DNA of 64,000 bases from Euglena gracilis (lineage: Eukaryota), in NCBI GenBank assembly GCA_039621445.1, contig CP154954.1, positions 23,634,954-23,698,953 on the forward strand. Direction: 5' to 3'. How positions within the stretch are numbered: position 1 is the stretch's first letter; the number at the start of each line of letters is the position of its first letter. Of this stretch, positions 1 through 64,000 are shown piece after piece. Made by a program: the position numbers and the translations under genes. The notes below the pieces were generated by a model, which was not told where the DNA came from, ran no database searches, and saw only the letters and a program-made list of their open reading frames with translations.

Positions 1-510
1 CCACCATCTCACTCTTCTCGAATCCTCCCGGCTCAGCAGACCGATGCACCTTGTTGATGGAAGCAATCAAAAGCTTTCGCAAAGGGTCGGCCCCAGGCCC
101 TTCTGGCCTCCGACCCAGTCACCTTGAACAAATGATCCTGCCAGGTAACCCGAATGCCACGGAGCTCCTCCATCACCTAGACATCTTTGTACAGCAGGCC
201 TTGGAAGGAAAACTACCACTGACTATTGTACAACCCCTTGGAGCATCAAATTTGATTACAATGAAGAAAAAAAAACAATATCGAATAAAGCCATGGAAGA
301 AGATGAACTCCAAGCAATTGAAACCTTGCAATCATGGTGTCAACATGACAACGTTTTCAACGTATGGGACCTAGATGAGGAACATGCCGAAGAGTGTACA
401 GTGAGACCAATTGCTGCAGGAGAGACCCTCAGACGCCTCATTGGAAAGTGTGCAATGTCCCTTTCTGAAACCAAATTCGCGTCCCAAAAACTGCGGCCGT
501 TCCAACTGGG
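1..510 (+). pseudogene. CRE-clade non-LTR retrotransposon RT fragment (frameshifted, truncated)
   Basis: Motifs FRKGSAPGPSGLRPSHL, RPIAAGETLRRLIGK and RPFQLG across ORFs 51..374 and 293..598; the same motifs occur in the other CRE-like RTs of this window. Confidence 0.8.
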
Positions 511-703
511 GGGTCAGGGTTCCCCATGCCACGGAAAATATTCCCATCCATGTCCAAAGACTACTTGGGGGGCGTTTGGCCGGACCAACCTAGGGTGATG
601 CCTGAAAAATAAATGAAATTTTTCATTGAAAAATTTCAATTGAAAATTTGAAAAATATATTTTTTATTTTTCAAACTTGAAAAATATCATTCCCCTTTAC
701 ATA

Positions 704-1918
704 GGGGAGCACACGGCTGGCCGGCTGGCCGACGGCGTTACGGAAGCCAGGTCAGGTTGTCTATCTCATATGGGTAGCAAATGCCTAATTTGGCGTGCCA
801 GTTCCGAATTTTGAGAGGCAAATTCCTAATTTTGAGGAGGAAATCCCTAATTTCATGTGTAAATTCCTAATTTTGAGTGGCAAATGCCTAATTTTGTGTG
901 AAGTCCCATTTTCATGTGGAAAATGCACAATTTTGGTCGGCATGAGTGGCAAATATATATTTAAGGGTGAAAATTGCTTAAATTTAGCACCTAATGCCAA
1001 AATTTGCTTCATGAAATCTCTTTAAGGACCCCGGGGGGTGCTGGGCTAGGGCTAGAAATTTGGGCTGGCTAGAAATTTGGGCTGGCTAGCCCGCCCCCCC
1101 CCGGGGGGGGGGGGGGGGCTGGGCCCCGGCTGGACCCGAACCGGGGCGAGCTGGACTGAAATCGGAAAAGTGCCCAAAAATGACCTGCGAAACACAGTTT
1201 TGAAAAAATGATGCAGCTGAAACCCCGCAAAAAAGCCCCAAACGCCCCCCAAACCCCATTTTTGGCCACTTTTGAACACAGTTTTTCAAAAAAAATCGGT
1301 GCTTTGCGCCGAAAAATTTTGGGCTGGACTCCCCAAAAGGGGCTGGCTAGCTGGGCTAGCAGCACCCCCCCAGGGGGGGGGGTGCTGCTGCGGCTGGGCT
1401 GGGCCCAAATCGAGGCTGGCTGCAGCCGCCCCCCCCCAGGGGGGGTTCGAAAAACCTTAGAGAGATGTATGATGCAAATGCTTCATCTTGGGTGCCAAAT
1501 ATTAATTTCTGATGTTCGTTTTGAATTATCTTTCGAATTCTACAAGAGGGGCTACAATTTTTGAGTCATTTGAAACCATTTCACACAATATTTGAGCCTT
1601 CTTTTGCCCATTATTAGGTAAATTTTGCCAGTGGGACACCAGCTGAGCATTTTTTAGTCATTCGAATAATATGTAGGCAAATGACCCTTCACAATGACTC
1701 ACCCAAAAAAGGCCGAAATGGTCAAAATTGGTCAAAAAAGTCCAAAAATTGGCAAAATTGACAAAAAATGACGAAAAATGACTTCTAATGACCAAAAATG
1801 CAGCCTCCACCAACGATGAACATGACCTTGAAGGGAGATTGGTGGCGAAATTGTTTCTGCATTGCAAGGTTGTGGCTGGCCGACGGCTGGCCTACAGCTG
1901 GCCGACGGTGTGCTCCCC
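704..1918. mobile_element. Non-autonomous TIR element (composite, with nested insertions)
   Basis: GGGGAGCACAC at 704 and GTGTGCTCCCC ending 1918, with GGCTGGCCGACGG subterminal repeats at both ends; TSD not clear. Confidence 0.5.
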
Positions 1919-3108
1919 CATGCATGTTGGGAGCTGAAACAAGGGTGTGACACAAGACAATTCAAGTCTGGGAAGCTTTTCTTCCAAAAATTTTAAGGAA
2001 CCCTCCAAACCTTAAACCTTGCCAAAAATGCTAATTTTGGGCCCATTCTCCAATTTGTCTTGCATAGGGGTTGGTTCGGGACTCGGGAGGGGGGAGGAGG
2101 CACATTTTCTTTGGCGTCACCCAAATTGGAATGTGATCCAAAATTTGGAACCGGGACGCCTGCAATTTGAAGAACTTCTATCACATGCGGGTTTTGCACT
2201 GCCGTTTGATGGCCCAAGGGTCTCAAGTGTTATTCATTTGCACAGATATTCTTACACGAGGTCACAAAGGGGAGTCGCAGGGGGGTCACATGGGAGTCAC
2301 AAGGTTCACATGGGGAGCTACGGCATCCTTCTACGTCGTCACTAGATTTTTCCCCCCACTAGCCCTGATAGCAACCCCCCCCCCCCCGAGATCTTCTGGG
2401 ATTTCCAAGGCCAAATTTGGAATAGCCGCGGGCTTGGTGAATCATTTTCATTGGAGTATAAAAGGAAAATCACGATCTTGAACAGAAATTCACTGCACTT
2501 TAGAAGCTTCACAGCCCCCACCCTTGGGGTTGGTCAAATTCATTTTCCAAAGGCATGCGGGATTTCCTTTACGGGTCAAGGGCGAGGAACGATCACCTTC
2601 CTAAATTGGGATCGGTGGAGCCAAGGTGCACGGGGGAGGGGCTGGGACTCCATGTTCACTTCTGAACTGAATTGGACATGTTGACTTCCCGGAGTTGGGG
2701 GGGGGGGAAGTGCCTAAGGCGCCAAATTTTTTCTTGATAGAGAGCCTTAATCGGTGTGCGCCAGGCGGGTTTTGGACCCAGGTGGAGGCCGGTTTGACGG
2801 CCCTGTCTTCACCCGCGCGAAGCGCCTGCCGAGTCGCAAGGGTGCCATATTTCAATTTTGAGCCGTTGCCCGTGAGCAGAATGAAATGAAATGTTCGGAG
2901 TGTGCATCTTAATGTATACGTTGGTTGTCACCACCTGCCGTTGGACGGCCACGGGGCAGCTCATACTGCTTGCCGTGGCACGCCCTCAGGCGGGGAACTA
3001 CACCCAAGGTCCGGCCAACCAGTGTCTCGTCCTTGGGCGCAGTTACGCGCGCCGGTCGATCCCCGCGGTATGCCCTCTGCCCGTACGGGATCGACCAGGA
3101 CTCACACG

Positions 3109-3180
3109 GCGGGACCTGGGTCTCGAACCCACGACCTCCCGCGTGTGAGCCCAGCACCTTACCGAATAAGCTACTCGAGC
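3109..3180 (-). ncRNA. tRNA-derived (Val-CAC-like) Pol III module in left TRIM LTR
   Basis: Box A TAGCTTATTCGG, loop CTCACAC, box B GGTTCGAGACC at tRNA spacing; acceptor stem poorly paired. Confidence 0.65.
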
Positions 3181-3798
3181 GATACTCGGCTTGGTACTAC
3201 GCGCCGGCTACCAACCTCCGTAGGATCTCCCGTCTGCCGCACACACTCCCCTCCCAAGAGCCTTACTACACTAGCCCACTGCGTCACTATGGCCATGGAC
3301 CCTGCAGCTCGGGTTATGCCTCACACGGCCCTAGTTGGCTGAGTGCCTCTCACGAGTACTGCGTCACCAGGCTGCCGACCCCTGCAGCTCGGGTTTGCTA
3401 TTGCCGGCAGTTTACGTGTTGTCGACTTCCACGGGCTCTGCCGCCTTGGAGCGTCCCCCTTAGCATCGGCTTGAGGCTTTGGAACGGTGTAGGAGTTTCA
3501 GTCGCCCTAGACTCGGCGCGTCCGCCTCCGCCTTCCAGGCGTCGTGGGGTCAGGCTCTGACTTCCCGGTTCGTGTGGCATTAGACGGGTTCCCCTGCTAC
3601 CATGTATACGTTGGTTGTCACCACCTGCCGTTGGACGGCCACGGGGCAGCTCATACTGCTTGCCGTGGCACGCCCTCAGGCGGGGAACTACACCCAAGGT
3701 CCGGCCAACCAGTGTCTCGTCCTTGGGCGCAGTTACGCGCGCCGGTCGATCCCCGCGGTATGCCCTCTGCCCGTACGGGATCGACCACGACTCACACG

Positions 3799-3870
3799 GC
3801 GGGACCTGGGTCTCGAACCCACGACCTCCCGCGTGTGAGCCCAGCACCTTACCGAATAAGCTACTCGAGC
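3799..3870 (-). ncRNA. tRNA-derived Pol III module in right TRIM LTR
   Basis: Same sequence as 3109-3180. Confidence 0.65.
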
Positions 3871-4585
3871 GATACTCGGCTTGGTACTACGCGCCGGCTA
3901 CCAACCTCCGTAGGATCTCCCGTCTGCCGCACACACTTAAGCCCCGTGAAATCTTCTTCCGCCCTGTAGGCGTTTGCTTCCACAAAAAGACGTTGCGACC
4001 CCTTCGTCACGGCAAAATGGGGACCCCCCCTGGTGGCTGAGGGTCCTCGTCAGACGTGCCGAACCTCCATTGTGGGGTAGCTCTCCATGCGACCCTTGCG
4101 ACCCCTTGCTGACCCCGTGTGACCTTGAAATAATGGTCGGGAGGGGGCAACAGTTAGGGGGGGGGGTGCCCATCCTATGGACATGAGGGGTAAATTGAGC
4201 AACCTCCCCCCCCATATAAGACCCCCCCCCCATTATGTACCTCCCTCCGGGAGGCCGAAATTGGGGGGGAGGTACATAATGGGGGGGAGGTACACAATGG
4301 GGGGGGTACCCAGGTCCCATTCCCAGACCCGACCGAACAGCCCAAAAGGGGTCATTTTTGGCAACTTTTTGGATGTTCGCAATAAATGGTAAATTTTCAG
4401 CACATTTGCCAAATACAGACATGCGCCAAATTCCGTGGAACACTAATACTCGCGCTCCCTTTTTCTGAGGGGCTTTATTAAATTTATCTAAACCCCTCGG
4501 ACACGGCATAGCCGCGCAATAAAACCCCGCGTAATAATCCCCCGCAAAGTTGGTACCTTTGGTGATTCCTAATGCTATTTTTCTT

Positions 4586-4610
4586 TCTCTCTCAGTGTCC
4601 ATTTTTTTCG
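4586..4610 (+). other. Degenerate euglenid spliced-leader exon at the head of a repeat 5' end
   Basis: TCTCTCTCAGTGTCCATTTTTTTCG followed by ACATATCACATGGCCGAGAAGTGAAAGCCC, the same junction as the better copy at 40078-40102. Confidence 0.7.
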
Positions 4611-4697
4611 ACATATCACATGGCCGAGAAGTGAAAGCCCACGGAGGGGTTCAATTTACAAGTACTGGTCTAGTTGAAGTCCCTGGTGCAGTTCAAG

Positions 4698-7339
4698 TGA
4701 AAATACCGCTCTGCATTATTTACCGGTTGGATTAATACCGAAGTGATTTTTGAACGGAATTAATCCGAGCGATAACGGAGGCAGAGCGGATTTTGTCCGG
4801 CGGTATTAGGCGCAGGCTGTTCGCGAAGAAGAGCAACTGCTGATTAATCTGTTGTTACACACAAAATGTCGGATCACCTATGTGCCATCATTTGAACTGG
4901 TTCAAGCTGCACAGTTGGTCTCAGAGTTCCGTCCCGGACTTGTTTCAATTGGCCTGACTTCATTCTGTGCCTACGACCTTTTTCCTGAAGCTGCTGGAAT
5001 CCTGTGGTCCAAGCCTCTCCACTTACAGATGGTGACCACTTCTTTACGACCCTGGGATTCCTCGCCACCAACACGGCCGCATCTACCGCCACCTGTTGTC
5101 CGCCAGTCCACAAGTTACCAGAACCGCCTTCTTTCTGTATTTGGTTGTGGCCCTGTTCTGGTGCCAGTGGCTGTGCTGTGGTTGGCCCTGGCCCCCCCAT
5201 GGGGGGCGTTTGGCCGGACCAACCTAGCCGGCCGGCAGACCAACCTAGCCGGCTGCCAGACCAACCTAGCCAGCCAACATGCCGGCCATCCAGCCGTCCG
5301 TCCAGATGAAAGCCACTGTCGCTAGCCGCCCGGCCATCCAGACCAAACAATCCGCACGCCGCACGCCGTGATGGCTGGATAAGGACTGAATGTTTGCACC
5401 GTAAGCCAATTTCGTCCCGGCTGAATGTCGCCCGGGTGCACGTTCGGTCCGAAATAAGGCCTGTTCACTTTCACCCGTAGGAGCACCGGAAAAAAAGATT
5501 GCCGCTTGAAGCACCCCCCTTTCCAAAAGAAACTTCTGGCCATTGGTTCCCCTCCTTGAAAAAATATCGCCAACAAAACTGGCCTGAAACATGGCCACCC
5601 TTTGGTCGAAAAACTGGCCACCACAAACCCTCCAAAACTGACCCATTTGCAAGACTCAAAAACTGCACCCCCGATTTTTTAGCTTTCTTGAGCACAGAGT
5701 ACTGACAGAGCAAAAAAAGAACGCAAGAAAAAAAAAAACAAGTTTCAGAAGAAAACGAGCAGTTCAGGATAAAACGTTTCTGGTCAAAATCTGGCACCAT
5801 CTGGCCCAAAATGCCCCAAGGTCTGGCCCAAGATGGCACCAAACTGGGTGGGGGGGGAGAATGTTTTCAGAACAAGAACGCTGCAACAAAGCCTTTTCAA
5901 ATGCCCTTGGCAAAAAACAATTGAACAACCTTGTTGAACTGCAGAAAGCAAACGCGAACATTGCAACAAAGAGAGCACAAGACCGCAACAGACCCTCACA
6001 AAAACAGTTTTAAATCCTTCACTTCATTACTCATCGTCTCTTCTTGGTTCACCTTCTGCTTCTTCACACTTCAACCTGTGAGTCAAGGGTGACAGACGAA
6101 AGACAAAAAAAACATGCCACACAAGAGGGTGGGACTCAAAATTGTCACCCAGCGGACCAAATTTTGGAGAAAATGTCACATTTTTTAAAGTGGTCCAGAT
6201 ACACTAGAAAAGACCAATATAATAACTCTTCAAAAGACACTTTTGGATGGCGTACCTGCTTCAATGTTCAAAAAATCCTGCACCAATGCATTCCTCATCC
6301 TTCAAATAGCTTGTACCTGAAGTCAGAATAAAGATAAACAACGAATTCCAAGAGGGAGAAATACGTTTTTTCTGTACACAATTAGGAAATACCAGGCGTG
6401 GTCGCCTGCGCTAGACCTTTCGCGATTTTGAGACCAACCTAGCCGTCCGTCCGTCCAGCCAACATGCCCCCTGTCCAGCCGTCCGTCCAGATGAAAGGAA
6501 TTTTCTCTAGCCGTCCGTCCGTCCGTCCGTCCGTCCGTCCGTCCGTCCGCACAGCTCCATGGTCCACGACGGTCGTACACCGGTGGCCTGGGGATGTGCG
6601 CCTGGCCGGGCCTTTTACTGGACCACTACTCCTACATGGTCATCCACCACAGCTGCAGCAGTAAATGTCACTGGCCTGCATACTTTTTGCCTTGTGCATT
6701 GTGCTGTGTCCTTTTCCCAGTGCTGTAAAACTCTTACCGTAAAACATTCTGGTACATCTTTCAGCCTTCCCCACCCAATTTCCCCCAGATTTGGGACCCT
6801 TCAACTCTGAGAGGGATGTCGCCATCCCAAAAACTCGCTTCTGTGGCAGATGCCCCCCCTTGTGGGACAAGGCTCTCAGAACACTAACTGCCCCACCCCT
6901 GTCCCAGCTAAAGGAAAACGTAGTTTGGGCATCCCCCTATACCCCAAATTTTTTTTAAAAAAGCAACAAAACGAATTTTTTTAAACCTGCTCCCCCCACA
7001 GGGGCTGCATTCGGCTGCCTGGGGGGGGGGGGCGGGGTAATTGTGGGGGTCCTGAGGGGTGTCCCTTTATTTTTTAAGACCCCAAGGCCCCGCCCCCCAA
7101 GGTGAGGGGGTTTTCCTTTCCTCTCTGTTGCGGAAAAAAACATCACAAAGAACAAACACTGGATAAAAAAAGTGTTCGGCGCGGGGAGTTTCGTGTCGTG
7201 CAAAACGCCAGCTGCATGATCTTGATTACCATACCTTGCTTTTTGACGAGCGTAATTAATCCGCGCGGACACGCTCTGATGGCGTGATTAATCCGTTCGG
7301 TATTTATCCCTTCGGTATTCGTGCCATGCGGTATTTTCA
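4698..7339. mobile_element. Composite TIR-bounded element
   Basis: TGAAAATACCGC at 4698 and GCGGTATTTTCA ending 7339; related subterminal repeats; interrupts the SL-headed repeat. Confidence 0.55.
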
Positions 7340-7494
7340 TCCCTCCGGAGGGGTTCAATTTACAAGTAATGGTCTAGTTGAAGTCCCTGGTGCAGTTCAA
7401 GTACAAGTCAAGTGGAGTTCGGGAGGAAGCGGAGTGGGCCCATGGCCCAAAGCACACAGTCCCGGAAGGATAAATACCGGAACTGTTTGGCAAG

Positions 7495-7617
7495 TTGACC
7501 ACTGAGGCGAGTATGTGGAGATGGAGATGCACCACGAGGCTCTGAGCGAGGCTATCCCTGGCACAACCTTGGCTTCAACGCGCAGAACGTGTCTGTCAAA
7601 GATATTCCCCATGATTA
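7495..7617 (+). pseudogene. tef1: Elongation factor 1-alpha fragment, intronless, frameshifted
   Basis: Reads LTTE..VEMEMHHEALSEAIPG / GFNAQNVSVKDI, matching EF-1alpha LTTEVKSVEMHHEAL.EA.PGDNVGFNVKNVSVKDI. Confidence 0.85.
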
Positions 7618-8174
7618 TGCAGCTGGGGTCCCCACGGCCAGCCAGATACCAGCCAGACCTCCTCCTCCTCTTTTTTTCACCAGCCACCAGCCAGACCTCC
7701 TCCTCCTCTTTTCTCCGAGCCACCAGCCACGGCTAGCCGTGGCTGGCCGCGGCTGGTGCGCCTCCTCCTTTTTTTTTTTTAGTGCCTACCGGAGAGCGAA
7801 AATTAGCAGTAGGAAAAAGCACCATGGCGAAACCTCGCCGTTGTTTTTTACGCTCCACGGCTGCGCCCGCCAGGTTTATTCGCAACATCCATGCCTGCGG
7901 ATGTGTCAACGGCCGGCAATAGGAGCAGAGGTCAATGGAACCAGAAGTGAGTATAAACTAAACAAGACGAGCCATTTTTATGGTTGGGGAAACATTTCAG
8001 CAAAGTATTTCACGACAGCATATGAATATACACGGCACGAAAAAGCACCCCAAACAACACAAATTTTCCCCCAAAAACACACACACAAAACCGCTTTTGC
8101 GCACCCCCTCCTCCAAGAGAAACGGACCCAAACAACTCCCTCCTGCAAAAAGCCTGTGGCCCAAAACTGGCCAC

Positions 8175-8365
8175 TGGACGTCTCAGAATATTCTTTTGTT
8201 TTTATTGAAATCCTCGGATTCCCAATTTTTCTTGATATCCCAATTGTCCCCAAAGACGTAACACAATCAATGTTGAGACATAACCAGAGCCAGCAGTCTG
8301 CACAGGAGGAAAGGTTCGAATTAGGAATACAAAGTTCGGTTCAGGCGGTTAGTAAATAGTCCGCA
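8175..8365 (-). repeat. 3' LTR
   Basis: Direct repeat of 15035-15225. Confidence 0.97.
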
Positions 8366-8651
8366 CACGCCCCCCATGCCGGAGGACGCGGCGCCACAGG
8401 CACAGGACGAAACGGCATCACACCACAAACAAAATGGCTTTACTATGGTTCAAGCACGAATGAATGGTGTTCAACACGAATTGTCCACAAAAAAGGTTCA
8501 GAACGACAAATGTCAACACAAAGGAAGGTAAAAGAGGTTACTTCCGACGTTCACCGTGGTCCCTTCACTTCGTGGTTGGCTTGCCATTCAAAAGTAACAC
8601 AAACCTGGGCGAAACTCCTCGCATCAATGGCAGGTTTGTGACTGAAAGCCT

Positions 8652-11600
8652 TCAAAGGTTAGACAACAATCCACCCATGGCGAGGCGGGTTGGTGTCTCC
8701 TGACCCGAAAAACCATCCAAAAGGCCCCCTGGGGGGCTTGACTTTCCTCCCGCGTGACTGAAAGCACGATCAAAACATTTGGGGGGAGGCCAGGCTGTCT
8801 CTTGCGATGCCAACCCCCATTCGCATTCTGAAACGTCGCAAAACATTCTGAGCGCCTGGCGTAGGATCGATTGTAAATTGTGATCCACACAATAATTCTT
8901 GAAAACCTCATTCATTCTGCCTCCTGGTTGCACAAAGGAAGCCACAGGCTCCCATGTACTGCTGCTTGCCGGAAAATTCTCCCACCAAACCAAAAATTTC
9001 CATCCCCCTTGGTACTTGTGCTTCAAAATCTTGTAAACATTGTAAAAACCCAATTGTGCGTGTTCTTCTTCTGACATTTGAAGGGGGGGATCCCCTCCCT
9101 GGTCTGGCATGGGGGTGTCACCCTCCACTGGGTCTCCCACAACCACATCACCGGTCAAAAGGTCTGGGTCTTCTTCCAAAAGGCTTTCTTCATGCAAAGC
9201 AACCTCCCACTTTTTGCACAAACCCAAAGAGACATCAATGACCCCTCCCAAAGATGGACTGCTTGCAATTTGCACTGAATTGAACCTCGATTTGAGAACC
9301 CGAAAAGGTCCTTGCCAGGGGGGGGAAAGCTTGGGCCATGATTTGTTTGGCCATCTTTTGTTGTGCACCAAAACATAGTCATCTTCTTCAATTTTTGCTG
9401 GTACCCTCCCTTTGTTGGCACTCTCAAAATCTTTTTTCCTCAATTCTTTCAATCTCTGAGAAGCTTTTTCTTGAGTTTCCATCTGTGTCAAAAGCCAAGA
9501 ATGGGTTTCTGGATTTGTCACCGGTTCTGGGGGTAATTCCAACCTCCAAGCTGGTCTGCCCAAACACATTTCATGGGGTGACAACATTGTTGTGGGGGAA
9601 ATCTGCGAATTCATCAAAAATGTGCAATACAGGATCAGCTGCACCCAATTTTTGTCCTTGGAAGACAGACTCAATGCTCGCATATTCTGCAAGAACATTT
9701 TATTGACATTTTCAACCAAACCGTTTGATCGGGGGTTCCGGGGCAGAGAAAACGATAATTTCACGTCGAGAGCTTTCAGGGCTGTCTGGTAAAAACCACT
9801 GGGCTGTCTGAATCGCACGTCGTTGTCAGACCTCACAACAGACGGTTTTCCAAAAACAGAAATCCACCGGTCCAAAATAAGCCTCAAAACACCTTCTCCG
9901 GTTACCGTTTTCTGTGTGGGGATGAATTGGCAAAAATGGGACAAATTGTCGACCAAAGTCAGCACATAGTCAAAACCATTGTAGGGGTCCATTTGCACAA
10001 AATCCAAACACAAAACTTCATTGCTCACTGTTGGAATCGGTAAAGAACCCACCTTTCCACGGTCACTGGGGCGGTTTTGTTTTGAAAGGGTGCAAATTTC
10101 ACATGTCATCACAATGGCCCTGCAAATTTCCAACATGTCTTTCTTGGAAACCTTGGACTGAAAATGGCTCAAAAAGAACAACAAAGTCCTTTCAGCACCA
10201 ACATGGTTGCTTGCCTTGTGACATTCATCCAAACAAACCTTCAACAAATGAGATGGAACAACCAATTTTCCTTCACAATACATGGCCTTGGCAGATCTGA
10301 ACCAAAACTCATTGTCAATGAAACAGGGTTTTGAAACCTCCACTTTTTCCCAAAAATCCTTCAGCTCTGAATTCAAATAATCCTTTTCTGACACTTGCAC
10401 TCTGTGGGACAAACTGAAAATCTTCTGCAAAAACAGGTCAAGCTGCACATCCATTTTCTGAAAAGCGTTCCTTGCTTCTTCCTCAAAATGAATTTCAAAT
10501 TTGTTCTCAAAATCAGCACGAGACAAAAAATCACACAATTCATTTTTGCAACCTGCCACATGAACGATATTCAGTTTGAACTGGTGCAAAAACACATACA
10601 TCCTTCTCAGTCTTTTGTTGAGGGGGGGTTCACCCTTCAGGAAAGAGGTGGCTGCCTCATTGTCTGTCATCCACACAATTGGCAGATTTTGCAAAATCCT
10701 TGTTTGTGAAGCAATGGTCAGCACACCACTCAAAATTTCCTTTTCCCAGGTGGTGTATTTTTTTCTTGCCTCACTCCATTTCCAGTTGTAGTGGCCCAGG
10801 GGCACCAACCTCATTTCACTGGGGTAGTTGTTTTTCAGGGTTCCATCCACCTTCACACCACTTGTCCGAAAATTCTCAGGAATTTGTGTTTGTTGGAGGG
10901 TTTGCCACTGAAACAATGCTGAACCACCTCCCAAATCCGAACTGTCAGTCACCAAAACAATCTCTCCTGAACTCCTGGGGGTACCCAAAACATCAAGAGA
11001 AGACAATTTCCTTTTCAATGCATTCAAACAACTCTCCTCCTTTTCAGTCCATCTCCATTTCACATTCTTTTTCAGCAGATCTGTGAGCGGGGCTGAGTCA
11101 AAAGTAAAACCTTTCACGTGTCTGCGGTAGAAATTCATGGCTCCCAAAATTCGCCTCAAATCCCTTTGATTCTGAACTCGAAAACTCAGAATTGGTTCAA
11201 TGTTTCTTTTGTTTGCCTGCCACATTCCCCATCCCAACGAGAAACCCAAATAGTCAATGGACTGATTCAGAAAGGAACATTTGCTCAATTTGATTCTCAC
11301 TTGGTTCTTTCTGCAAACTTCAAACCACTTTTCCAAAAGATACAAATGATCCTCCTCAGAGTTTGCACCAACCCCTGTGTCATCAAAAAAAGAAGCCAGG
11401 TGTCCATCCTTCAAAATCTCTCTCACCCTCAAATCCGTTTTGCATTGGGAGGTTAGAATTTCCATCAGCTCCTGAAAAATTCCCGGTGCATTACTTAGGC
11501 CAAACATCATCCTTTTGGGACGAAAACACCTCCCAGATGGAATGCAAAATGCAGACAAATTTGCTGCTCTTTTTGTGATTGGGATTTGCCAATACCCACT

Positions 11601-13076
11601 CCTCATGTCCAGGGTACTTTTCCAGCGACATTTGGCCAAACTTTCAATCAAAACCTCTATGCTTGGCAAATAACCTGCATGTGCCTTGCTTCTGGCATTC
11701 AATTTTCCATAATGGATGACCATCCTTCTGGTACTTGACCCTTTTTTGTCCACCAAAAATGTGGGGCTGCACACCTGGGGGATTTCACCAACTGGGAACT
11801 GCTCAATCAACCCTGACTTTAGCAATTCTTCACACTGAAGGTCAATTTCTTTTTCATCCTCCTGGGGCATGGGCCAACACTTTTGCCTTAGGGGTTTACC
11901 TTCCCATTCAGGCTTTAGCTCAATGTCCATCAAAACTGGCAGGGGGGAGGACTGAGAAATTGTGGGCAATGGTCCAAAAACATCAGAAAATTTCACCAAA
12001 AGCTCATACAACCTGGGGTGGTCTCTGAATTTCTCAACTTCTTTTTCAAATTCTCCACTCAGATTCTCAGTAAACAATTTGCTGCTTTTTTCATCAGCCT
12101 TTTTCTGGGCCTCCAAAGTCCAAATCCTTTCATGCAAAACTTGGGAAATGCTTTTGAGTTCATCCATCTTGATTGTTGCCTTGGGAGTTTTCACAGGTTT
12201 TGCAAACTGAACATCTTCCACAGGCTGGGCCAGCTGGAAAAACATCACCTCCACATCTTTTCTCACCTCCTGAAAAAGACTCAGCTCACTTTCAATGTCC
12301 TTGGTCAACTCAGCCAAAAAATTGATGTTTTCATGCTCATTCATTGGTTCAAACACCACCACATTGTCCAACCATTCTTTCACTTTTTCATCTGATTCCT
12401 TGGGGGGAACATTCTCCAAAGGAAAACTTGGACTTTCAAAAACTTGCTTGTCTGCAGGTGGGCTGGCAGGCTGGGTTGCCTGCTGCAGGGGGGGAACATC
12501 AGGAACATCTGGGATATCCACTTGAATTCCATCATCCACTGTGGGATACTTCCTGATCTCACCTCTCAGTTCATCCAAACTCCAATTCCTTGAAACTTTT
12601 CTGAGCCAACTGACAATTTTGGGGTCCAAAAGCTCAAAATCCACTTTGAATTGCACAGTGTCCACCACACTCACAAAAGTGTTCCACAGGGGGGAGGGCA
12701 GCACCTTTTTGCACCTGTCACCCACAAACAAGGGAACCCCACTTGAAATTTTCACCCTGGCCACAGTCACCCTTTCCAGCAGGGGGGACCAGTACTGGTC
12801 CACCCAGTCTGGGTGCACCAGGACCATTTTTGTTTCTTCAATGCACAACTTTGTCACCACTTTGCTTAGTTGGCTGAAGGGGGGGTTTGCCCACAGAAAC
12901 TTGGAAGCACCAATTTCACACAACAACCTTTCCCATGAATACCTGTAGGCTGAATTCCCTTTTGTCATGTACAAAGACTGGGTGTGGTTCAGGTGGTTTG
13001 CAAAAAGATCAATGCAAATCTGACCCTCAGAAATCTTCAACTCATCCAAAGCTTTTGACTTCACTGGCTTCACCAA
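8652..13076 (-). CDS. pol: Pol polyprotein: Dam-like MTase - RT - RNase H - integrase - chromodomain (1474 aa open)
   Basis: IDLFA..WANPPF..LVHPDW (MTase); LDMRSGYWQ, MMFGLSNAP, FFDD (RT); VTDSS, WEKE, TDN (RNase H); HKASNH..CEIC, LDF/SDND/NGLVE, WQGPF (integrase); YNVYKIL..FLVWWENFP..TWEP (chromodomain). Confidence 0.95.
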   Translation of the reverse strand: MVKPVKSKALDELKISEGQICIDLFANHLNHTQSLYMTKGNSAYRYSWERLLCEIGASKFLWANPPFSQLSKVVTKLCIEETKMVLVHPDWVDQYWSPLLERVTVARVKISSGVPLFVGDRCKKVLPSPLWNTFVSVVDTVQFKVDFELLDPKIVSWLRKVSRNWSLDELRGEIRKYPTVDDGIQVDIPDVPDVPPLQQATQPASPPADKQVFESPSFPLENVPPKESDEKVKEWLDNVVVFEPMNEHENINFLAELTKDIESELSLFQEVRKDVEVMFFQLAQPVEDVQFAKPVKTPKATIKMDELKSISQVLHERIWTLEAQKKADEKSSKLFTENLSGEFEKEVEKFRDHPRLYELLVKFSDVFGPLPTISQSSPLPVLMDIELKPEWEGKPLRQKCWPMPQEDEKEIDLQCEELLKSGLIEQFPVGEIPQVCSPTFLVDKKGSSTRRMVIHYGKLNARSKAHAGYLPSIEVLIESLAKCRWKSTLDMRSGYWQIPITKRAANLSAFCIPSGRCFRPKRMMFGLSNAPGIFQELMEILTSQCKTDLRVREILKDGHLASFFDDTGVGANSEEDHLYLLEKWFEVCRKNQVRIKLSKCSFLNQSIDYLGFSLGWGMWQANKRNIEPILSFRVQNQRDLRRILGAMNFYRRHVKGFTFDSAPLTDLLKKNVKWRWTEKEESCLNALKRKLSSLDVLGTPRSSGEIVLVTDSSDLGGGSALFQWQTLQQTQIPENFRTSGVKVDGTLKNNYPSEMRLVPLGHYNWKWSEARKKYTTWEKEILSGVLTIASQTRILQNLPIVWMTDNEAATSFLKGEPPLNKRLRRMYVFLHQFKLNIVHVAGCKNELCDFLSRADFENKFEIHFEEEARNAFQKMDVQLDLFLQKIFSLSHRVQVSEKDYLNSELKDFWEKVEVSKPCFIDNEFWFRSAKAMYCEGKLVVPSHLLKVCLDECHKASNHVGAERTLLFFLSHFQSKVSKKDMLEICRAIVMTCEICTLSKQNRPSDRGKVGSLPIPTVSNEVLCLDFVQMDPYNGFDYVLTLVDNLSHFCQFIPTQKTVTGEGVLRLILDRWISVFGKPSVVRSDNDVRFRQPSGFYQTALKALDVKLSFSLPRNPRSNGLVENVNKMFLQNMRALSLSSKDKNWVQLILYCTFLMNSQISPTTMLSPHEMCLGRPAWRLELPPEPVTNPETHSWLLTQMETQEKASQRLKELRKKDFESANKGRVPAKIEEDDYVLVHNKRWPNKSWPKLSPPWQGPFRVLKSRFNSVQIASSPSLGGVIDVSLGLCKKWEVALHEESLLEEDPDLLTGDVVVGDPVEGDTPMPDQGGDPPLQMSEEEHAQLGFYNVYKILKHKYQGGWKFLVWWENFPASSSTWEPVASFVQPGGRMNEVFKNYCVDHNLQSILRQALRMFCDVSECEWGLASQETAWPPPKCFDRAFSHAGGKSSPPGGLLDGFSGQETPTRLAMGGLLSNL

Positions 13077-13861
13077 AGTGTAGCTTTCTGTCTTGAAAAG
13101 TCTGAAAATTCTTTTGATGGTGTGGTCCCATCATGGCTCTGAAGTAAAAACTCCTCACCATCAATGATGATTCTGGGGGGTCTGGTCAGCAACCCACCAA
13201 AAAATTCACTTTCAGTAAAGTCAGTCCCCAAAACTGCCTCGAAGGCATTTGTTTCAACCACAACCGCTTTAAGTCTTAGTGTTTTTTTCTCTAATTCCAA
13301 ACTCACCTCACACACTCCTTCAGAAAAAATGTACTCCCCGTTGCCGATCTGCAGGGGTACCGCAGCACTCCGTTGAATTTTATTCTCTGGAACACATTTC
13401 TTAGAAACTGCAGTTATGGTGGCCCCAGTGTCCAAAATGGCTTGAATTTCCTTTCCATAAACCCTCACTGGCAAAAGATAAGTTTTACACACCATCTGGA
13501 GCAACTGCAAAGCATCAGCCTTTCTCTTTTTGGGGTTCTCACCCTGGGGGGTAACCTGGGTTTGCACTCCCTGGGGTTGAACCGAAGGGGTCCCTTTGCC
13601 TGCCCCCTTCTGGGCTGCTGCCTTCTTTTTCTCAAACTTTTCTTTTGACCAACATCTGTCTTCATAATGCCCTTTTTTGTTACAAAATCGACAGAAAATT
13701 GTGGCTCCAAATCGTGGGGCTGGGGTGTCATCAACTTTTCTTTCACCCTTGCCTTTGCCTTTTCCTTTGCCTTTTCCTTTTCCACCAGATTTTCCACCTT
13801 TTCCAGATTCTGGGACATTTTCACCAACTTTTTCAGATTGATCAGGGGGTCTTTCAATCAA
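13070..13861 (-). CDS. Gag C-terminus (CCHC knuckle) plus aspartic protease; frameshifted against both neighbours
   Basis: CRFCNKKGHYEDRC; ILDTGAT; AVLGTDF. Confidence 0.92.
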   Translation of the reverse strand: MIERPPDQSEKVGENVPESGKGGKSGGKGKGKGKGKGKGERKVDDTPAPRFGATIFCRFCNKKGHYEDRCWSKEKFEKKKAAAQKGAGKGTPSVQPQGVQTQVTPQGENPKKRKADALQLLQMVCKTYLLPVRVYGKEIQAILDTGATITAVSKKCVPENKIQRSAAVPLQIGNGEYIFSEGVCEVSLELEKKTLRLKAVVVETNAFEAVLGTDFTESEFFGGLLTRPPRIIIDGEEFLLQSHDGTTPSKEFSDFSRQKATLW

Positions 13862-14591
13862 TGGTCTGAGATTTTCTTTTTTTCAGCAAATTCCTCTCCA
13901 ACCAATCTTCAGAACTTTTTTCCAAAATTGTTTTTCTCAAATCTGTGAATGTCTCAGAACGATGTTTGTAAAATCTGTCTGCCCTGATGTCTGCATACAT
14001 TCTGGGGTGTAATTTCCTCAGCAACACCAAAAACTTTTCTTGTTCACTCATGGCCTGGGGGCTCAGCCTGGCCATCAAATTGTCCAATTCAATGAAAAGT
14101 TTTTTGATGTCTTGGGGTTCAGGGTTCTGGGAAAGTGCTGGCAATTTGTCAATGGCAGACCTCAAAGTCATGTCATTTTCCAGTGTTGGGAACAAATTTG
14201 CAATTTCCAACAGCACTTTTTCAAAATCATCATTCTCATCCATCACTTTTTCAACCAGTTTTTTCACCTTGGGGGTGCAACATTCCAACAGCCAATCCTT
14301 TTTCTGGACATTTCCAAATGCAACTGCACCAGTTAACCTCAACCATCTGCCAAAATCTTTCAAAAACTCTGGCCAATTTGTGCCATCAAACTCAGGCAAT
14401 TTCACAGGGGGTAATCTTGAACTTTGGGTTGAACTTTGGCTGGGGTTGCTGGAATTTGGTTCCACAATTTGCTTCAGAAATGTTTCAACCTGGGTGATGG
14501 GGTTCACAGGGGTAAACACAGACTGACTGCTGCTGGCTGATTTGATTTCCAATTCCTGCAACCTTCTTTCCAAATCTTCAATGGAGGACAT
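13854..14591 (-). CDS. gag: Gag capsid region
   Basis: First long ATG ORF after the PBS; VKLPEFDGTNWPEF; removing one A from the A7 run near 13880 joins it to the knuckle ORF. Confidence 0.85.
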   Translation of the reverse strand: MSSIEDLERRLQELEIKSASSSQSVFTPVNPITQVETFLKQIVEPNSSNPSQSSTQSSRLPPVKLPEFDGTNWPEFLKDFGRWLRLTGAVAFGNVQKKDWLLECCTPKVKKLVEKVMDENDDFEKVLLEIANLFPTLENDMTLRSAIDKLPALSQNPEPQDIKKLFIELDNLMARLSPQAMSEQEKFLVLLRKLHPRMYADIRADRFYKHRSETFTDLRKTILEKSSEDWLERNLLKKRKSQTID

Positions 14592-15015
14592 TTCTGCAGA
14601 TCACTTTCAAAAAACTCAACCACTGGCTCTGAAAACTGGGAGAAACAGAAACACTGGCCAACCCAAAAAACAAACAAAAACTGAAGAAACCAGAACAGAA
14701 AACCAACCACTGGGTTCAGGACCAGGTCAGCAAGATGATGAAGAACTTGCCTCCACCAAGATCTTGTTCTGGACAGCAAGGTGAACAGCACCACTTACAA
14801 ACTTCCTCAACCAAATAACCAATACAACAACTGTTGACAAACTCTCCACTGTGAACTTGTTCACCACAGCCTCAATGTCAACTTCCTGTTGAAGGTGTTG
14901 TTCTGTACCAGCAACTCGGTTAACCTTGCCTTCAGGAACACCAACTTCTGGAACTTCAATAACCAGTGAAACAATGTTGAATCTCCTCGAAGACGTCTTG
15001 GACGATTGGAACAAC

Positions 15016-15030
15016 AAACCTCTGCGACCA
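15016..15030 (-). promoter_or_regulatory. Primer binding site
   Basis: TGGTCGCAGAGGTTT starting 4 nt inside the 5' LTR; TGG is complementary to tRNA CCA. Confidence 0.7.
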
Positions 15031-15034
15031 ACTT

Positions 15035-15225
15035 TGGACGTCTCAGAATATTCTTTTGTTTTTATTGAAATCCTCGGATTCCCAATTTTTCTTGATATCC
15101 CAATTGTCCCCAAAGACGTAACACAATCAATGTTGAGACATAACCAGAGCCAGCAGTATGCACAGGAGGAAAGGTTCGAATTAGGAATACAAAGTTCGGT
15201 TCAGGCGGTTAGTAAATAGTCCGCA
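15035..15225 (-). repeat. 5' LTR
   Basis: Direct repeat of 8175-8365, adjacent to the PBS. Confidence 0.97.
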
Positions 15226-15642
15226 GCCACCACGTCTGGCCCAAAATTGGCCACGACACCCAAAACTGGCCCGCATTGAACCAGATTACCATGACATTGC
15301 AAAAAATGGACAGAGCAGATTGTCCAACAAAACTCCTTCCAAGAAGTTTATCCCCACAGGGAGGCAATGGGGGGTCCAGCAGGGCAGAACGGGAAGGCCT
15401 GGGGTCGACCCCTCACCCACCACATCATTTTCACCGATTTCGGGAAAACGGGAATTTTGGGCAAAACATTTTTTTGACATTTTTTGAAAAATGAAACCAA
15501 AACGCACGGGTCCAGACTGTACAGTGCCCCCATTGGGGAGGGTTTGGGTCGAAACCAGAGATCTCTTGCCTAGCCCCCCTTCTCCCATAAAAGGGTAAAG
15601 CACAGAAACAGGGAAGAAAACAAAATGTAGTGACATTTAAAC

Positions 15643-16388
15643 CAAGGTTGGCCGTTCGTTTTTTTTTAAACAAAAAAAACATGTTTTTTTTAAAAAAAAT
15701 GTTTTTTTTAAAAAAAACAAAAAAAACGCCACAGGGGGTTTGGGTGAAAATTTTTTTTGGGAGAAGTATTATATAGTTTCCCCTTTTTGTGCAGCTTATT
15801 TCTTCACATGCCTGGAAGAAATAATCAATGCAACAATTCGGGGTTCATGGGCAAAAACATGTTGATTCAAACTGGTGCAAATCCAGCAACGAGATTTTTC
15901 TCAAGGAGTCACTTGGTAGCTTCATCAAACAAAAGAGTGCTCTGGGAGGTTCAAGAAAAGGAATTGTTGCATTTCATCACACGTGTATGGTAAACTGTGC
16001 TCTCGCCTGTCAGTTGACAAGGCGAACAAGCTCACTTTCCTTTACCACTGTTTCAATGCGTTCGGTTGCGACGAGCAATCGGACAACGAGGAGTGAACCC
16101 TATGAAATACAGCGGCCTTTCAAATGTGCCATGCCTTGATTCACTTGGTAGGTTGTATTTTTTGGATGGAGATTTATGGCATCAATTAAAAAAAAGAAGG
16201 GAAAAAAATGCCATTTTCTCGTTCATCTCCCTCGAAGATGTTTTCGACTTTTCCCCCGAAAGGGCGATTTTCAAAAAAAAACACAAGAATTTTGCATTTT
16301 CAAAAAAAACATGTTTTTTATTGCGTTTTTTTTTTAAAAAAAAACGTTTTTTGTTTTTTTAAAAAAAACAAAAAAAACGCCAACCCCG
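15643..16388. mobile_element. hAT-like non-autonomous element
   Basis: 8-bp TSD ATTTAAAC; imperfect TIRs CAAGGTTGGC / GCCAACCCCG; A/T-run subtermini. Confidence 0.7.
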
Positions 16389-17199
16389 ATTTAAACCTTC
16401 ACGTGCCACCAGGCCAGAGCCAGATGGATGTCGATAAATGCCAATAAGCCGAAAAGCCATGTGGGGACCACAGCTGCCCGTGGCCACTGGTGGGGACCGA
16501 TGTGGACCACAGGGACAGGCCAGGGGCCAATGAATGTAAAATTGCCAGCCACAGCACAAACTTGCAAACAGCACAACCAGGTGAAGTAGCAATGTGATCA
16601 GAAGCAAACACAAATGTATCAAAGTTGTCACGGTCCTTTGCCCAGGTCAAATGACCCGCAAGGATGACATTTTGTGCTGAAAAACAACCTGAATCAGGAC
16701 TTGCCCGGATCGCGGGGCGTTTTTTTTCCAGCTAATTTCCCATCGCGGCCAGCCCGACCTCATCCTCCTCTTTCAGATCCTCAACACTGAAGCCAATAAG
16801 TGGGTGTCGGTGGCATTAGCCGGTGATTCTTGTACAGGTGTGCCTGGATTCGGCACAACTGGTGGGAAACGGAGTGGTGGTGTAGCTGGGCGTCTACTCG
16901 ACACCGTACGTACTGCATGCCTTTGGGCTTTCGTCTTGTAACCCAGTGAAACGGCGGAGGTACCGCTACTCGCTTGCCCTACCTCATGTGGAACGCATGT
17001 AGGTGTGTCATTGGGTAGGGGGGAGGCTTTCTCCGTACCCCGGGTGTGGAAAACGGTTGTTGGTGTGGTGGATAACGGTGTTGCCATTGTGGGTAACGGA
17101 GTTGGAAAAGTGGTTGTCATCAAGGTGGATGCCAACGGTGATGGTGGTTTGGGTGGCATTGAAGTGGTGGGTGCTGTGCACAAACCGTGGGAGTGGCAA

Positions 17200-17940
17200 T
17201 CCACAACCATTCGGGTACTGGCATAAAAATGGGTATCCCAAAATTACGTCAGACCCGTGAATTCCGGACTCGTAACCCCAAATATTGGTGAAATGTTGTA
17301 ACTGTGGGGGGGTGTGCTTGGGAATGATGGGCAAGAGTATCTCGAGCACACATCCCAAATCACCACCGCACATGGGGGTGTTTTCCGCGGTTGTAATTTT
17401 GATCGGTTTCTTGGCGCTTACCAAGAGAGGTGTCGGTATTAACCATAGCTGGCACTTCGTTTAAAGCGAAGTAAAAAAAAACACGTTTTTTAAAAAAAAA
17501 CATGTTTTTTTTAAAAAAAACAACAAAAAAAAACGCCATTGAGGGTCCAGGGCAAAAAAAATTTTTGTCTTTAATTTTAGCTTTTTTTGCCCATAGTCGG
17601 TCAGAGAAAGACACCAAATTTGGGATGTTTCAAGTTGAAACATCCCAAAATGGCAGAAAAATGCCCTATTTTGACCATTCTTGTTGAAGACAACCAAAAG
17701 TATTGGTTTTCAAGTCATTTGAGCTAAGGTTGGTTCACCCTTGCGATCAAGGGCAAAATTTGGACCATCATTTTCCCCTTTGTTTTTTTTGCCGTTTTTT
17801 TTGCCCGTTTTTTTTAATAAAAAACAAAAAAAACGTTTTTTTTAAAAAAACAAAAAAACGCCAGCTATGGCATTAACCCCAACCGAAAGCAGTGCAATGC
17901 GACAACCAGTGTCAATGAGAATTTTAATTTTAGTGGAGAA
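17200..17940 (-). pseudogene. Retroviral-type aspartic protease remnant of a second LTR element
   Basis: KIKILIDTGCR near 17900-17935, continuing past the MITE as PIKITTAE..SDVILGYPFL. Confidence 0.6.
17444..17869. mobile_element. hAT-like MITE
   Basis: TIR CATAGCTGGC / GCCAGCTATG; 8-bp TSD GTATTAAC / GCATTAAC. Confidence 0.8.
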
Positions 17941-18520
17941 ATTTTGAATGCGGATTTCTGCTTGGACGAGTAATTCCATTGGTGGTACGCAAAGTGAAGG
18001 GTCTGGCGGAAAGACGTTTGCATGCCAGCTTTCCTATGAACCCTTTCCTACTTTGCTCAGCATTCCGAGCGGAAATGTGGAGTGGGGGGTAGGGGACCCG
18101 AAATAATTCCGGGTACTGACCGTGAAGGCGGATGGGCAGGGGGGGCAAGGTTGACCAGGTCTTACCTCCATCTGTTCATCAGCCCAGAGGTCCGTGCCCT
18201 CGGACCTCGGGCTCCCCTACTCCAAATCCGAACCAGCCGCATAGCCGGCAACAAACGATTGGCTAGCCAGTACCCCCCCCCCCCCCGGGTCCTTAAGCAA
18301 ATGCCTGGTCTGGTTGGCTCGCAACCTGACAGGGGTGTCCCGCGCCACCCCCGCCCCCCCAGGTGCCGTTTGGCCGGACCAACCTAGCCGGCTGGCAGAC
18401 CAACGTAGCCGTCCAACATGCTGTCTAGTCCGTCTGTCCAGATGACAGTCACTGTCGCTAGCCGCCCGGCTGTGCAGACCAAGGGTCATGGCTGGAGAAT
18501 GGGAAGGAATAAATGTGTTA

Positions 18521-18921
18521 GTCTGCGTTAGTCAAGCGGACAGAGGGCCGGCTTCGATCCGTACCTCCGTCAGACGCGCGGGTTCGATCCCGGATCGGAC
18601 CAGCCACAGCATCGCGACGCTACCGGGCGGGGTTAGGAATGGCCACGGCGGGAAGTTCCGATGGCGTCGCTGGTGGACAAACAGAACGGTGGATCGTCCC
18701 ACCGTTCCCGACGGGTGAGCGCCGTAACCATGTGTTACGGCGGTTGCCTGCCTTGCATCGTAGCATCATCTGGCTTTGGCCTTCAGCTCTGCGAGGTAGA
18801 CAACAACACCCGGTCGGGATGGAGGACTTCGAGTGCCTCGTACCCCAGGTAATGCCCCCCAGCGGAGTGCAGCTCCACGGGTGAGAAATGAATGGGTGCA
18901 AAAAATACACACACACACACA
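18521..18921 (+). mobile_element. Possible tRNA-derived SINE
   Basis: tRNA-like head 18521-18602 (TAGTCAAGCGG, GGTTCGATCCC, ends CCA), CG-rich body, (CA)n tail; no TSD found. Confidence 0.4.
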
Positions 18922-20498
18922 AAGTAGAATTTCTGTTAGCAAAGGCCGTAATCTTTCACGTAAGTAATTTTCATGAAATTTCACGGCTTTTGTAAGTAAT
19001 TTCGTGGACCATGAAAAGTTCGATTTTCATTGACTATTAATATTTGCGTCCGACGGAAAGTGAAATGCTTCATTGCACTGGCGGTGTGGGCCTCGTCTTT
19101 TATCAGTCTTGTAAAACATCGTTTTAAATCAGTTTTAAAACAGGCGTCGGAAGTTAGACATAAGGGGGGCTGGTCGTCTTGCCGGCTATTGGCTGTGCCA
19201 GCGGTCTCCCTATGAAGCGCAGTCCTGGACGTAAGAAAATTTTGCGTTCGCAGTTGGGATGGAGTCCAGCCGAAGCCGTCGTGTTCCAAAAAAGGGGGTC
19301 TTTCCCCCAGCTTGTGTGCCACCAGCTTGAAATCCCATCTTCTTCCGAAAAAGTTTTTTCAACAAAAAACCCCTGGCACCTGGGCTGTCCGGGGGGGAGG
19401 GCAAACCCACCGCTCACCACGGCACTAAAAATTGGCACCGCCAGGAATACGGAAAGCCTGGTGGGGGGGGGGGGGTTGGCCCCCAGGTTGAGGGGATTCC
19501 CGTAGAGCCCTGGGGGGGGGGGGTGACAGTTTTCAGAACATGGCAAGAAGAAAACCCTTTTGAAAGATAAAGATTTCAGGAAACACAAGTAAAGGAGTAA
19601 ACAAAAAAAGAAAGTGCGCAATTAACAACAACAGAGCCCTGTGTTTTTTCCGCAAAACACAGGACCCTGACAACAGCTGCCAATACCTTCACTTCTTCTT
19701 CTTCTTTTGTAACTTCTTTGACTAAACTTCACATTCTACACGTAGAACCTGTGAGTGGAAGAATCGGACAAATGGGACGGAAAAAAGAACATTGGCAAAT
19801 CTGGCAAAATTCCAGAATGAAGCCACATGTCCTAAAACTAAAAGCAGACAATGCCAGGTGAAAACACTCCCAAAACACAGGTCAAAGACAGAGCTGCAGC
19901 AAGTGTTCTCTGTGAAATGGAAGCAAAAGTTCCTTCATGTAAAACACCACCAGAAAACCATATGGACCGCCAGAAAATGATAGAAAAATAGAACGCACAA
20001 TAGAAGACCTGCCACACAAGAGGGTGGCACTCAAAATTGTCACCCAGCGGAGCGTATTTTGAAAAAATGGCAATTTTTCGAAAGTGGTCTAGATGCACCA
20101 GAAAAGACCAGGAGAACAATTCTTCAAAAGTCACCTTCAGGGGGGCACACCTGCTTCGACGTTCAATAAATACTGCATCAATATATTCCTTATCCTTCAA
20201 ATAGTTGGATTCTGAGTTCCAAACAAAGAAAAACAACGAATTTCAAGGGGAGAACACACCGGTTTTGCTCCCAATTAGGAAGTCCTTTCCGTCCGCGATC
20301 GCCGCGAATGCTTTAAAATTTATTAGATTTCAATTTTCTGAGATTTCATGAAAATATGGAAAAATGCAATAAAACCGTGCAAATTTCACTTTACTGAAAT
20401 TTCAGGCCTTTTGAAAACTTTTGGCCATTGCTAATTTCTGTTCAGACATACCGGCCGGCGTGCACAGTTTATGTACATAGTGCTCCGGCAATCAGATA

Positions 20499-20735
20499 CC
20501 ACCTCCGCCCCCCTAATTGACCCCCCCCCCCTAATTGACCAAACGCCCGGGGAAAATTTTTTCAACCCCCCCCCCTAATTGACTGCCCGGGGGGATTCTG
20601 TGCTGAAGCACCCCCTAATTGACGATACCCCCCCCTAATTGACGCCCCCCCCCTAATTGAACCCCCCCCCCCTAATTGACCAAAAGGGGGGTCCCGTGGA
20701 GAGGTCCCACGGTCAATTAGGGGGGGGGGAGGTGG
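20499..20735. mobile_element. TA-flanked MITE with CTAATTGAC repeats
   Basis: TIR CCACCTCC..GGAGGTGG, TA on both sides; inverted copy at 32032-32265. Confidence 0.85.
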
Positions 20736-22535
20736 TATGTACATTCCACATCGTCCCCTTGGGACGAAGTGGGGCGAAGTGTCTGCGGTGGCCCTTTTGG
20801 TGACCTCAAACAGCACCGCCTTGGCAGAGGTCCCCAGGCCTCCCCATGTGCTCAGGCCGAAGGGTGAGAAGCCCCACCCCTTCGCCTGACACGGGGGGCC
20901 ATCCGTCTGCACTTTCCTGGTTTCCACCTGGTTGCAATGCCTGTGGGCATTGTCCACCACCAGTGGGTGCTCTCCCAGCCCCGCGGGTTGGCTGCAGACG
21001 ATATCAACTGCCACGTGTTGCCCCCGTGACCAGTTGATGAGGAGAATGTCGGCTGGTCTTTTGTTCGCCAAACACTCTGCCTCCTTCTCCACCGCAATGT
21101 TGTACCAGACACACATCGCCGCAAAAGCATCTCGGAATGCATTGTGCCGTTGGGTGTTTCCATTCTGCTCGCAGCAGACGAAGGGATCTCCGAAGGGATC
21201 AATGGACCCCCGACACAGTGGGCACCCCGGCAGCGTGACGCCTGAAGGGAGGATGGGCAGGCCAAGCCACCACCGCAGTAGCAGCCAGTATTGGGTGTCC
21301 GAGAAAGCTGTGTGCTGTGCCTTGCTGGGCAAAGTCCGCAGCCATCCCGTTGCCACCGGTCCCTTTTGGCATGCCCGTCTCACCCGGTCCCTGGCAGAGC
21401 CGACCGCGTCGACTCGCTGGCTCTGCATTTCCGCCACTTTCTCCGCCCACCACCGTTGGGTGGCGTGTTCTGGTGCTGCGGAGGAGAGTGGGGTGGTGCC
21501 TGCGAGCCAGCTGGCCACGGGATCCATGTTGGGGCCAAGCTGTTGCTGCAACCGTTGTAGCGTGTCTTGCATGTCCGGGGATGGGGTTGCCAACACCGAG
21601 GCTGGCACCCCACTGCTTGGCTGCCGTGCATCCCCAGATTCAGCAAGGCCGCCATCCGTGCCGCGGGTTGCAACACTTCGGGGTCCGAGATTCCGAGTCC
21701 TGCTTGGCGGATGGGCAGGGAGACTTGATCCCATTAACTCTCGGTGATTCCCGAGGAGATCTTGTACGGCTTCCTGCAGCCGTGCCCTGAGAATGAGCGG
21801 GGAGTCCCGTGCGTTTTCTCTCTCCGTTGATCGGAGGAGGTGGACCACCCGACATCCGTCAAGACAGTACCGCAAGAGTGCGTGCCGCACTTGCCCCTCT
21901 GGGTATCCCATGAGCCGTTCCAGGAGCAAGGTCGCCTTGTCCACGGTCTCTTCCCATACGGCTTGGCATTGTGGTGCTCTTGGCGTGTCCTCTTGTGCTG
22001 TGCGATGCTCCCGCGGGGCATCAATTGGGACGCCCAGGGTCGTGATGCCCCTCGGTCCTCCAAAGGGAATCACGGGCACTTGTCGTCCCAAGTGGTCTTC
22101 TGCCAAACCGTCTGGGTAATGTGGCCCGGCTTGATTGACCGTTTGCATCCCAGGTCCCCAAAATTTGCACTTGGCCAAATTGAGGTGGAGGCCTACTCGT
22201 TCCAGGACCGTGCTGAGGTCATGGAGGCGGGCCAACACCACTGCTGGTTTCCCCACGATGTGGCCGTCGTCGAGGTACCAAGACTCCCATGCCCAGTCCC
22301 GGGCAAAGCACTTGTCAAGGGCGTAGTCCAAGCCCAGTACAAAGCCCAAGGGCCCGCATGCGTCGCCTTGATGTACTCCGATCTGGCTTGTACACAGGAA
22401 GCGCCCTTGGCAGAACAACGGACTTGGTCCACTGTAGCAAAAGCGCAGCCAGTTGTACGCCGTGGGTACCTTGGCCAAGCATCCCCGGAGCATTGCATCC
22501 CTGCTGATGGAGTTGAAAGCATTGCGCATATCCAC

Positions 22536-24005
22536 GGAGCTGGGGTCCCCACGGCCAGCCAGATACCAGCCAGACCTCCTCCTCCTCTTTTTTTCACCAG
22601 CCACCAGCCAGACCTCCTCCTCCTCTTTTCTCCCAGCCACCAGCCACGGCCAGCCGCGGCTGGCCGTGGCTGGGGCGCCTCCTCCTTTTTTCCAGTACCT
22701 TCCGTAGAGCGCAAAAATTATAGTATGGCAAAGTCACCGGGGCGCAACCCCGTCGTTTTTTAGTACGCTCGGTGGCTGACGCCAGGTTTAGTCACAACAT
22801 CTACGCTGTCGAGCAGTAGGAACCGCGGTTCATGGAACCAGAATTGCTGCGCAAGAAGAAAATATCTTTCAGGGGAATAAACATTTCTCCAACATATTGC
22901 ACGGCAGCAGCATGTGACTGCGCCGGAAGGAACCAGGCGGTGGGGGGTGGGTCGGCCCCCCCACCCACCCACCACGGCATTTTCACCATTTTCTGGGTGG
23001 AGAGCAACGAATTTTTACGGCCGCACTGACTGACTCCGCCGGAAGCCGGAGGGGGGCAGAGAAAAAAACAACCACGCAGCACGGAAAAGCCCCCCAAAAC
23101 AACACAAATTTTGCAAAAAAAAACGCAAACAAAACGCTTTTGTGCCCCCCTTTCCAAGAGAACCGCACCCAAACAACTCCTTCCTCAGAGAAGTGGCCCA
23201 AAACTGCCCACGACCTTTGGCCAAAAACTGGCCACCACATCTGGCCCAAAACTGGCCACCAAAATCTGGCCATGACCTGTGGCCCAAAACTGGCCACCAC
23301 ATCTGGCCCAAAACTGGGCATCACATCTGGCCCAAAACTGGCCAGCACATCTGGCCCAAAACTGGCCATGACCTGTGGCCCAAAAATGACGAACACATCT
23401 GGCACAAAACTGGCCAGCACACCTGGCCCAAAAATGGCCACAAGAAGTGAATCAAACCATTGAAAAGTAAACCAGAATACAATGATATTACAAAAAAAAT
23501 GGACAGACAAAAACCTTCGACTTTTTAGGCACAGCAACAGGAATCAGAAAACACACAAGATAGACATTCCCAACATAATGTAGCAGTTTGTCCAGCTCCA
23601 GCAAACTCCTTCCAATAAGTTCATTTCACCTCAAGCCACCTGTGCAGCACTTAGTGTACTCAGCACCATATCATCATCTCCAACAGCGCCTTTGCCCAGG
23701 TCAAATGACTCTGTACTGCAGGTCTGACATTTTCTGTCCTGCAATGAAAATGTGAAGTTGCGCAGAAAACACCCTGAATCAGGACTTGCCCGGATCGCGG
23801 GGCTTTTTTTTCAGCTAGTTTCCCATCGCGGCCAGCCAGACCTCCTCCTCCTCTTTCAGATCCTCAACACTGAATCCAGCCAGACCTCCTCCTCCTCTAA
23901 ATCCACCCAGCCAGCCGTGGCTGGCCATGGCTGGCCAGACCTCCTCCTTTTTTTTGCCAGCCAGCCAGCCGCGGCTAGCCGCGGCTAGCCAGATACCCCA
24001 GCTCC
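22536..24005. mobile_element. Non-autonomous TIR element with 3-bp TSD (PIF/Harbinger-like)
   Basis: TIR GGAGCTGGGG / CCCCAGCTCC; TSD CAC; excision restores VLQVDMRNAF; the empty site is visible in the second CRE copy near 35385. Confidence 0.85.
23195..23442. repeat. 24-bp tandem repeat, about 10 units
   Basis: CTGGCCCAAAACTGGCCACCACAT and variants. Confidence 0.9.
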
Positions 24006-26482
24006 CACCTGCAACACCACGTGGTCGTTGTCCCCTTGGAGGTGGCTTGACTGGCCGTAGCGTTGCAGGCCCATGCCCACCATCTCGGCGGCGTTGCGCA
24101 CTCCCACCCTGCACTGCCGCGGTTGTAGGGCTGCCAACTCCATCGTCACCGCTTCAGAATGGACAAGGCACTTGCCCACCACTCGCCGGAGTGTGTCCCC
24201 GACGGCAATGGGCCGCACCCCCCCATCCTTCTTGCGGAGCGGGATGAGCGTGGAGGCGCATAGCACTTCTCGCACGCTCTCCGGGAATGATGTGGTCAGG
24301 GCCGTCGCAGCAAGCTTGCCGAGGGCTTGGACCAGGGGCCCCCCCGGCCCCAGCTTTCGGCAACACTCACTGAGGTGGATTGGACGCAGCCCAGATGGTC
24401 CGCCTGCGGACCCCGGGGGGAAGGAGACCACGGCTGCCCAGGCCCGCTTGGACCACTGCTCGTTGCTCTCCTCTTCGTCCATGCCCTCGTGCACCAGGCG
24501 GCAGGCAATCGAGGTGGGCAAATCCCCTGCCGGGACCAAGTGTGGCTGTGGTGGGGGATGGAGGTCCCTCAGTACGGCTTCCACACCTGGTTCCTGCGAG
24601 TTGACCAGCCCATCTGACACCAACAGCTTAGCGGCCTTGGACAGTGCGCCTTCCTCCACCAACCCCACCTGGGATGGTGACATTTCCCCTTCCTCCTCCC
24701 GCTTGGCCTGTGCCCTTGTGCGCGCCGGTTGGTCCAATGGGGTCTGCCGTGCTTGGGCGTTCGCCTCGGCCCACAAGGTTCCCAGTTGGCCTTGCTGAAA
24801 GAGACGCAGCCGTCGGTCCATGTCATGTGCTGCCTTCCGCTGCTGTTTGCTTCCACCCCGGCCTGATGAACGCAATACCAGCTTTGGGAAACACATGAGA
24901 CGGCAGGTTGGCACTGGGACTGCCACATCCCTCACCAGATGTGCCAGCTCTTGGGAGATGGCGGTGCGACACATTGCCGGGATGTGTCTCACCGTGGGCA
25001 CATGCACGACGAGCACCCCATCAAACGTCGGCGTCATTTGTGGGCATCGGCTTGTGGTTGGTGTTCCTGGCTGTGGCAGGGCTGCATCCCTCGGGGGGAT
25101 GAGAGACACAGGGCCCCGTGTTTCCTCTGCGGTGTCGAGGCCTTGCGGTGCCACCTGGCAGTTCCTGCATCTTTTGCTTTGGGGCACAAGTGAGCGGCAG
25201 GGGCCTGCGCAGTTTGGAGGACTGCTGGCGGCACCAATTGGCCGTGCGACACGTGGCGCGCGGCCAGGTGCGACACCAACGCTTTGCGGGACTTGGTGGT
25301 GAGGGCTTCTGGGCACGATGGAAAGGGACACATGAGGGTTGGTGGTCCCTCTGCTTCTGCTTCTTCCTCTTCGTCCTCAGCCGCCACGTCATCCCCTTGC
25401 TTTTCTTCGACGTGGCGGCCGAGTGCCACGGGAACCCGTGGCGTGTCCCTGCTTTCTGCCCCCTTCCCTCCCCTTGGGGATGTTCTTCTTGGTGGTGCCT
25501 TTGGCTTGGGTGTGGTTGTGGCTGTGCTGCTGCTCGCTCTGCTTCGCTTTTTTCACCAGCCGTCCGTCCGTCCGTCCTTCCGCCCCCCTTGCAAGTCTTC
25601 GACACCGACTTGGGCAAGAGGTCCAGCCACTGAAGGACTGGTTTGAGACGCCCTCCTCTATCCAGAGAGCGAGCCTGCAAGAAACTCGACAACAATTTTG
25701 GCAAGATCGCATGAACGCCCAGAGATACAAGGAATGGAAGCAAACTGGCAGCCACCGAGACTTGTGTCGCAAAAGCTTACAGACCGCCAACTCAGGGGCT
25801 TGGAAAAATTGACGCCCTTCTCAAGCTCTTGGAACCCAGATGGAACATGTTGATCATCGCCTGGCACTCCAGTGGTGGCTTGGGCTCCCACTGCTCAACC
25901 CCAATGAGGTGGGGGGGGAGAATTTGTGCCCAATGTATAGTATGGATGCATGGGGAGACCATGTAGTTACCTGCAAGGCCACTCAACGCCAACTCTACTC
26001 CAAGACTGGTTACTTGCCACAGCACGAGAGGATGGTATTACCTCCTTTAAAGAAGCACAACTGCTGGATGGCTCCCGACCTGGTGACGTACCTGGCGGGG
26101 TGGACCAGCCTTGGCTATTGATCTCACTATTGTGCACCCATTGCGACCTTCTGAACCACGCCCCTCACCAGACTCTGTCAAGAAAATGTTGCTACGTGAA
26201 GAACAAGCCAAACTCAATAAATATGCAGTGGCATGTGAGAAAGTCCGATGGGACTTCAAAGCATTGGTCCTTCACCTGTGGGGAGGCATGACCAGTAGGG
26301 TAGATTCGATTAATCGATTAATCGACTAATCGTCCGTGGCCGCCGATTAATCGAATCGTTCGGTGGGGGGAGATTAATCGGTCCACAAAAACAGGTCAAC
26401 GGAAACAAGACAACATCTCACCATGTCATACCCCAATGTTCAAGACAAAGGTTATTATGGAAAATGTTCCTATTAAGTAACA

Positions 26483-26554
26483 ATACATGTAGTTCAGTGG
26501 TACAACGCATACTTCACAGCTGTGAGGTCGTGGGTTCGATCCCCACCATGTATG
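26483..26554 (+). tRNA. tRNA-like gene, anticodon CAC, non-canonical
   Basis: Acceptor ATACATG/CATGTAT, AGTGGTA D-loop, T-arm GTGGG-TTCGATC-CCCAC, downstream TTTT. Confidence 0.7.
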
Positions 26555-26618
26555 AAGTTTTGTAACCCATTTTATCCAACTTTTGTTGGTGGTTTTGTCA
26601 ACAAAAGTTGAACTTTAA

Positions 26619-26690
26619 AAGACGAGGCAGGAATCGAACCCACGACCACACGGTCATAGAACACACGCTCTACCACTTGGCCACTCGTCT
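26619..26690 (-). tRNA. tRNA-like gene, anticodon position TAT, weak D and anticodon stems
   Basis: Acceptor AGACGAG/CTCGTCT, box A TGGCCAAGTGG, box B GGTTCGATTCC, TTTT at the 3' end. Confidence 0.65.
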
Positions 26691-26858
26691 TGCTGTACAA
26701 TTACAACCCATAAACAAGGTAAAGAGGTTCTTTTCCTGGTTTTCCAGTGGTTATCCTGGTTTTCGCCCCATCACGATGAATGTTTGGTATGAAGTGTACT
26801 ATTTTGGTTTTTGGGGTTGTTTCAGTGATTCCGAAGGCAGCCAGAGTTATTAGTCACA

Positions 26859-27720
26859 ATGTCGTCGTGGGTTTGGGAACACTTCAAGAAGGGCGGCGAT
26901 AAGAAGTCTGTCAGTTGCAAACACTGCCCAGACGGAAACACTTTTGCATACCATGGTGGGACAACATCCATGATTTTCCACCTGCGTTTGAAGCACAACA
27001 TCACACAGTCACCCACACCAAAAGGTTTAATTTCAAAAATTTAAGATAAAAACCCTCAATAATCTATTCAGGACAGTCAACACTTACCTCCCACCTTTTG
27101 AGGAAAGTTCTTGTTGAAAGGGCTCGTGAAGAATTGACCTCAGAGGAGTTCATTTGCGCTATATGGGCTCGAAAAGCTTTAGCACACGATCTCATCGAGG
27201 ACGCAGCCATACAATTCCTTTCCACGTTTTATAATCAAATAATTTTTGCGGAAATATCAACGTATCAACAAATCTGTGTACAAAAAGATCGGACGAGGAA
27301 TTGTCACCTTGGGAGTAGATGGATGGACGAACACGCGGCACAGGTTCAAATACTTTAGTAAATTTGACAAAAATCATTTTTATCACACTTGTTGGCAACC
27401 CACATTTTCGAAGCAAAAAAAATGCACCATGGACCATGAAGGATTTTTGGGAGGGGGCTCAGAAATGCATCTGGGGACCTCCCCATCGCTTGCAATTTAA
27501 TTCCAAGTGGTCTGAGCTCCAAGTGGTCTGGGCGACACCCTGCAAAAGAGCTTTTCTGCACAAAGTTTGCTTCATTCTGACCTCCGTTCCTGCCTCTCCG
27601 AGGAGAGTATTCGTGCCCTCATGTCAGTTCGCATGAACATTTTGCGACTGTACGATATTCCATGTATGCCTCGGCGGAAAAAAGCTAAAAAGCAATGAGC
27701 ACAATAGAAACAGAAGGAAT
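26859..27720 (+). pseudogene. hAT transposase remnant (BED finger, first catalytic Asp, C-terminal dimerisation motif)
   Basis: WVWEHF..CKHC..GGTTSMIFHLRLKH; putative GT-AG intron 27025-27071 splices in frame to GQSTLTSHL..IWARKALAHDLIED; TLGVDGWTN; ILTSVPAS..RVF; most of the core is missing. Confidence 0.85.
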
Positions 27721-28050
27721 TTGGCTGTCCAATCCAAGTGCTTTGCCTCCTGTGTCTGGGTCCAGTCCACACATTTTCTCACTGACTAGCCATTACATTC
27801 TTCGAAAAGTCAGTCGCTTTTTTTTTTGCGGAGAACTGTCAATCACCACCCCCCCCGGGGGGTCGGCACATCACATTTGCCCTCAAAACTCCCAGCACTG
27901 AAAAACCGACTTTGCTCGGCCTTTGAAAAACGGCCTTTGCCTATACTCCACCACTGAGCTATTCGCTTTTTGGTGGATTTCACATTTCCGACACATTTTC
28001 TTTTAAACACTAAAACAAACTCTTCTGAAAAAGGAAAAATGTCCAAAAAG

Positions 28051-28121
28051 GGGGCGACCGGGGATTGAACCCGGGACCGTAGAGTTGTTACCCTTATGCT
28101 CTACCACTAAGGTATTCGCCT
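28051..28121 (-). tRNA. tRNA-like repeat unit, anticodon AAC
   Basis: GGCGAATACCTTAGTGGTAGAGC..GTAACAA..CCGGGTTCAATCCCCGG. Confidence 0.6.
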
Positions 28122-28187
28122 TCTGACCACACATTCCTTTTTGACACAATACCAGACTCTTCTGAAAAAAAGGAAAAAGTCCAAAAG

Positions 28188-28258
28188 GGGGCGAACCGGG
28201 ATTGAACCCGGGACCATACGGTTATTAGCCCTATGCTCTACCACTGAGCTATTCGCCT
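28188..28258 (-). tRNA. tRNA-like repeat unit, anticodon AAT
   Basis: GGCGAATAGCTCAGTGGTAGAGC..CTAATAA..GGTTCAATCC..TTCGCC, followed by TTTT. Confidence 0.65.
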
Positions 28259-28337
28259 TCTGGGTGGCTAAAGTCTCACACTTTTTTTTTAAACACAATA
28301 ACACACTCTTCTGAAAAAAGGGAAAATGTCCAAAAGG

Positions 28338-28408
28338 GGGACGACCGGGGATTGAACCCGGGACTGTAGGGTTGTAAGCCCCATGCTCTACCACTGAGCT
28401 ATTCGCCA
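28338..28408 (-). tRNA. tRNA-like repeat unit, anticodon TAC
   Basis: GGCGAATAGCTCAGTGGTAGAGC-A-TGGGG-CTTACAA-CCCTA..CCGGGTTCAATCCCCGG. Confidence 0.65.
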
Positions 28409-28645
28409 TTTTAAGTAAAGTAAAAATTTTAGTTGACGAGGGCTCTTACCCTTACGATTTTTTGTTGTTATTTTTGTGGATTTTGATTTTTTTTGGGTTG
28501 GTTTGCGAAAGTATCACACATGGACCAATTAATCGTTAATCGTCTGGGACCCCCCGATTAATCGCAATTAATCGTTCGACTTCCCAAAACGATTAATTGG
28601 CACAACCCTATGACCAGTGAAGGCAACCTGTTGCTCCATCACATC

Positions 28646-30731
28646 CAGGGGGCGTTTAAAAGCGTTTGATACTAAATTCGGTTTGGTATTTAACTCGTCG
28701 GGTTTAAATCTGTTTTAATCCCGACGAAGATCCCCCCTCGGCCGGATTTAAACCACCGAGGTTAAGCATTACGCATTTAAGAATCATGAGGAAATTCCTA
28801 ACCCAGAACCTTTCTGTGGATGGTGTGTTGAGAAACAATGTCCTGTTTCCCTTGTTTTTCCTTTCCTCCCTTCCAGAGAGGCTGTCCCTGGCGACAACGT
28901 TGTCTTCAACGTGAAGAACATGTCTGTCAAGGATATTCGCTGTCATGCGTTCGAACGCCAAGAAAGATCCCACCAAAAAGGCTGCTGACTTCACTGCGCA
29001 GGTAAGCTTCTCTTCAAACGCTCAGCAGGACTTAAGTTGGCAGAGTGTTTTCATAATCTGCTATCACAAGGTTGGTTTCAAGGCTTTCATGGGGGGGTTA
29101 GGGTGTGTGTCCCTTGACCAGGGTTTTGGAGAAGTGCCAAAAAAATTTTCAACCCTCAGGCCCCCTTGTCTGCCTTCAAAAATGTTTCTGGTTGGTGCCA
29201 TTCTGTATGCGAGATGGACAAATTGGCGTTTTGTTCCTTTTCCATTCACGTTTCTTCAGGTAATCATTCTGAACCACCCTGGTCAGATTGACAACGGTGC
29301 CCTCGTGCCCGTGCTGGACTGCCACATTGCCGGCAGAAGTCCACTGGCAAGATCTTTAAGGCGAAGACACCGAGACGAAGATTGACCGTGGCCATGCGTG
29401 GGGAACAATCAGCTTCTGGAGATCCTGAGGCCCAGGGTTTGACTTGGCCCGTAGAGCCTTGTTCGTGTTTCAGTACCCTCCCCTCCGTCCCCTCCCCGCT
29501 ACATGAGTTCCTGTAAACTGAAAATCTCCTTCAGCCCCCCCACTACCATCTCCTCCTCCCATTATGTACCCCCACCATTATGTACCCCCTGGGGGGGGAG
29601 GTACATAATGGGGGGGGATGGTAGCTCACTGCCATAACACTTTTTCTAAATTTCCCAAAAAAATGCTCAAAAATCGACGTTTTTGGGACGTTTTTAAATA
29701 GTGATATTTGGCAAATGTGCTGAAAATTGACCATTTATTGCAAACATCCAAAAAGTTGCCAAAAATGACCCCTTTTGGGCTGTTCGGTCGGGTCTGGGAA
29801 TAGGACCTGGGTACCCCCCCCATTGTGTACCATGCCCCCCCCATATAAGACCCCCCCTCGGGAGCCAAAATCCCAGGGGGGGTCTTATATGGGGGGGTCT
29901 TATATGGGGGGGTCAGTCCCGGCCAAAGGGCCGGCCTTCGGCCGGCCAGGGGGGGTCTTATATGGGGGGTCTTTTCTGGGGGGGGGGCATGGTACCTCCC
30001 CCCCATTATGTACCTTCCCCCCAATTTCGGCGTCCCGAGGTACATAATGGGGGGGATGGTAACAGCAATTCCTGTTCCAGTCTCGGACTGCCATCCCCCC
30101 GAATGTTGCTGTTTTGGCCCCCGAAGAAAAAATTTTGTCCCCCCTGAACTCCGTTTTTTTTTGGGCACCCCCCAGAATGTTACATTTTTTTGCCCATTCT
30201 CAGACCAACGCCCCATCTGTGGCGCTGTCAAACCCTGGAAGTGGTTGAAGTCTTTCCATTTGCAAATGTTTTGGTATTAATCACCCAGGGTCTTTGGTTA
30301 TTGGTCAAAGTTGAAGCTGAAGTTTAAGAAGATTAAACGACTCAGCGAACTGCAGTTGCTTCCACGAGTATTTTGTTGCTTTCGGTGTTCATGAGGTCAA
30401 ATTTTTTTTTCACGACACAGTTTGAAAAAATTCAATGTTTCTGAAAAGAAATGCAGAAAAATATTCTCTCCTTTTTTGGCAAAAAAACGTCGGCGATGTC
30501 TGTACCGTTCGACGTGCGCCTTCGGCGGTGCCTCCCTCACCCGACGGAATAATCTACCACCTGAAAAGCAAAATGAGACGGAAAATTTTTTCCGGCTGAG
30601 ACAATGAAAAATTTTTGGGCATGACACCAGAAACGGAATTAAACCGACGAGGTTTGGACCCAAAACGGAATTAAACCACACGCTTTTAATCCCTTTTTAT
30701 TAAGTACCTTGCGCTTTTAAACGCTCCCCTG
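28646..30731. mobile_element. Pack-type TIR element with 2-bp TSD carrying an EF-1alpha fragment
   Basis: CAGGGGGCGTTTAAAAGCG / CGCTTTTAAACGCTCCCCTG; TC duplicated; removal restores the RLE frame; nested MITE at about 29544-30062. Confidence 0.8.
28877..29390 (+). pseudogene. tef1: EF-1alpha genomic fragment: two exons and a GT-AG intron (29002-29259)
   Basis: EAVPGDNVVFNVKNMSVKDIR..SNAKKDPTKKAADFTAQ | GTAAGC..TTCAG | VIILNHPGQIDNG..PVLDCH..TKIDR. Confidence 0.92.
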
Positions 30732-32031
30732 TCTGTCGACTTTATGCCGAAAATACCACAATTAGGGAAAGCAAAGCCGAGAGAGTGGAGCATTTTTGGC
30801 AATCCTTGTCTGTTTGCATCATGCGCACAGTAGCCTCGCAACTGCGGCTAACTACCTATACTGGGCCACAAGGGCCCCAAGTGTTTCCAGTTTCCACGGA
30901 TCGAATGGGCAGTGCATTGGGGGTGGCTGGCCGGCTAGCCGTCCGAGCCGTCCGGACCTCTTCAGCCGGACCAATGCTGGACGCCCAGCCATCCGTCCAG
31001 ACGAAGCATTTTTTCGCCAGCCGTCCGTCAAGCCGGACCAATGTCTGTCTTGCCGGCCGGCCGGACCAAAAAAAATTCCTGAGCACCACGGGCAATTGCC
31101 CGCTCCTGTTCCAGCTTTGAATCTGTCAGCAACAACTTGGCAATCTCAACCTTGGAGCCAAGGCTGGATTGAAGTTTTCAAGAGAAGAGGAGGATTGAGG
31201 TTGAGGTTGAAGTGAGGTTGAAGTTTCAAAACTTCTCCCAACTTCAACCCGGGAAACACTTGCATTTTTATGACCTAAATGATTTTGTTCCTTCCTTAGA
31301 AATGGCTGATGGCACTGCCAATCCACCGAAACGGATTTGTTTTGCCAAGGGCCACCAAGGAAAGAGGAATATGGATCTAGCACGTTACTTTGAGGCATAT
31401 GGTGCTCCGTTGCGGGTGAGGTGCAAATTATGTTATCAAGCACGGTTTGATGAAGGGCTAAGAGTCTTGGAGGAAGTCCTCAAAATCCTCCGAAAAATGG
31501 CCAAAACTCGTCAAAATTTGTAAAATCTGTCAGATTCTGGTGAAATTGTAACACCGTTGCGGAAAAAACACCTGGGTGTCCTCATGGTGAGTCCGGAGGA
31601 TGTCGAAAGTGGCCTACATTTGTGGACCTTAGTGTGCCAACGTCCTCGGAGAAGAATGCTCCGAGGCTCGTTCCTTTTGGAACCTGCATTGACCGTCCGC
31701 TGACCCACTGAGTGATTCATATGTGATAACAAGGAAGCCGTTGCAAAGTTTACACTGCTTTCATCCTCCCTTGCATTTTACAATGGGGTTGGATTTTAGT
31801 GCTTCCATTTAGGTTTGCCAGGTTTGTCATTTGGGGCACTCAAATGGTTCATTCAAGGGCAACACACATGGAGAACACATCAAATACTCATCTTCCGGTG
31901 GGGCGGGATTTGGACTGAAGTTGGAAGAAGTTAGATTGAGGTTGAAGTGAGGTTGAAGTTTGAGAACTTCTCTCCACTTCAATCCAGCCCTGTTGGAGCG
32001 CATCCACACCAGCCATGGCAAAATTGGTATA

Positions 32032-32265
32032 CCACCTCCCCCCCCCCTAATTGACCGTGGGACCTCTCCACGGGACCCCCCTTTTGGTCAATTAGGGGGG
32101 GGGTTCAATTAGGGGGGGGGGCGTCAATTAGGGGGGGGGTACCGTCAATTAGGGGGTGCTTCAGCACAGAATCCCCCCGGGCAGTCAATTAGGGGGGGGG
32201 TCGAAAAAAATTTCCCCGGGGCGTTTGGTCAATTAGGGGGGGGGTCAATTAGGGGGGGGAGGTGG
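32032..32265. mobile_element. TA-flanked MITE, inverted copy of 20499-20735
   Basis: Same TIRs and interior; TA on both sides. Confidence 0.85.
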
Positions 32266-32939
32266 TATATCCGCCCAGAGTCGCGTGCACTGAGACGCCT
32301 GCGCTTCCAAAGACCCGGCCGGCTAGCCGGCCAGCCGGCTAGCTGGACCAAAGTGCATTTTCTTCAGCCGTCTGGACCAAGCCCACAAGGTCAGCCGTCC
32401 ATCCGGACCTTCGCTTTTTTCACCAGCCGTCCGTCCGTCCGTCCGTCCGCCCCCATTGCCCATGGCCTGGCAAGCGATGACGCCCACAAAAAAAAACGAC
32501 AGAGGGCAGAAGACACCATGACACACCAACCGTACGCATAGCCAACAACACGACCAAAAAAAAAACCAACAACATAAGCAAGTCACACCCTGCAACAAAC
32601 AGAGGAAGTCCACAAAGAAACCCAGGCCCTTACCTCACCAAAAGCAAAGCCTTCCCCCGGACCAACTCCCTTATCCCTAAGCTCGCCACCCCAGCCACAA
32701 CACTCGCCATTCTCTTGGAAAGGGGGGGGGGCAAAAAAGCGTTTTGTTTGTGTTTTTTTTGGCAAAATATGTGTTGTTCAAACAGAAAAAATGTCAGTAA
32801 AATTTGACTGTGCCAAAACTTTGTCCACTTTTTTTTGACCTTTGTTTATTTCACCCCCCTCCTCAAAAGTACGAGTTTTTAGGACGGAAAATTTTGAGAT
32901 TTTTTTTTAAAAAAGGGGGTTTTCCATCAAAAATCACGT

Positions 32940-33458
32940 GTTTTTGGTTTTTATTTTTCAAAAAAACTTTTTTTTGGCCAAAATCCCCGTTTTCCCGAAA
33001 TCGGTGAAAATGCTGTGGTGGGTGTGGGGGGTGGACCCCCCCCACCTTCTGGTTCTTCCGGCGCAGTCATATGGTGCTGCCGTGAAATATATGTTGAAGA
33101 AATGTTCGTCCACCCGAAAAATAAATAGTCTCGTCTTTCGCAGCACTTTTGGTTCCGTGGACCGCGGTTACTACTGCTCGCTGTTAACTCATCCGCCGGC
33201 GTGGATGTTGTGATTAAACCTGGCGAGCGCAGCCGGCGAGCGTAATCAAAACCGACGAGGCTCCGCCTTGCGGTCTTTGCCCTGTATAATTTTTGAAGGC
33301 ACTAAAAAGAAGGAGGAGGCGCCCCAGCCGCGGCCGGCCACAGCCAGCCGCGGCTGGCCGTGGCTGGTGACTGGGAGAAAAGAGGAGGAGGAGGTCTGGA
33401 TGGTGGCTGGTGAAAAAAAGAGGAGGAAGAGGTCTCTGGCCGTGGGGACCCCAGCTCC
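32940..33458. mobile_element. Partial inverted copy of the GGAGCTGGGG-TIR family
   Basis: Ends GGGGACCCCAGCTCC at 33458; reverse complement resembles 22536-23000. Confidence 0.65.
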
Positions 33459-35637
33459 AGTGGATCCATGTTGGGGCCAAGCTGCAGCTGCAACCATCGT
33501 AGCGTGTCTTGCGATGGGATTGCCAGCACCGAGGCCGGCACCCCCACAGCTTGGCTGCCATGCATCCCCAGGTTCAGCAAGGCCGCCATCCGTGCCGCCG
33601 GCTGCAGTACTTCTGGGTCCGAGATTCCGAGGCCTCCGTGGCGGATAGGCAGGGATACCTGATCCCACGTGCTCTCGGCGATACCCAGTCCGAGGAGATC
33701 TTGTACGGCTTCTTGCAGTCGTGCCCTGAGCGGGGAGTCCCGTGCGTTTTCTCTCTCCGTTGATCGGAGGAGGTGGACCACCGGCATCCGTCAAGGCAAT
33801 ACTGCAAGAGTGCATGCCGCACTTGCCCCTCTGGGTATCCCATGAGCCGTTCCAGGAGCAGGTTCGCGTTGCCCACTGTTTCTTCCCATACGGCTTGGCA
33901 TTGTGGTGCTCTTGGTGTGCCTTCTTCGGCTGCTCCATGCTCCATTGGAGCATCGATTGGGACAAGGTCGTGATACCCTTCGGTCCTCCAAAGGGAATCA
34001 CGGGCACTTGTCGCCCCAAGTGGTCTTCTGCCAAACCGTCAGGATATTGTGGCCCAGCCTGATCAATCTTTTGCATCCCAGGTCCCCATAACTTGCACTT
34101 GGCCAGGTGGAGGCCTGCCCCCTCGAGGACCGTGTTGAGGTCGTGGAGGCGGGCGAGCACCACTGCTGGTTTTCCCACAATGTGTCCATCGTCGAGGTAC
34201 CAAGGCTCCCACGCCAGGTCCCGAGCAAAGCACTGGTCGAGGGCGTAGTCCAAGCCCAGTGCAAAGCATAGTTGCAGTTAGTGCGACCGGAAAAAATGCT
34301 TCCGTGCGCCGCAACCACCGCGTTAAATTTTTTTGTAACCGGCAGCGTTGCGGCAAAAAATTTTCTGTGCGCCGCGAATGCCGCGGCACTGGTTTATGTG
34401 TGCGCCGCGACTGCCGCGGAAACTTTTGAAGTTTGTGCCGCGACCACCGCGGTAATTGTCTTTTTAAATTGTGTCCCACATATAACCCCCCCCCCCCACC
34501 TATAAGAAACCCCCCTCTATAAGAAACCCCCACCTATAAGAAACCCTTTGGGCATTTTCGGACCGACACCCACCTATAAGAAACCCCCACCTATAAGAAA
34601 CCCTTGGGGAGCTTTGAACCCAACCACCCCCTTTTTTCTTCGGCGCCGAAGGCGCCGAAGGAAATTTTTGACCGTTTTTGGCCACTTTTGGTCTTTTGTC
34701 GGCTCAAAACTTTTTCGGACATTGAAACCCACCTATAAGAAACCCCCACCTATAAGAAACCCCTCGGGCCATTTTTTGGAAACCCACCTATAAGAAACGG
34801 GTTTCTTATAGGTGGGGGGGGGTTTACTTCCTTCGGCCCCTTCCCCTGCCTGGCCTCTTTGATACATTCTCGACCATGGCCGAAAAGGGTATTTGGCGGC
34901 AGGGAGTGAACTTTTGTACAAGCGTTCCTGTTTGTTTTCACGTATCAGCTTTCACCATGTCAAGCGAGACCTCCACATAAACGTTCTTGATTTCCGGGCA
35001 GAAAAATTTTTTTGCGCCGCAACCACCGCGGAAAAATTTTCCCCTTGCGCCATGACCACCGCGGCAATGAATTTTGCTTGTGCCACGACAGCCGCGGCAA
35101 AAATCTTCTTGTGCGCCGCGACCACCGTGGAAATTTTTTTTTTGCGCCGCGGCATGAGCGCCGCGGCGCACTAACTACAAGTATGGTGCAAAGCCCAAGG
35201 GCCCGCATGCGTCGCCTTGGTGCACTCCAATCTGGCTCGTACACAGGAAGCGCCCTTGGCAGAACAGCGGACTTGGTCCACTGTAGCAAAAGCGCAACCA
35301 GTTGTACACTCTGGGCACCTTGGCTAAGCATCCCTGGAGCATTGCATCCCTGCCTGCTGAAGGAGTTGAAGGCATTGCGCCATCCACCTGCAGCACCACG
35401 TCGTCATCGTCCCCTTGGAGGTGGCTTGACTGGACGTAGCGTTGCAAGCCCATGCCCACCATTTCGGTGGCATTGCGCACCCCCGCACCATCGTGGCTGC
35501 AGGGCGTTCAACTCCACCTTCACCGCCTCAGAATGGAGGAGACACTTCCCCACTACTCGCCGGAGTGTGTCCCCGACGGCAATGGGCCGCACCCCTCCAT
35601 CCTTCTTGCGGAGGGGATGAGCGTGGAGGCGTATTTG
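33459..35637 (-). pseudogene. Second, partial copy of the 20770-25550 CRE-like family (RT region)
   Basis: RPIAVGDTLRRVVGK, GVHQGDACGP, WYLDDGHIVG; nucleotide-level similarity to 21515-24260. Confidence 0.9.
34267..35185. mobile_element. hAT-like element with nested TATAAGAAACCC MITE (about 34484-34824)
   Basis: TIR CATAGTTGCAGTTAGTGCG / CGCACTAACTACAAGTATG; 8-bp TSD GTGCAAAG; GCGCCGC..ACCGCGG subterminal repeats. Confidence 0.85.
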
Positions 35638-38600
35638 CGCGAACCGGCGGGTAGCACAGCTTCACCCAGACCGTGCCCCGGGCCCAGGGAGACGTCTCTT
35701 TTGGCCCTCGCCACAAGGAGAAACCCACAAGGAGAAACTCCTCATGACTCCTTGTGCGGCCACAGGTTGCCGGTAGATACTATGGGTGTAAAGTACAAAA
35801 GGTTGTATGGAGTGCCGTGCATGTCCCGCGGTCAGTGGTTAGAGGAAAATGGGAAAGTCCCATCTTCAATATATACGGCGGGGAGAGAGGGGTGTGTGTG
35901 TGCTTTGCTTTGCGCATCAAAGCCATTCCAAGCCCCTGCCATGCACTGGCCTTCACACCCCGCCTCTCCCAGCCGTTATGTTAGCTTAGTTGTTTGGAGG
36001 CGGATGCATGTGGAGACGAATCCTTGGCCTGCTTCACTCATGCCACCGTAGCAGTCCATCACCAGTGGGATAAATGTCCAACCTCGTCGCTTGCAAGGCT
36101 CCCCATACTTGGCGATTTTGTCTTCTTCCTGTCGATTGTGCCATTTGTCCACCTGAGCTGGAGGTGACGTGGAGGGTGCAAGTGGGAGCCTCACTGTGAC
36201 ATCAATGGCTGCGGGACCATTTGCGTCGAATCGAGTGATAAAAACATCACCCGGTCGTGCTCCATCCCCAGCTTTTTCTTCTCGACGTGCAGGAAAGCCA
36301 GCTCGTTGTGCCAGATTCAAGACAAAGCTTTGCACTGCCCCGTGCCGCCGAACGAGGTTGTTACGGTGGCAGCAGACGAGGTGGTGGCCGGCTGTGTCAA
36401 GTGGGCTCATGCATCGAGGACATCCAGGAGAGTTGCTTTCTTCTGTTTTTACCACAGGAGCGCCAAGCGTCCATTGGAGGAGGGCAACAAATCCTTTTGT
36501 GGGAACAAGGGTTTTTGTGCCAGCAGAGGGGACTGCACACGTCCGCTTCTCGCCGAAAAGGTACACCCAGCGTCTCCGGCGCGGGACCCCCCCCCCCCGG
36601 GGGGGTCCGGCCCGGACCCACCCACCCACCCCCCCCCTCCCCCCAGGGGGGGGGTCCGCTGACTTAAAAAGAAGCCTGGTGGAGCCGAAAATTTTTGAAA
36701 ATTGCCTTTAACGGGCTCGATTTTGGGGGGGTCCCTGCCCCCCCCTCCCCGGGGGGTCCCGCGCTACCCTGGGTGGGTGGGGGGGACCCCCCCTCCCCCG
36801 GGGGTCTTAAAAAGAAGCCTGGTCCCCACAACCGACACTTGGACATATTCAGGGAAACCCCAATGAGGGGTCCTTCACGCAGAATGTATCGGACTGATGT
36901 TTCCAGTTGTTCTGGGGTGCCCACGAGATGGGCATCGTCTAAGTACCATGCTTGCCATCCGACCAGCTCACCCACTTTTTCAACCAGATTTTGAACTGCA
37001 ATTGCGAACGCCGCAGGACCACATGGGTCACCATGTTGCACACCACTTTTGCTGCGGAAGGAGGTTGAACCGCAGCACAAAGTGGAATGCTCACTGTAGC
37101 AGCTCTCCATCCATGCTGTCATCTCAGGGCAGCGTTCTCGAACAGCGTCCAACATACCTTCACGGCGCAGGCAGTTGAAGGCATTTGCAAAGTCCAATTG
37201 CAGCACACCCCAATCTTGAGCACCTGTGTGATGGAGACAGCCAACAAGCTGCTGAAGCCCAATGGCGACAATGGAACAAGGATCAGAATGGCCAACACCG
37301 GACTGTCCAGGTTGATTGTTGCGAACTGCTGTTCTCACGACTTCCTGTCTCATGATCACTTTTCCCACCAGACGACGCAGGCACTCGCCCGCTGCTATGG
37401 GCCTGGTTCCCTCTTCTTCTGGAGTAGGTGGGCATTGGTTGCCAAAATCATCGGTGTTTTTGGCTGCCTTCACTTTCCGCAAGGCTGTCAGTCTGGCTGC
37501 TGCCATGATTGCGGCAGGTCCTTTTGGCAAACCATTGTCAATGGTGCGGTAACAGAAGATCGTGAGTTCGTCCAAAAGGTCATCTGCATGGCAACCTGCA
37601 TCATGACCCAGCAAACACCGAAGGTGGTCGGGCCTCAAGCCAGAGGGGCCTGGGGAGGATTCTGGGCCAAAGCTGAAGACTGCCTATAGCACTATGGTCC
37701 GGCGTTGTTGCATGTCTTCCTCAGAAGTGGCAGCTGGTAGCGAACGTCTCATGGTCGCCGGGCCAAGTCCAGGAGGCGGTTCATGTGGATGTAATTGCTG
37801 GAGGCGTTCGTGTACCAAGGGGTTGTCGGGGTCTTGAACGCCATCAGAAGTCAACAAGTTGCAAGCTTTGGATACTGCACCCCTACCGACCAGTCGTTCT
37901 AGTCTGGAGACAAATTCTTCTTTTGTTACTTCTTCCTCTTTCGAGGCAGCCAGTCTGGTACGTGGTCTCTTTCGTGTGTTAGTAGCTTCCACTGGAGCAG
38001 AGGTGTCCTTCCAACTCTCCAGCGTCGGGCGGCTTAGGTATTGTCGTGCACGAGCCTGCAGGATGCGACCAAGACGTTCCCAGTGACCGCGCCCACCACG
38101 GCCGAAGGGAGCCAGCACTGCCTTGGGGAAGCACCAAAGGGCGTGCAAGGCTTCCCAGGTGCTTTCCATTGCCTCAGAGCATCGAAATGAACATTGATGC
38201 CGCAACGCACCCCCTTTCAGGACGATCCCCTGACCTCCATCCAACTTGGGATGAAATCGCCCACGATCGCCATGGTTCCATCAACCTCATCCCTCGCGGG
38301 GCCATCCAAGCTGTGGCCGAGGTCTATTGCACACTCATGCGCCGCCTAAACGAACAAACTCCAAAGCTGTCGATACCTGGATTTTTTTTTGACATCCGCA
38401 TGTTTTTCACACCCGTAGGCACTAATCCGGCCGGCACATCAAAGTAGCTATCCCGGGGAACATAACGGGAACCCCCAATCAGTTTCCAGTTTTGGGGTCA
38501 AATCATGGTTTCCCGTGGGGCCATGTAAGTGGAACAGGAGCGGAGGCAGGATTGGATGGCACTTCGCTTTGAGCTAGGTCACCCCCAATAAGATCCGGAA

Positions 38601-39099
38601 GGAGCTGTTGTAGATTCCGGCAATCTTGCGAAGTGGTTTCTAAAAGTGGGGCCAGGGTGGGTGGGACCGAGGCAGTTGCCATCAGGAAGCCGACGGCCCT
38701 CGCCGGATCCTCACTGAAGTCGATTTCAGTCTGTGGTGGTGCTGCGGGGCCTGGATTGGGCTGAATGTCACCACAGGATAAATTTCCTTCTCCGCGCCCC
38801 AAGCGACAGTGGTGACCTGTGTAAGCGCTGGGGTTTTGGTGCGTCATGGTGGGCATGCGTTCGGGCCAGCTCATCGTTTTCCTTTGGCGTTCAAATTTCG
38901 GAGGTCTGCAGGAATTGGGGGCTTTGGCTCCTGGGGTTGTTCTGGTTTTATGGTGAATTTTCGCTGCCAGGGTAGGCTGTGTGCTGTCTTTTGCAGGAGT
39001 GTAAGGAACAAGCACTTTTCTTTGTTTGGCCGACGTTGGGTGGTTTTTTCCTGTCAGCGGAGAGGGAACCTGGGGGTTGTCAAGTTCATTTTGCTGAGG

Positions 39100-39785
39100 T
39101 GGGAAGGTTGCAGGCCAGCAGAATCTGGCAGAACTGGCTGGCTGGGGGGCCACGTTGCAGACCAAAAAGTGGATGTGCTGTCTGGCTGGGGGGCCACTGT
39201 TGCAGGCCAAAATGTGGAGGAACATGGTTTGCCAGTTTGTCGGGGGCTTTTCAGGCTGAGAGCAAAAATGGTGTCAGGGGGGGGCCCTTGCAGGCCCATG
39301 GCCTTTGTAGGCCACTGGGACAAAATGCTGCAACAGGACAAAAAGGTGTCACAGGGGCCTTTGCAGGCCCAGGGCCTTTGCATGCCACTGGAGCAAAATG
39401 GTGTTGGAGGGGGGCCTTTGCAGGCCCAGGGCCTTTGCAGGCCACTGGGGCAAAATGGTGCAACAGACCGAAATGGTATCACAGGGGGGCAAAATGGTTT
39501 TCAATGTCAAGTCAAAACTGCTGCAAAATGTATCACAGCTTTTGGTGTAACATGTGCTGTGAAATCTGGGGGTTTGCCACTTCAATTGATCAGAAGTTTG
39601 GGATGCAATGCAGAAAACAGAAGAGAAGACACTGGAGCTGAAAGTAGCACTTAATGGTTGGCAGATGGGGGGCCTTTGCAGGCCCAAAGGGGGGGGCCTT
39701 TGCAGGCCCACGATGAGGGGCCTTTGCAGGCCCATGATGAGGGGCCTTTGCAGGCCCAGATGGAGGGGCCTTTGCAGGCCCAGAA
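39100..39785. repeat. Clustered GGGCCTTTGCAGGCCC near-palindromic repeats
   Basis: Five 21-24-bp units at 39668-39783 and related copies at 39100-39450. Confidence 0.85.
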
Positions 39786-40077
39786 GGTACCAGCAGGGCT
39801 GAGAAGCCAAGGATAACAACAGCATGTGGAACTGCTGGAGCTGCTGATAAGGTCTGAGAAGCCCACTCCACTGTGGTCGTGTCCTGGACCTTCACTCCAC
39901 CTTGGACTCGTCTTGGACTTGCACTTTTTCTTGGACTTGCACCCTTGTAAATTGGACTTGACACCCGTACTTGTAACTTGTACTTGTAAACTTGAACTGC
40001 ACCAGGGACTTTCACTTCACCAGTACTTGTAACTTGAACCCCTCCAGGGGCTTTCACTTCTCGGCCATGTGATATGT

Positions 40078-40102
40078 CGAAAAAAAATAGACACTCATAA
40101 AG
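40078..40102 (-). other. Euglenid spliced-leader exon copy
   Basis: CTTTATGAGTGTCTATTTTTTTTCG versus the Euglena SL as I recall it, (A)CTTTCTGAGTGTCTATTTTTTTTCG: 24/25; followed by AC, not a GT donor. Confidence 0.88.
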
Positions 40103-40480
40103 CGAACCGACACTATTTTTTGCGGTTGATATGACTTGCCTTTGGCTGATGAAAAAAAAAACTGAATGTCAAGGAGTTCTCCCCTCTAGGGTACTACTTT
40201 GAAAAAAACAACAACCAGTCTCTTCACCCTCCTGGGGGTCAGCGAATGACACAATGACAGTGATTGGAGTGATTGGACGTTGCTCCTCTCGAGAAAGAAG
40301 CTGGGGGGCGACACCGCAGGACGGAGGCTGCAATGAATCCATCGCACCGCAGGCGGCACTGATAGTCGATGTACGCCTCCACCGTGTGCAAGAAATGAGT
40401 CTCTGCCAGAGCGGTCTTGGTCTTCAGGATCCACCGAAGGTGCCTGTGCAGAAAAACACATTCAAAAGTGGAGGTTTAAT

Positions 40481-40993
40481 TAACCCCCCCCCAAATATAA
40501 GAAACCCGTTTCTTATATTTGGGTGTCGGCCGATCGGCCCAAAGGGTTTCTTATATTTGGGGGTTTCTTATATTTGGGTGTCGAAGTCTGGCCCCAAGGG
40601 TTTCTTATAAATGGAACTTTTCTTCCTTTGGTTCCTTCATATAATCAATTACGTGCAGGATTGTCCTCATGTCTGACTGCCATTCAAACAGTGGGGAAGG
40701 GGGTCGTGACACGGACAGGTGTTTCCAAAAAGCAGTTGTTTCTGAACTCTTGCTTTGCAAAGAAGCAATAGACTGGATTGGCTTCACCTTGGGTTGATCG
40801 CGCCTTGAGATTTGCTGTGACCCATGGTGAAAATGAGGGGTTTCTTATATTTGGATTGGCGTCCAACAGCCCAGGGGTTTCTTATATTTGGGGGTTTCTT
40901 ATATTTGGGTGTCGGCTGAAAATCAGCCAAAGGGTTTCTTATATTTGGTGGTTTCTTATAGCGAGGGGTTTCTTATATTTGGGGGGGGGGTTT
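40481..40993. mobile_element. MITE with TATAAGAAACCC subterminal repeats
   Basis: AACCCCCCCCCAAATATAAGAAAC / GTTTCTTATATTTGGGGGGGGGGTT; related to 34484-34824. Confidence 0.75.
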
Positions 40994-42914
40994 AGGGGAC
41001 TGGGAAAACACTTTTTGGCCTTCCATTACATGCATGTCTCATTAAGAGCCCAGCACTATTCAAAACCTGGTCAAACAAGGGGGGGGGTAGTGGTACTGAG
41101 TTTATTGGAATCACCTGAAGGGGGAAGCAGCTGTTTTCGTCACATGGAAAGGGTTCGTGCATGTGTTGTTATAATTTTGAAAGCAAGCTGGATTTATGCA
41201 TTGCAGCTGCGACTAGTGTTGCTGCTGTCCTCCCTCCACTTTGGTAGACCCCCTCTGATGTTTCAAACAAGTTATACAGGTAATTTGACGGGACCTCGAA
41301 CACCATTGTGAATTTTTCTGCGGCCAGCAAGTGTTCCCTCCAACGGGGATGGTGTGAGACAGTGGGCAATTGTTTTTGCAACCGGCTGCAAATGGCTCCG
41401 TGGGGGCAGGTTTTGGGAGGCAACCTCATTTACTGTCTCTTTTTTTCGCATTCTTTTTGAAATCCCAAAACACAAAAGGCATCGCTGTCTCTTGCTGCCC
41501 GTTGGGCGGCCTGAAAACTTAAAAATTTTGATGTATCTGTGCCATGATTTCAAAAAATTGCCACAGTTTTTGTCACATCAATGCCATACTTCAAAAAAGA
41601 GCACTACCGTCTCGTCCCCCCCCCGGAATTTTTTTTTACCACCCTGAGTGCACTATGCACACACACATATGAATGTACTACAGCCGTACTGTAGTCTAGG
41701 CGGGGGGGCTGGGTGCGTTGGAGTGCCAAAAATTGAAGCCTGAATTGCGGCGAACGGTTGGGGGGGGGCTATGGCACTCACACACGATGACCTCCTTGCT
41801 GGGACCCAGGCACAGGGGGGGGGGGGTCCCGCGGGACCCCCCTGTCGAGTTGCGAACTCAACTGGACCGGTCGAGTATGCCCACTTGTTGGCAACCACAG
41901 CCGTAATTGAGTGGTGTGGAGCAGCGGAGGCTAGGCAGTCGAGTTAAACCCCCCTCCTCCCCCTGTCTGGTTCAGTTCGGACCTCGACAGGGGGGTCCCG
42001 CAGGACCCGCCTGGGCTCCACCGTTGTTTTTTGTTATTCCAGCCCTCGGCACCAGGCAACAAAAGTGCGGCAGTGTGCTCTATGTAAAATCCAACCCCCG
42101 ACCCATGTTTTCATGTGTTTTAAAAGAATGCTTCATTCCACGCAGCTCATGGATGGATTTTTCTGATACAAAGAAGTCAGTAAATCCACCATGGGCATTG
42201 TTGTGCGCACCAATTGGCATCGGTTGCCTTGTGTTGACTTATTTTCTCACAATCGACATCCATGTTCCTTCGTTTGCCAAACAGCAAATTGTGGTATATC
42301 TCTCAATCTCCAAGCATTTGTGATTGTTTTTGTTTCAAAAGACCCGTGTACCGGCCAGGCCGTATCCCAGGGCAAGGGCATCGGGACATTGAATCCAACA
42401 AATACCATGCCACCCCCCCTCCAATTTATCTCTGTCCCCCGAACCCTTTACAGCCCAATGGGAACAATACGGGGAGGGGGACAGCGATACCTTTTTTTTT
42501 GTTTTTTGGAAGTTTCAAACATCTTTTTTGGCAGATGTGCTTGAAATTTACCATTTTTTTTCAAAGTCAATTTTGAGCACTTTTGGAACGTTCTTCATGA
42601 ACAGCACCATGATGTGCTGTTCGTCACAGCAGCTGATGATGAACAGCACATCATGTTGCTGTTCATCAGCAACATGAACAGCTTTGAAAAAAAAAGGTCA
42701 ATTTCAAGCACTTTTGGGAACGTTCTTCATGAACAGCACCATGGCAGTGAACCATTTCTGTCCCGCCTCACGCATTACCCCGCATGAGGAAAAATGTGCA
42801 CCATTCACAGGTGTTCTTGGGGGGACCTGTGAATGTTAACCGTCCCACCGTTTGAAACTGTGTGCCCTTGGGGGCCCCTGTGGGCCCCAGGATATTAGAG
42901 TGGGGGGTACTGGC

Positions 42915-43087
42915 CAAGGTTCCCGTTTTTTTTTGTTTTAAAACAAAGCAAAAAAAGCTTTCATGAATAAAAAACGGTCTAAAAACTTTTTTTTGTTTTT
43001 AAAAAGGGTGTTTTTTTAATTAAAACACCACAAATAGGAAAAAAACCTGTTTTAAACAACCTGTTTAAAAACGGCCCGGGAACCTTG
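42915..43087. mobile_element. hAT-like MITE
   Basis: TIR CAAGGTTCCCG / CGGGAACCTTG; perfect 8-bp TSD GTACTGGC. Confidence 0.85.
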
Positions 43088-46000
43088 GTACTGGCTTGTT
43101 GATCGACTGGTAGATCGTCCGGCCAGTTTGTCGATCGACCACTCGATCAATTAGCCACTCCAATGAAAGCGTGACGCACTTTTCAACAAAGCGCAACAGG
43201 GTTTACACATGTAATGTAATAATGGGGTTTGCTTTTTTGCATATGAAACAAAACAACGCATTTACCACAAGGGATGCTTTTATTTTGGCACCCTCCGAAC
43301 AGTTGCAGGCCGGGGGGGGCCTTCGGGGCAAGACCGTCCAATTTCAGCAGAAAGGGCCCCAGAAAACCTCCAAAAAAGTCTGTTTCAAAAAATTTGAAAT
43401 TTGCCAGATAACGAAAAGTCATGACCAATCCAACTGTGCACAAAAAATTGACCAGTTTTGTTTCGGTACCATGCCCCCCCCATGGGAGGTACATTATGGG
43501 GGGGTACAATATGCAGACCCGTGAACCGTCAAAAAAAGACCTTTAAATTTCTTCATAAGGAAATTGGGGGGGGTACATTATGGGGGGGGTACAATATGCC
43601 CCCAGAAAATGGCTCCCAGGGGGGGGTACAATATGGGGGGGCATGGTATCTACAGATCGCCCTTGCTGAGAGCCTTCAATGGACGGGCAATTGGGCAGTT
43701 GAATGTGAAATTCGAGATCAGGGGGGCTGGTCGGCACGACTGACGAAGATTTTCCAGGAGGGGGGTAGGGGTCCCATGCCATGCTGAGGGGTCCGACCAG
43801 GGGGGGGGGGTCCCTTGACAACCCATGCAGAAAACACCAAAACACCAGTGTTACTTGAAAAGCAGAGAAATTGACAGTTTTGGTGAAAATATCATTTTGA
43901 ATGAAAAAAAGCTGACAAAAAATATCAATGAAATTTTCATTCATTTGTGATGATTGTTTTGACCCCTCAAATGAAGCAAAATGGCCTCATAGAAGACAAA
44001 TTTGGTAAAATTGGACTATTTTGTGGCAAATGGTTGATTATTCTCCAAAAATATGCAAAAAATGGGGTGTTTTTGGACGGCGAAAAATTGCGAAATCAGT
44101 GTATCGGCATGCCGTGCCGAGGGGGTTAAGCCATCAGGGGGGGGGTTGCCGTGTCAAGGGGTTTCGGGGGGGGGGTTGCCGATCCCTCGCAGTCAGGACA
44201 CACAATCGGCGGTTTTCAGAGTGCTGTGCAGTGTGGGTGAGTTCTGAGGCAATCATTCAGAATGTCTTGCCGTGACCTTTCAATTGATATCTGATGTGCA
44301 TCTGAACCGCAGAATCTCACAAGCAAATCAGCAAAAGTTCAAAACATTCATGGGGAGGTTCAACAACTTAGAGTGGGAGGGGGTACAGGCTAGTTGATCC
44401 ACTAGCCAATCAACTGGCCAGTTGGTCGAACTACCCTCACCCCCCCCCCCCCGCCCGGGGTTCACAAAATTGTAGCTCGTCAGTGTGGAGGTAGGTGGCA
44501 GGGGGGGATTGATTTTCTACATCGAGAACTGTGTCCAAGACACCGGTTCGGGCGTGAACCCAGTGTCTAGGACACCGGTTCGGTCCTAGTCACCGGGTTC
44601 ACGCCCGAACCGGTCTTGCACAGTTTTTGAAACCGTGTATCGGAGGCTCTGGGTTCACGCCCGAACCGGTGTCTAGGGACACACGGGAGGTTAGGCAGTA
44701 CGGGGGGGGGGGGGCTGTGGACCCCCCGGTGAACTTCATCAGTGAACGTTCACCAGGGGGGGAGGGGGGGGTACTTTTGGCGGTGAAGTTCACCGGTGAA
44801 GTTCACCGGTGAACTTCACTGTTTTGATGGTTGGTGGTGAAATTTTCATGGGTGATAGATAGAGGGTCATTTTAGGTCCCCAGTGATTTCCTTTGATTGG
44901 CCATCATTGTGGAGATATTTAACGCTTGATGTTTTGGGTTGCTTTGATGTTTTTTGGGCCATTCCGGGTCAAAAAAAATCAAGAATTCAAAAACAATGCA
45001 TTATTTGGAGCAAAATGCCTTTAAAGAGGCCACCACCCGGGCTAGCCGTGGAGTTGCAAGGAAATCAAATTGCCGTTAGATGGGGCGTTAAATGCTTGAA
45101 TTTTGGTCAGTGGATTTCCTTTTATTTTGTTTCATTTCCAAACATCAATCTTTTGACCCCCCCCCCCCAAACAAGCCCAAATTGCCGCAAAAAGGGCCAG
45201 AATTTGATTAACTTGGGGAACACAAAGAGTAGGAAAAAAAGAGAAGCATGGATGGATACATCCTTTATCGCCCCTGGACACTGTTTTGGCCACCGACGTT
45301 TGTTTGCCGGCTCGTTTTTGTGGCCCAAAACAGCCATTTTGGGCGTTTTTGGGGACTGTTTGGGGGGGGTCAAAATCCATTTTGACAAAATTGCTCAACG
45401 ATGAAGCAAACAAAAGGAAATGTCTGGATACCAAAAACGAAGCCTTGGAACGCCGCATCCAGGGGCACAACATTTTCGTCTGACAGACACTTTTGGCAAT
45501 AATGCGTGTTTTCTCGAGATATTTTTGAATGAATCGATTTTTTTTTACTGTGTATGGAGGCTCTGGGTTCACGCCTGAACCGGTGTCTTGGACACCGGTT
45601 CGGGCGGGAAACCGGTGACTTGGACAACCAGAGAGGCTTCTTGGCGTTCTGTTGATTGCTCTGACACGCTTTTTGTTTTGGGTATTTCACCAAAACTTCG
45701 GTCACCCCCCTCCCGCTCTGACGGATGAAAACACCCCACCATCAGCTCCAAAAACTTCTCAGGCCTTTGGCCCAAATTGTAGGCAATCAACAATACAATA
45801 AATTCATCCTCTGGCTCTCCAAAAAGTGGTTCCAGTTTGTCAAGTCAAAGAGTCACAAAATTTCTTCCTCAGACACTACAGGCACCTCCTGTTCTTCGGC
45901 TTTTTGCTACTTCTCGCGAAGAGAAGCGGCGTTGAAAAAAGCACAAAATTGTGGATAATGTGGCTGCACCGAAGGCACAAAGGGGCCGATATGGGAGGGC

Positions 46001-49000
46001 ACTTCCCTGTACAAAGCAGCCAGAGCGTTGACCATCGTGGTCAACGTGGAGGGGAACCAGGACCGATCCTTGCACCTTGGCATTAGCACAGATTTCTTTG
46101 CATTGGGCGGCAGCTGCCTGTTGCTTCTCGTCACCGTGATCAAAAAGGCACGTGACCTTTACTGTCCAAAGGGCAAATGAAGAGCCAGTCGTCCAGTTTG
46201 TCATACGTTGCCCCACGCAGCTGGCAAACCTTTTGGAAATCCCGGGCAGCTGCCAGCGCCACCATTTTGCCTTTCGCAAGACCACCACGGGGGCAACTGT
46301 TGACAAATGTTTCCCCAAACAAAAGTGAGTGGGCTGCTGGGGTTTCCCGAGGTGCGGCGGCAGCCTCAAGACCTGCCAAAAATTCTGCTGGTGTGGGGGG
46401 TTGGGGCAGCGCACTGGTGCACACGGTAGTAACCTGGCCGGCGTACATTAAGAAAAAACCTGCCAAGAATAGTAATACGTGGCCGTGGAGATCAGGCAGT
46501 AGACTTTGGTCATTTTGACCCCCCTCCCCCCCCTATGGTGAAGTTCACCGTTTGAAAGTTCACTGGGGGGTCCCGGACCCCCTCCCCCCCCCCCTCTGCC
46601 TAACCATCGGTGAACTTCACCAGTGAAGTTCACCAAGAGAGCACTTTTTGGCCAAAAATGGCCAAAAATGACATTTTTGGGCAAGTTTTCGGAAATTTCG
46701 ATTAAATTCCATGAAGCATCAACCTCAAAATGACCATTTTGAGAGGAAAGGAGAAAAATTTCATGGACTGGACTGACTGGACTGGTCCAGTCAGTCCAGT
46801 GGCTGACTGGCCCCCCCCCCCCCCCGAGGGGGGGTCCAGTCAGCCTCCTGGCACCTTTTCTCCTGCCAGCATCTCCCAGCTGGGCTACGGACCGGGGGTT
46901 GAGTGGGCAGCCGGTAGGACACACCCCCTGGACCCCCCACCCCCAACACTGTTTTTCCAGCCAGCACCTTTTTCCACCTAGGGCTGGACCCCTCTCCCGG
47001 GGGGGGGGGGGTCCAGTTTTTTTTCCCCCCAACTCCCCGACTCCCCGTCAGGTCCGAGTTACTCACCTGCGAAGGGCAAAACTGGCAGGGGGCGACAGAG
47101 GGCCTCTGGGGTGCATTTGGTTTGGCAGACATGAATAAAATCCGAAATAATGCACGTTTTCTTGAGATATTTTCGAAAAATCGATTTTTTTTTTTACCGA
47201 ATATCTCACCCTGGCGAAATGGTAGGGTCAAACTGGGGGAGTTATCTAATCCTACCCTGCCGACACGCCTGGCCCATGTTCCGGCCGGCGCGCTTTTGTG
47301 GCCCAAAACGGCCATTTTGGGTTGTTTTCGGGCCGTTTTCGGCCATTTTTGGGTAAAATAAAAATCGAAAAACTGTGGACCTAAAATAAAACCACGAGGA
47401 CCCTCTATCGCCTCATATGTGCCGCCAGGGCTATACGCGCCAGGGCTGGGCCAGGCCACCGGGCCTTGGCCGGGCTGCGCCGGGCCGGGCCGGGCTGGGC
47501 TAAGCTGGGTCGCCGCCCTTGGGCCGCGCTGGGCTGCTTCCTCCAATTTGCCAAATTGAGCTGGGCTGGGCCGGGCCGCCAGGTTGGGCCGAAGGTCAGC
47601 CCTATGCCTCAATTGATACACAATGATCGTTATGGATTCAACCGGGGGAGGAGGGTGGGGATCAGACCGCCTTTACAAATTGCCCTCATGCAATCCTGAC
47701 TCTGACCTGGCCATTTTTCCCGAGCAAAAAAATTTGCCCGAGAAATTCACCTCCCCCCAAATTGTGCATTTGGCCAAAATGGGGTACCACGTGGCAGATT
47801 GCCATCCTCCAAACCACCACTCAATCCAATTCAAAATTTAAGTCACTCCCACCATTTTTGAAGGTATTTGAAATTTTCAGGTTTTTTTTTACCAGGGAAT
47901 TTCTGAAGCACCCCCCCCCCCCCAAAATGGCGGGGGACCATCAGGGTAACTGCTTTTTCCTTTTGGAGAACAAGAAGTGGGGAAAGAGTGGTCCAGACCC
48001 CCCCAAACTGGATCATCTGGCTTGTAGGTGAGGCATATGGTTATACGGCAGACCTGCAGCACTGCCCGGCCCACTGACCCAGCGGGGCCGGCAACATGGC
48101 CCGTGGGATTGGCTGGCCGGCCCGACCTGGCCCGGGAGCCGGGTGGCCCAGCAGTCCATGTCTTGAGCCAGTGGCCTGACACGGGTGCACACAGCAGGGA
48201 AAAAAAGAGCTCTGCACTGAACTAAACCTGGTCCCCCCCCCTAGATGGGGTGTTCGGACCCCCCCCCTTGGCGTGTTTCCCCCGCGACCCCCCCCCCAGG
48301 ACTCCCGTGACCCACTTTGCACCTAATTTGTCCTTCCAAAAGTACAAAAAATCCACATGAAATCCACATTAATTGGGAATTTGCAACCCAATTAGGAACC
48401 AAACTTCCTAATTGGACCTATTTTTGGGTGCAAATTCCTCTGCCTCACGCAGCAGTGCCCCAGCCAGCTCTGCTACAGTGCGCCATGGACATGGTGGATA
48501 TTTTCATCAGAGCCCCCCCCCCCCCCCATGTAGTCGCCAACCCCAGCTTACAGGGAGGTGAGATGGTCCATACTGGGGTGGGTGGCCTTAGACGATGGCA
48601 ACCTGTCAATGCAGGCTGGGAGGGCAGTGACAGGTCAAAGTGGCCATTTTGGGCCAAAAATGGCCAAAATGGCCTAAAATTGCCCAAATGGCCACCGGGG
48701 TCGGGGTTAAAATATTTCAGCCCGGGACTTTGTGCTTTGCCTCCGGGCGATCACCCAGACCACGCCACTGTTTAGGTGGGGTGTCCCCCCCTTCCTGGAC
48801 CGGAGGGGGGAGTGCATGTTGATTTGACCAGTTGTTCAGTCGGTCGACTCAGCAGTCTTATGTGTGTTGGGGAGGATTTGGGTTGGTGGACAAATTGGCC
48901 CTTTTTAGTCTTTTCCGACTTTCAAATACACCACAATGCGTCCAAATGGCATCAGTGTCGGAAATACAGCAAAATGATGTATTGTAAATGAGGATCCCCG

Positions 49001-51065
49001 GACCAAGCACCTTTGATGATGCTCGGCAATGCTGAGTGATGCTAGCCGATGCTGGGTGATGCGGGCATTTTTTTGCACACCTTGAAGACTTAAACCCACT
49101 TTTAGGAGTAATAAGCAATCATTTTCCCACAAATTTCATGTTATACCAATTTTGGCAATTTTGACTTTATTTTTGTTAATTTGTGGGCATTTTGTGATGA
49201 TTTGGGCAAATTTTGGGCTAATTTGGGTGAATATGAGCAAGTTTATGGCATTTTTGGCCTTTTGGATGCTATTTTGGTTATTTTTGGCATTTTTTCCCCC
49301 ATTCCTTTTTAGTCATTTTGCGGATATTTTAGGTAATTTCAAGCCGTTTTAGGTGGTCTATTTTCTTGGACTTTTTATGATCATTTTTTTGGGCTTTTGT
49401 GGTCATTTTGGCTATGGAGTGGATGCAGATGCCGGACAAGGTGCAACCGATGCAGATACTAAATGTAGTGGATGTAGACACTGATGCAGTTACTGGAGTG
49501 GATGCAGAGACTGGACAAGATGCAGTAAACACAGAGACTGGAGAGGAAATGGGCCCAAGGCAGTAAAAGTGGCGAGAAACAATGAGAAGCAATCAAAAGC
49601 ATACCTAGTAGCAGCCGCCAGCCAAAAATCCGGTGAAATTGGGGAAAAGTAGCCAAAAGTAGCCAAAAGTGGCCAAGAGTGACCAAAAGTCACAAGCAAG
49701 TGAATGACTAAACTTGGATAGAAGCAGCGGATGGGGACAAATATTGCTTTCTTCTTCTTAACCTTTTTTGCAGGTTCCTCAAATCACTGAGCCACTTGTT
49801 CATGGAAGTGGAGGGGTTCTTCAAAGTCAAACACCTCAATTTTTTGGCCAGCCAAGTGGAATCAGCCGAAGCGTTTTCATTCTTCCAAGAGCATTCTTGC
49901 TTTTGGTTCGCGCGTTCCGTATGTTTGCAAACATTGTAGAGTGTGAACCTGTGTGTGGCTGTGAATGTTTTTTCTTCTTCGAGTAAAGCCTTGCAACATC
50001 ACATTTTTCTCCATCAGAAAGTATTTTGCTTTTTGCTTGTGAAAATTATGCAATTCTGTTGAGGGATGGAGCAGAAGGGGGCAATGACATCACAAAGAGA
50101 AGAAAATTCATACAATGTTTGGCATCCTTATTTCTTTGAAAAGTTATTTGACTTGTGCAACTGACCCACACCACCATGTTTGTGGTTTTTTTCATCTCAC
50201 GTTATGGTGGAAATTTATTAACATTTTTCCAGCAATTTTTCTTTTACACATTCTCTGGCAATCAAGCGTACCATGGCCTCCATCGGAACAACAAGGACAC
50301 GTTAGGATTCGGTGTTTTTACTAGTTGCAGCCTGCATATAAATGGTGCGTGCAACTGCTGGACCGGAAATTCCAGAATTTCAAAAATGGAGGCACAATGA
50401 ATTTTTTGTGTGAATTTCTTGTTCTTTCTGGTTTCAGGTATTGTGAAGAGGACTTATTTCAAGCGTTCCTGAAAACATATTTACTATATTTTCAGGGGCA
50501 AAAACTATTCAGAAGTCCAGCGGTTTTTTTTTTGAAGTTTGTGATCACAGGGAGGGGGGTGCTGCGTCTCTCTCTCTGTGTGGTGTTTATGCCGAGTGGG
50601 TCCCGCTGGGATACTCACTCCTTTCTTTTCCTCTATTTTGGCGTGGAGTGCCAAAATAATTTTTTGATCCCAGAATTGACCGCCCAAAAGAGTACCTGCA
50701 GGTGTGTACGGACCGCCCGAGGTCCCAAAAAAGCCTCTGCGCAAGTCCTCCCAAACAATCCTCCTGAGTCCATCCCAGAAAGGCCCCGAGGACGGGAAAA
50801 TGCGCTTGCACATGTGCTGCTGCAGCAGCTTTGGAATTTGCTCCAATTGGAGAAGCAAAAGCAACAACACCGGCAAATCAAGTCCTCCCAGAAGGCGAGT
50901 TTCTTGCACAGCTTCTGGCCAAGGATATATCTCCATTTTGAACGTGTTTCAGGAAAATTGGTAAGATGGGTTGGTGAGTATACTTTACCCATTGTGATTA
51001 GTCTTTCATTTCACGTGCTTGCTTGGTTTGCTGCTTAAATCATTGTCCACATTCGCCTCTTTTGC

Positions 51066-51093
51066 GTCTGTCTGTCTGTCTGTCTGTCGGTCG

Positions 51094-51169
<76 letters not shown>

Positions 51170-51267
51170 ATTTGCAGCCAGTTCGTTGAGGAGAGAACAG
51201 AGGTTTTGTGCCACCTCAAAAATCAAATCGGGGTTCATTGGATGTGCTTGTGTGTATATATATATAC

Positions 51268-51298
<31 letters not shown>

Positions 51299-51299
51299 G

Positions 51300-51339
<40 letters not shown>

Positions 51340-51365
51340 ATGCATCCATCCATCCATCCATCCAT
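51066..51365. repeat. Microsatellite cluster (TCTG)n, (TA)n, (CATC)n
   Basis: Directly visible at about 51066-51165, 51255-51341 and 51343-51365. Confidence 0.97.
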
Positions 51366-52124
51366 GCATTGTTTTTGAAACCAAACACAGAACCAAACAC
51401 AGGTAAGTTTGGGACATTTGTCCTTGGCAAAGGGGTTGAAAGCTCCAATTATGAAAGAGGATGTACCTGCTGAATTCGTTGTGTACCTCACTGGGTACCT
51501 CATCAGGCATGCCCAAAAGGGAAAATTGCCTTTTGTTTTTTTCACTTTTTTTTTTTTGAAAAGGGAAAGCACACAACTACTGGTCCCACACCTGGGATAC
51601 AGGCATCGTTTGAGAAAAAGAGACCATTATTCCAATGAACCCTTTCAGAATGCAAGTGCACAAGAACAATTGGCGAAGGTGTATTTCTGACCTAAGAGAA
51701 ATGCAAAGGAAGGCAAAATCATTTTCAAAAGAGCACACTGAAAATAGCTAAGGAGATACAGTCTTTGCTGTTGGACCGGATGGTGAATACCCTGAAATAG
51801 ACCTCAGATTTCAGGGCATGCATTCGGCAGGCTAAACACGCTGTTGGACTTCACACCAGGCGAATGTTTCACTGGCGACTTGCGACCTGATTTCAGCTGA
51901 GGAGTTTGAATTATTTCCCAATCCTTGGTGACCGCAAAGGAATGAAGAGAAATGAGCGACGGACGGGAATGCAACAACGTCTTTGAACCTCCACTATAGA
52001 CTCTTTTAAAGAACCAAGAATAAGATCTCTTGGTTTTATTGTATTGACCTTGCACTGCCATCATGTGTGGTGGTCGCCGTTGCCTCACAGCCATCTCGTT
52101 CTGTTTTGTGCATTTGCATTTTAG

Positions 52125-52750
52125 GTTTGACAGTGAATGGCGCTCATGGTGGCGCGACCAGATCAAACGCACCCCTTCATATTACCGCCCGGCTTACATA
52201 TTCGACAGCAACACCCGCCAATTGATGGTCCGCGAGAGGTACCGCGAGGTCACACGCGCCTTACGTCTCAGGTCTTCCCCCCAATTCTCCATGTTTCGAT
52301 CTTGGAATTTGCATGGTCTGTTATAAGGCGAGGCCAACCCACCCCGGGGGAACTTCCCCCCAAATTTTCTCCATTTGTGGCACTTTCACAGACAGCCCTG
52401 TCTGTAAAGGTCTTTCTGACATTTCCCTCTGTTGTACTTCCCTGTCTTTTGAGGAAGGGCACCACCGCCTTTTTTTGCCCCCTTTTGCCCCCCTTCCCCC
52501 CCCTTTCCCCCTTCTTTTTATTTATGGTATTATTATTTTTGTTTTGGGTTAATTACTGTTTTCAATTGCATGCAGTTTGTCCCTGTTGGAGCCTTTTGCG
52601 TTTGACGACGGCCTCACCTATCTCAGGCTGCAGTGTGTGCAGACGAAGGACCTCTGCCGTCTCCTCTACACACTGTATGGCCCTCTGCCGGGGAAGTCCC
52701 CCAAACATCAGCTGGCCATCCTTTTCTCTTTCCTGGACACCCATGGGCGC
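52125..52750 (+). pseudogene. Possible intron-containing piggyBac-like transposase remnant
   Basis: AG/GT-bounded exon WRSWW..YIF..MVRERYREVTRALRL resembles piggyBac YW..F..MSRNRF..I..L; next exon VCADE..LPGKSPK resembles VDE..P.KP.K.G, with a frameshift. Confidence 0.4.
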
Positions 52751-55700
52751 TCCTTGTGTTGCTTGCCATTTCCCAGATCTGTTGCGCCCTGAATCCGACT
52801 TTTTCGATAATTTGGAAGCGTGTAGATGTTCAATTTGCTTCCGTGACGTGGCAGCTGTGCCAGGTTGGGATTTGATTCTGGGGTTGTCCCCCTGGAAATG
52901 TCCCCCTGGAGGCCCTCTATCACCCCCTGTTCGCCGTTTTGACTGCCGACACGCCTGGCCTGTGTTCTGACGCGCTTTTGCGACCCAAAATATCCATTTT
53001 CGGGTGTTTTTTTTGAGCCGTTTTTTTCGGTCAAAAAATCGATTTTCCCAAAATATCTCGACAATGAAGCAAAAATCAAAGGAAGGAGAGCAAAAATGAA
53101 GCCCTTGGAATGCCCTGTCCAACCATGGTTTACTTTTCCCCCAACTCTTCGTGTAGCCCGAGTTAAGGCGATTTTTCGGCCGTTTTTGGCCCATTTCAGG
53201 GACCATTTTGGGCTGTTTTCAGGGTCAAAAAGTCAATTTTTCCAAAATATCTCGGAAATGAAGGAAAACCAAAGGAAATGTCCCGAGACCTAAATTGAAT
53301 CACTTACAATGCCCTGTCTAACCGTATTTTGATTTCCCCGCAACTCCCCGCCTAGCCCAAAATATGGCCGATTTACGGCCCAAAACAGCGCGGCAGGCTT
53401 GCGGCACAGCCGTTTTCGGCCGTTTTTTGGGGGGGGGTCAACAAATCAATTTTTCTAAAACTGCTCAAAAATAGTGGGGAATCAAAGGAAATGCCGGACC
53501 ACCCAAATTGAAGCCCTTAAAATGGCCTATCTAACTGTATTTTTGTATTTTGATTTCCCCGCAACTCCCGCCCAAAACAGCGCGACAGAGCCGTTTTCGG
53601 CCGTTATTTTGGGTCAAAAAATCAATTTTTCTAAAATTGCTCAAAAATGGTGGGGAATCAAAGGAAATGCCCTAACACCCAAATTGAATTGAGTTACGGC
53701 CATTTTTCGGCCAATTTTGGCCATTTTGTACAGTATTGGCCTGTTTTGACTTTTTTTTTGACTTTGACAAACTGGCTGTTTTCAGCCATTTTGGGTCAAA
53801 AATGTCGAAAAAATTGAAAATTCTTTTTTTGCCCGGAACCATGTTTTTTTGGCCTCCCGGACCCGGAAAAACTTTTTGAGCCGAAAATGAGCGTTTTTTG
53901 GCCTGCCAGCACCCGTTTTGGGCCGCCAACCCATGGACTTCAGGTCAAAAACGGGTCAAAAAGTCGAAAAAATTTGAGATTTTTTTTTGCCCAAAACCAT
54001 GTTTTTTTTGCCCTTCCGGACCCGGAAAAACTGCTTGAGCCAAAAATGAGCGTTTTTTGACCCCCCGTTTTTGGTTCGGGTCAAAAAAAAAACGGGTCAA
54101 AAAAGTCGGGAAAAACCAATAAAACATGTGTGGGGTGTATGTAACATTTCATCAACATTTCAGAAATTACCGTAAAATCACTGAAAGTCACTGTGAATTG
54201 CAAGACTGTTATTTCGCGTAGTTTATAATTTACAAATTACACGAAATTTGCAATGCTAGTCTTTTCGGCCTTCCATTACATGCATGTCCCATTAAGAGCT
54301 CAGCACTATTTAAAACCTGGTTTACAAATCAAGGAATTTTTGGTGAAAATCCGACCCTCCAAAGTGACCTCAGGACCCCTCAGTTGGCAATTTTCGGCAA
54401 AATTTGTCAAAAATGGCATTCTCAATGATGGTCAGCCACAATGAAATTGCCACAAATCAGTTTTGGAGGTTGTCCCAGCGGCTTTCCTTTTCCATCCCTG
54501 GGGAGGTATCAGTCAAGGTTTGGTTTGTTGGCCCGAGGGGGGTTTGTGAGTGGGGGGGGTCGCTGAGCTCTTATCTCTTCAACCCCCCCCAACAGAAGCA
54601 CGGGTCCGCTGCAAGCGCAGGGTCCAAATAAAAGCGCACCCACCGCCGACGAAGGCAGGGTTCCACTACAAGTTCATACTCCCATTTTGATGGTATTCCT
54701 GAAGGAAATTAGCAAAAAATCACGCACATAGGGTCCAAATAGCAGTGGGCAAATGTGCGTTTTTTACATTTTTTGTGTATTTCGATTTTGGCAAAATTTG
54801 CATTTTTTGCGATTTTTTTGCGATTTTTTTGCGATTTTCTTTTGCATTTTTTTGCATTTTTTTTGTGTTTTTTTTTGCGTCGCGTTTTTTTGAGGTCCAT
54901 GTTGTGTCCCCCCCCCCTGAAGAAGCACCCCCCCCCCCCGCTGCCAGAGGCAGCAGTCCGTTATAAGCAGACCGTGGCTTATCACCATGACCCCGGACCT
55001 GTTCCCGGGTTTTTTTTTAAATCATTAGCGACTGTATCCCAGCTTTTTGAATCACCTCCGTTTGACCTCCAACCCCCCGCCAGGCCCGAGTTATTCAGCA
55101 GACAAGGGACCAAAAAACTGGGTAGGATTTAGCCAACCCCCCCCAGGTCGGCCCATAAGGGAAGGGAAGTTTTTTTTCCCTTAAGGACCGCCGCTTAAGG
55201 ACACCCTTGGGCCTAAGGGACGGCCAACGGCCGATCTGGGCATCGACAGGGAAGAAAACCAAAATCGAAATGCATTTTTTTGACGTTTTTGGGTTGATGG
55301 GCGTTTTCAATTTACCGGTTGGCCGGAAATCCTTTTTTCATTCCCCTATTTCGACTGCCCCTTTTTTTGCCAAAACATGGCCTTTTTTTGTCGATTTTTC
55401 CTATGAATTTTTCATTGAATGTGCTGGAACGGGAAGTTTTTTTTTCTTCGTTGAGGACCGCCCTGCCCCCCCCCCCCCCAGTTTCGACTTTGCCTTTTCC
55501 CCATGGTGAGATTTTTGGTCAAGAAATCGATCTTTCAAAAATACCTCGAGAAAACCTACATTTATTTTTGAAAGTGTCCGGACGCTAAATGTACCCCTGG
55601 AGGCCCTCTATCGCCCCTTGTTTGCCATTTTGGCCAGTTTCCACCGCCATGCCTGCCCGTGCTCTGGCTCGTTTTTTCGGGGTGTTTTTGTCGGCTTTTT

Positions 55701-58700
55701 TTTGGCAAAAAAAATCGATTTTTTTCAAAATATCTCGAAACGAAGCAAAATGAAAGGAAATGTCCAGAGACCAAGAATGGAGCCTTTGGAATGCCCTATC
55801 CAGCCATGCTTTGCTTTTTTTTTAACTCTTCATGTGGCAAATCTCCTTTTTAGGGTCATTTTGGGGTAAAAAAATCGATGTGTTTCCAAAGCACCCCAAA
55901 AACGAAGGAAAATCAAAAGGAAAATGTCCGGCGACGTAAAACAAAGCCCTTCGAACGCCCTGTCTAACGTTATTTTGATTTCTTTGCAACTCCACGACTG
56001 GCCAGAGTTATGGCCATATTGAAGCCGTTTCCCTACAATTACTCTGCTGTTTTGCCCTATTTTGATTTCGCCATTTTTGGGCCATTTCGGGGTCAAAAAA
56101 TCAAAATTCAAAATATCTTCAAAAATGGTGGCCAATCAAAGGAAATCACTGGGGACATAAAATATAGTCCCTGGGACCCTCTAACACCCCGCTAGGCCAC
56201 CATTGCCAGCTATGTGCCTGGCCGCCGGACCACCACGCCCCAGCGGGGCCGAGCTGGGCCGGGCCAGGCCGTGCCGCGCTGCACGTCTGCCGGCAACCAC
56301 ACGTTTCAAACGTCCGCTGCTTCATGGCACGTCAGGCAGGTAAAGAGAGCTCAGCATTACACAAAAATCTAGTTTACAGACAAACATGTCCAAGGCTGCT
56401 TATTTTTCCGGTTCAGAAGGGCATACATTATCTGGTTTTTTAGTAATACGCACCGCATCCGTGTGGCAGACCCCATCTGCCACACCCCCAGCGTACGCTG
56501 GCCTGGCTGGAGCCAGATTGAAACCGTCTGGTCTGTACCACATTGCCTCGCGGCCAATGGCTTCCGCCTGCCCGCTGGCCCATACTGCGCCTGACTCTCA
56601 CCCCCTCCCCTATTATGAACAAGGCAGGCGCAGTGAATTTTTGAAGGTCCAGAGGCGGGGTTTTCCTTGATTTTTGGTGCGAAGCCCCAGAAGAGTTTTT
56701 GGGCCCCAGAATTGACACCCAACCCCCGAGCCCTGCCCCCCTGTGGGGCCCCCAGGGGACCCCAAGAAGCAGGGCAGAACGGGAATCGGCCAAACAGCCA
56801 GGGTGTTTGGGGGGGGTCCGCCCCCCCCCCCACCCCTGCATGCTGGGTGGGGGGGCTCGGCCCCCCCCCCCCCACCACCTCTTCCCGTATTTCCGGGAGT
56901 TCCAATTTTTGGACCCGAAAATTTTTTTCACCCCCCTGAAATTTTTGAGATTTTTTTTTGTGAAAATGTGGTTTTCCATCAAAAAATCATGTGTTTTGGG
57001 TTCATTTTTCAAAAAAAATCAAAAAATTTCCGGCCAAAATCCCCGTTTTCCTGAAGTCGGTGAAAATGCTGTGGTGGGTTGGGGGTCTCCCCCCCCCCCA
57101 CCTCCCGGGTGGAGGGTCGACCCCCCCCACCAGGCCTTCCTGTTCTGCCCTGCCAAGGAGTGGTGCCAGACCCCCCCCCCTGTGTCCCACATCTTTGGAC
57201 CAGGGCTTGGGGGGAATGCAAATGCGTTTTTTGTGTTTCTCCCCAGCTTTCAATTTTTGCAAAAGTTGTATTTTTGATTTTTTCACCTGACAATTTATTG
57301 ATTTCTGCTGGGAAAATTTTAGACGTAGAAATCTCTGCTTTTTGGAACTTTTTTTTCTGCCCGGAGACAAAATTGTTTTGTTTTTCTCCTTTTTTGCATT
57401 TTTGTCCAAAAAAGTTGCATAAAAAGTTGCATTTGAATCAGGATGTCCGAAATTCAACCGAAAAGGTAATTATTCTCTTGTGAAATTTCATTTTTGTTTT
57501 ATTTGCATTTTTGTTGCGCAGTTTGTGTTTTTTCCCCTAGTTTTGATTTTTTTTTGTGGAAAAATGCGAATGCTTGTATAAATATGCGTCATATAAATAT
57601 GTGCGATGCCGCAGAATGAAATAATTGCACTGGAGGAGGTGAAAATTTTTCCACGTCCTCTCCAGCAGAAAGTGTACATCCCTGGGACCTCATGAAGGAG
57701 TTTACATGCATGAGGCCCTGGACTCAATGACCAAGAGGTATCATATGGATTGAGATGCATTTCATGTGCACAGTTAGATATCATTTCGGACATATAATAA
57801 TTGGTTTCTCTACAAAGTCTGGATAACTTAACAACGCCATGGGAGAATAGTGGGGAGTTCCCAGCATTCTTTAGCTGAGCAGAGCAGGCTGCAATATAGC
57901 AAATTATTTGTGCAGACAATGGTGAGAATTGAAATTTGGAGTGAAGATGCAACACAGGGCAATCCAGAAGCCGCAGAGAATGCACGAGAGAAATAGAAAA
58001 CGCCGGAAGAACGGGCGAAATCTGATAACAAGTGTACTGAGTGACAAATCTATCTTATCTTCAACGCCTCGCAGCCATTCCCTCCTGGAAGCCCCAACCA
58101 GGGTTTGATATAAGGAGGGCGTACATGGTTTAGGTGGGGGGTGTCCCCCCCCCCCCCCCCCCTCCTGGCCCGCAGGGGGGGGGGTCCGGACCCCCCCCCC
58201 CCCCCACCTGCCAGGGGGTGCCCCACCCTTCGAGCTTCCGGAGAACCCCAGTGTTCAACCCCCGAGCTGCGAACCGCCCTGAATAGCCCGTGATACTCAA
58301 CTTATCATATTTCCGGATAATTTTAGATCAACCCGTGGTGTTCTACCCACTGAACTTTCGGACTATAAGACTCACCTCTTCGTGTTCCACAGACCGACTT
58401 TCCGGAAATCAAATTTCCGCTTGAGCCAGCTCCCCCTGTGGTGTTTCCCCACTTAGCCACCGATTGCCACCCCGTGTTTTTCACCAATGGACATGCAGAT
58501 AATCTCAAGCACCCCGTGGTGTCATTCCAACCGAACTTCAGGATGACCCCAACCCTCGTGGTAACCCCAACCCCTCTAGGCACCGACTACATGGACATCT
58601 CCACCCCTGTGGTGCATGCTCACTCTCAGCTACCGGATGATCACAACCATTCCACACTGTCTTCCGCCATCTTTCCGCCACAACCACGCCGTTGTGACAG

Positions 58701-61539
58701 ACCCATCGAACTACCGAACAATCCTAACCACCCTGTGTTATTTTACCCACCTAATTTCCGGATAACCACAACCCACCCTTCCACCTCCCCAATAAACCCA
58801 GTCACCCCCGATGCCCTACCCTCTGAATTTGATGCAAAACCCGCCACCCAATGGTGTTTGACCCACCGAGCTTCTGTGTGACCCCAATGACCCCGTAATT
58901 TCTGTCACGCCAGGCTTTTGGACCACCTTGAATCCCCTGAACCCACCATATCCCCCCACCTGTCGAACTTGCGGATAACCCTCCCATGGTGTGTAACTCA
59001 CCGAATTTCGGAACATTTTCTTTTGCTTTTCTCTTCCATAGTCATACACCTCGCTGCTGGACATTTCAGCCAGTGTAATCTGTAGAATTGTTGGGGTATT
59101 CTAGCATGCCAGAATCCAATTTTCAGCGACCCCCCCCCAAAAAATACAACCCTCCGATAAATGCTGAGGAAAGTCAGGGGTGGGGGAAGTCTGGATTCCC
59201 CCCCCCCCACCCACATGCGATAACTAAGTCCCATGCTTTTCTCAGATCTATTCACATGTGACAGCAGTGCACGCAGCCCCCCCTTCTCTAACACACCGTG
59301 GTGAGAGTCCGTTTCTTCACGGTTTGGTGAATGTACATTGATGCACATGTACATTGATGCGCGTATTGATGTGTATGTATATTAATGCACGTGCACCAAC
59401 AAACTGTTGGGGTTTCACCCATTTTTGGTTAGCCCTCTGGTAGATGAATTGTTACTTTCTGGTTTGCATAACCCAGCGTCCTTGCCTGTCCCGCCACCCC
59501 AGCTCCCTCCCCCCCACCAGCCCGTTGCCCGTCTCACCCACTCCTAGTCCGGCACCCGGGAACTGCCCCGGCTCTGTCTCCACCCCATTCTAAACACATT
59601 TTCACACTGATGACCCTCCGAGCCCTCTGTCCCATCCCACTCCTCTCTGTATGCTCATTTACCCATTTTTTTAAACGATGGGATCACTCTCCATATTTAT
59701 GCATTTTGCAGCCAGTTTTTTCTGCACAATTGTTGATCTGAACTTTTTCGGCATTTCACTCGGCGTTTTATTCCATTTTTCTCTTACATAATCATGAACC
59801 ACCGTGCTGGACATTTCAGCCAGTGCACATTCGTGGCATAGCTTGGGTACTGGTTTTTTTTTGGTCTACAAAAATAATCAACTCCCCCAAAACCCAATGG
59901 AAAGGCAGGTGTAGAGGGAGCAAAACGTTGGGCTTCCTCTCCCACCCCCACCCACACCCCAGCACACCCTAATCCTACACCAGGTCCATTGCAGTTCTCC
60001 GATCTACTCACGTGTGGCAGGGGTGCACGCCAGCCCTCCCCCCACCTACATACCGTGGTGAGATGCAGTCTCTCCCGGTATGTTCCCCCTTCTGATTTCC
60101 CTCATTGGTTCTTTTTTTTTGTTGCCTGGCTCTCTGAGATTTTGGTTCAGTCCCTGATGGTGCTATGTGATGTGCCAACTCCCAGACCACCCCAGTCTTC
60201 CCCTTCCAGCAGCCGCCAACCTGTTTTGGTTTTTTAGCTTAAGAAGTATTTTTTATTTGGCGTCTTCATCCTTTTGATGCCTCCCGCCACCAACAGGTTA
60301 GTTCTGCAGAATCCCCACCTTTTCAACCATTGATAGCGTAGCCGCATCCCCGGGCCTGCTCCACCGACACTGCGGCACAGCTGGTTCCCCTGCAGTGCAA
60401 ACGCCGAGCGGTACCCCTGCCCCAGCAGGACCTCTTGCCGCCACCAACAAGCGACAACTTTCACCGCCCCCCCCCCCACGGATGGCTCGCAGCACCACCT
60501 GGGGGAAAGCCGCTTACTGGCGGGGATGCTGGCCTGCAAGCGTGGCCCCCCTGTTGCCGTCCGTCAACGCCCCATCACTGCGAGGTCTGGTGTCACAACA
60601 GCCGCATAACTGCACCCCCCCGCGCCCTCAAGAAACAGTCACCACCAAAATTTGCCACGTCCAACGCAAGCACACTGATTATAGACAGTTAGTTGCTACC
60701 TCATCGCACTGTATCCTCCCCTGCAGGGCCACCCTTACCACGGGTGTAGCTCTCTCTGAAGTGCATACTACACATACCACACAATCACCATCTGCCATTG
60801 CGGCCGCAGCGCACGTGCAAACCCAGGACAGGTTTTAGTGCATAGAAAAATGAAGTTTTCACCCCCTTCCATTTGACGTTGAAGGGCCGATGCAATATTG
60901 AAACGGGTCAAAATTTAAATTTCAAGGATCAAAAACGAAACAGTTGACACGTTGTGTTTTGTGTATTTTGGATGGAAACCAAATGCTAGAAATGTTAGAA
61001 TTTTTCCTCTCTTCTCACCATGGCATGTTTTCCCTCCATTTCTTTGGCAAATTTTGTCCAATGTGTTTGCAATATATATTTTATGTATATTTTTTTGGAC
61101 TGCTCTGCCTCCCCCCAGCATAATTTGCCAGTCCAGCGTTAGAGTGGTGTTGTCTTTGCTGAACAAATCAGTCAGTCCAGCACCAAAGAGTTCATTGAGG
61201 TTTTCCGCCTGTCAAGTTGTCGCAGAATTCCCCCTGAAATTCAGCCAGAAAAGGGAATTTGTTTTTTTTTAATTTGTCCACCGGTCCAACAGCAATATTG
61301 CAAGCATTCATGAATCTGTCTTACTAGTCCAGTGTCGCAGCATCTTTGAACTGATTGAGCCCGTCGAACTCATCGGCTATTTCATCGTCCACCCGTGGCA
61401 ATGTTCCTTCCTCCTGATCCCCTCGGCCAGGCTGTGATTTGATCTTGAGTTTGCCCATTTTAGCGTAGTTCGCTCTGCACTTGCTCTGCAGGTCCAGCTA
61501 AGTTTTTTTTTTTTTTTTTTTAGTGCCACAGATCAGTAG

Positions 61540-64000
61540 CTTCATGGTGTCGTCTCCCATTGTCTTCCCGACTTCTCGTCCAATCCATTTCACCACGCTG
61601 TTGTCCACCCTGAACTTCTCGGTCAGTCCCAAGCCATAGAGGTGCAATCCCCCTGGAACTGCTCGGCTACTCTGACATTATAAGAGTGGATCCCCCTGGA
61701 ATTTATTGCCCAGACAACGTCATGGTGGTGCTGTCTCCCCAGAAATTGTTCTCTGAGTCCAACATCGTGGTGGTGTTGTCCCCCCTGAATTTTTGAAACG
61801 TCATGGTGGTGTTGCTCCCCATTTGAAAATGGTCCAGCCAGTCCAACGTCATGGTGGTATTGCCTCCTCGTAACTTGTTCACGTGGTGTCTCCACGACAT
61901 TTGTTCTCCCAGCCCACGCCATCGTGGTGTTGTCCCCCCAGAACTTGTCCAACGTCATGGTAATTCTTTCTCTGAACTTGTTCGACCAGTCCAAAGTCAC
62001 AATGGTGACGTTCTCGCGGAACTTGTCCATCCAGTTCAACGTAATGGTCTTCCTAGTCCAACGTCCTTGGAGTACTACAACGTCACGGTGACGCTGTCCC
62101 CCCCGGAAGTTGTTCTGCTAGTCCAGCTTGATAGTGGTGCTGTCCCCCCCCAGAGGTTGTTCAACCAGCCGAACGTATCGATGGTATTGTTGCTCTCCAG
62201 ACGATGTTCACCAAGTCCATTGTCAGCCCCCCCCCACCGGAATTTGTCCAACGTCATGGTGGTTTTGTCCTTCCAAAACATGTTCACCCATTCCAACGTC
62301 ATGGTGGTGCTTCACCCCAAAATTGTTCTGTCCGTCGAATGTCAGGATGGGGTTGTCCCTCCAGAACTTGTTCTACCAGTTAAACGTCAAGGTGGTTCTG
62401 TCACCCCTGAACTTGTTCTACCAGTCCAAAGTCATCGTGGTGTTAATTCCGATATTTGTTCAGCTAGCCCAACGCGTCATGGTCCTCTCGGAACTTGTCC
62501 CACGTCATTGTGGTGCTGACCCCCTGAACTTGTCCAACGTCATGATGGTCCTGTCCCTGGTTGTCCAACGTCCAACGTTGTGGCGGGGTTGGCGTCCCAG
62601 AAGCAGGTCAGCCAGTCCAAATTCATTGCCCCCCCAGATCTTGTCCAACATCACAGTGTCCCCCCCCCCCCGGAACTTGATCTACCACTCCATCGCCACG
62701 GTGGTGTTGTCCCCCTGGAACTTGTCCAACATCATAAACATCATGGCGATGGTGTCTCCATAGAACTGGTTCAGTGTCATAGTGGTGCTATCTCCCCCCC
62801 TGGAACATGTTCACCCAGTCCAACGTCATGGTGGTGCTGTGCCCCCCTGAACTTGCTCTGCCAGTCTAACGTCACGGTCCCCCATAATTTGTCATGGTTG
62901 CCCTATCCCCGGAAATTGTTCCACCACTCCATGGTCATAGTTGTGCTGTCCCCCGGAATTTGTCCTACCAGTTAAATGTCATATGGTGGCACTGTCTTCC
63001 TGAAACTTGTTCTATGCGTCCAACGTCGTGGAGGGGTTATCATTCCAGAAGTCTTCCCACCAGTACACAGTCATGGTCCCTCCAGAACGTCCAACGTCAC
63101 GGTGGTGTTGTCCCCCAGAAATTTTTCTGCCAGTCGAACGTCATGATGATGATGCCCCTCCAGAACTAGTTCCACCAGTAAAATGTCAAGGTGGTTCTGC
63201 CCCTCTGAACTTCTTCAGCCAGTCCAATGTCATCGTGGGGCTGTCCTCCCAAAAGTTCTTCCGCCAGTCCAGGGTCATGATCCCCCCGGAATTTGTCCAA
63301 CATCATGGCGGTGTTGTCTCCACAGAATTTGTCCAACGTCATGGTGGTGCTGTCCCCCCGGAAATTGTTCACCCAGCCCAACGCCATGGCGTTGTTGTCC
63401 TTGCAGAAGTTGTTCAGCCTGTCTAAAGTCATGGTGTCTCCAGAAAATTTTTCCAACATCTTGGCGGCGTTGCCCCCCCTCGGAACTTGTTCTGCTTGTC
63501 CATTGTCATGGTGATGCTGTCCCTTCGGAGCTTTTCTACCAGTCCATCGTCATGGCAGTGCTGTCCCCCAAGGACTTGTTCTACCAGTTAAACCTCATGG
63601 TCACAACTTGTTCTACCAGTCCAACGTCATAGTGGTGCTGTCCCCCAGTACGTGTTCTGTCAGTCCTGGTGGTGTTCTCATCCCAAAAGTGTTCAGCCAG
63701 TTCAACGTCGTGGTCCCACCTGATCTTGTCCAACGTCATGGTGGTGTTGTCCAACATGGTGATGTTGCCCCCAAATCCAACATCACGATGCTCACCCGGA
63801 ACTTGTCCTACCAAGCAAATGTGATGGTGGTTCTGTCTGCCTTGTACTCAGCAACGTCATGTTTGACGTCTCTTTTTTCTTCCCTGCACTTGTCATCCAG
63901 TCCACCTTCACAGTGCACTGTTCACAGTGGTGTTCTCAGCCCCTAAACTTCTTGGCCAATGACCATATGGCGATGTTCTCCCCCTGATCTCCCTAAATTG
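61540..64000. repeat. Degenerate tandem satellite with roughly 33-45-bp units, running to the window edge
   Basis: Consensus GAACTTG(TTCTACCAG)TCCAACGTCATGGTGGTGYTGTCCCCC repeated dozens of times. Confidence 0.9.

Follow-up and report, generated by a model that had tools for sequence, protein, structure and literature searches.

A hAT-type transposon in the repeat-rich genome of Euglena gracilis carries tRNA-like Pol III-type units inside its own termini, on both sides of a decayed transposase gene. We conclude with moderate confidence that this copy belongs to a BED-finger hAT family, has lost internal sequence and was mobilised in trans, and that the pseudo-tRNA genes of the family are inherited passenger DNA.

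Results

The element lies on the plus strand of the 64-kb window, by which we mean the whole stretch of DNA that was analysed. It occupies positions 26296-28609 (2314 bp), and a common A/T allows its boundary to slide by one base. One copy of the 8-bp TSD ATGACCAG, of the length characteristic of hAT insertions, stands on each side (26288-26295 and 28610-28617). The short TIRs of hAT elements follow a YARNG-type consensus, which is fitted both by the left terminus, TAGGGTAG from 26296, and by the right terminus, ...CAACCCT up to 28609, whose reverse complement is (T)AGGGTTG; the ends read TAGGGT. Contigs from public runs (two from run X1 and one from run X7) carry the host retroelement without the element, indicating that the insertion was precise. 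Their joint, 26287->28610, skips 2322 positions, equal to the 2314 of the element plus 8, with 9 letters fitting either side. The ORF list and the same empty-site contigs reveal that the insertion broke a host ORF (26087-26295, +), a retroelement C-terminal domain that resumes past 28617. The earlier note had described an element bounded by TIRs and a TSD, and this is borne out by the duplication on both sides, the TAGGGT ends and the empty-site contigs.

All 12 occurrences of the subterminal motif ATTAATCG in the window fall within ~90 bp of the two ends of the element, and CGATTAATCG occurs 4 times against an expectation of 0.02. From the motif positions, the left end (26296-26381, +) comprises the TAGGGTAG terminus and subterminal ATTAATCG repeats, which are presumed transposase-binding sites. 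Repeat and motif positions together define the right end (28525-28609, -), consisting of subterminal ATTAATCG/ATTAATTG and the ...CAACCCT terminus. Summed contig depth peaks at the left-end bin and at the right end, the right end being highest in X1, X7 and X15. Motif and blastn searches of the 64-kb window found no second copy of the element, and metagenome scans with the right-end 24-mer and with a T-arm-plus-terminator pattern gave no matches. Eleven viral-contig loci matching the end pattern were dismissed as chance, as blastn detected zero further similarity to the element. Looking for a relic of the dinoflagellate spliced leader gave 0 matches.

The transposase gene survives as a ~0.85-kb frameshifted remnant. 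Its best-supported piece is a BED zinc-finger exon beginning at an ATG (26859-27025, +; Pfam zf-BED, E = 7.9e-8, 32.7 bits against a cut-off of 20.6), which 168 library proteins match at E <= 0.001. The library-wide BED search returned mainly multi-BED proteins; the best single-stretch matches were to the BED proteins P0042, P0044 and P0019, of which two have a hAT dimerisation domain. A word-indexed protein search with the BED exon against longer proteins gave no matches. The second piece (27065-27229, +) follows the BED domain in related BED proteins and was located by tblastn with P0106 (residues 71-125, 33% identity; summed E = 5.8e-17, counting the BED match of P0106); Pfam had no match on it. 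From the ORF list, a further frameshifted piece (27270-27344, +) has a DGWT-type motif and, read by eye, would be the start of the catalytic core, the remainder of which is lost; neither Pfam nor BLASTP lent this piece statistical support. The C-terminal piece (27543-27698, +) closes with a stop codon and matches Pfam Dimer_Tnp_hAT weakly (E = 0.091, 13 bits against a cut-off of 21.4), over profile positions 52-83 of 84 only. P0019 had no significant match to the non-BED pieces of the remnant. P0025 resembles a sister BED exon that has decayed (57% identity over 69 residues), and its N-terminal part had no significant match to the left cassette.

The RNase H-like DDE catalytic core is absent from the window copy. 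This absence fits a deletion derivative, and we class the element by its ends as a non-autonomous member. Non-autonomous hAT elements are internal-deletion derivatives, as Ds is of Ac. The window copy is thus non-autonomous, and no autonomous copy was found among the contigs from public runs. The transposase that had been described as bracketed by tRNA-like cassettes does have cassettes on both sides, and its BED domain is significant; it is not an intact transposase.

Five tRNA-model matches and one 5' fragment are present inside the element, with no others in the 64-kb window. ARAGORN called four tRNAs across the window, every one of them within the element, and four of the five full units score 36.5-54.8 bits with Rfam RF00005, above its gathering score of 29. 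Two convergent units precede the transposase region. U1 (26483-26554, +; anticodon CAC; ARAGORN, Rfam 49.8 bits) has a perfect 7-bp acceptor stem, one mismatch in the D-stem and one in the anticodon stem, and G73. The acceptor stem of U2 (26619-26690, -; anticodon TAT; ARAGORN, Rfam 36.5 bits) is perfect too, with two D-stem mismatches, three mismatched pairs overall and C33 replacing U33. Between U1 and U2, the repeat search revealed a perfect 12-bp inverted repeat with a 10-nt loop (26577-26610), in a region with T-runs on both strands.

After the transposase region stand three full units and one partial unit, all on the minus strand. Unit A (28337-28409; anticodon TAC; ARAGORN, Rfam 49.8 bits at 28344-28402) has an unpaired acceptor stem, and Infernal aligns model positions 7-64 only. 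The best-kept cloverleaf is that of unit B (28187-28259; anticodon AAT; ARAGORN, Rfam 54.8 bits at 28188-28258). Its acceptor stem has the mismatch A1.C72 and its anticodon stem a G.G pair; the T loop is 6 nt long, and position 73 is C. In unit C (28050-28121; anticodon AAC) the acceptor stem is broken and the D-stem has one mismatch; its Rfam match (28052-28120) scores 27.8 bits, slightly under the gathering score. Partial unit D (27940-27973; repeat family D3) is the truncated end of the array; it keeps the first 30 nt (5' side) of a tRNA-like unit, which include an intact box A. ARAGORN, Rfam and the repeat search thus agree with the layout given in the earlier note, a convergent pair before the transposase region and three full plus one partial unit after it. 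None of the five full units is a sound tRNA: a fully paired cloverleaf with U33 and a 7-nt T loop occurs in none of them, position 73 is G, U or C and in no case A, and one unit has C33.

A T-run of at least four T begins within ~4 nt of the 3' end in all five full units. Boxes A and B, judged by eye against the consensus, are intact in four, unit C having two box A changes. It had been claimed that each full unit bears both boxes and a T-run; this stands for the T-runs, and for the boxes it fails in the altered box A of unit C. Box B is identical across the three paralogues A-C. In an alignment of these three paralogues, 2 of the 22 columns of boxes A and B are variable against 46 of 130 elsewhere (p = 0.013), which hints at constraint on the promoter elements; against the other tRNA part (14 of 52) the difference is not significant (p = 0.12). 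None of the runs listed as containing the stretch is recorded as RNA. In the raw RNA run X24, of which ~5% was read, almost no reads fell on the element, the library type being uninformative for tRNA-sized RNAs.

In the three-unit block to the right (27972-28409, -), delimited by Tandem Repeats Finder, repeat family D1 and alignment, a tRNA-like gene and its spacer are repeated in tandem at the DNA level. The head-to-tail units measure 138-150 bp each, the spacers of 65-78 nt being homologous to one another, and Tandem Repeats Finder reports a period of 137, 2.9 copies and 81% matches over 27991-28407. In the alignment, paralogues A-C diverge by 14-18% in the tRNA part, compared to 0 differences between the window and X1 contigs over 27393-27677 and 28053-28249, indicating that the array predates the spread of these copies. 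The ORF that runs through units A-B had no matches in a word-indexed search of proteins comparable to it in length.

Cassettes are also found in sister copies, as the earlier interpretation presupposed: diverged contigs from X1, X7 and X15 retain units beside element-specific sequence. The unit adjoins such sequence in record 19 of X7 (over 26387-26556) and in record 6 of X1 (over 26617-27024). Record 13 of X15 has a shorter array, of one full unit and a fragment, and shorter arrays are likewise seen in record 21 of X7 and at the joint 28106->28286. Between conserved ends, the number of internal array units therefore differs from copy to copy (three plus a fragment in the window). In X7, the joints 26666->27829 and 26798->27805 retain both cassettes with the transposase remnant gone. 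The left cassette is gone from MITE-like derivatives (joint 26392->28270). A head-to-tail form with a short spacer, seen at high depth in X7, is the first candidate for a donor of the units outside hAT ends. Summed depth in the DNA runs, which in the absence of a single-copy baseline gives no copy number, was 14,000-32,000 in cassette bins versus 721-6,590 in BED bins in X7, and 83-222 versus 33-43 in X1; the cassette values may be inflated by other tRNA-like DNA, which could cross-match with likeness set to 80%. Fourteen runs contain half or more of the sampled words of the stretch.

Discussion

How could a cut-and-paste element come to contain such units? We propose that the non-coding regions of this family, between the subterminal repeat block and the transposase gene on each side, bear pseudo-tRNA genes. 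These would have started as genuine Pol III genes that were captured, or duplicated, at the DNA level together with their 3' terminators. Unequal exchange or replication slippage would then have expanded the right-hand unit to a tandem array, a mode of growth that predicts different unit numbers in different copies. Later the units would have decayed as tRNAs, leaving box A/B-like promoters and T-runs. The deleted copy itself was probably moved in trans through its TIRs and ATTAATCG motifs. The units may still bind TFIIIC or yield short Pol III transcripts, presumably as a by-product and not as a selected function.

Several observations favour the view that the units are passengers. The insertion is precise, with an 8-bp TSD and empty sites, and the transposase is reduced to remnants; all five units have defects that make them unfit as working tRNAs; a T-run closes every unit, and the repeat unit takes in the spacer; the array is older than the spread of the copies and variable in length between them; and cassette bins exceed BED bins in depth in both DNA runs. 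Other observations speak against it. As no autonomous copy was seen, the cassettes may belong to one non-autonomous subfamily only. The depth of the cassette bins may be inflated by cross-matching, box B is invariant and the boxes differ from all other columns at p = 0.013, the presence of units on both sides of the transposase gene is not predicted by a single random capture, and the donor locus was not found.

Some of these points would be expected if the units were selected modules, kept on both sides as TFIIIC/Pol III-bound boundaries shielding the transposase gene from heterochromatin, or as sources of small RNAs. The transposase region has units to its left and to its right, and these are kept in diverged copies and in deletion derivatives; box A/B-like sequences are intact in four of five units despite defective cloverleaves, box B is invariant in A-C, and the boxes contrast with all other columns. 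In yeast, tDNA/TFIIIC sites are reported to act as chromatin boundaries (PMC3395662, PMC13578239); the feature in common with such tDNA/ETC boundaries would be box B-containing TFIIIC-type modules, the resemblance here being one of sequence alone. However, the boxes do not differ significantly from the remaining tRNA part, the units were recognised via their boxes, so that finding boxes in them is partly circular, neither the window copy nor the deletion derivatives contain a gene that could be shielded, and the MITE-like derivatives have dropped the left cassette. The inference of the earlier note, that the cassettes serve to keep the element expressible or to make small RNAs, thus gains no support from these data, the window copy having no transposase left to express. 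We therefore consider selected modules of this kind improbable. Still less probable, in our view, is the wider proposal that the hAT family keeps insulator or small-RNA modules of its own, with selection acting on boxes A and B while tRNA function decays.

It is unlikely that tRNA-derived SINEs inserted independently into a pre-existing hAT copy, an origin that ranks below both of these proposals. The units do have the tRNA-related head of a SINE, with boxes A and B intact in four of five, their scores resemble those of TE-associated tRNA-like sequences (the bird values come from a different scoring model), X7 contains high-depth tRNA-like contigs (for example joints at depths of ~3,200 and ~1,500), and the spacer behind unit A contains an A-run. 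Yet the T-run terminator comes directly after the tRNA-like part, so a Pol III transcript would exclude the spacer, and the 65-78-nt spacers cannot belong to the transcript of a Pol III retroposon. Own TSDs or tails, named in the earlier note as marks of SINE insertion, were not found: the repeat search detected no direct repeats flanking the units and there are no tails, each unit being followed at once by its T-run. Moreover, the right-hand units A-C are arranged head to tail and their spacers share homology, the units are common to diverged sister copies, and among the 15 listed joints, out of 35, there is no case of precise removal of a cassette. The pattern would not be that of independent SINE insertions; it suits DNA-level copying of tRNA genes along with the sequence that flanks them. 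It is very unlikely that the transposon spreads working Val/Ile tRNA genes and adds to the tRNA supply of its host, even though the units have promoter boxes and terminators of Pol III type and the anticodons CAC, TAT, AAC, AAT and TAC are those of valine and isoleucine only, with no duplicates. The broken acceptor stems of A and C, C33 in U2, the stem mismatches in U1, U2, B and C, G, U or C at position 73 and scores of 27.8-54.8 bits all argue against it, and the anticodons of paralogues A-C are one substitution apart, making the set a weak coincidence. Scarcely credible is an assembly artefact or chimeric join between a tRNA cluster and a transposon: we found no point in its support, the junctions of cassettes and element-specific sequence are spanned in independent runs, by records 5, 6 and 8 of X1, 19 and 21 of X7, and 9 and 13 of X15, and the sampled words recur in 14 runs as described above.

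The element resembles known non-autonomous hAT elements in its 8-bp TSD, its short imperfect TIR starting from TAG, its repeated subterminal motifs, its BED-finger transposase remnants and its many shorter derivatives with only the ends in common. Unlike them, it has tRNA-like Pol III-type units in the non-coding regions on both sides. Literature searches, excluding subscription journals and Repbase, returned no report of a hAT element with tRNA-like units, nor of a eukaryotic DNA transposon with tRNA genes; this silence is weak evidence of novelty. Among the nearest cases, DTC84 in Donax trunculus, a clam (PMC3879986), and Tetris in Drosophila virilis (PMC4079207) are reported as tandem-repeat-containing MITE or foldback transposons, and share with our element a non-autonomous DNA transposon body whose core holds a short tandem array of variable unit number. 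Here, in contrast, the repeat unit is a tRNA-like gene with terminator and spacer, and an extra, non-tandem convergent pair lies on the opposite side. TE-associated tRNA genes of birds have a median Cove score of 36.5, compared to 71.7 for standard genes (PMC8044555); they too are tRNA-like sequences with Pol III promoters on a mobile element that have decayed to low scores. The bird SINE tRNA genes are 5' heads of RNA-copied retroposons, whereas our units lie inside a cut-and-paste element, with the terminator directly behind them, and appear to have been duplicated as DNA. Dada also brings a DNA transposon together with tRNA genes. It is reported to insert into tRNA or snRNA genes with 6-7-bp duplications, leaving the gene halves outside its ends (PMC3706591); the units described here are inside the TIRs, and the target was a retroelement ORF.

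If the units are indeed passengers, cut-and-paste transposons, besides SINEs, would spread and multiply tRNA-like Pol III promoters, and tRNA-like copies within transposons would raise the number of predicted tRNA genes and give rise to potential TFIIIC sites. Were the units instead found to be under selection, the element would be a transposon equipped with insulators of its own, and this would bear on how mobile elements remain active in repeat-dense chromatin.

Insertion site and boundaries of the element

The hAT-type element occupies 26296-28609 (2314 bp), starting with TAGGGTAG at its left end and finishing with ...CAACCCT at its right end, and it is immediately flanked on each side by ATGACCAG (26288-26295 and 28610-28617). 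Contigs of four public sequencing runs were aligned to 25900-29000. In runs X1 (n = 2) and X7 (n = 1), contigs joined 26287 to 28610, skipping 2322 letters (2314 + 8), with 9 letters fitting both sides; a near-identical joint, 26286 to 28609, was also present in X7. The contigs joining 26287 to 28610 come from further copies of the host retroelement that lack the element. The element is therefore precisely inserted, with 8 bp duplicated. The subterminal regions of its two ends can be aligned in inverted orientation. All 12 ATTAATCG motifs in the window lie within ~90 bp of these ends, and CGATTAATCG was observed 4 times against 0.02 expected.

The window is eukaryotic and rich in repeats, and its ORFs include a Ty3/gypsy-type pol and several further reverse-transcriptase ORFs. 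The pol ORF (8652-13130, minus strand) is open over 1492 aa and contains RVT_1, RNase H, rve and a weak Chromo domain. Residues 36-100 of its stop-to-stop frame weakly match Dam, an N6-adenine DNA methyltransferase (E = 9e-4), with an NPPF motif in that stretch, which may represent a methyltransferase module on the retrotransposon. The ORF broken by the element encodes a product similar to the C-terminal domain found in other retroelement ORFs of the window. The insertion site is this domain in a reverse-transcriptase-bearing retroelement (26087-26295 and 28618 onward); by eye, the domain recurs in the minus-strand ORFs 20562-22733 and 35976-36707, and a Pfam search with it gave no match. Just 3' of the element lies an EF-1alpha-like pseudogene fragment (28880-29330, plus strand); its introns are of the GT-AG type, and its reading frame is disrupted. 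Reads of the RNA run X24 stack on it at 90-95% identity and a depth of 767-2435 and continue into unlike sequence, so they derive from the real gene or genes. Beside the pseudogene, short G/C-rich repeats, both tandem and palindromic, are clustered at 29476-29983, with units of 15 and 16 nt at 29559-29589, 29876-29914 and 29950-29983.

A transposase remnant

The BED-finger transposase described in the earlier note survives as a frameshifted remnant only, although the BED finger itself is well recognized. The zinc-finger exon (26859-27025) starts at an ATG and matches Pfam with E = 7.9e-8; in a library-wide protein search it retrieved 168 proteins at E <= 0.001. One of these hits, P0025, is 57% identical over 69 residues and looks like a decayed sister exon. 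Another, P0106, matches both the exon and 27065-27229, indicating that the latter continues the same protein. A frameshifted DGWT-type piece (27270-27344) was recognized by eye only, and the similarity of a C-terminal piece to the hAT dimerisation domain covers the domain's last 32 positions, with E = 0.091, below the Pfam cut-off. BLASTP of the non-BED pieces against the full-length BED/hAT protein P0019 returned nothing significant. The coding sequence left amounts to ~0.85 kb, compared with roughly 2 kb expected for a transposase, and the window copy is unable to move itself.

Five degenerate tRNA-like units

All four tRNAs that ARAGORN predicted in the window fall within the element, and the Rfam tRNA model gave five matches, in agreement with the positions originally proposed for the units. 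The left pair consists of U1 (26483-26554, plus strand, 49.8 bits, anticodon CAC) and U2 (26619-26690, minus strand, 36.5 bits, TAT). The right array, on the minus strand, contains A (28344-28402, 49.8 bits, TAC), B (28188-28258, 54.8 bits, AAT) and C (28052-28120, 27.8 bits, just under the gathering score of 29, AAC), in addition to a 5' fragment, D (27940-27973). Just beyond unit A, 16 nt at 28439-28454 share 81% identity with unit C around its anticodon arm and may be a relic of another decayed unit.

In the alignments, each of the five falls short of a sound tRNA. One base of the 3' acceptor strand is missing in units A and C, and their acceptor stem no longer pairs; B shows an A1.C72 mismatch and, in its anticodon stem, a G.G pair, and its T loop is 6 nt long. 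Mismatched pairs number two in U1 and three in U2, which also has C33. At position 73 the units carry G, U or C. Each full unit had been credited with box A, box B and a T-run: the T-run (at least 4 T, beginning no more than ~4 nt from the 3' end) was found in all five, but both boxes are intact in only four, by eye against the consensus. The five anticodons specify valine and isoleucine only, each occurring once. Since the units are too defective to work as tRNAs, and single substitutions separate the anticodons of the three paralogues, this set is a weak pattern, probably a coincidence helped by paralogy.

Sister copies carry the cassettes

At least half of the element's sampled words were present in 14 runs, and some part of it in 20 rows from 17 studies. 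Sister copies were seen as contig pieces only; 24 pieces (with 2155 more beyond these), 15 of 35 joints and 12 of 18 records of the letters between them were considered. Those pieces that differ from the window, and thus derive from other copies, connect the cassettes with sequence specific to the element. X7 record 19 (26387-26556; 27 differences) joins unique upstream sequence to the whole of U1, and X1 record 6 (26617-27024; 8 differences) runs from U2 through the BED exon. X15 record 13 covers 28567-28338 and, with 11 letters in between, 28039-27859, its array being one full unit plus the fragment. X7 record 21, with a shorter array, retains unit A and the right end. Among the joints considered, 26666 to 27829 and 26798 to 27805 in X7 lack the transposase remnant and keep both cassettes, and 26392 to 28270 is a miniature form with unit A as its only unit. 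At 26733, 26815 and 26833, between U2 and the BED exon, all or nearly all depth differs from the window (13 X7 contigs at 26733), so the window copy has private changes relative to the multi-copy consensus. Summed depth in X1 and X7 was highest at the ends, intermediate at the cassettes and lowest at the BED exon; these depths are relative, no single-copy baseline having been found, and at a likeness setting of 80% tRNA-like DNA from elsewhere can match as well. X7 joints at 26647/28234 and 28261/28046 (depth ~3,200 and ~1,500) place tRNA-like units head to tail with ~25 letters between. This short-spacer array is homologous to the hAT-borne one, and is possibly its donor or another subfamily.

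With the 8-bp duplication, the empty-site contigs and the units in diverged X1, X7 and X15 pieces, the proposal that the units lie inside one element bounded by terminal repeats and a target duplication was borne out, and they are present in sister copies. On structure the claim holds: non-autonomous members of this hAT family carry the cassettes by inheritance.

Origin and role of the units

Units A, B and C belong to a 138-150-bp repeat arranged head to tail, in which each unit forms the tRNA-like part and a spacer the rest (Tandem Repeats Finder: period 137, 2.9 copies, 81% matches). Pairwise identities, gaps counted, are 82-86% between the tRNA parts and 63-77% between the spacers. A terminator directly follows each tRNA-like part; a Pol III transcript would therefore end before the spacer, and unit plus spacer were not copied as a SINE but duplicated as DNA. 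Neither tails nor flanking direct repeats marking the units as separate insertions were found. SINEs do carry tRNA-like sequences on a mobile element, with low tRNA scores, much as the hAT-borne units are carried here (PMC8044555), but for the reasons given independent SINE insertions are a highly improbable source. In the left cassette, a perfect inverted repeat of 12 bp, with T-runs on either strand, lies where U1 and U2 converge. That a terminator stands immediately after each of three independent units (U1, U2 and the array ancestor) suggests an origin as true Pol III genes, which would have been taken up as DNA with their own flanks. The array paralogues differ by 14-18%, compared with 0 differences in X1 contigs over 27393-27677 and 28053-28249, so the array predates the spread of near-identical copies.

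The earlier note read the units as selected insulators or small-RNA modules, and two papers describe tDNAs and TFIIIC sites as boundaries in yeast (PMC3395662, PMC13578239). Among the A/B/C paralogues, variable columns number 2 of 22 in boxes A and B, 14 of 52 in the rest of the tRNA part and 32 of 78 in the spacer, whose end aligns poorly. The boxes are less variable than everything else (p = 0.013) but not clearly less than the rest of the tRNA part (p = 0.12), with three paralogues making a tiny sample. This is a hint that the promoter elements may be under constraint, and selected modules seem unlikely. Working tRNAs are contradicted by the defects in all five units, and the alternatives beyond selected modules and SINE insertions are less likely still. 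We lean towards pseudo-tRNA genes that the family inherits as passengers and that retain some Pol III features.

A search of the open literature gave no report of tRNA genes borne by a cut-and-paste transposon of a eukaryote. Dada transposons target tRNA genes and do not carry them (PMC3706591), whereas the hAT element carries tRNA-like units. Internal-deletion derivatives and non-autonomous DNA transposons bearing tandem repeats are well known (PMC3879986, PMC4079207).

Follow-up and report, generated by a model that had tools for sequence, protein, structure and literature searches.

An R2-like LINE from Euglena gracilis whose full-length copies probably begin with the host spliced leader

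A 64,000-nucleotide stretch of the genome of Euglena gracilis, referred to as the window over its whole length, contains dispersed copies of an R2-like LINE, the full-length ones of which very probably begin with nucleotides 2-26 of the host spliced leader (SL). The RNA from which such copies were made would already have carried the SL, given that the inserted DNA itself starts with SL nt 2-26 and that the reverse-transcribed RNA must therefore have borne it. The evidence comes from two SL junctions in the window, termed site 1 and site 2, from contigs that fix the ends of the unit at site 1, and from a target-site duplication that encloses the SL together with a reverse transcriptase (RT) and a restriction-like endonuclease (RLE). 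The coordinates of all features are collected in Table 1.

The initial annotation described the SL as joined directly to a repeat at two sites and at the same junction, and this description is borne out. The SL exon of E. gracilis has 26 nt, ACTTTCTGAGTGTCTATTTTTTTTCG, in the relevant portion of PMC6242988, and the same core is present in a primer in the available text of PMC5654406. At site 1, positions 40103-40078 of the minus strand read GCTTTATGAGTGTCTATTTTTTTTCG and are identical to that exon at 24 of 26 bases. The mismatches are at nt 1, where a G possibly belongs to the target sequence, and at nt 6, where C is replaced by A. The 3' end of the SL exon directly adjoins ACATATCACATGGCC, and the 30-mer ACATATCACATGGCCGAGAAGTGAAAGCCC has exactly two copies in the window, at 4611-4640 (plus strand) and 40048-40077 (minus strand); none arose in 100 shuffles of the window (0/100). 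The plus strand at site 2, 4585-4610, reads TTCTCTCTCAGTGTCCATTTTTTTCG, a decayed SL with about four substitutions and one T lost by hand alignment. Taken alone, the SL of site 2 is degenerate, at about 21/26.

The last 20 bases of the SL, TGAGTGTCTATTTTTTTTCG, are exact at site 1, and this is the one match in the window at three or fewer mismatches, where 0.01 are expected. All 27 T(5-10)CG sites of the window were also scored against the SL. The two that precede ACATATCAC rank first and second, with scores of 17.5 and 11.5, and the third of the 27 scores 7.0. Each of the two sites (n=2) has one SL only, with no serial relic SLs among the 27 candidate stretches checked. Judged by its sequence, the leader at both sites is the euglenid SL and not the trypanosomatid one.

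Neither junction is an SL-RNA gene, in agreement with what had been proposed from the differing flanks and the missing donor. The exon end is followed directly by ACAT at both sites, as part of ACATATC, and therefore the GT donor is absent. The flanks upstream of the SL at site 1 and at site 2 are unrelated. A scan of Rfam at gathering scores reports no RNA family at either SL site, the total for the window being four tRNAs only, and at E<=1 the site-1 unit gives only two chance-level matches (E 0.24 and 0.72), with no ribozyme and no SL-RNA family. Neither 5S rRNA nor SL-RNA families are found in the window by Rfam, a collection that may hold no euglenid SL-RNA model.

The ends of the transposed unit were set with contigs of the DNA runs X1 and X2 and of the small runs X17 and X18, which are RNA by guess, as is the RNA nature of the four runs with a small share of the unit in general. 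These contigs were aligned to positions 35000-41000. Sixteen DNA runs of one organism contain 36-45% of the sampled words of the unit. Thirteen X1 contigs (summed depth 1601) and five X2 contigs (depth 610) contain a joint that goes back 4458 nt, from 40102 to 35645, with no letters common to both sides; the joint is found in 0 contigs of X17 and X18. Read in the minus sense, CTACCCGCCG is followed directly by CTTTATGAGTGTC. The presence of the joint 40102|35645 in DNA contigs therefore fixes the unit ends, and head-to-tail junctions, with the 3' end joined directly to SL nt 2, exist in the genome. Because the arms are short (31 letters or fewer on the shorter side) and the alignments were made at 85% likeness or more, the joint contigs describe the family rather than the locus in the window.

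The locus itself is represented by contigs with the unique flank (X1 record 8 and X2 record 31, depths 96 and 132), which span 40073-40492 with at most one difference and at most one gap. Both end at 40073, the very position at which a repeat start at 40102 would force a 31-mer graph to branch. One X18 contig has a different, unrelated flank of 76 nt that also ends at 40102 and has no counterpart within the window. Four sequences are thus seen to precede the SL: the site-1 flank, the site-2 flank, the 3' end of the element itself (in the X1 and X2 contigs) and the X18 flank.

Copies of the 5-mer GTTCG lie directly outside both of these independently set ends, an agreement with a chance of about 1 in 1000 at fixed positions. 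The joint contigs are without GTTCG, so the 5-mer belongs to the target rather than to the element. No SL is present in the inferred empty site, TAGTGTCG GTTCG CGCAAATACG. The duplication lies outside the SL, and therefore the SL is part of the transposed unit rather than a targeted SL gene. The unit ends, the duplication and the SL-free empty site together support the earlier proposal that SL-bearing copies transpose to dispersed sites other than SL genes. The complete unit with a target-site duplication is a single case (n=1) and a rearranged, dead copy. The annotation had named two outcomes that would speak against its proposal, namely SL-gene sequence upstream of the SL in most copies, or an SL-headed piece that is never linked to the RT. 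What was found is four other contexts before the SL, and a site-1 unit that holds RT and RLE between 5-bp duplications. The unit terminates in GCTGTGCTACCCGCCG, with no poly(A) at its 3' end (35645). A 3' end without poly(A) is unlike what a mature mRNA template would leave; R2-type elements need no poly(A).

The coding content of the element was compared with known families. The initial annotation placed an RT and an RLE downstream of the SL, on the strand of the junction; this holds for site 1 and not for site 2, which is a 5' fragment with nested insertions. The minus-strand frame at 36664-37683 matches Pfam RVT_1 (E 7.1e-11), and no apurinic/apyrimidinic endonuclease (APE) domain was found in the 17 frames scanned by Pfam. 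Ten relatives, P0001-P0010, likewise have RVT_1 without Exo_endo_phos in precomputed Pfam assignments, and there is no self-similarity between the two unit ends of the kind seen with LTRs. The closest proteins, P0001 (1736 aa) and P0002 (1849 aa), are 53-55% identical to the RT piece, and each has in order three 2A-like motifs, an NPPF methyltransferase-like region, RT, CCHC and RLE. In shorter relatives of about 1000 aa the N-terminal part is absent. Over the RT and the CCHC + RLE regions together, identity of site 1 to the two full-length relatives is 50-53%.

A family profile was built from 17 members and compared with solved structures. It matches the R2 proteins 9nl3_A and 9dou_A at E 1e-32, from the RT through the endonuclease, and L1 ORF2p at about 6e-8 over the RT region alone. 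The alignment with 9nl3_A passes through the C..C..H..C, RH, PD and DVTV motifs. Single sequences (P0004 and the RLE piece) find no match among the solved structures, so R2 is reached by the family profile only. Because the profile matches R2 from RT through endonuclease, the site-1 element can be classed as an RLE-type, R2-like non-LTR retrotransposon. As for the label 'CRE-like' in the initial annotation, the 102 and 44 matches of the protein searches include no protein named CRE, SLACS or CZAR, and the matches in the protein atlas are unnamed RVT_1 clusters only.

The site-1 copy is dead as read from its frames, with an in-frame stop, an inverted segment and about 260 residues lost. The stop lies just 5' of the RT and separates the frames 37684-38280 and 36664-37683. 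The inversion is visible against P0001, residues 744-794 of which match the plus strand at 38211-38360, whereas residues 792-1236 match the minus strand. The contigs have a joint 38166/38563 between opposite strands, with loose ends at 38385-38458, and the inverted segment holds an extremely abundant repeat of about 50 nt (about 38390-38438) with a contig depth in the millions. The missing residues of the family ORF lie between RT and CCHC (P0001 1236-1499), and a G+C-rich repeat is found in their place; contig joints at 36731-36801 skip 59-69 nt there. The RT region is 53% identical to P0001 over 454 residues, and the CCHC + RLE segment is 50% identical to P0001 residues 1499-1678. The leader includes a 42-nt unit repeated 1.9 times (39980-40060), and the 5' UTR has tandem repeats of a 24-nt unit (five times, 39669-39787) and a 44-nt unit (1.9 times, 39134-39218). 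A 2A peptide near the ORF start is also a feature of L1Tc.

Table 1. Features of the two SL-headed sites and their surroundings (positions in the window).
Feature	Position	Strand	Details
Site 2	4585..4698	+	decayed SL 4585-4610 and leader 4611-4698; 5' fragment only
Insertion, 2.6 kb	4699..7345	+	breaks site-2 leader; 11-nt terminal inverted repeats GAAAATACCGC (4699-4709, 7328-7338)
Site-2 continuation	7346..7620	+	about 220 nt past the 57-nt duplication; body unlike site 1
Related RT/RLE family 'B', 5'-truncated	33249..35634	-	homology to copy 'C' (25376-20565) starts at 35634
Target-site duplication, downstream copy	35640..35644	-	GTTCG; may extend to CGGTTCGC (35646-35639)
Transposed unit	35645..40102	-	4458 nt: SL nt 2-26, leader, 5' UTR, RT + RLE ORF, 3' UTR; defective
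3' UTR	35645..35975	-	terminates in CTACCCGCCG; poly(A) run absent
CCHC + restriction-like endonuclease	35997..36533	-	CCHC (CPRC...H...C) 36369-36422, RPGD 36240-36257, IDVTV 36192-36206
G+C-rich very abundant short repeat	36534..36808	-	contig depth about 1 million
RT domain	36664..37683	-	SPGPSGL 37636-37656, RPIAAGE 37384-37404, YLDD 36934-36945
Inverted segment	38166..38563	.	orientation reversed relative to relatives
2A-like motif GDIQPNPGP	38746..38772	-	near ORF start (Met 38874)
Long 5' UTR	38875..39989	-	bounds inferred from first Met of 2A-bearing frame
Leader common to site 2	39990..40077	-	88 nt, 7 mismatches
Euglenid SL copy	40078..40103	-	24/26; stops at normal exon end
Target-site duplication, upstream copy	40103..40107	-	GTTCG; may extend to 8-mer CGGTTCGC (40109-40102)

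A mechanism can be proposed for the formation of such copies. The simplest source of the SL would be ordinary SL trans-splicing of a longer transcript, with an acceptor just upstream of ACATATCAC. The SL-bearing RNA would then serve as the template for a putative target-primed reverse transcription. Since the DNA starts at SL nt 2, reverse transcription got to the penultimate or the last base beside the cap; it would thus run to the capped end, or to within one base of it, and stop beside the cap. The cDNA would be sealed into a target other than an SL gene, with a short target-site duplication. The head-to-tail joints may result from end-to-end template jumps or from repeated insertion at an existing 5' end, and duplication or circular DNA would be other routes to joints without a spacer. 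End-to-end template jumping is a property reported for the R2 RT in vitro.

Whether each copy gains its SL by fresh splicing from master loci or inherits it as DNA is a matter of roughly even odds, because the numbers are small, the X18 contigs are possibly alleles of site 2, and their RNA nature is guessed. SL-bearing copies have CG, not AG, as the dinucleotide at the junction, and therefore canonical trans-splicing from these copies could not regenerate the same junction. No master copy with an AG acceptor is seen in the window or in the contigs of X1, X2, X17 and X18. The CG junction, and the single SL per copy without serial relics, are hints against simple re-splicing. An SL variant with C at nt 4 and nt 15 is present at site 2 and in two X18 contigs, which end 15 letters past 40087, that is, at SL nt 2. 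The contig break at 40073 shows that the 30-mer with the nt-6 A of site 1 has further copies in the genome. Variants of the SL thus seem to be common to several copies. Between the two window copies the leader has 7 mismatches in 88 nt, and the SL differs at 5 of 25 positions; this greater divergence in the SL is a hint for an SL inherited as DNA.

A more specific form of inheritance is possible but doubtful, in which the SL is a heritable, DNA-encoded 5' module and copies are transcribed from the first bases of the SL, with SL and leader as an internal initiator. Pr77 of L1Tc acts as an internal initiator, and the SL plus leader would be its counterpart. If this were so, daughter copies would be born with the universal mRNA leader of the host and would have no need of a host promoter or of a splice acceptor, and the family would be a plausible evolutionary link from the CRE/SLACS elements that reside in kinetoplastid SL genes to free-living LINEs.

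Other explanations of the SL junctions are less likely. It is improbable that the SL and the first 50-90 nt are a separate, abundant, short retroposed module, with the LINE proper beginning further downstream. Such a module could be a non-autonomous element of small size, or derive from the 5' end of a host RNA that was trans-spliced, and it might be acquired by template switching onto the LINE or be shared by autonomous and non-autonomous families. In summed depth, the bin 40025-40225 exceeds the next one about fivefold, and almost all of this depth has to come from 78 element bases; depth is not equal to copy number. Site 2 has the SL-leader without an RT body, and X18 contigs leave the site-1 copy at the leader and continue like site 2. 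However, the duplication and the tandem joints enclose module, RT, RLE and 3' UTR as one unit, and internally deleted derivatives with both parent ends would give an equal depth profile, which fits SL-headed copying of the LINE itself. Over the unit as a whole, the summed depth of the first 78 nt and the last 200 nt or so is far above that of the RT interior (again, depth and not copy number). This profile, read as depth and not as a count of copies, suggests that short derivatives with both ends outnumber the autonomous element, and they, rather than the element that bears the RT, may account for much of the SL-leader signal.

Site-specific insertion into SL-RNA genes at the exon/intron border, with the SL as target sequence, is very unlikely. 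RLE-type LINEs are typically site-specific, the trypanosomatid CRE clade is found at a fixed position in SL-RNA genes in the text available of PMC12278014, and the SL at site 1 stops precisely at its exon end. Nevertheless, the 5-bp duplication lies outside the SL, the inferred empty site is free of it, and four different sequences precede it. The 3' end of the unit is followed by the duplication and a truncated relative rather than by an SL intron, and in the tandem joints it abuts SL nt 2 with neither promoter nor spacer. The 5S rRNA and SL-RNA families are also absent from the window by Rfam.

It is extremely unlikely that the 25-mer is instead the 3' tail of the element, left by a severely 5'-truncated copy in tandem ahead of ACATATC. 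DNA joints do put the 25-mer directly after CCGCCG, and 5' truncation is frequent in non-LTR elements, which can also occur in arrays; but the window copy ends in CCGCCG without the 25-mer, the duplication encloses the 25-mer on the 5' side, unrelated DNA precedes it at site 2 and in one X18 contig, and it matches the host SL at 24 of 25 bases. The chance that a T-rich stretch merely resembles the SL is next to negligible, for although site 2 alone matches at only about 21/26, an unbroken run of 20 SL bases stands at site 1, where 0.01 such matches are expected in the window, and the best two of the 27 SL-like candidates are the two sites preceding the 30-mer.

An R2-like LINE that copies SL-bearing RNA can be compared with several known systems. 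The 5' end of R2 is cut from a co-transcript by a ribozyme, and its target is the 28S rDNA. The SL-headed element resembles R2 (9nl3, 9dou, 8gh6) in that alignment with the profile extends across RT, CCHC and the PD...D-x-T-V endonuclease (E 1e-32), in a 3' end without poly(A), and in a 5' end that would come from RNA processing of a longer transcript, here by inferred trans-splicing. It is unlike R2 in that the target is non-repeated, the 5' end is the host SL, and no ribozyme family was found in the unit by Rfam.

According to the accessible portion of PMC12278014, elements of the CRE clade (CRE1, CRE2, SLACS and CZAR) have one fixed insertion position within SL-RNA genes and carry poly-A at the 3' end. 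Shared with this clade, on the same partial text, are a euglenozoan host, a single-ORF LINE with RT, C-terminal zinc knuckle and RLE, and an association with the SL (PMC12278014). Unlike the CRE clade, the element has its SL inside the target-site duplication and a target other than an SL gene; moreover, its 3' end is CCGCCG rather than in the poly-A described for the clade in that portion of PMC12278014.

Of the known cases in which an SL is fixed in DNA, the relic SLs of dinoflagellates come closest. In the sections of PMC3942190 and PMC12014239 that treat dinoflagellate retrogenes, a DNA-encoded 5' SL is taken as proof of reverse-transcribed trans-spliced RNA. The element is like these retrogenes in having the SL (nt 2-26) in DNA at its 5' end, inside a duplication. 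The retrogenes, as far as these sections describe them, derive from host genes that were mobilised in trans, and serial SLs are frequent among them; here, in a euglenid, it is the retrotransposon itself that is tagged, with one SL. A 5' SL is present on about 30% of the TE Iso-Seq reads of Hydra, so that TE RNAs use host trans-splicing, according to the available part of PMC12220107. That link is at the RNA level, and SL in genomic copies within duplications is not reported in the same part of PMC12220107.

Trypanosomatid L1Tc/ingi elements have a conserved 5'-terminal module common to autonomous and non-autonomous elements, in the excerpted text of PMC1874656 and PMC8190864. The SL-headed family is comparable, to the extent covered by these excerpts, in that a 5'-terminal module is conserved across autonomous and non-autonomous forms. 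It differs in that L1Tc is an APE-type LINE and that its Pr77 is an internal promoter with unspliced transcripts and no SL copy. From Euglena, DAM-bearing LTR and DIRS elements are treated in the preprint 10.64898/2026.05.21.726589, in the available portion of which the SL is unmentioned. No description of SL-headed LINE copies in euglenids was found in the full-text literature, a scope outside which most subscription journals lie.

The search was extended to other collections. The junction patterns have 0 matches in metagenome contigs, viral contigs and genome contigs. A protein-guided scan of metagenome contigs kept 80 of 411 confirmed relatives, all of them only 24-33% identical, and neither the euglenid SL 19-mer nor the dinoflagellate SL 21-mer (three or fewer substitutions) is present at any of these 80 distant loci (0/80).

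The Euglena genome is about 2 Gb and consists largely of repeats. An SL inside a target-site duplication would act as a natural tag, one that reveals the RNA species used as template by a LINE and marks full-length copies without ambiguity. The relation of SL and LINE appears reversed within Euglenozoa, in that the kinetoplastid element sits in the SL gene and here the SL sits in the element. It may then be asked how the 5' end of a LINE with no promoter is set in hosts that trans-splice most mRNAs; the candidate routes are renewed splicing of transcripts from master loci and an initiator based on the SL. If the RT copies SL-bearing RNAs to their ends, then SL-tagged retrogenes are possible in euglenids, as proposed for dinoflagellates.

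Site 2 differs from site 1 in what follows the leader. The two sites are alike only over 4594-4698 against 40095-39990, at 91.5% of 106 nt. The insertion that breaks the site-2 leader is flanked by a direct duplication of 57 nt of leader (4642-4698 and 7346-7402, 98%). Beyond the continuation of site 2 lie another repeat and then a Ty3/gypsy element with LTRs at 8175-8365 and 15035-15225; no RT of the SL-headed family is found downstream of site 2 on the plus strand within the window. At 39990 and 40028, contigs of X18 depart from the site-1 copy into the sequence found at 7400-7472, and because of this continuation the site-2 type is regarded as a separate sub-family.

Related copies are also found next to the site-1 unit. 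No SL was found in 25200-25900, at the 5' end of copy 'C', which is possibly 5'-truncated. The segment 35650-35700 had been considered as part of the RT of copy 'B' and was dropped, the homology between 'B' and 'C' starting only at 35634. The SL-headed unit lies about 5 nt upstream of the truncated 5' end of 'B', and this position may reflect the same head-to-tail tendency as the tandem joints.

Ribosome-skipping motifs of the 2A-like type (GD[VI]E/Q.NPGP) are present in the RLE-type LINE family that begins with the spliced leader (SL). Its full-length protein relatives P0001 and P0002 carry three each, and the copy in the window carries one. Both relatives also have a Dam-like NPPF methyltransferase region 5' of the RT, for which the precomputed Pfam assignment in P0002 is PF05869. 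A preprint on DAM retrotransposons (10.64898/2026.05.21.726589) has DIRS and LTR elements as its subject.

Features of the SL-headed LINE and of neighboring repeats in the window
Feature	Position	Strand
2A-like motif, single in this copy of the SL-headed LINE	38746-38772	-
G+C-rich short repeat, G and C runs either side of AAAATCGAGCCCGTTAAAGG...	36534-36808	
Insertion (2.6 kb; terminal inverted repeats of 11 nt, GAAAATACCGC)	4699-7345	
Ty3/gypsy LTR retrotransposon	8175-15225	-
Further repeat family, copy 1	22536-24005	+
Further repeat family, copy 2	33456-32998	-
Further repeat family, copy 3	7621-8174	+

Two abundant short repeats lie inside the SL-headed unit. A sequence of about 50 nt (~38390-38438), within the inverted segment of the element, occurs once in the 64-kb window and has a summed contig depth, which is not a copy number, of more than 4 million in both DNA runs, compared with about 100 for the unique flank. 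The G+C-rich repeat reaches a depth of about 1 million. Many related contigs lack 59-69 nt of it (at 36731-36801); in this respect it resembles a small mobile insert.

At 35634-35644, about 5 nt separate the insertion point of the SL-headed unit from the 5' end of copy B, a 5'-truncated LINE of a related family. This proximity could reflect chance, a target preference for the 5' ends of elements, or template switching. Copy B is truncated by the further repeat family, which also interrupts, in antisense, the RT of copy C, to which copy B is homologous; three copies of this repeat family share an identical internal start position (equivalent to 7621).

The insertion in the leader of site 2, a decayed SL-headed 5' fragment, has TACCG-rich sub-terminal repeats and is bordered by an unusually long direct target duplication of 57 nt, or possibly 64 nt. 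The Ty3/gypsy element has LTRs of 191 bp each (8175-8365 and 15035-15225; 99.5% identity) and a pol of 1492 aa with RT, RNase H, integrase and chromodomain, with a weak Dam-like match towards the N-terminus; the protease is in a separate frame. Elsewhere, four tRNA genes are clustered on both strands at 26483-28402 in locally repeated DNA (27940-28407), and a 336-bp direct repeat of 99.7% identity is found at 2912-3247 and 3602-3937, 690 bp apart.
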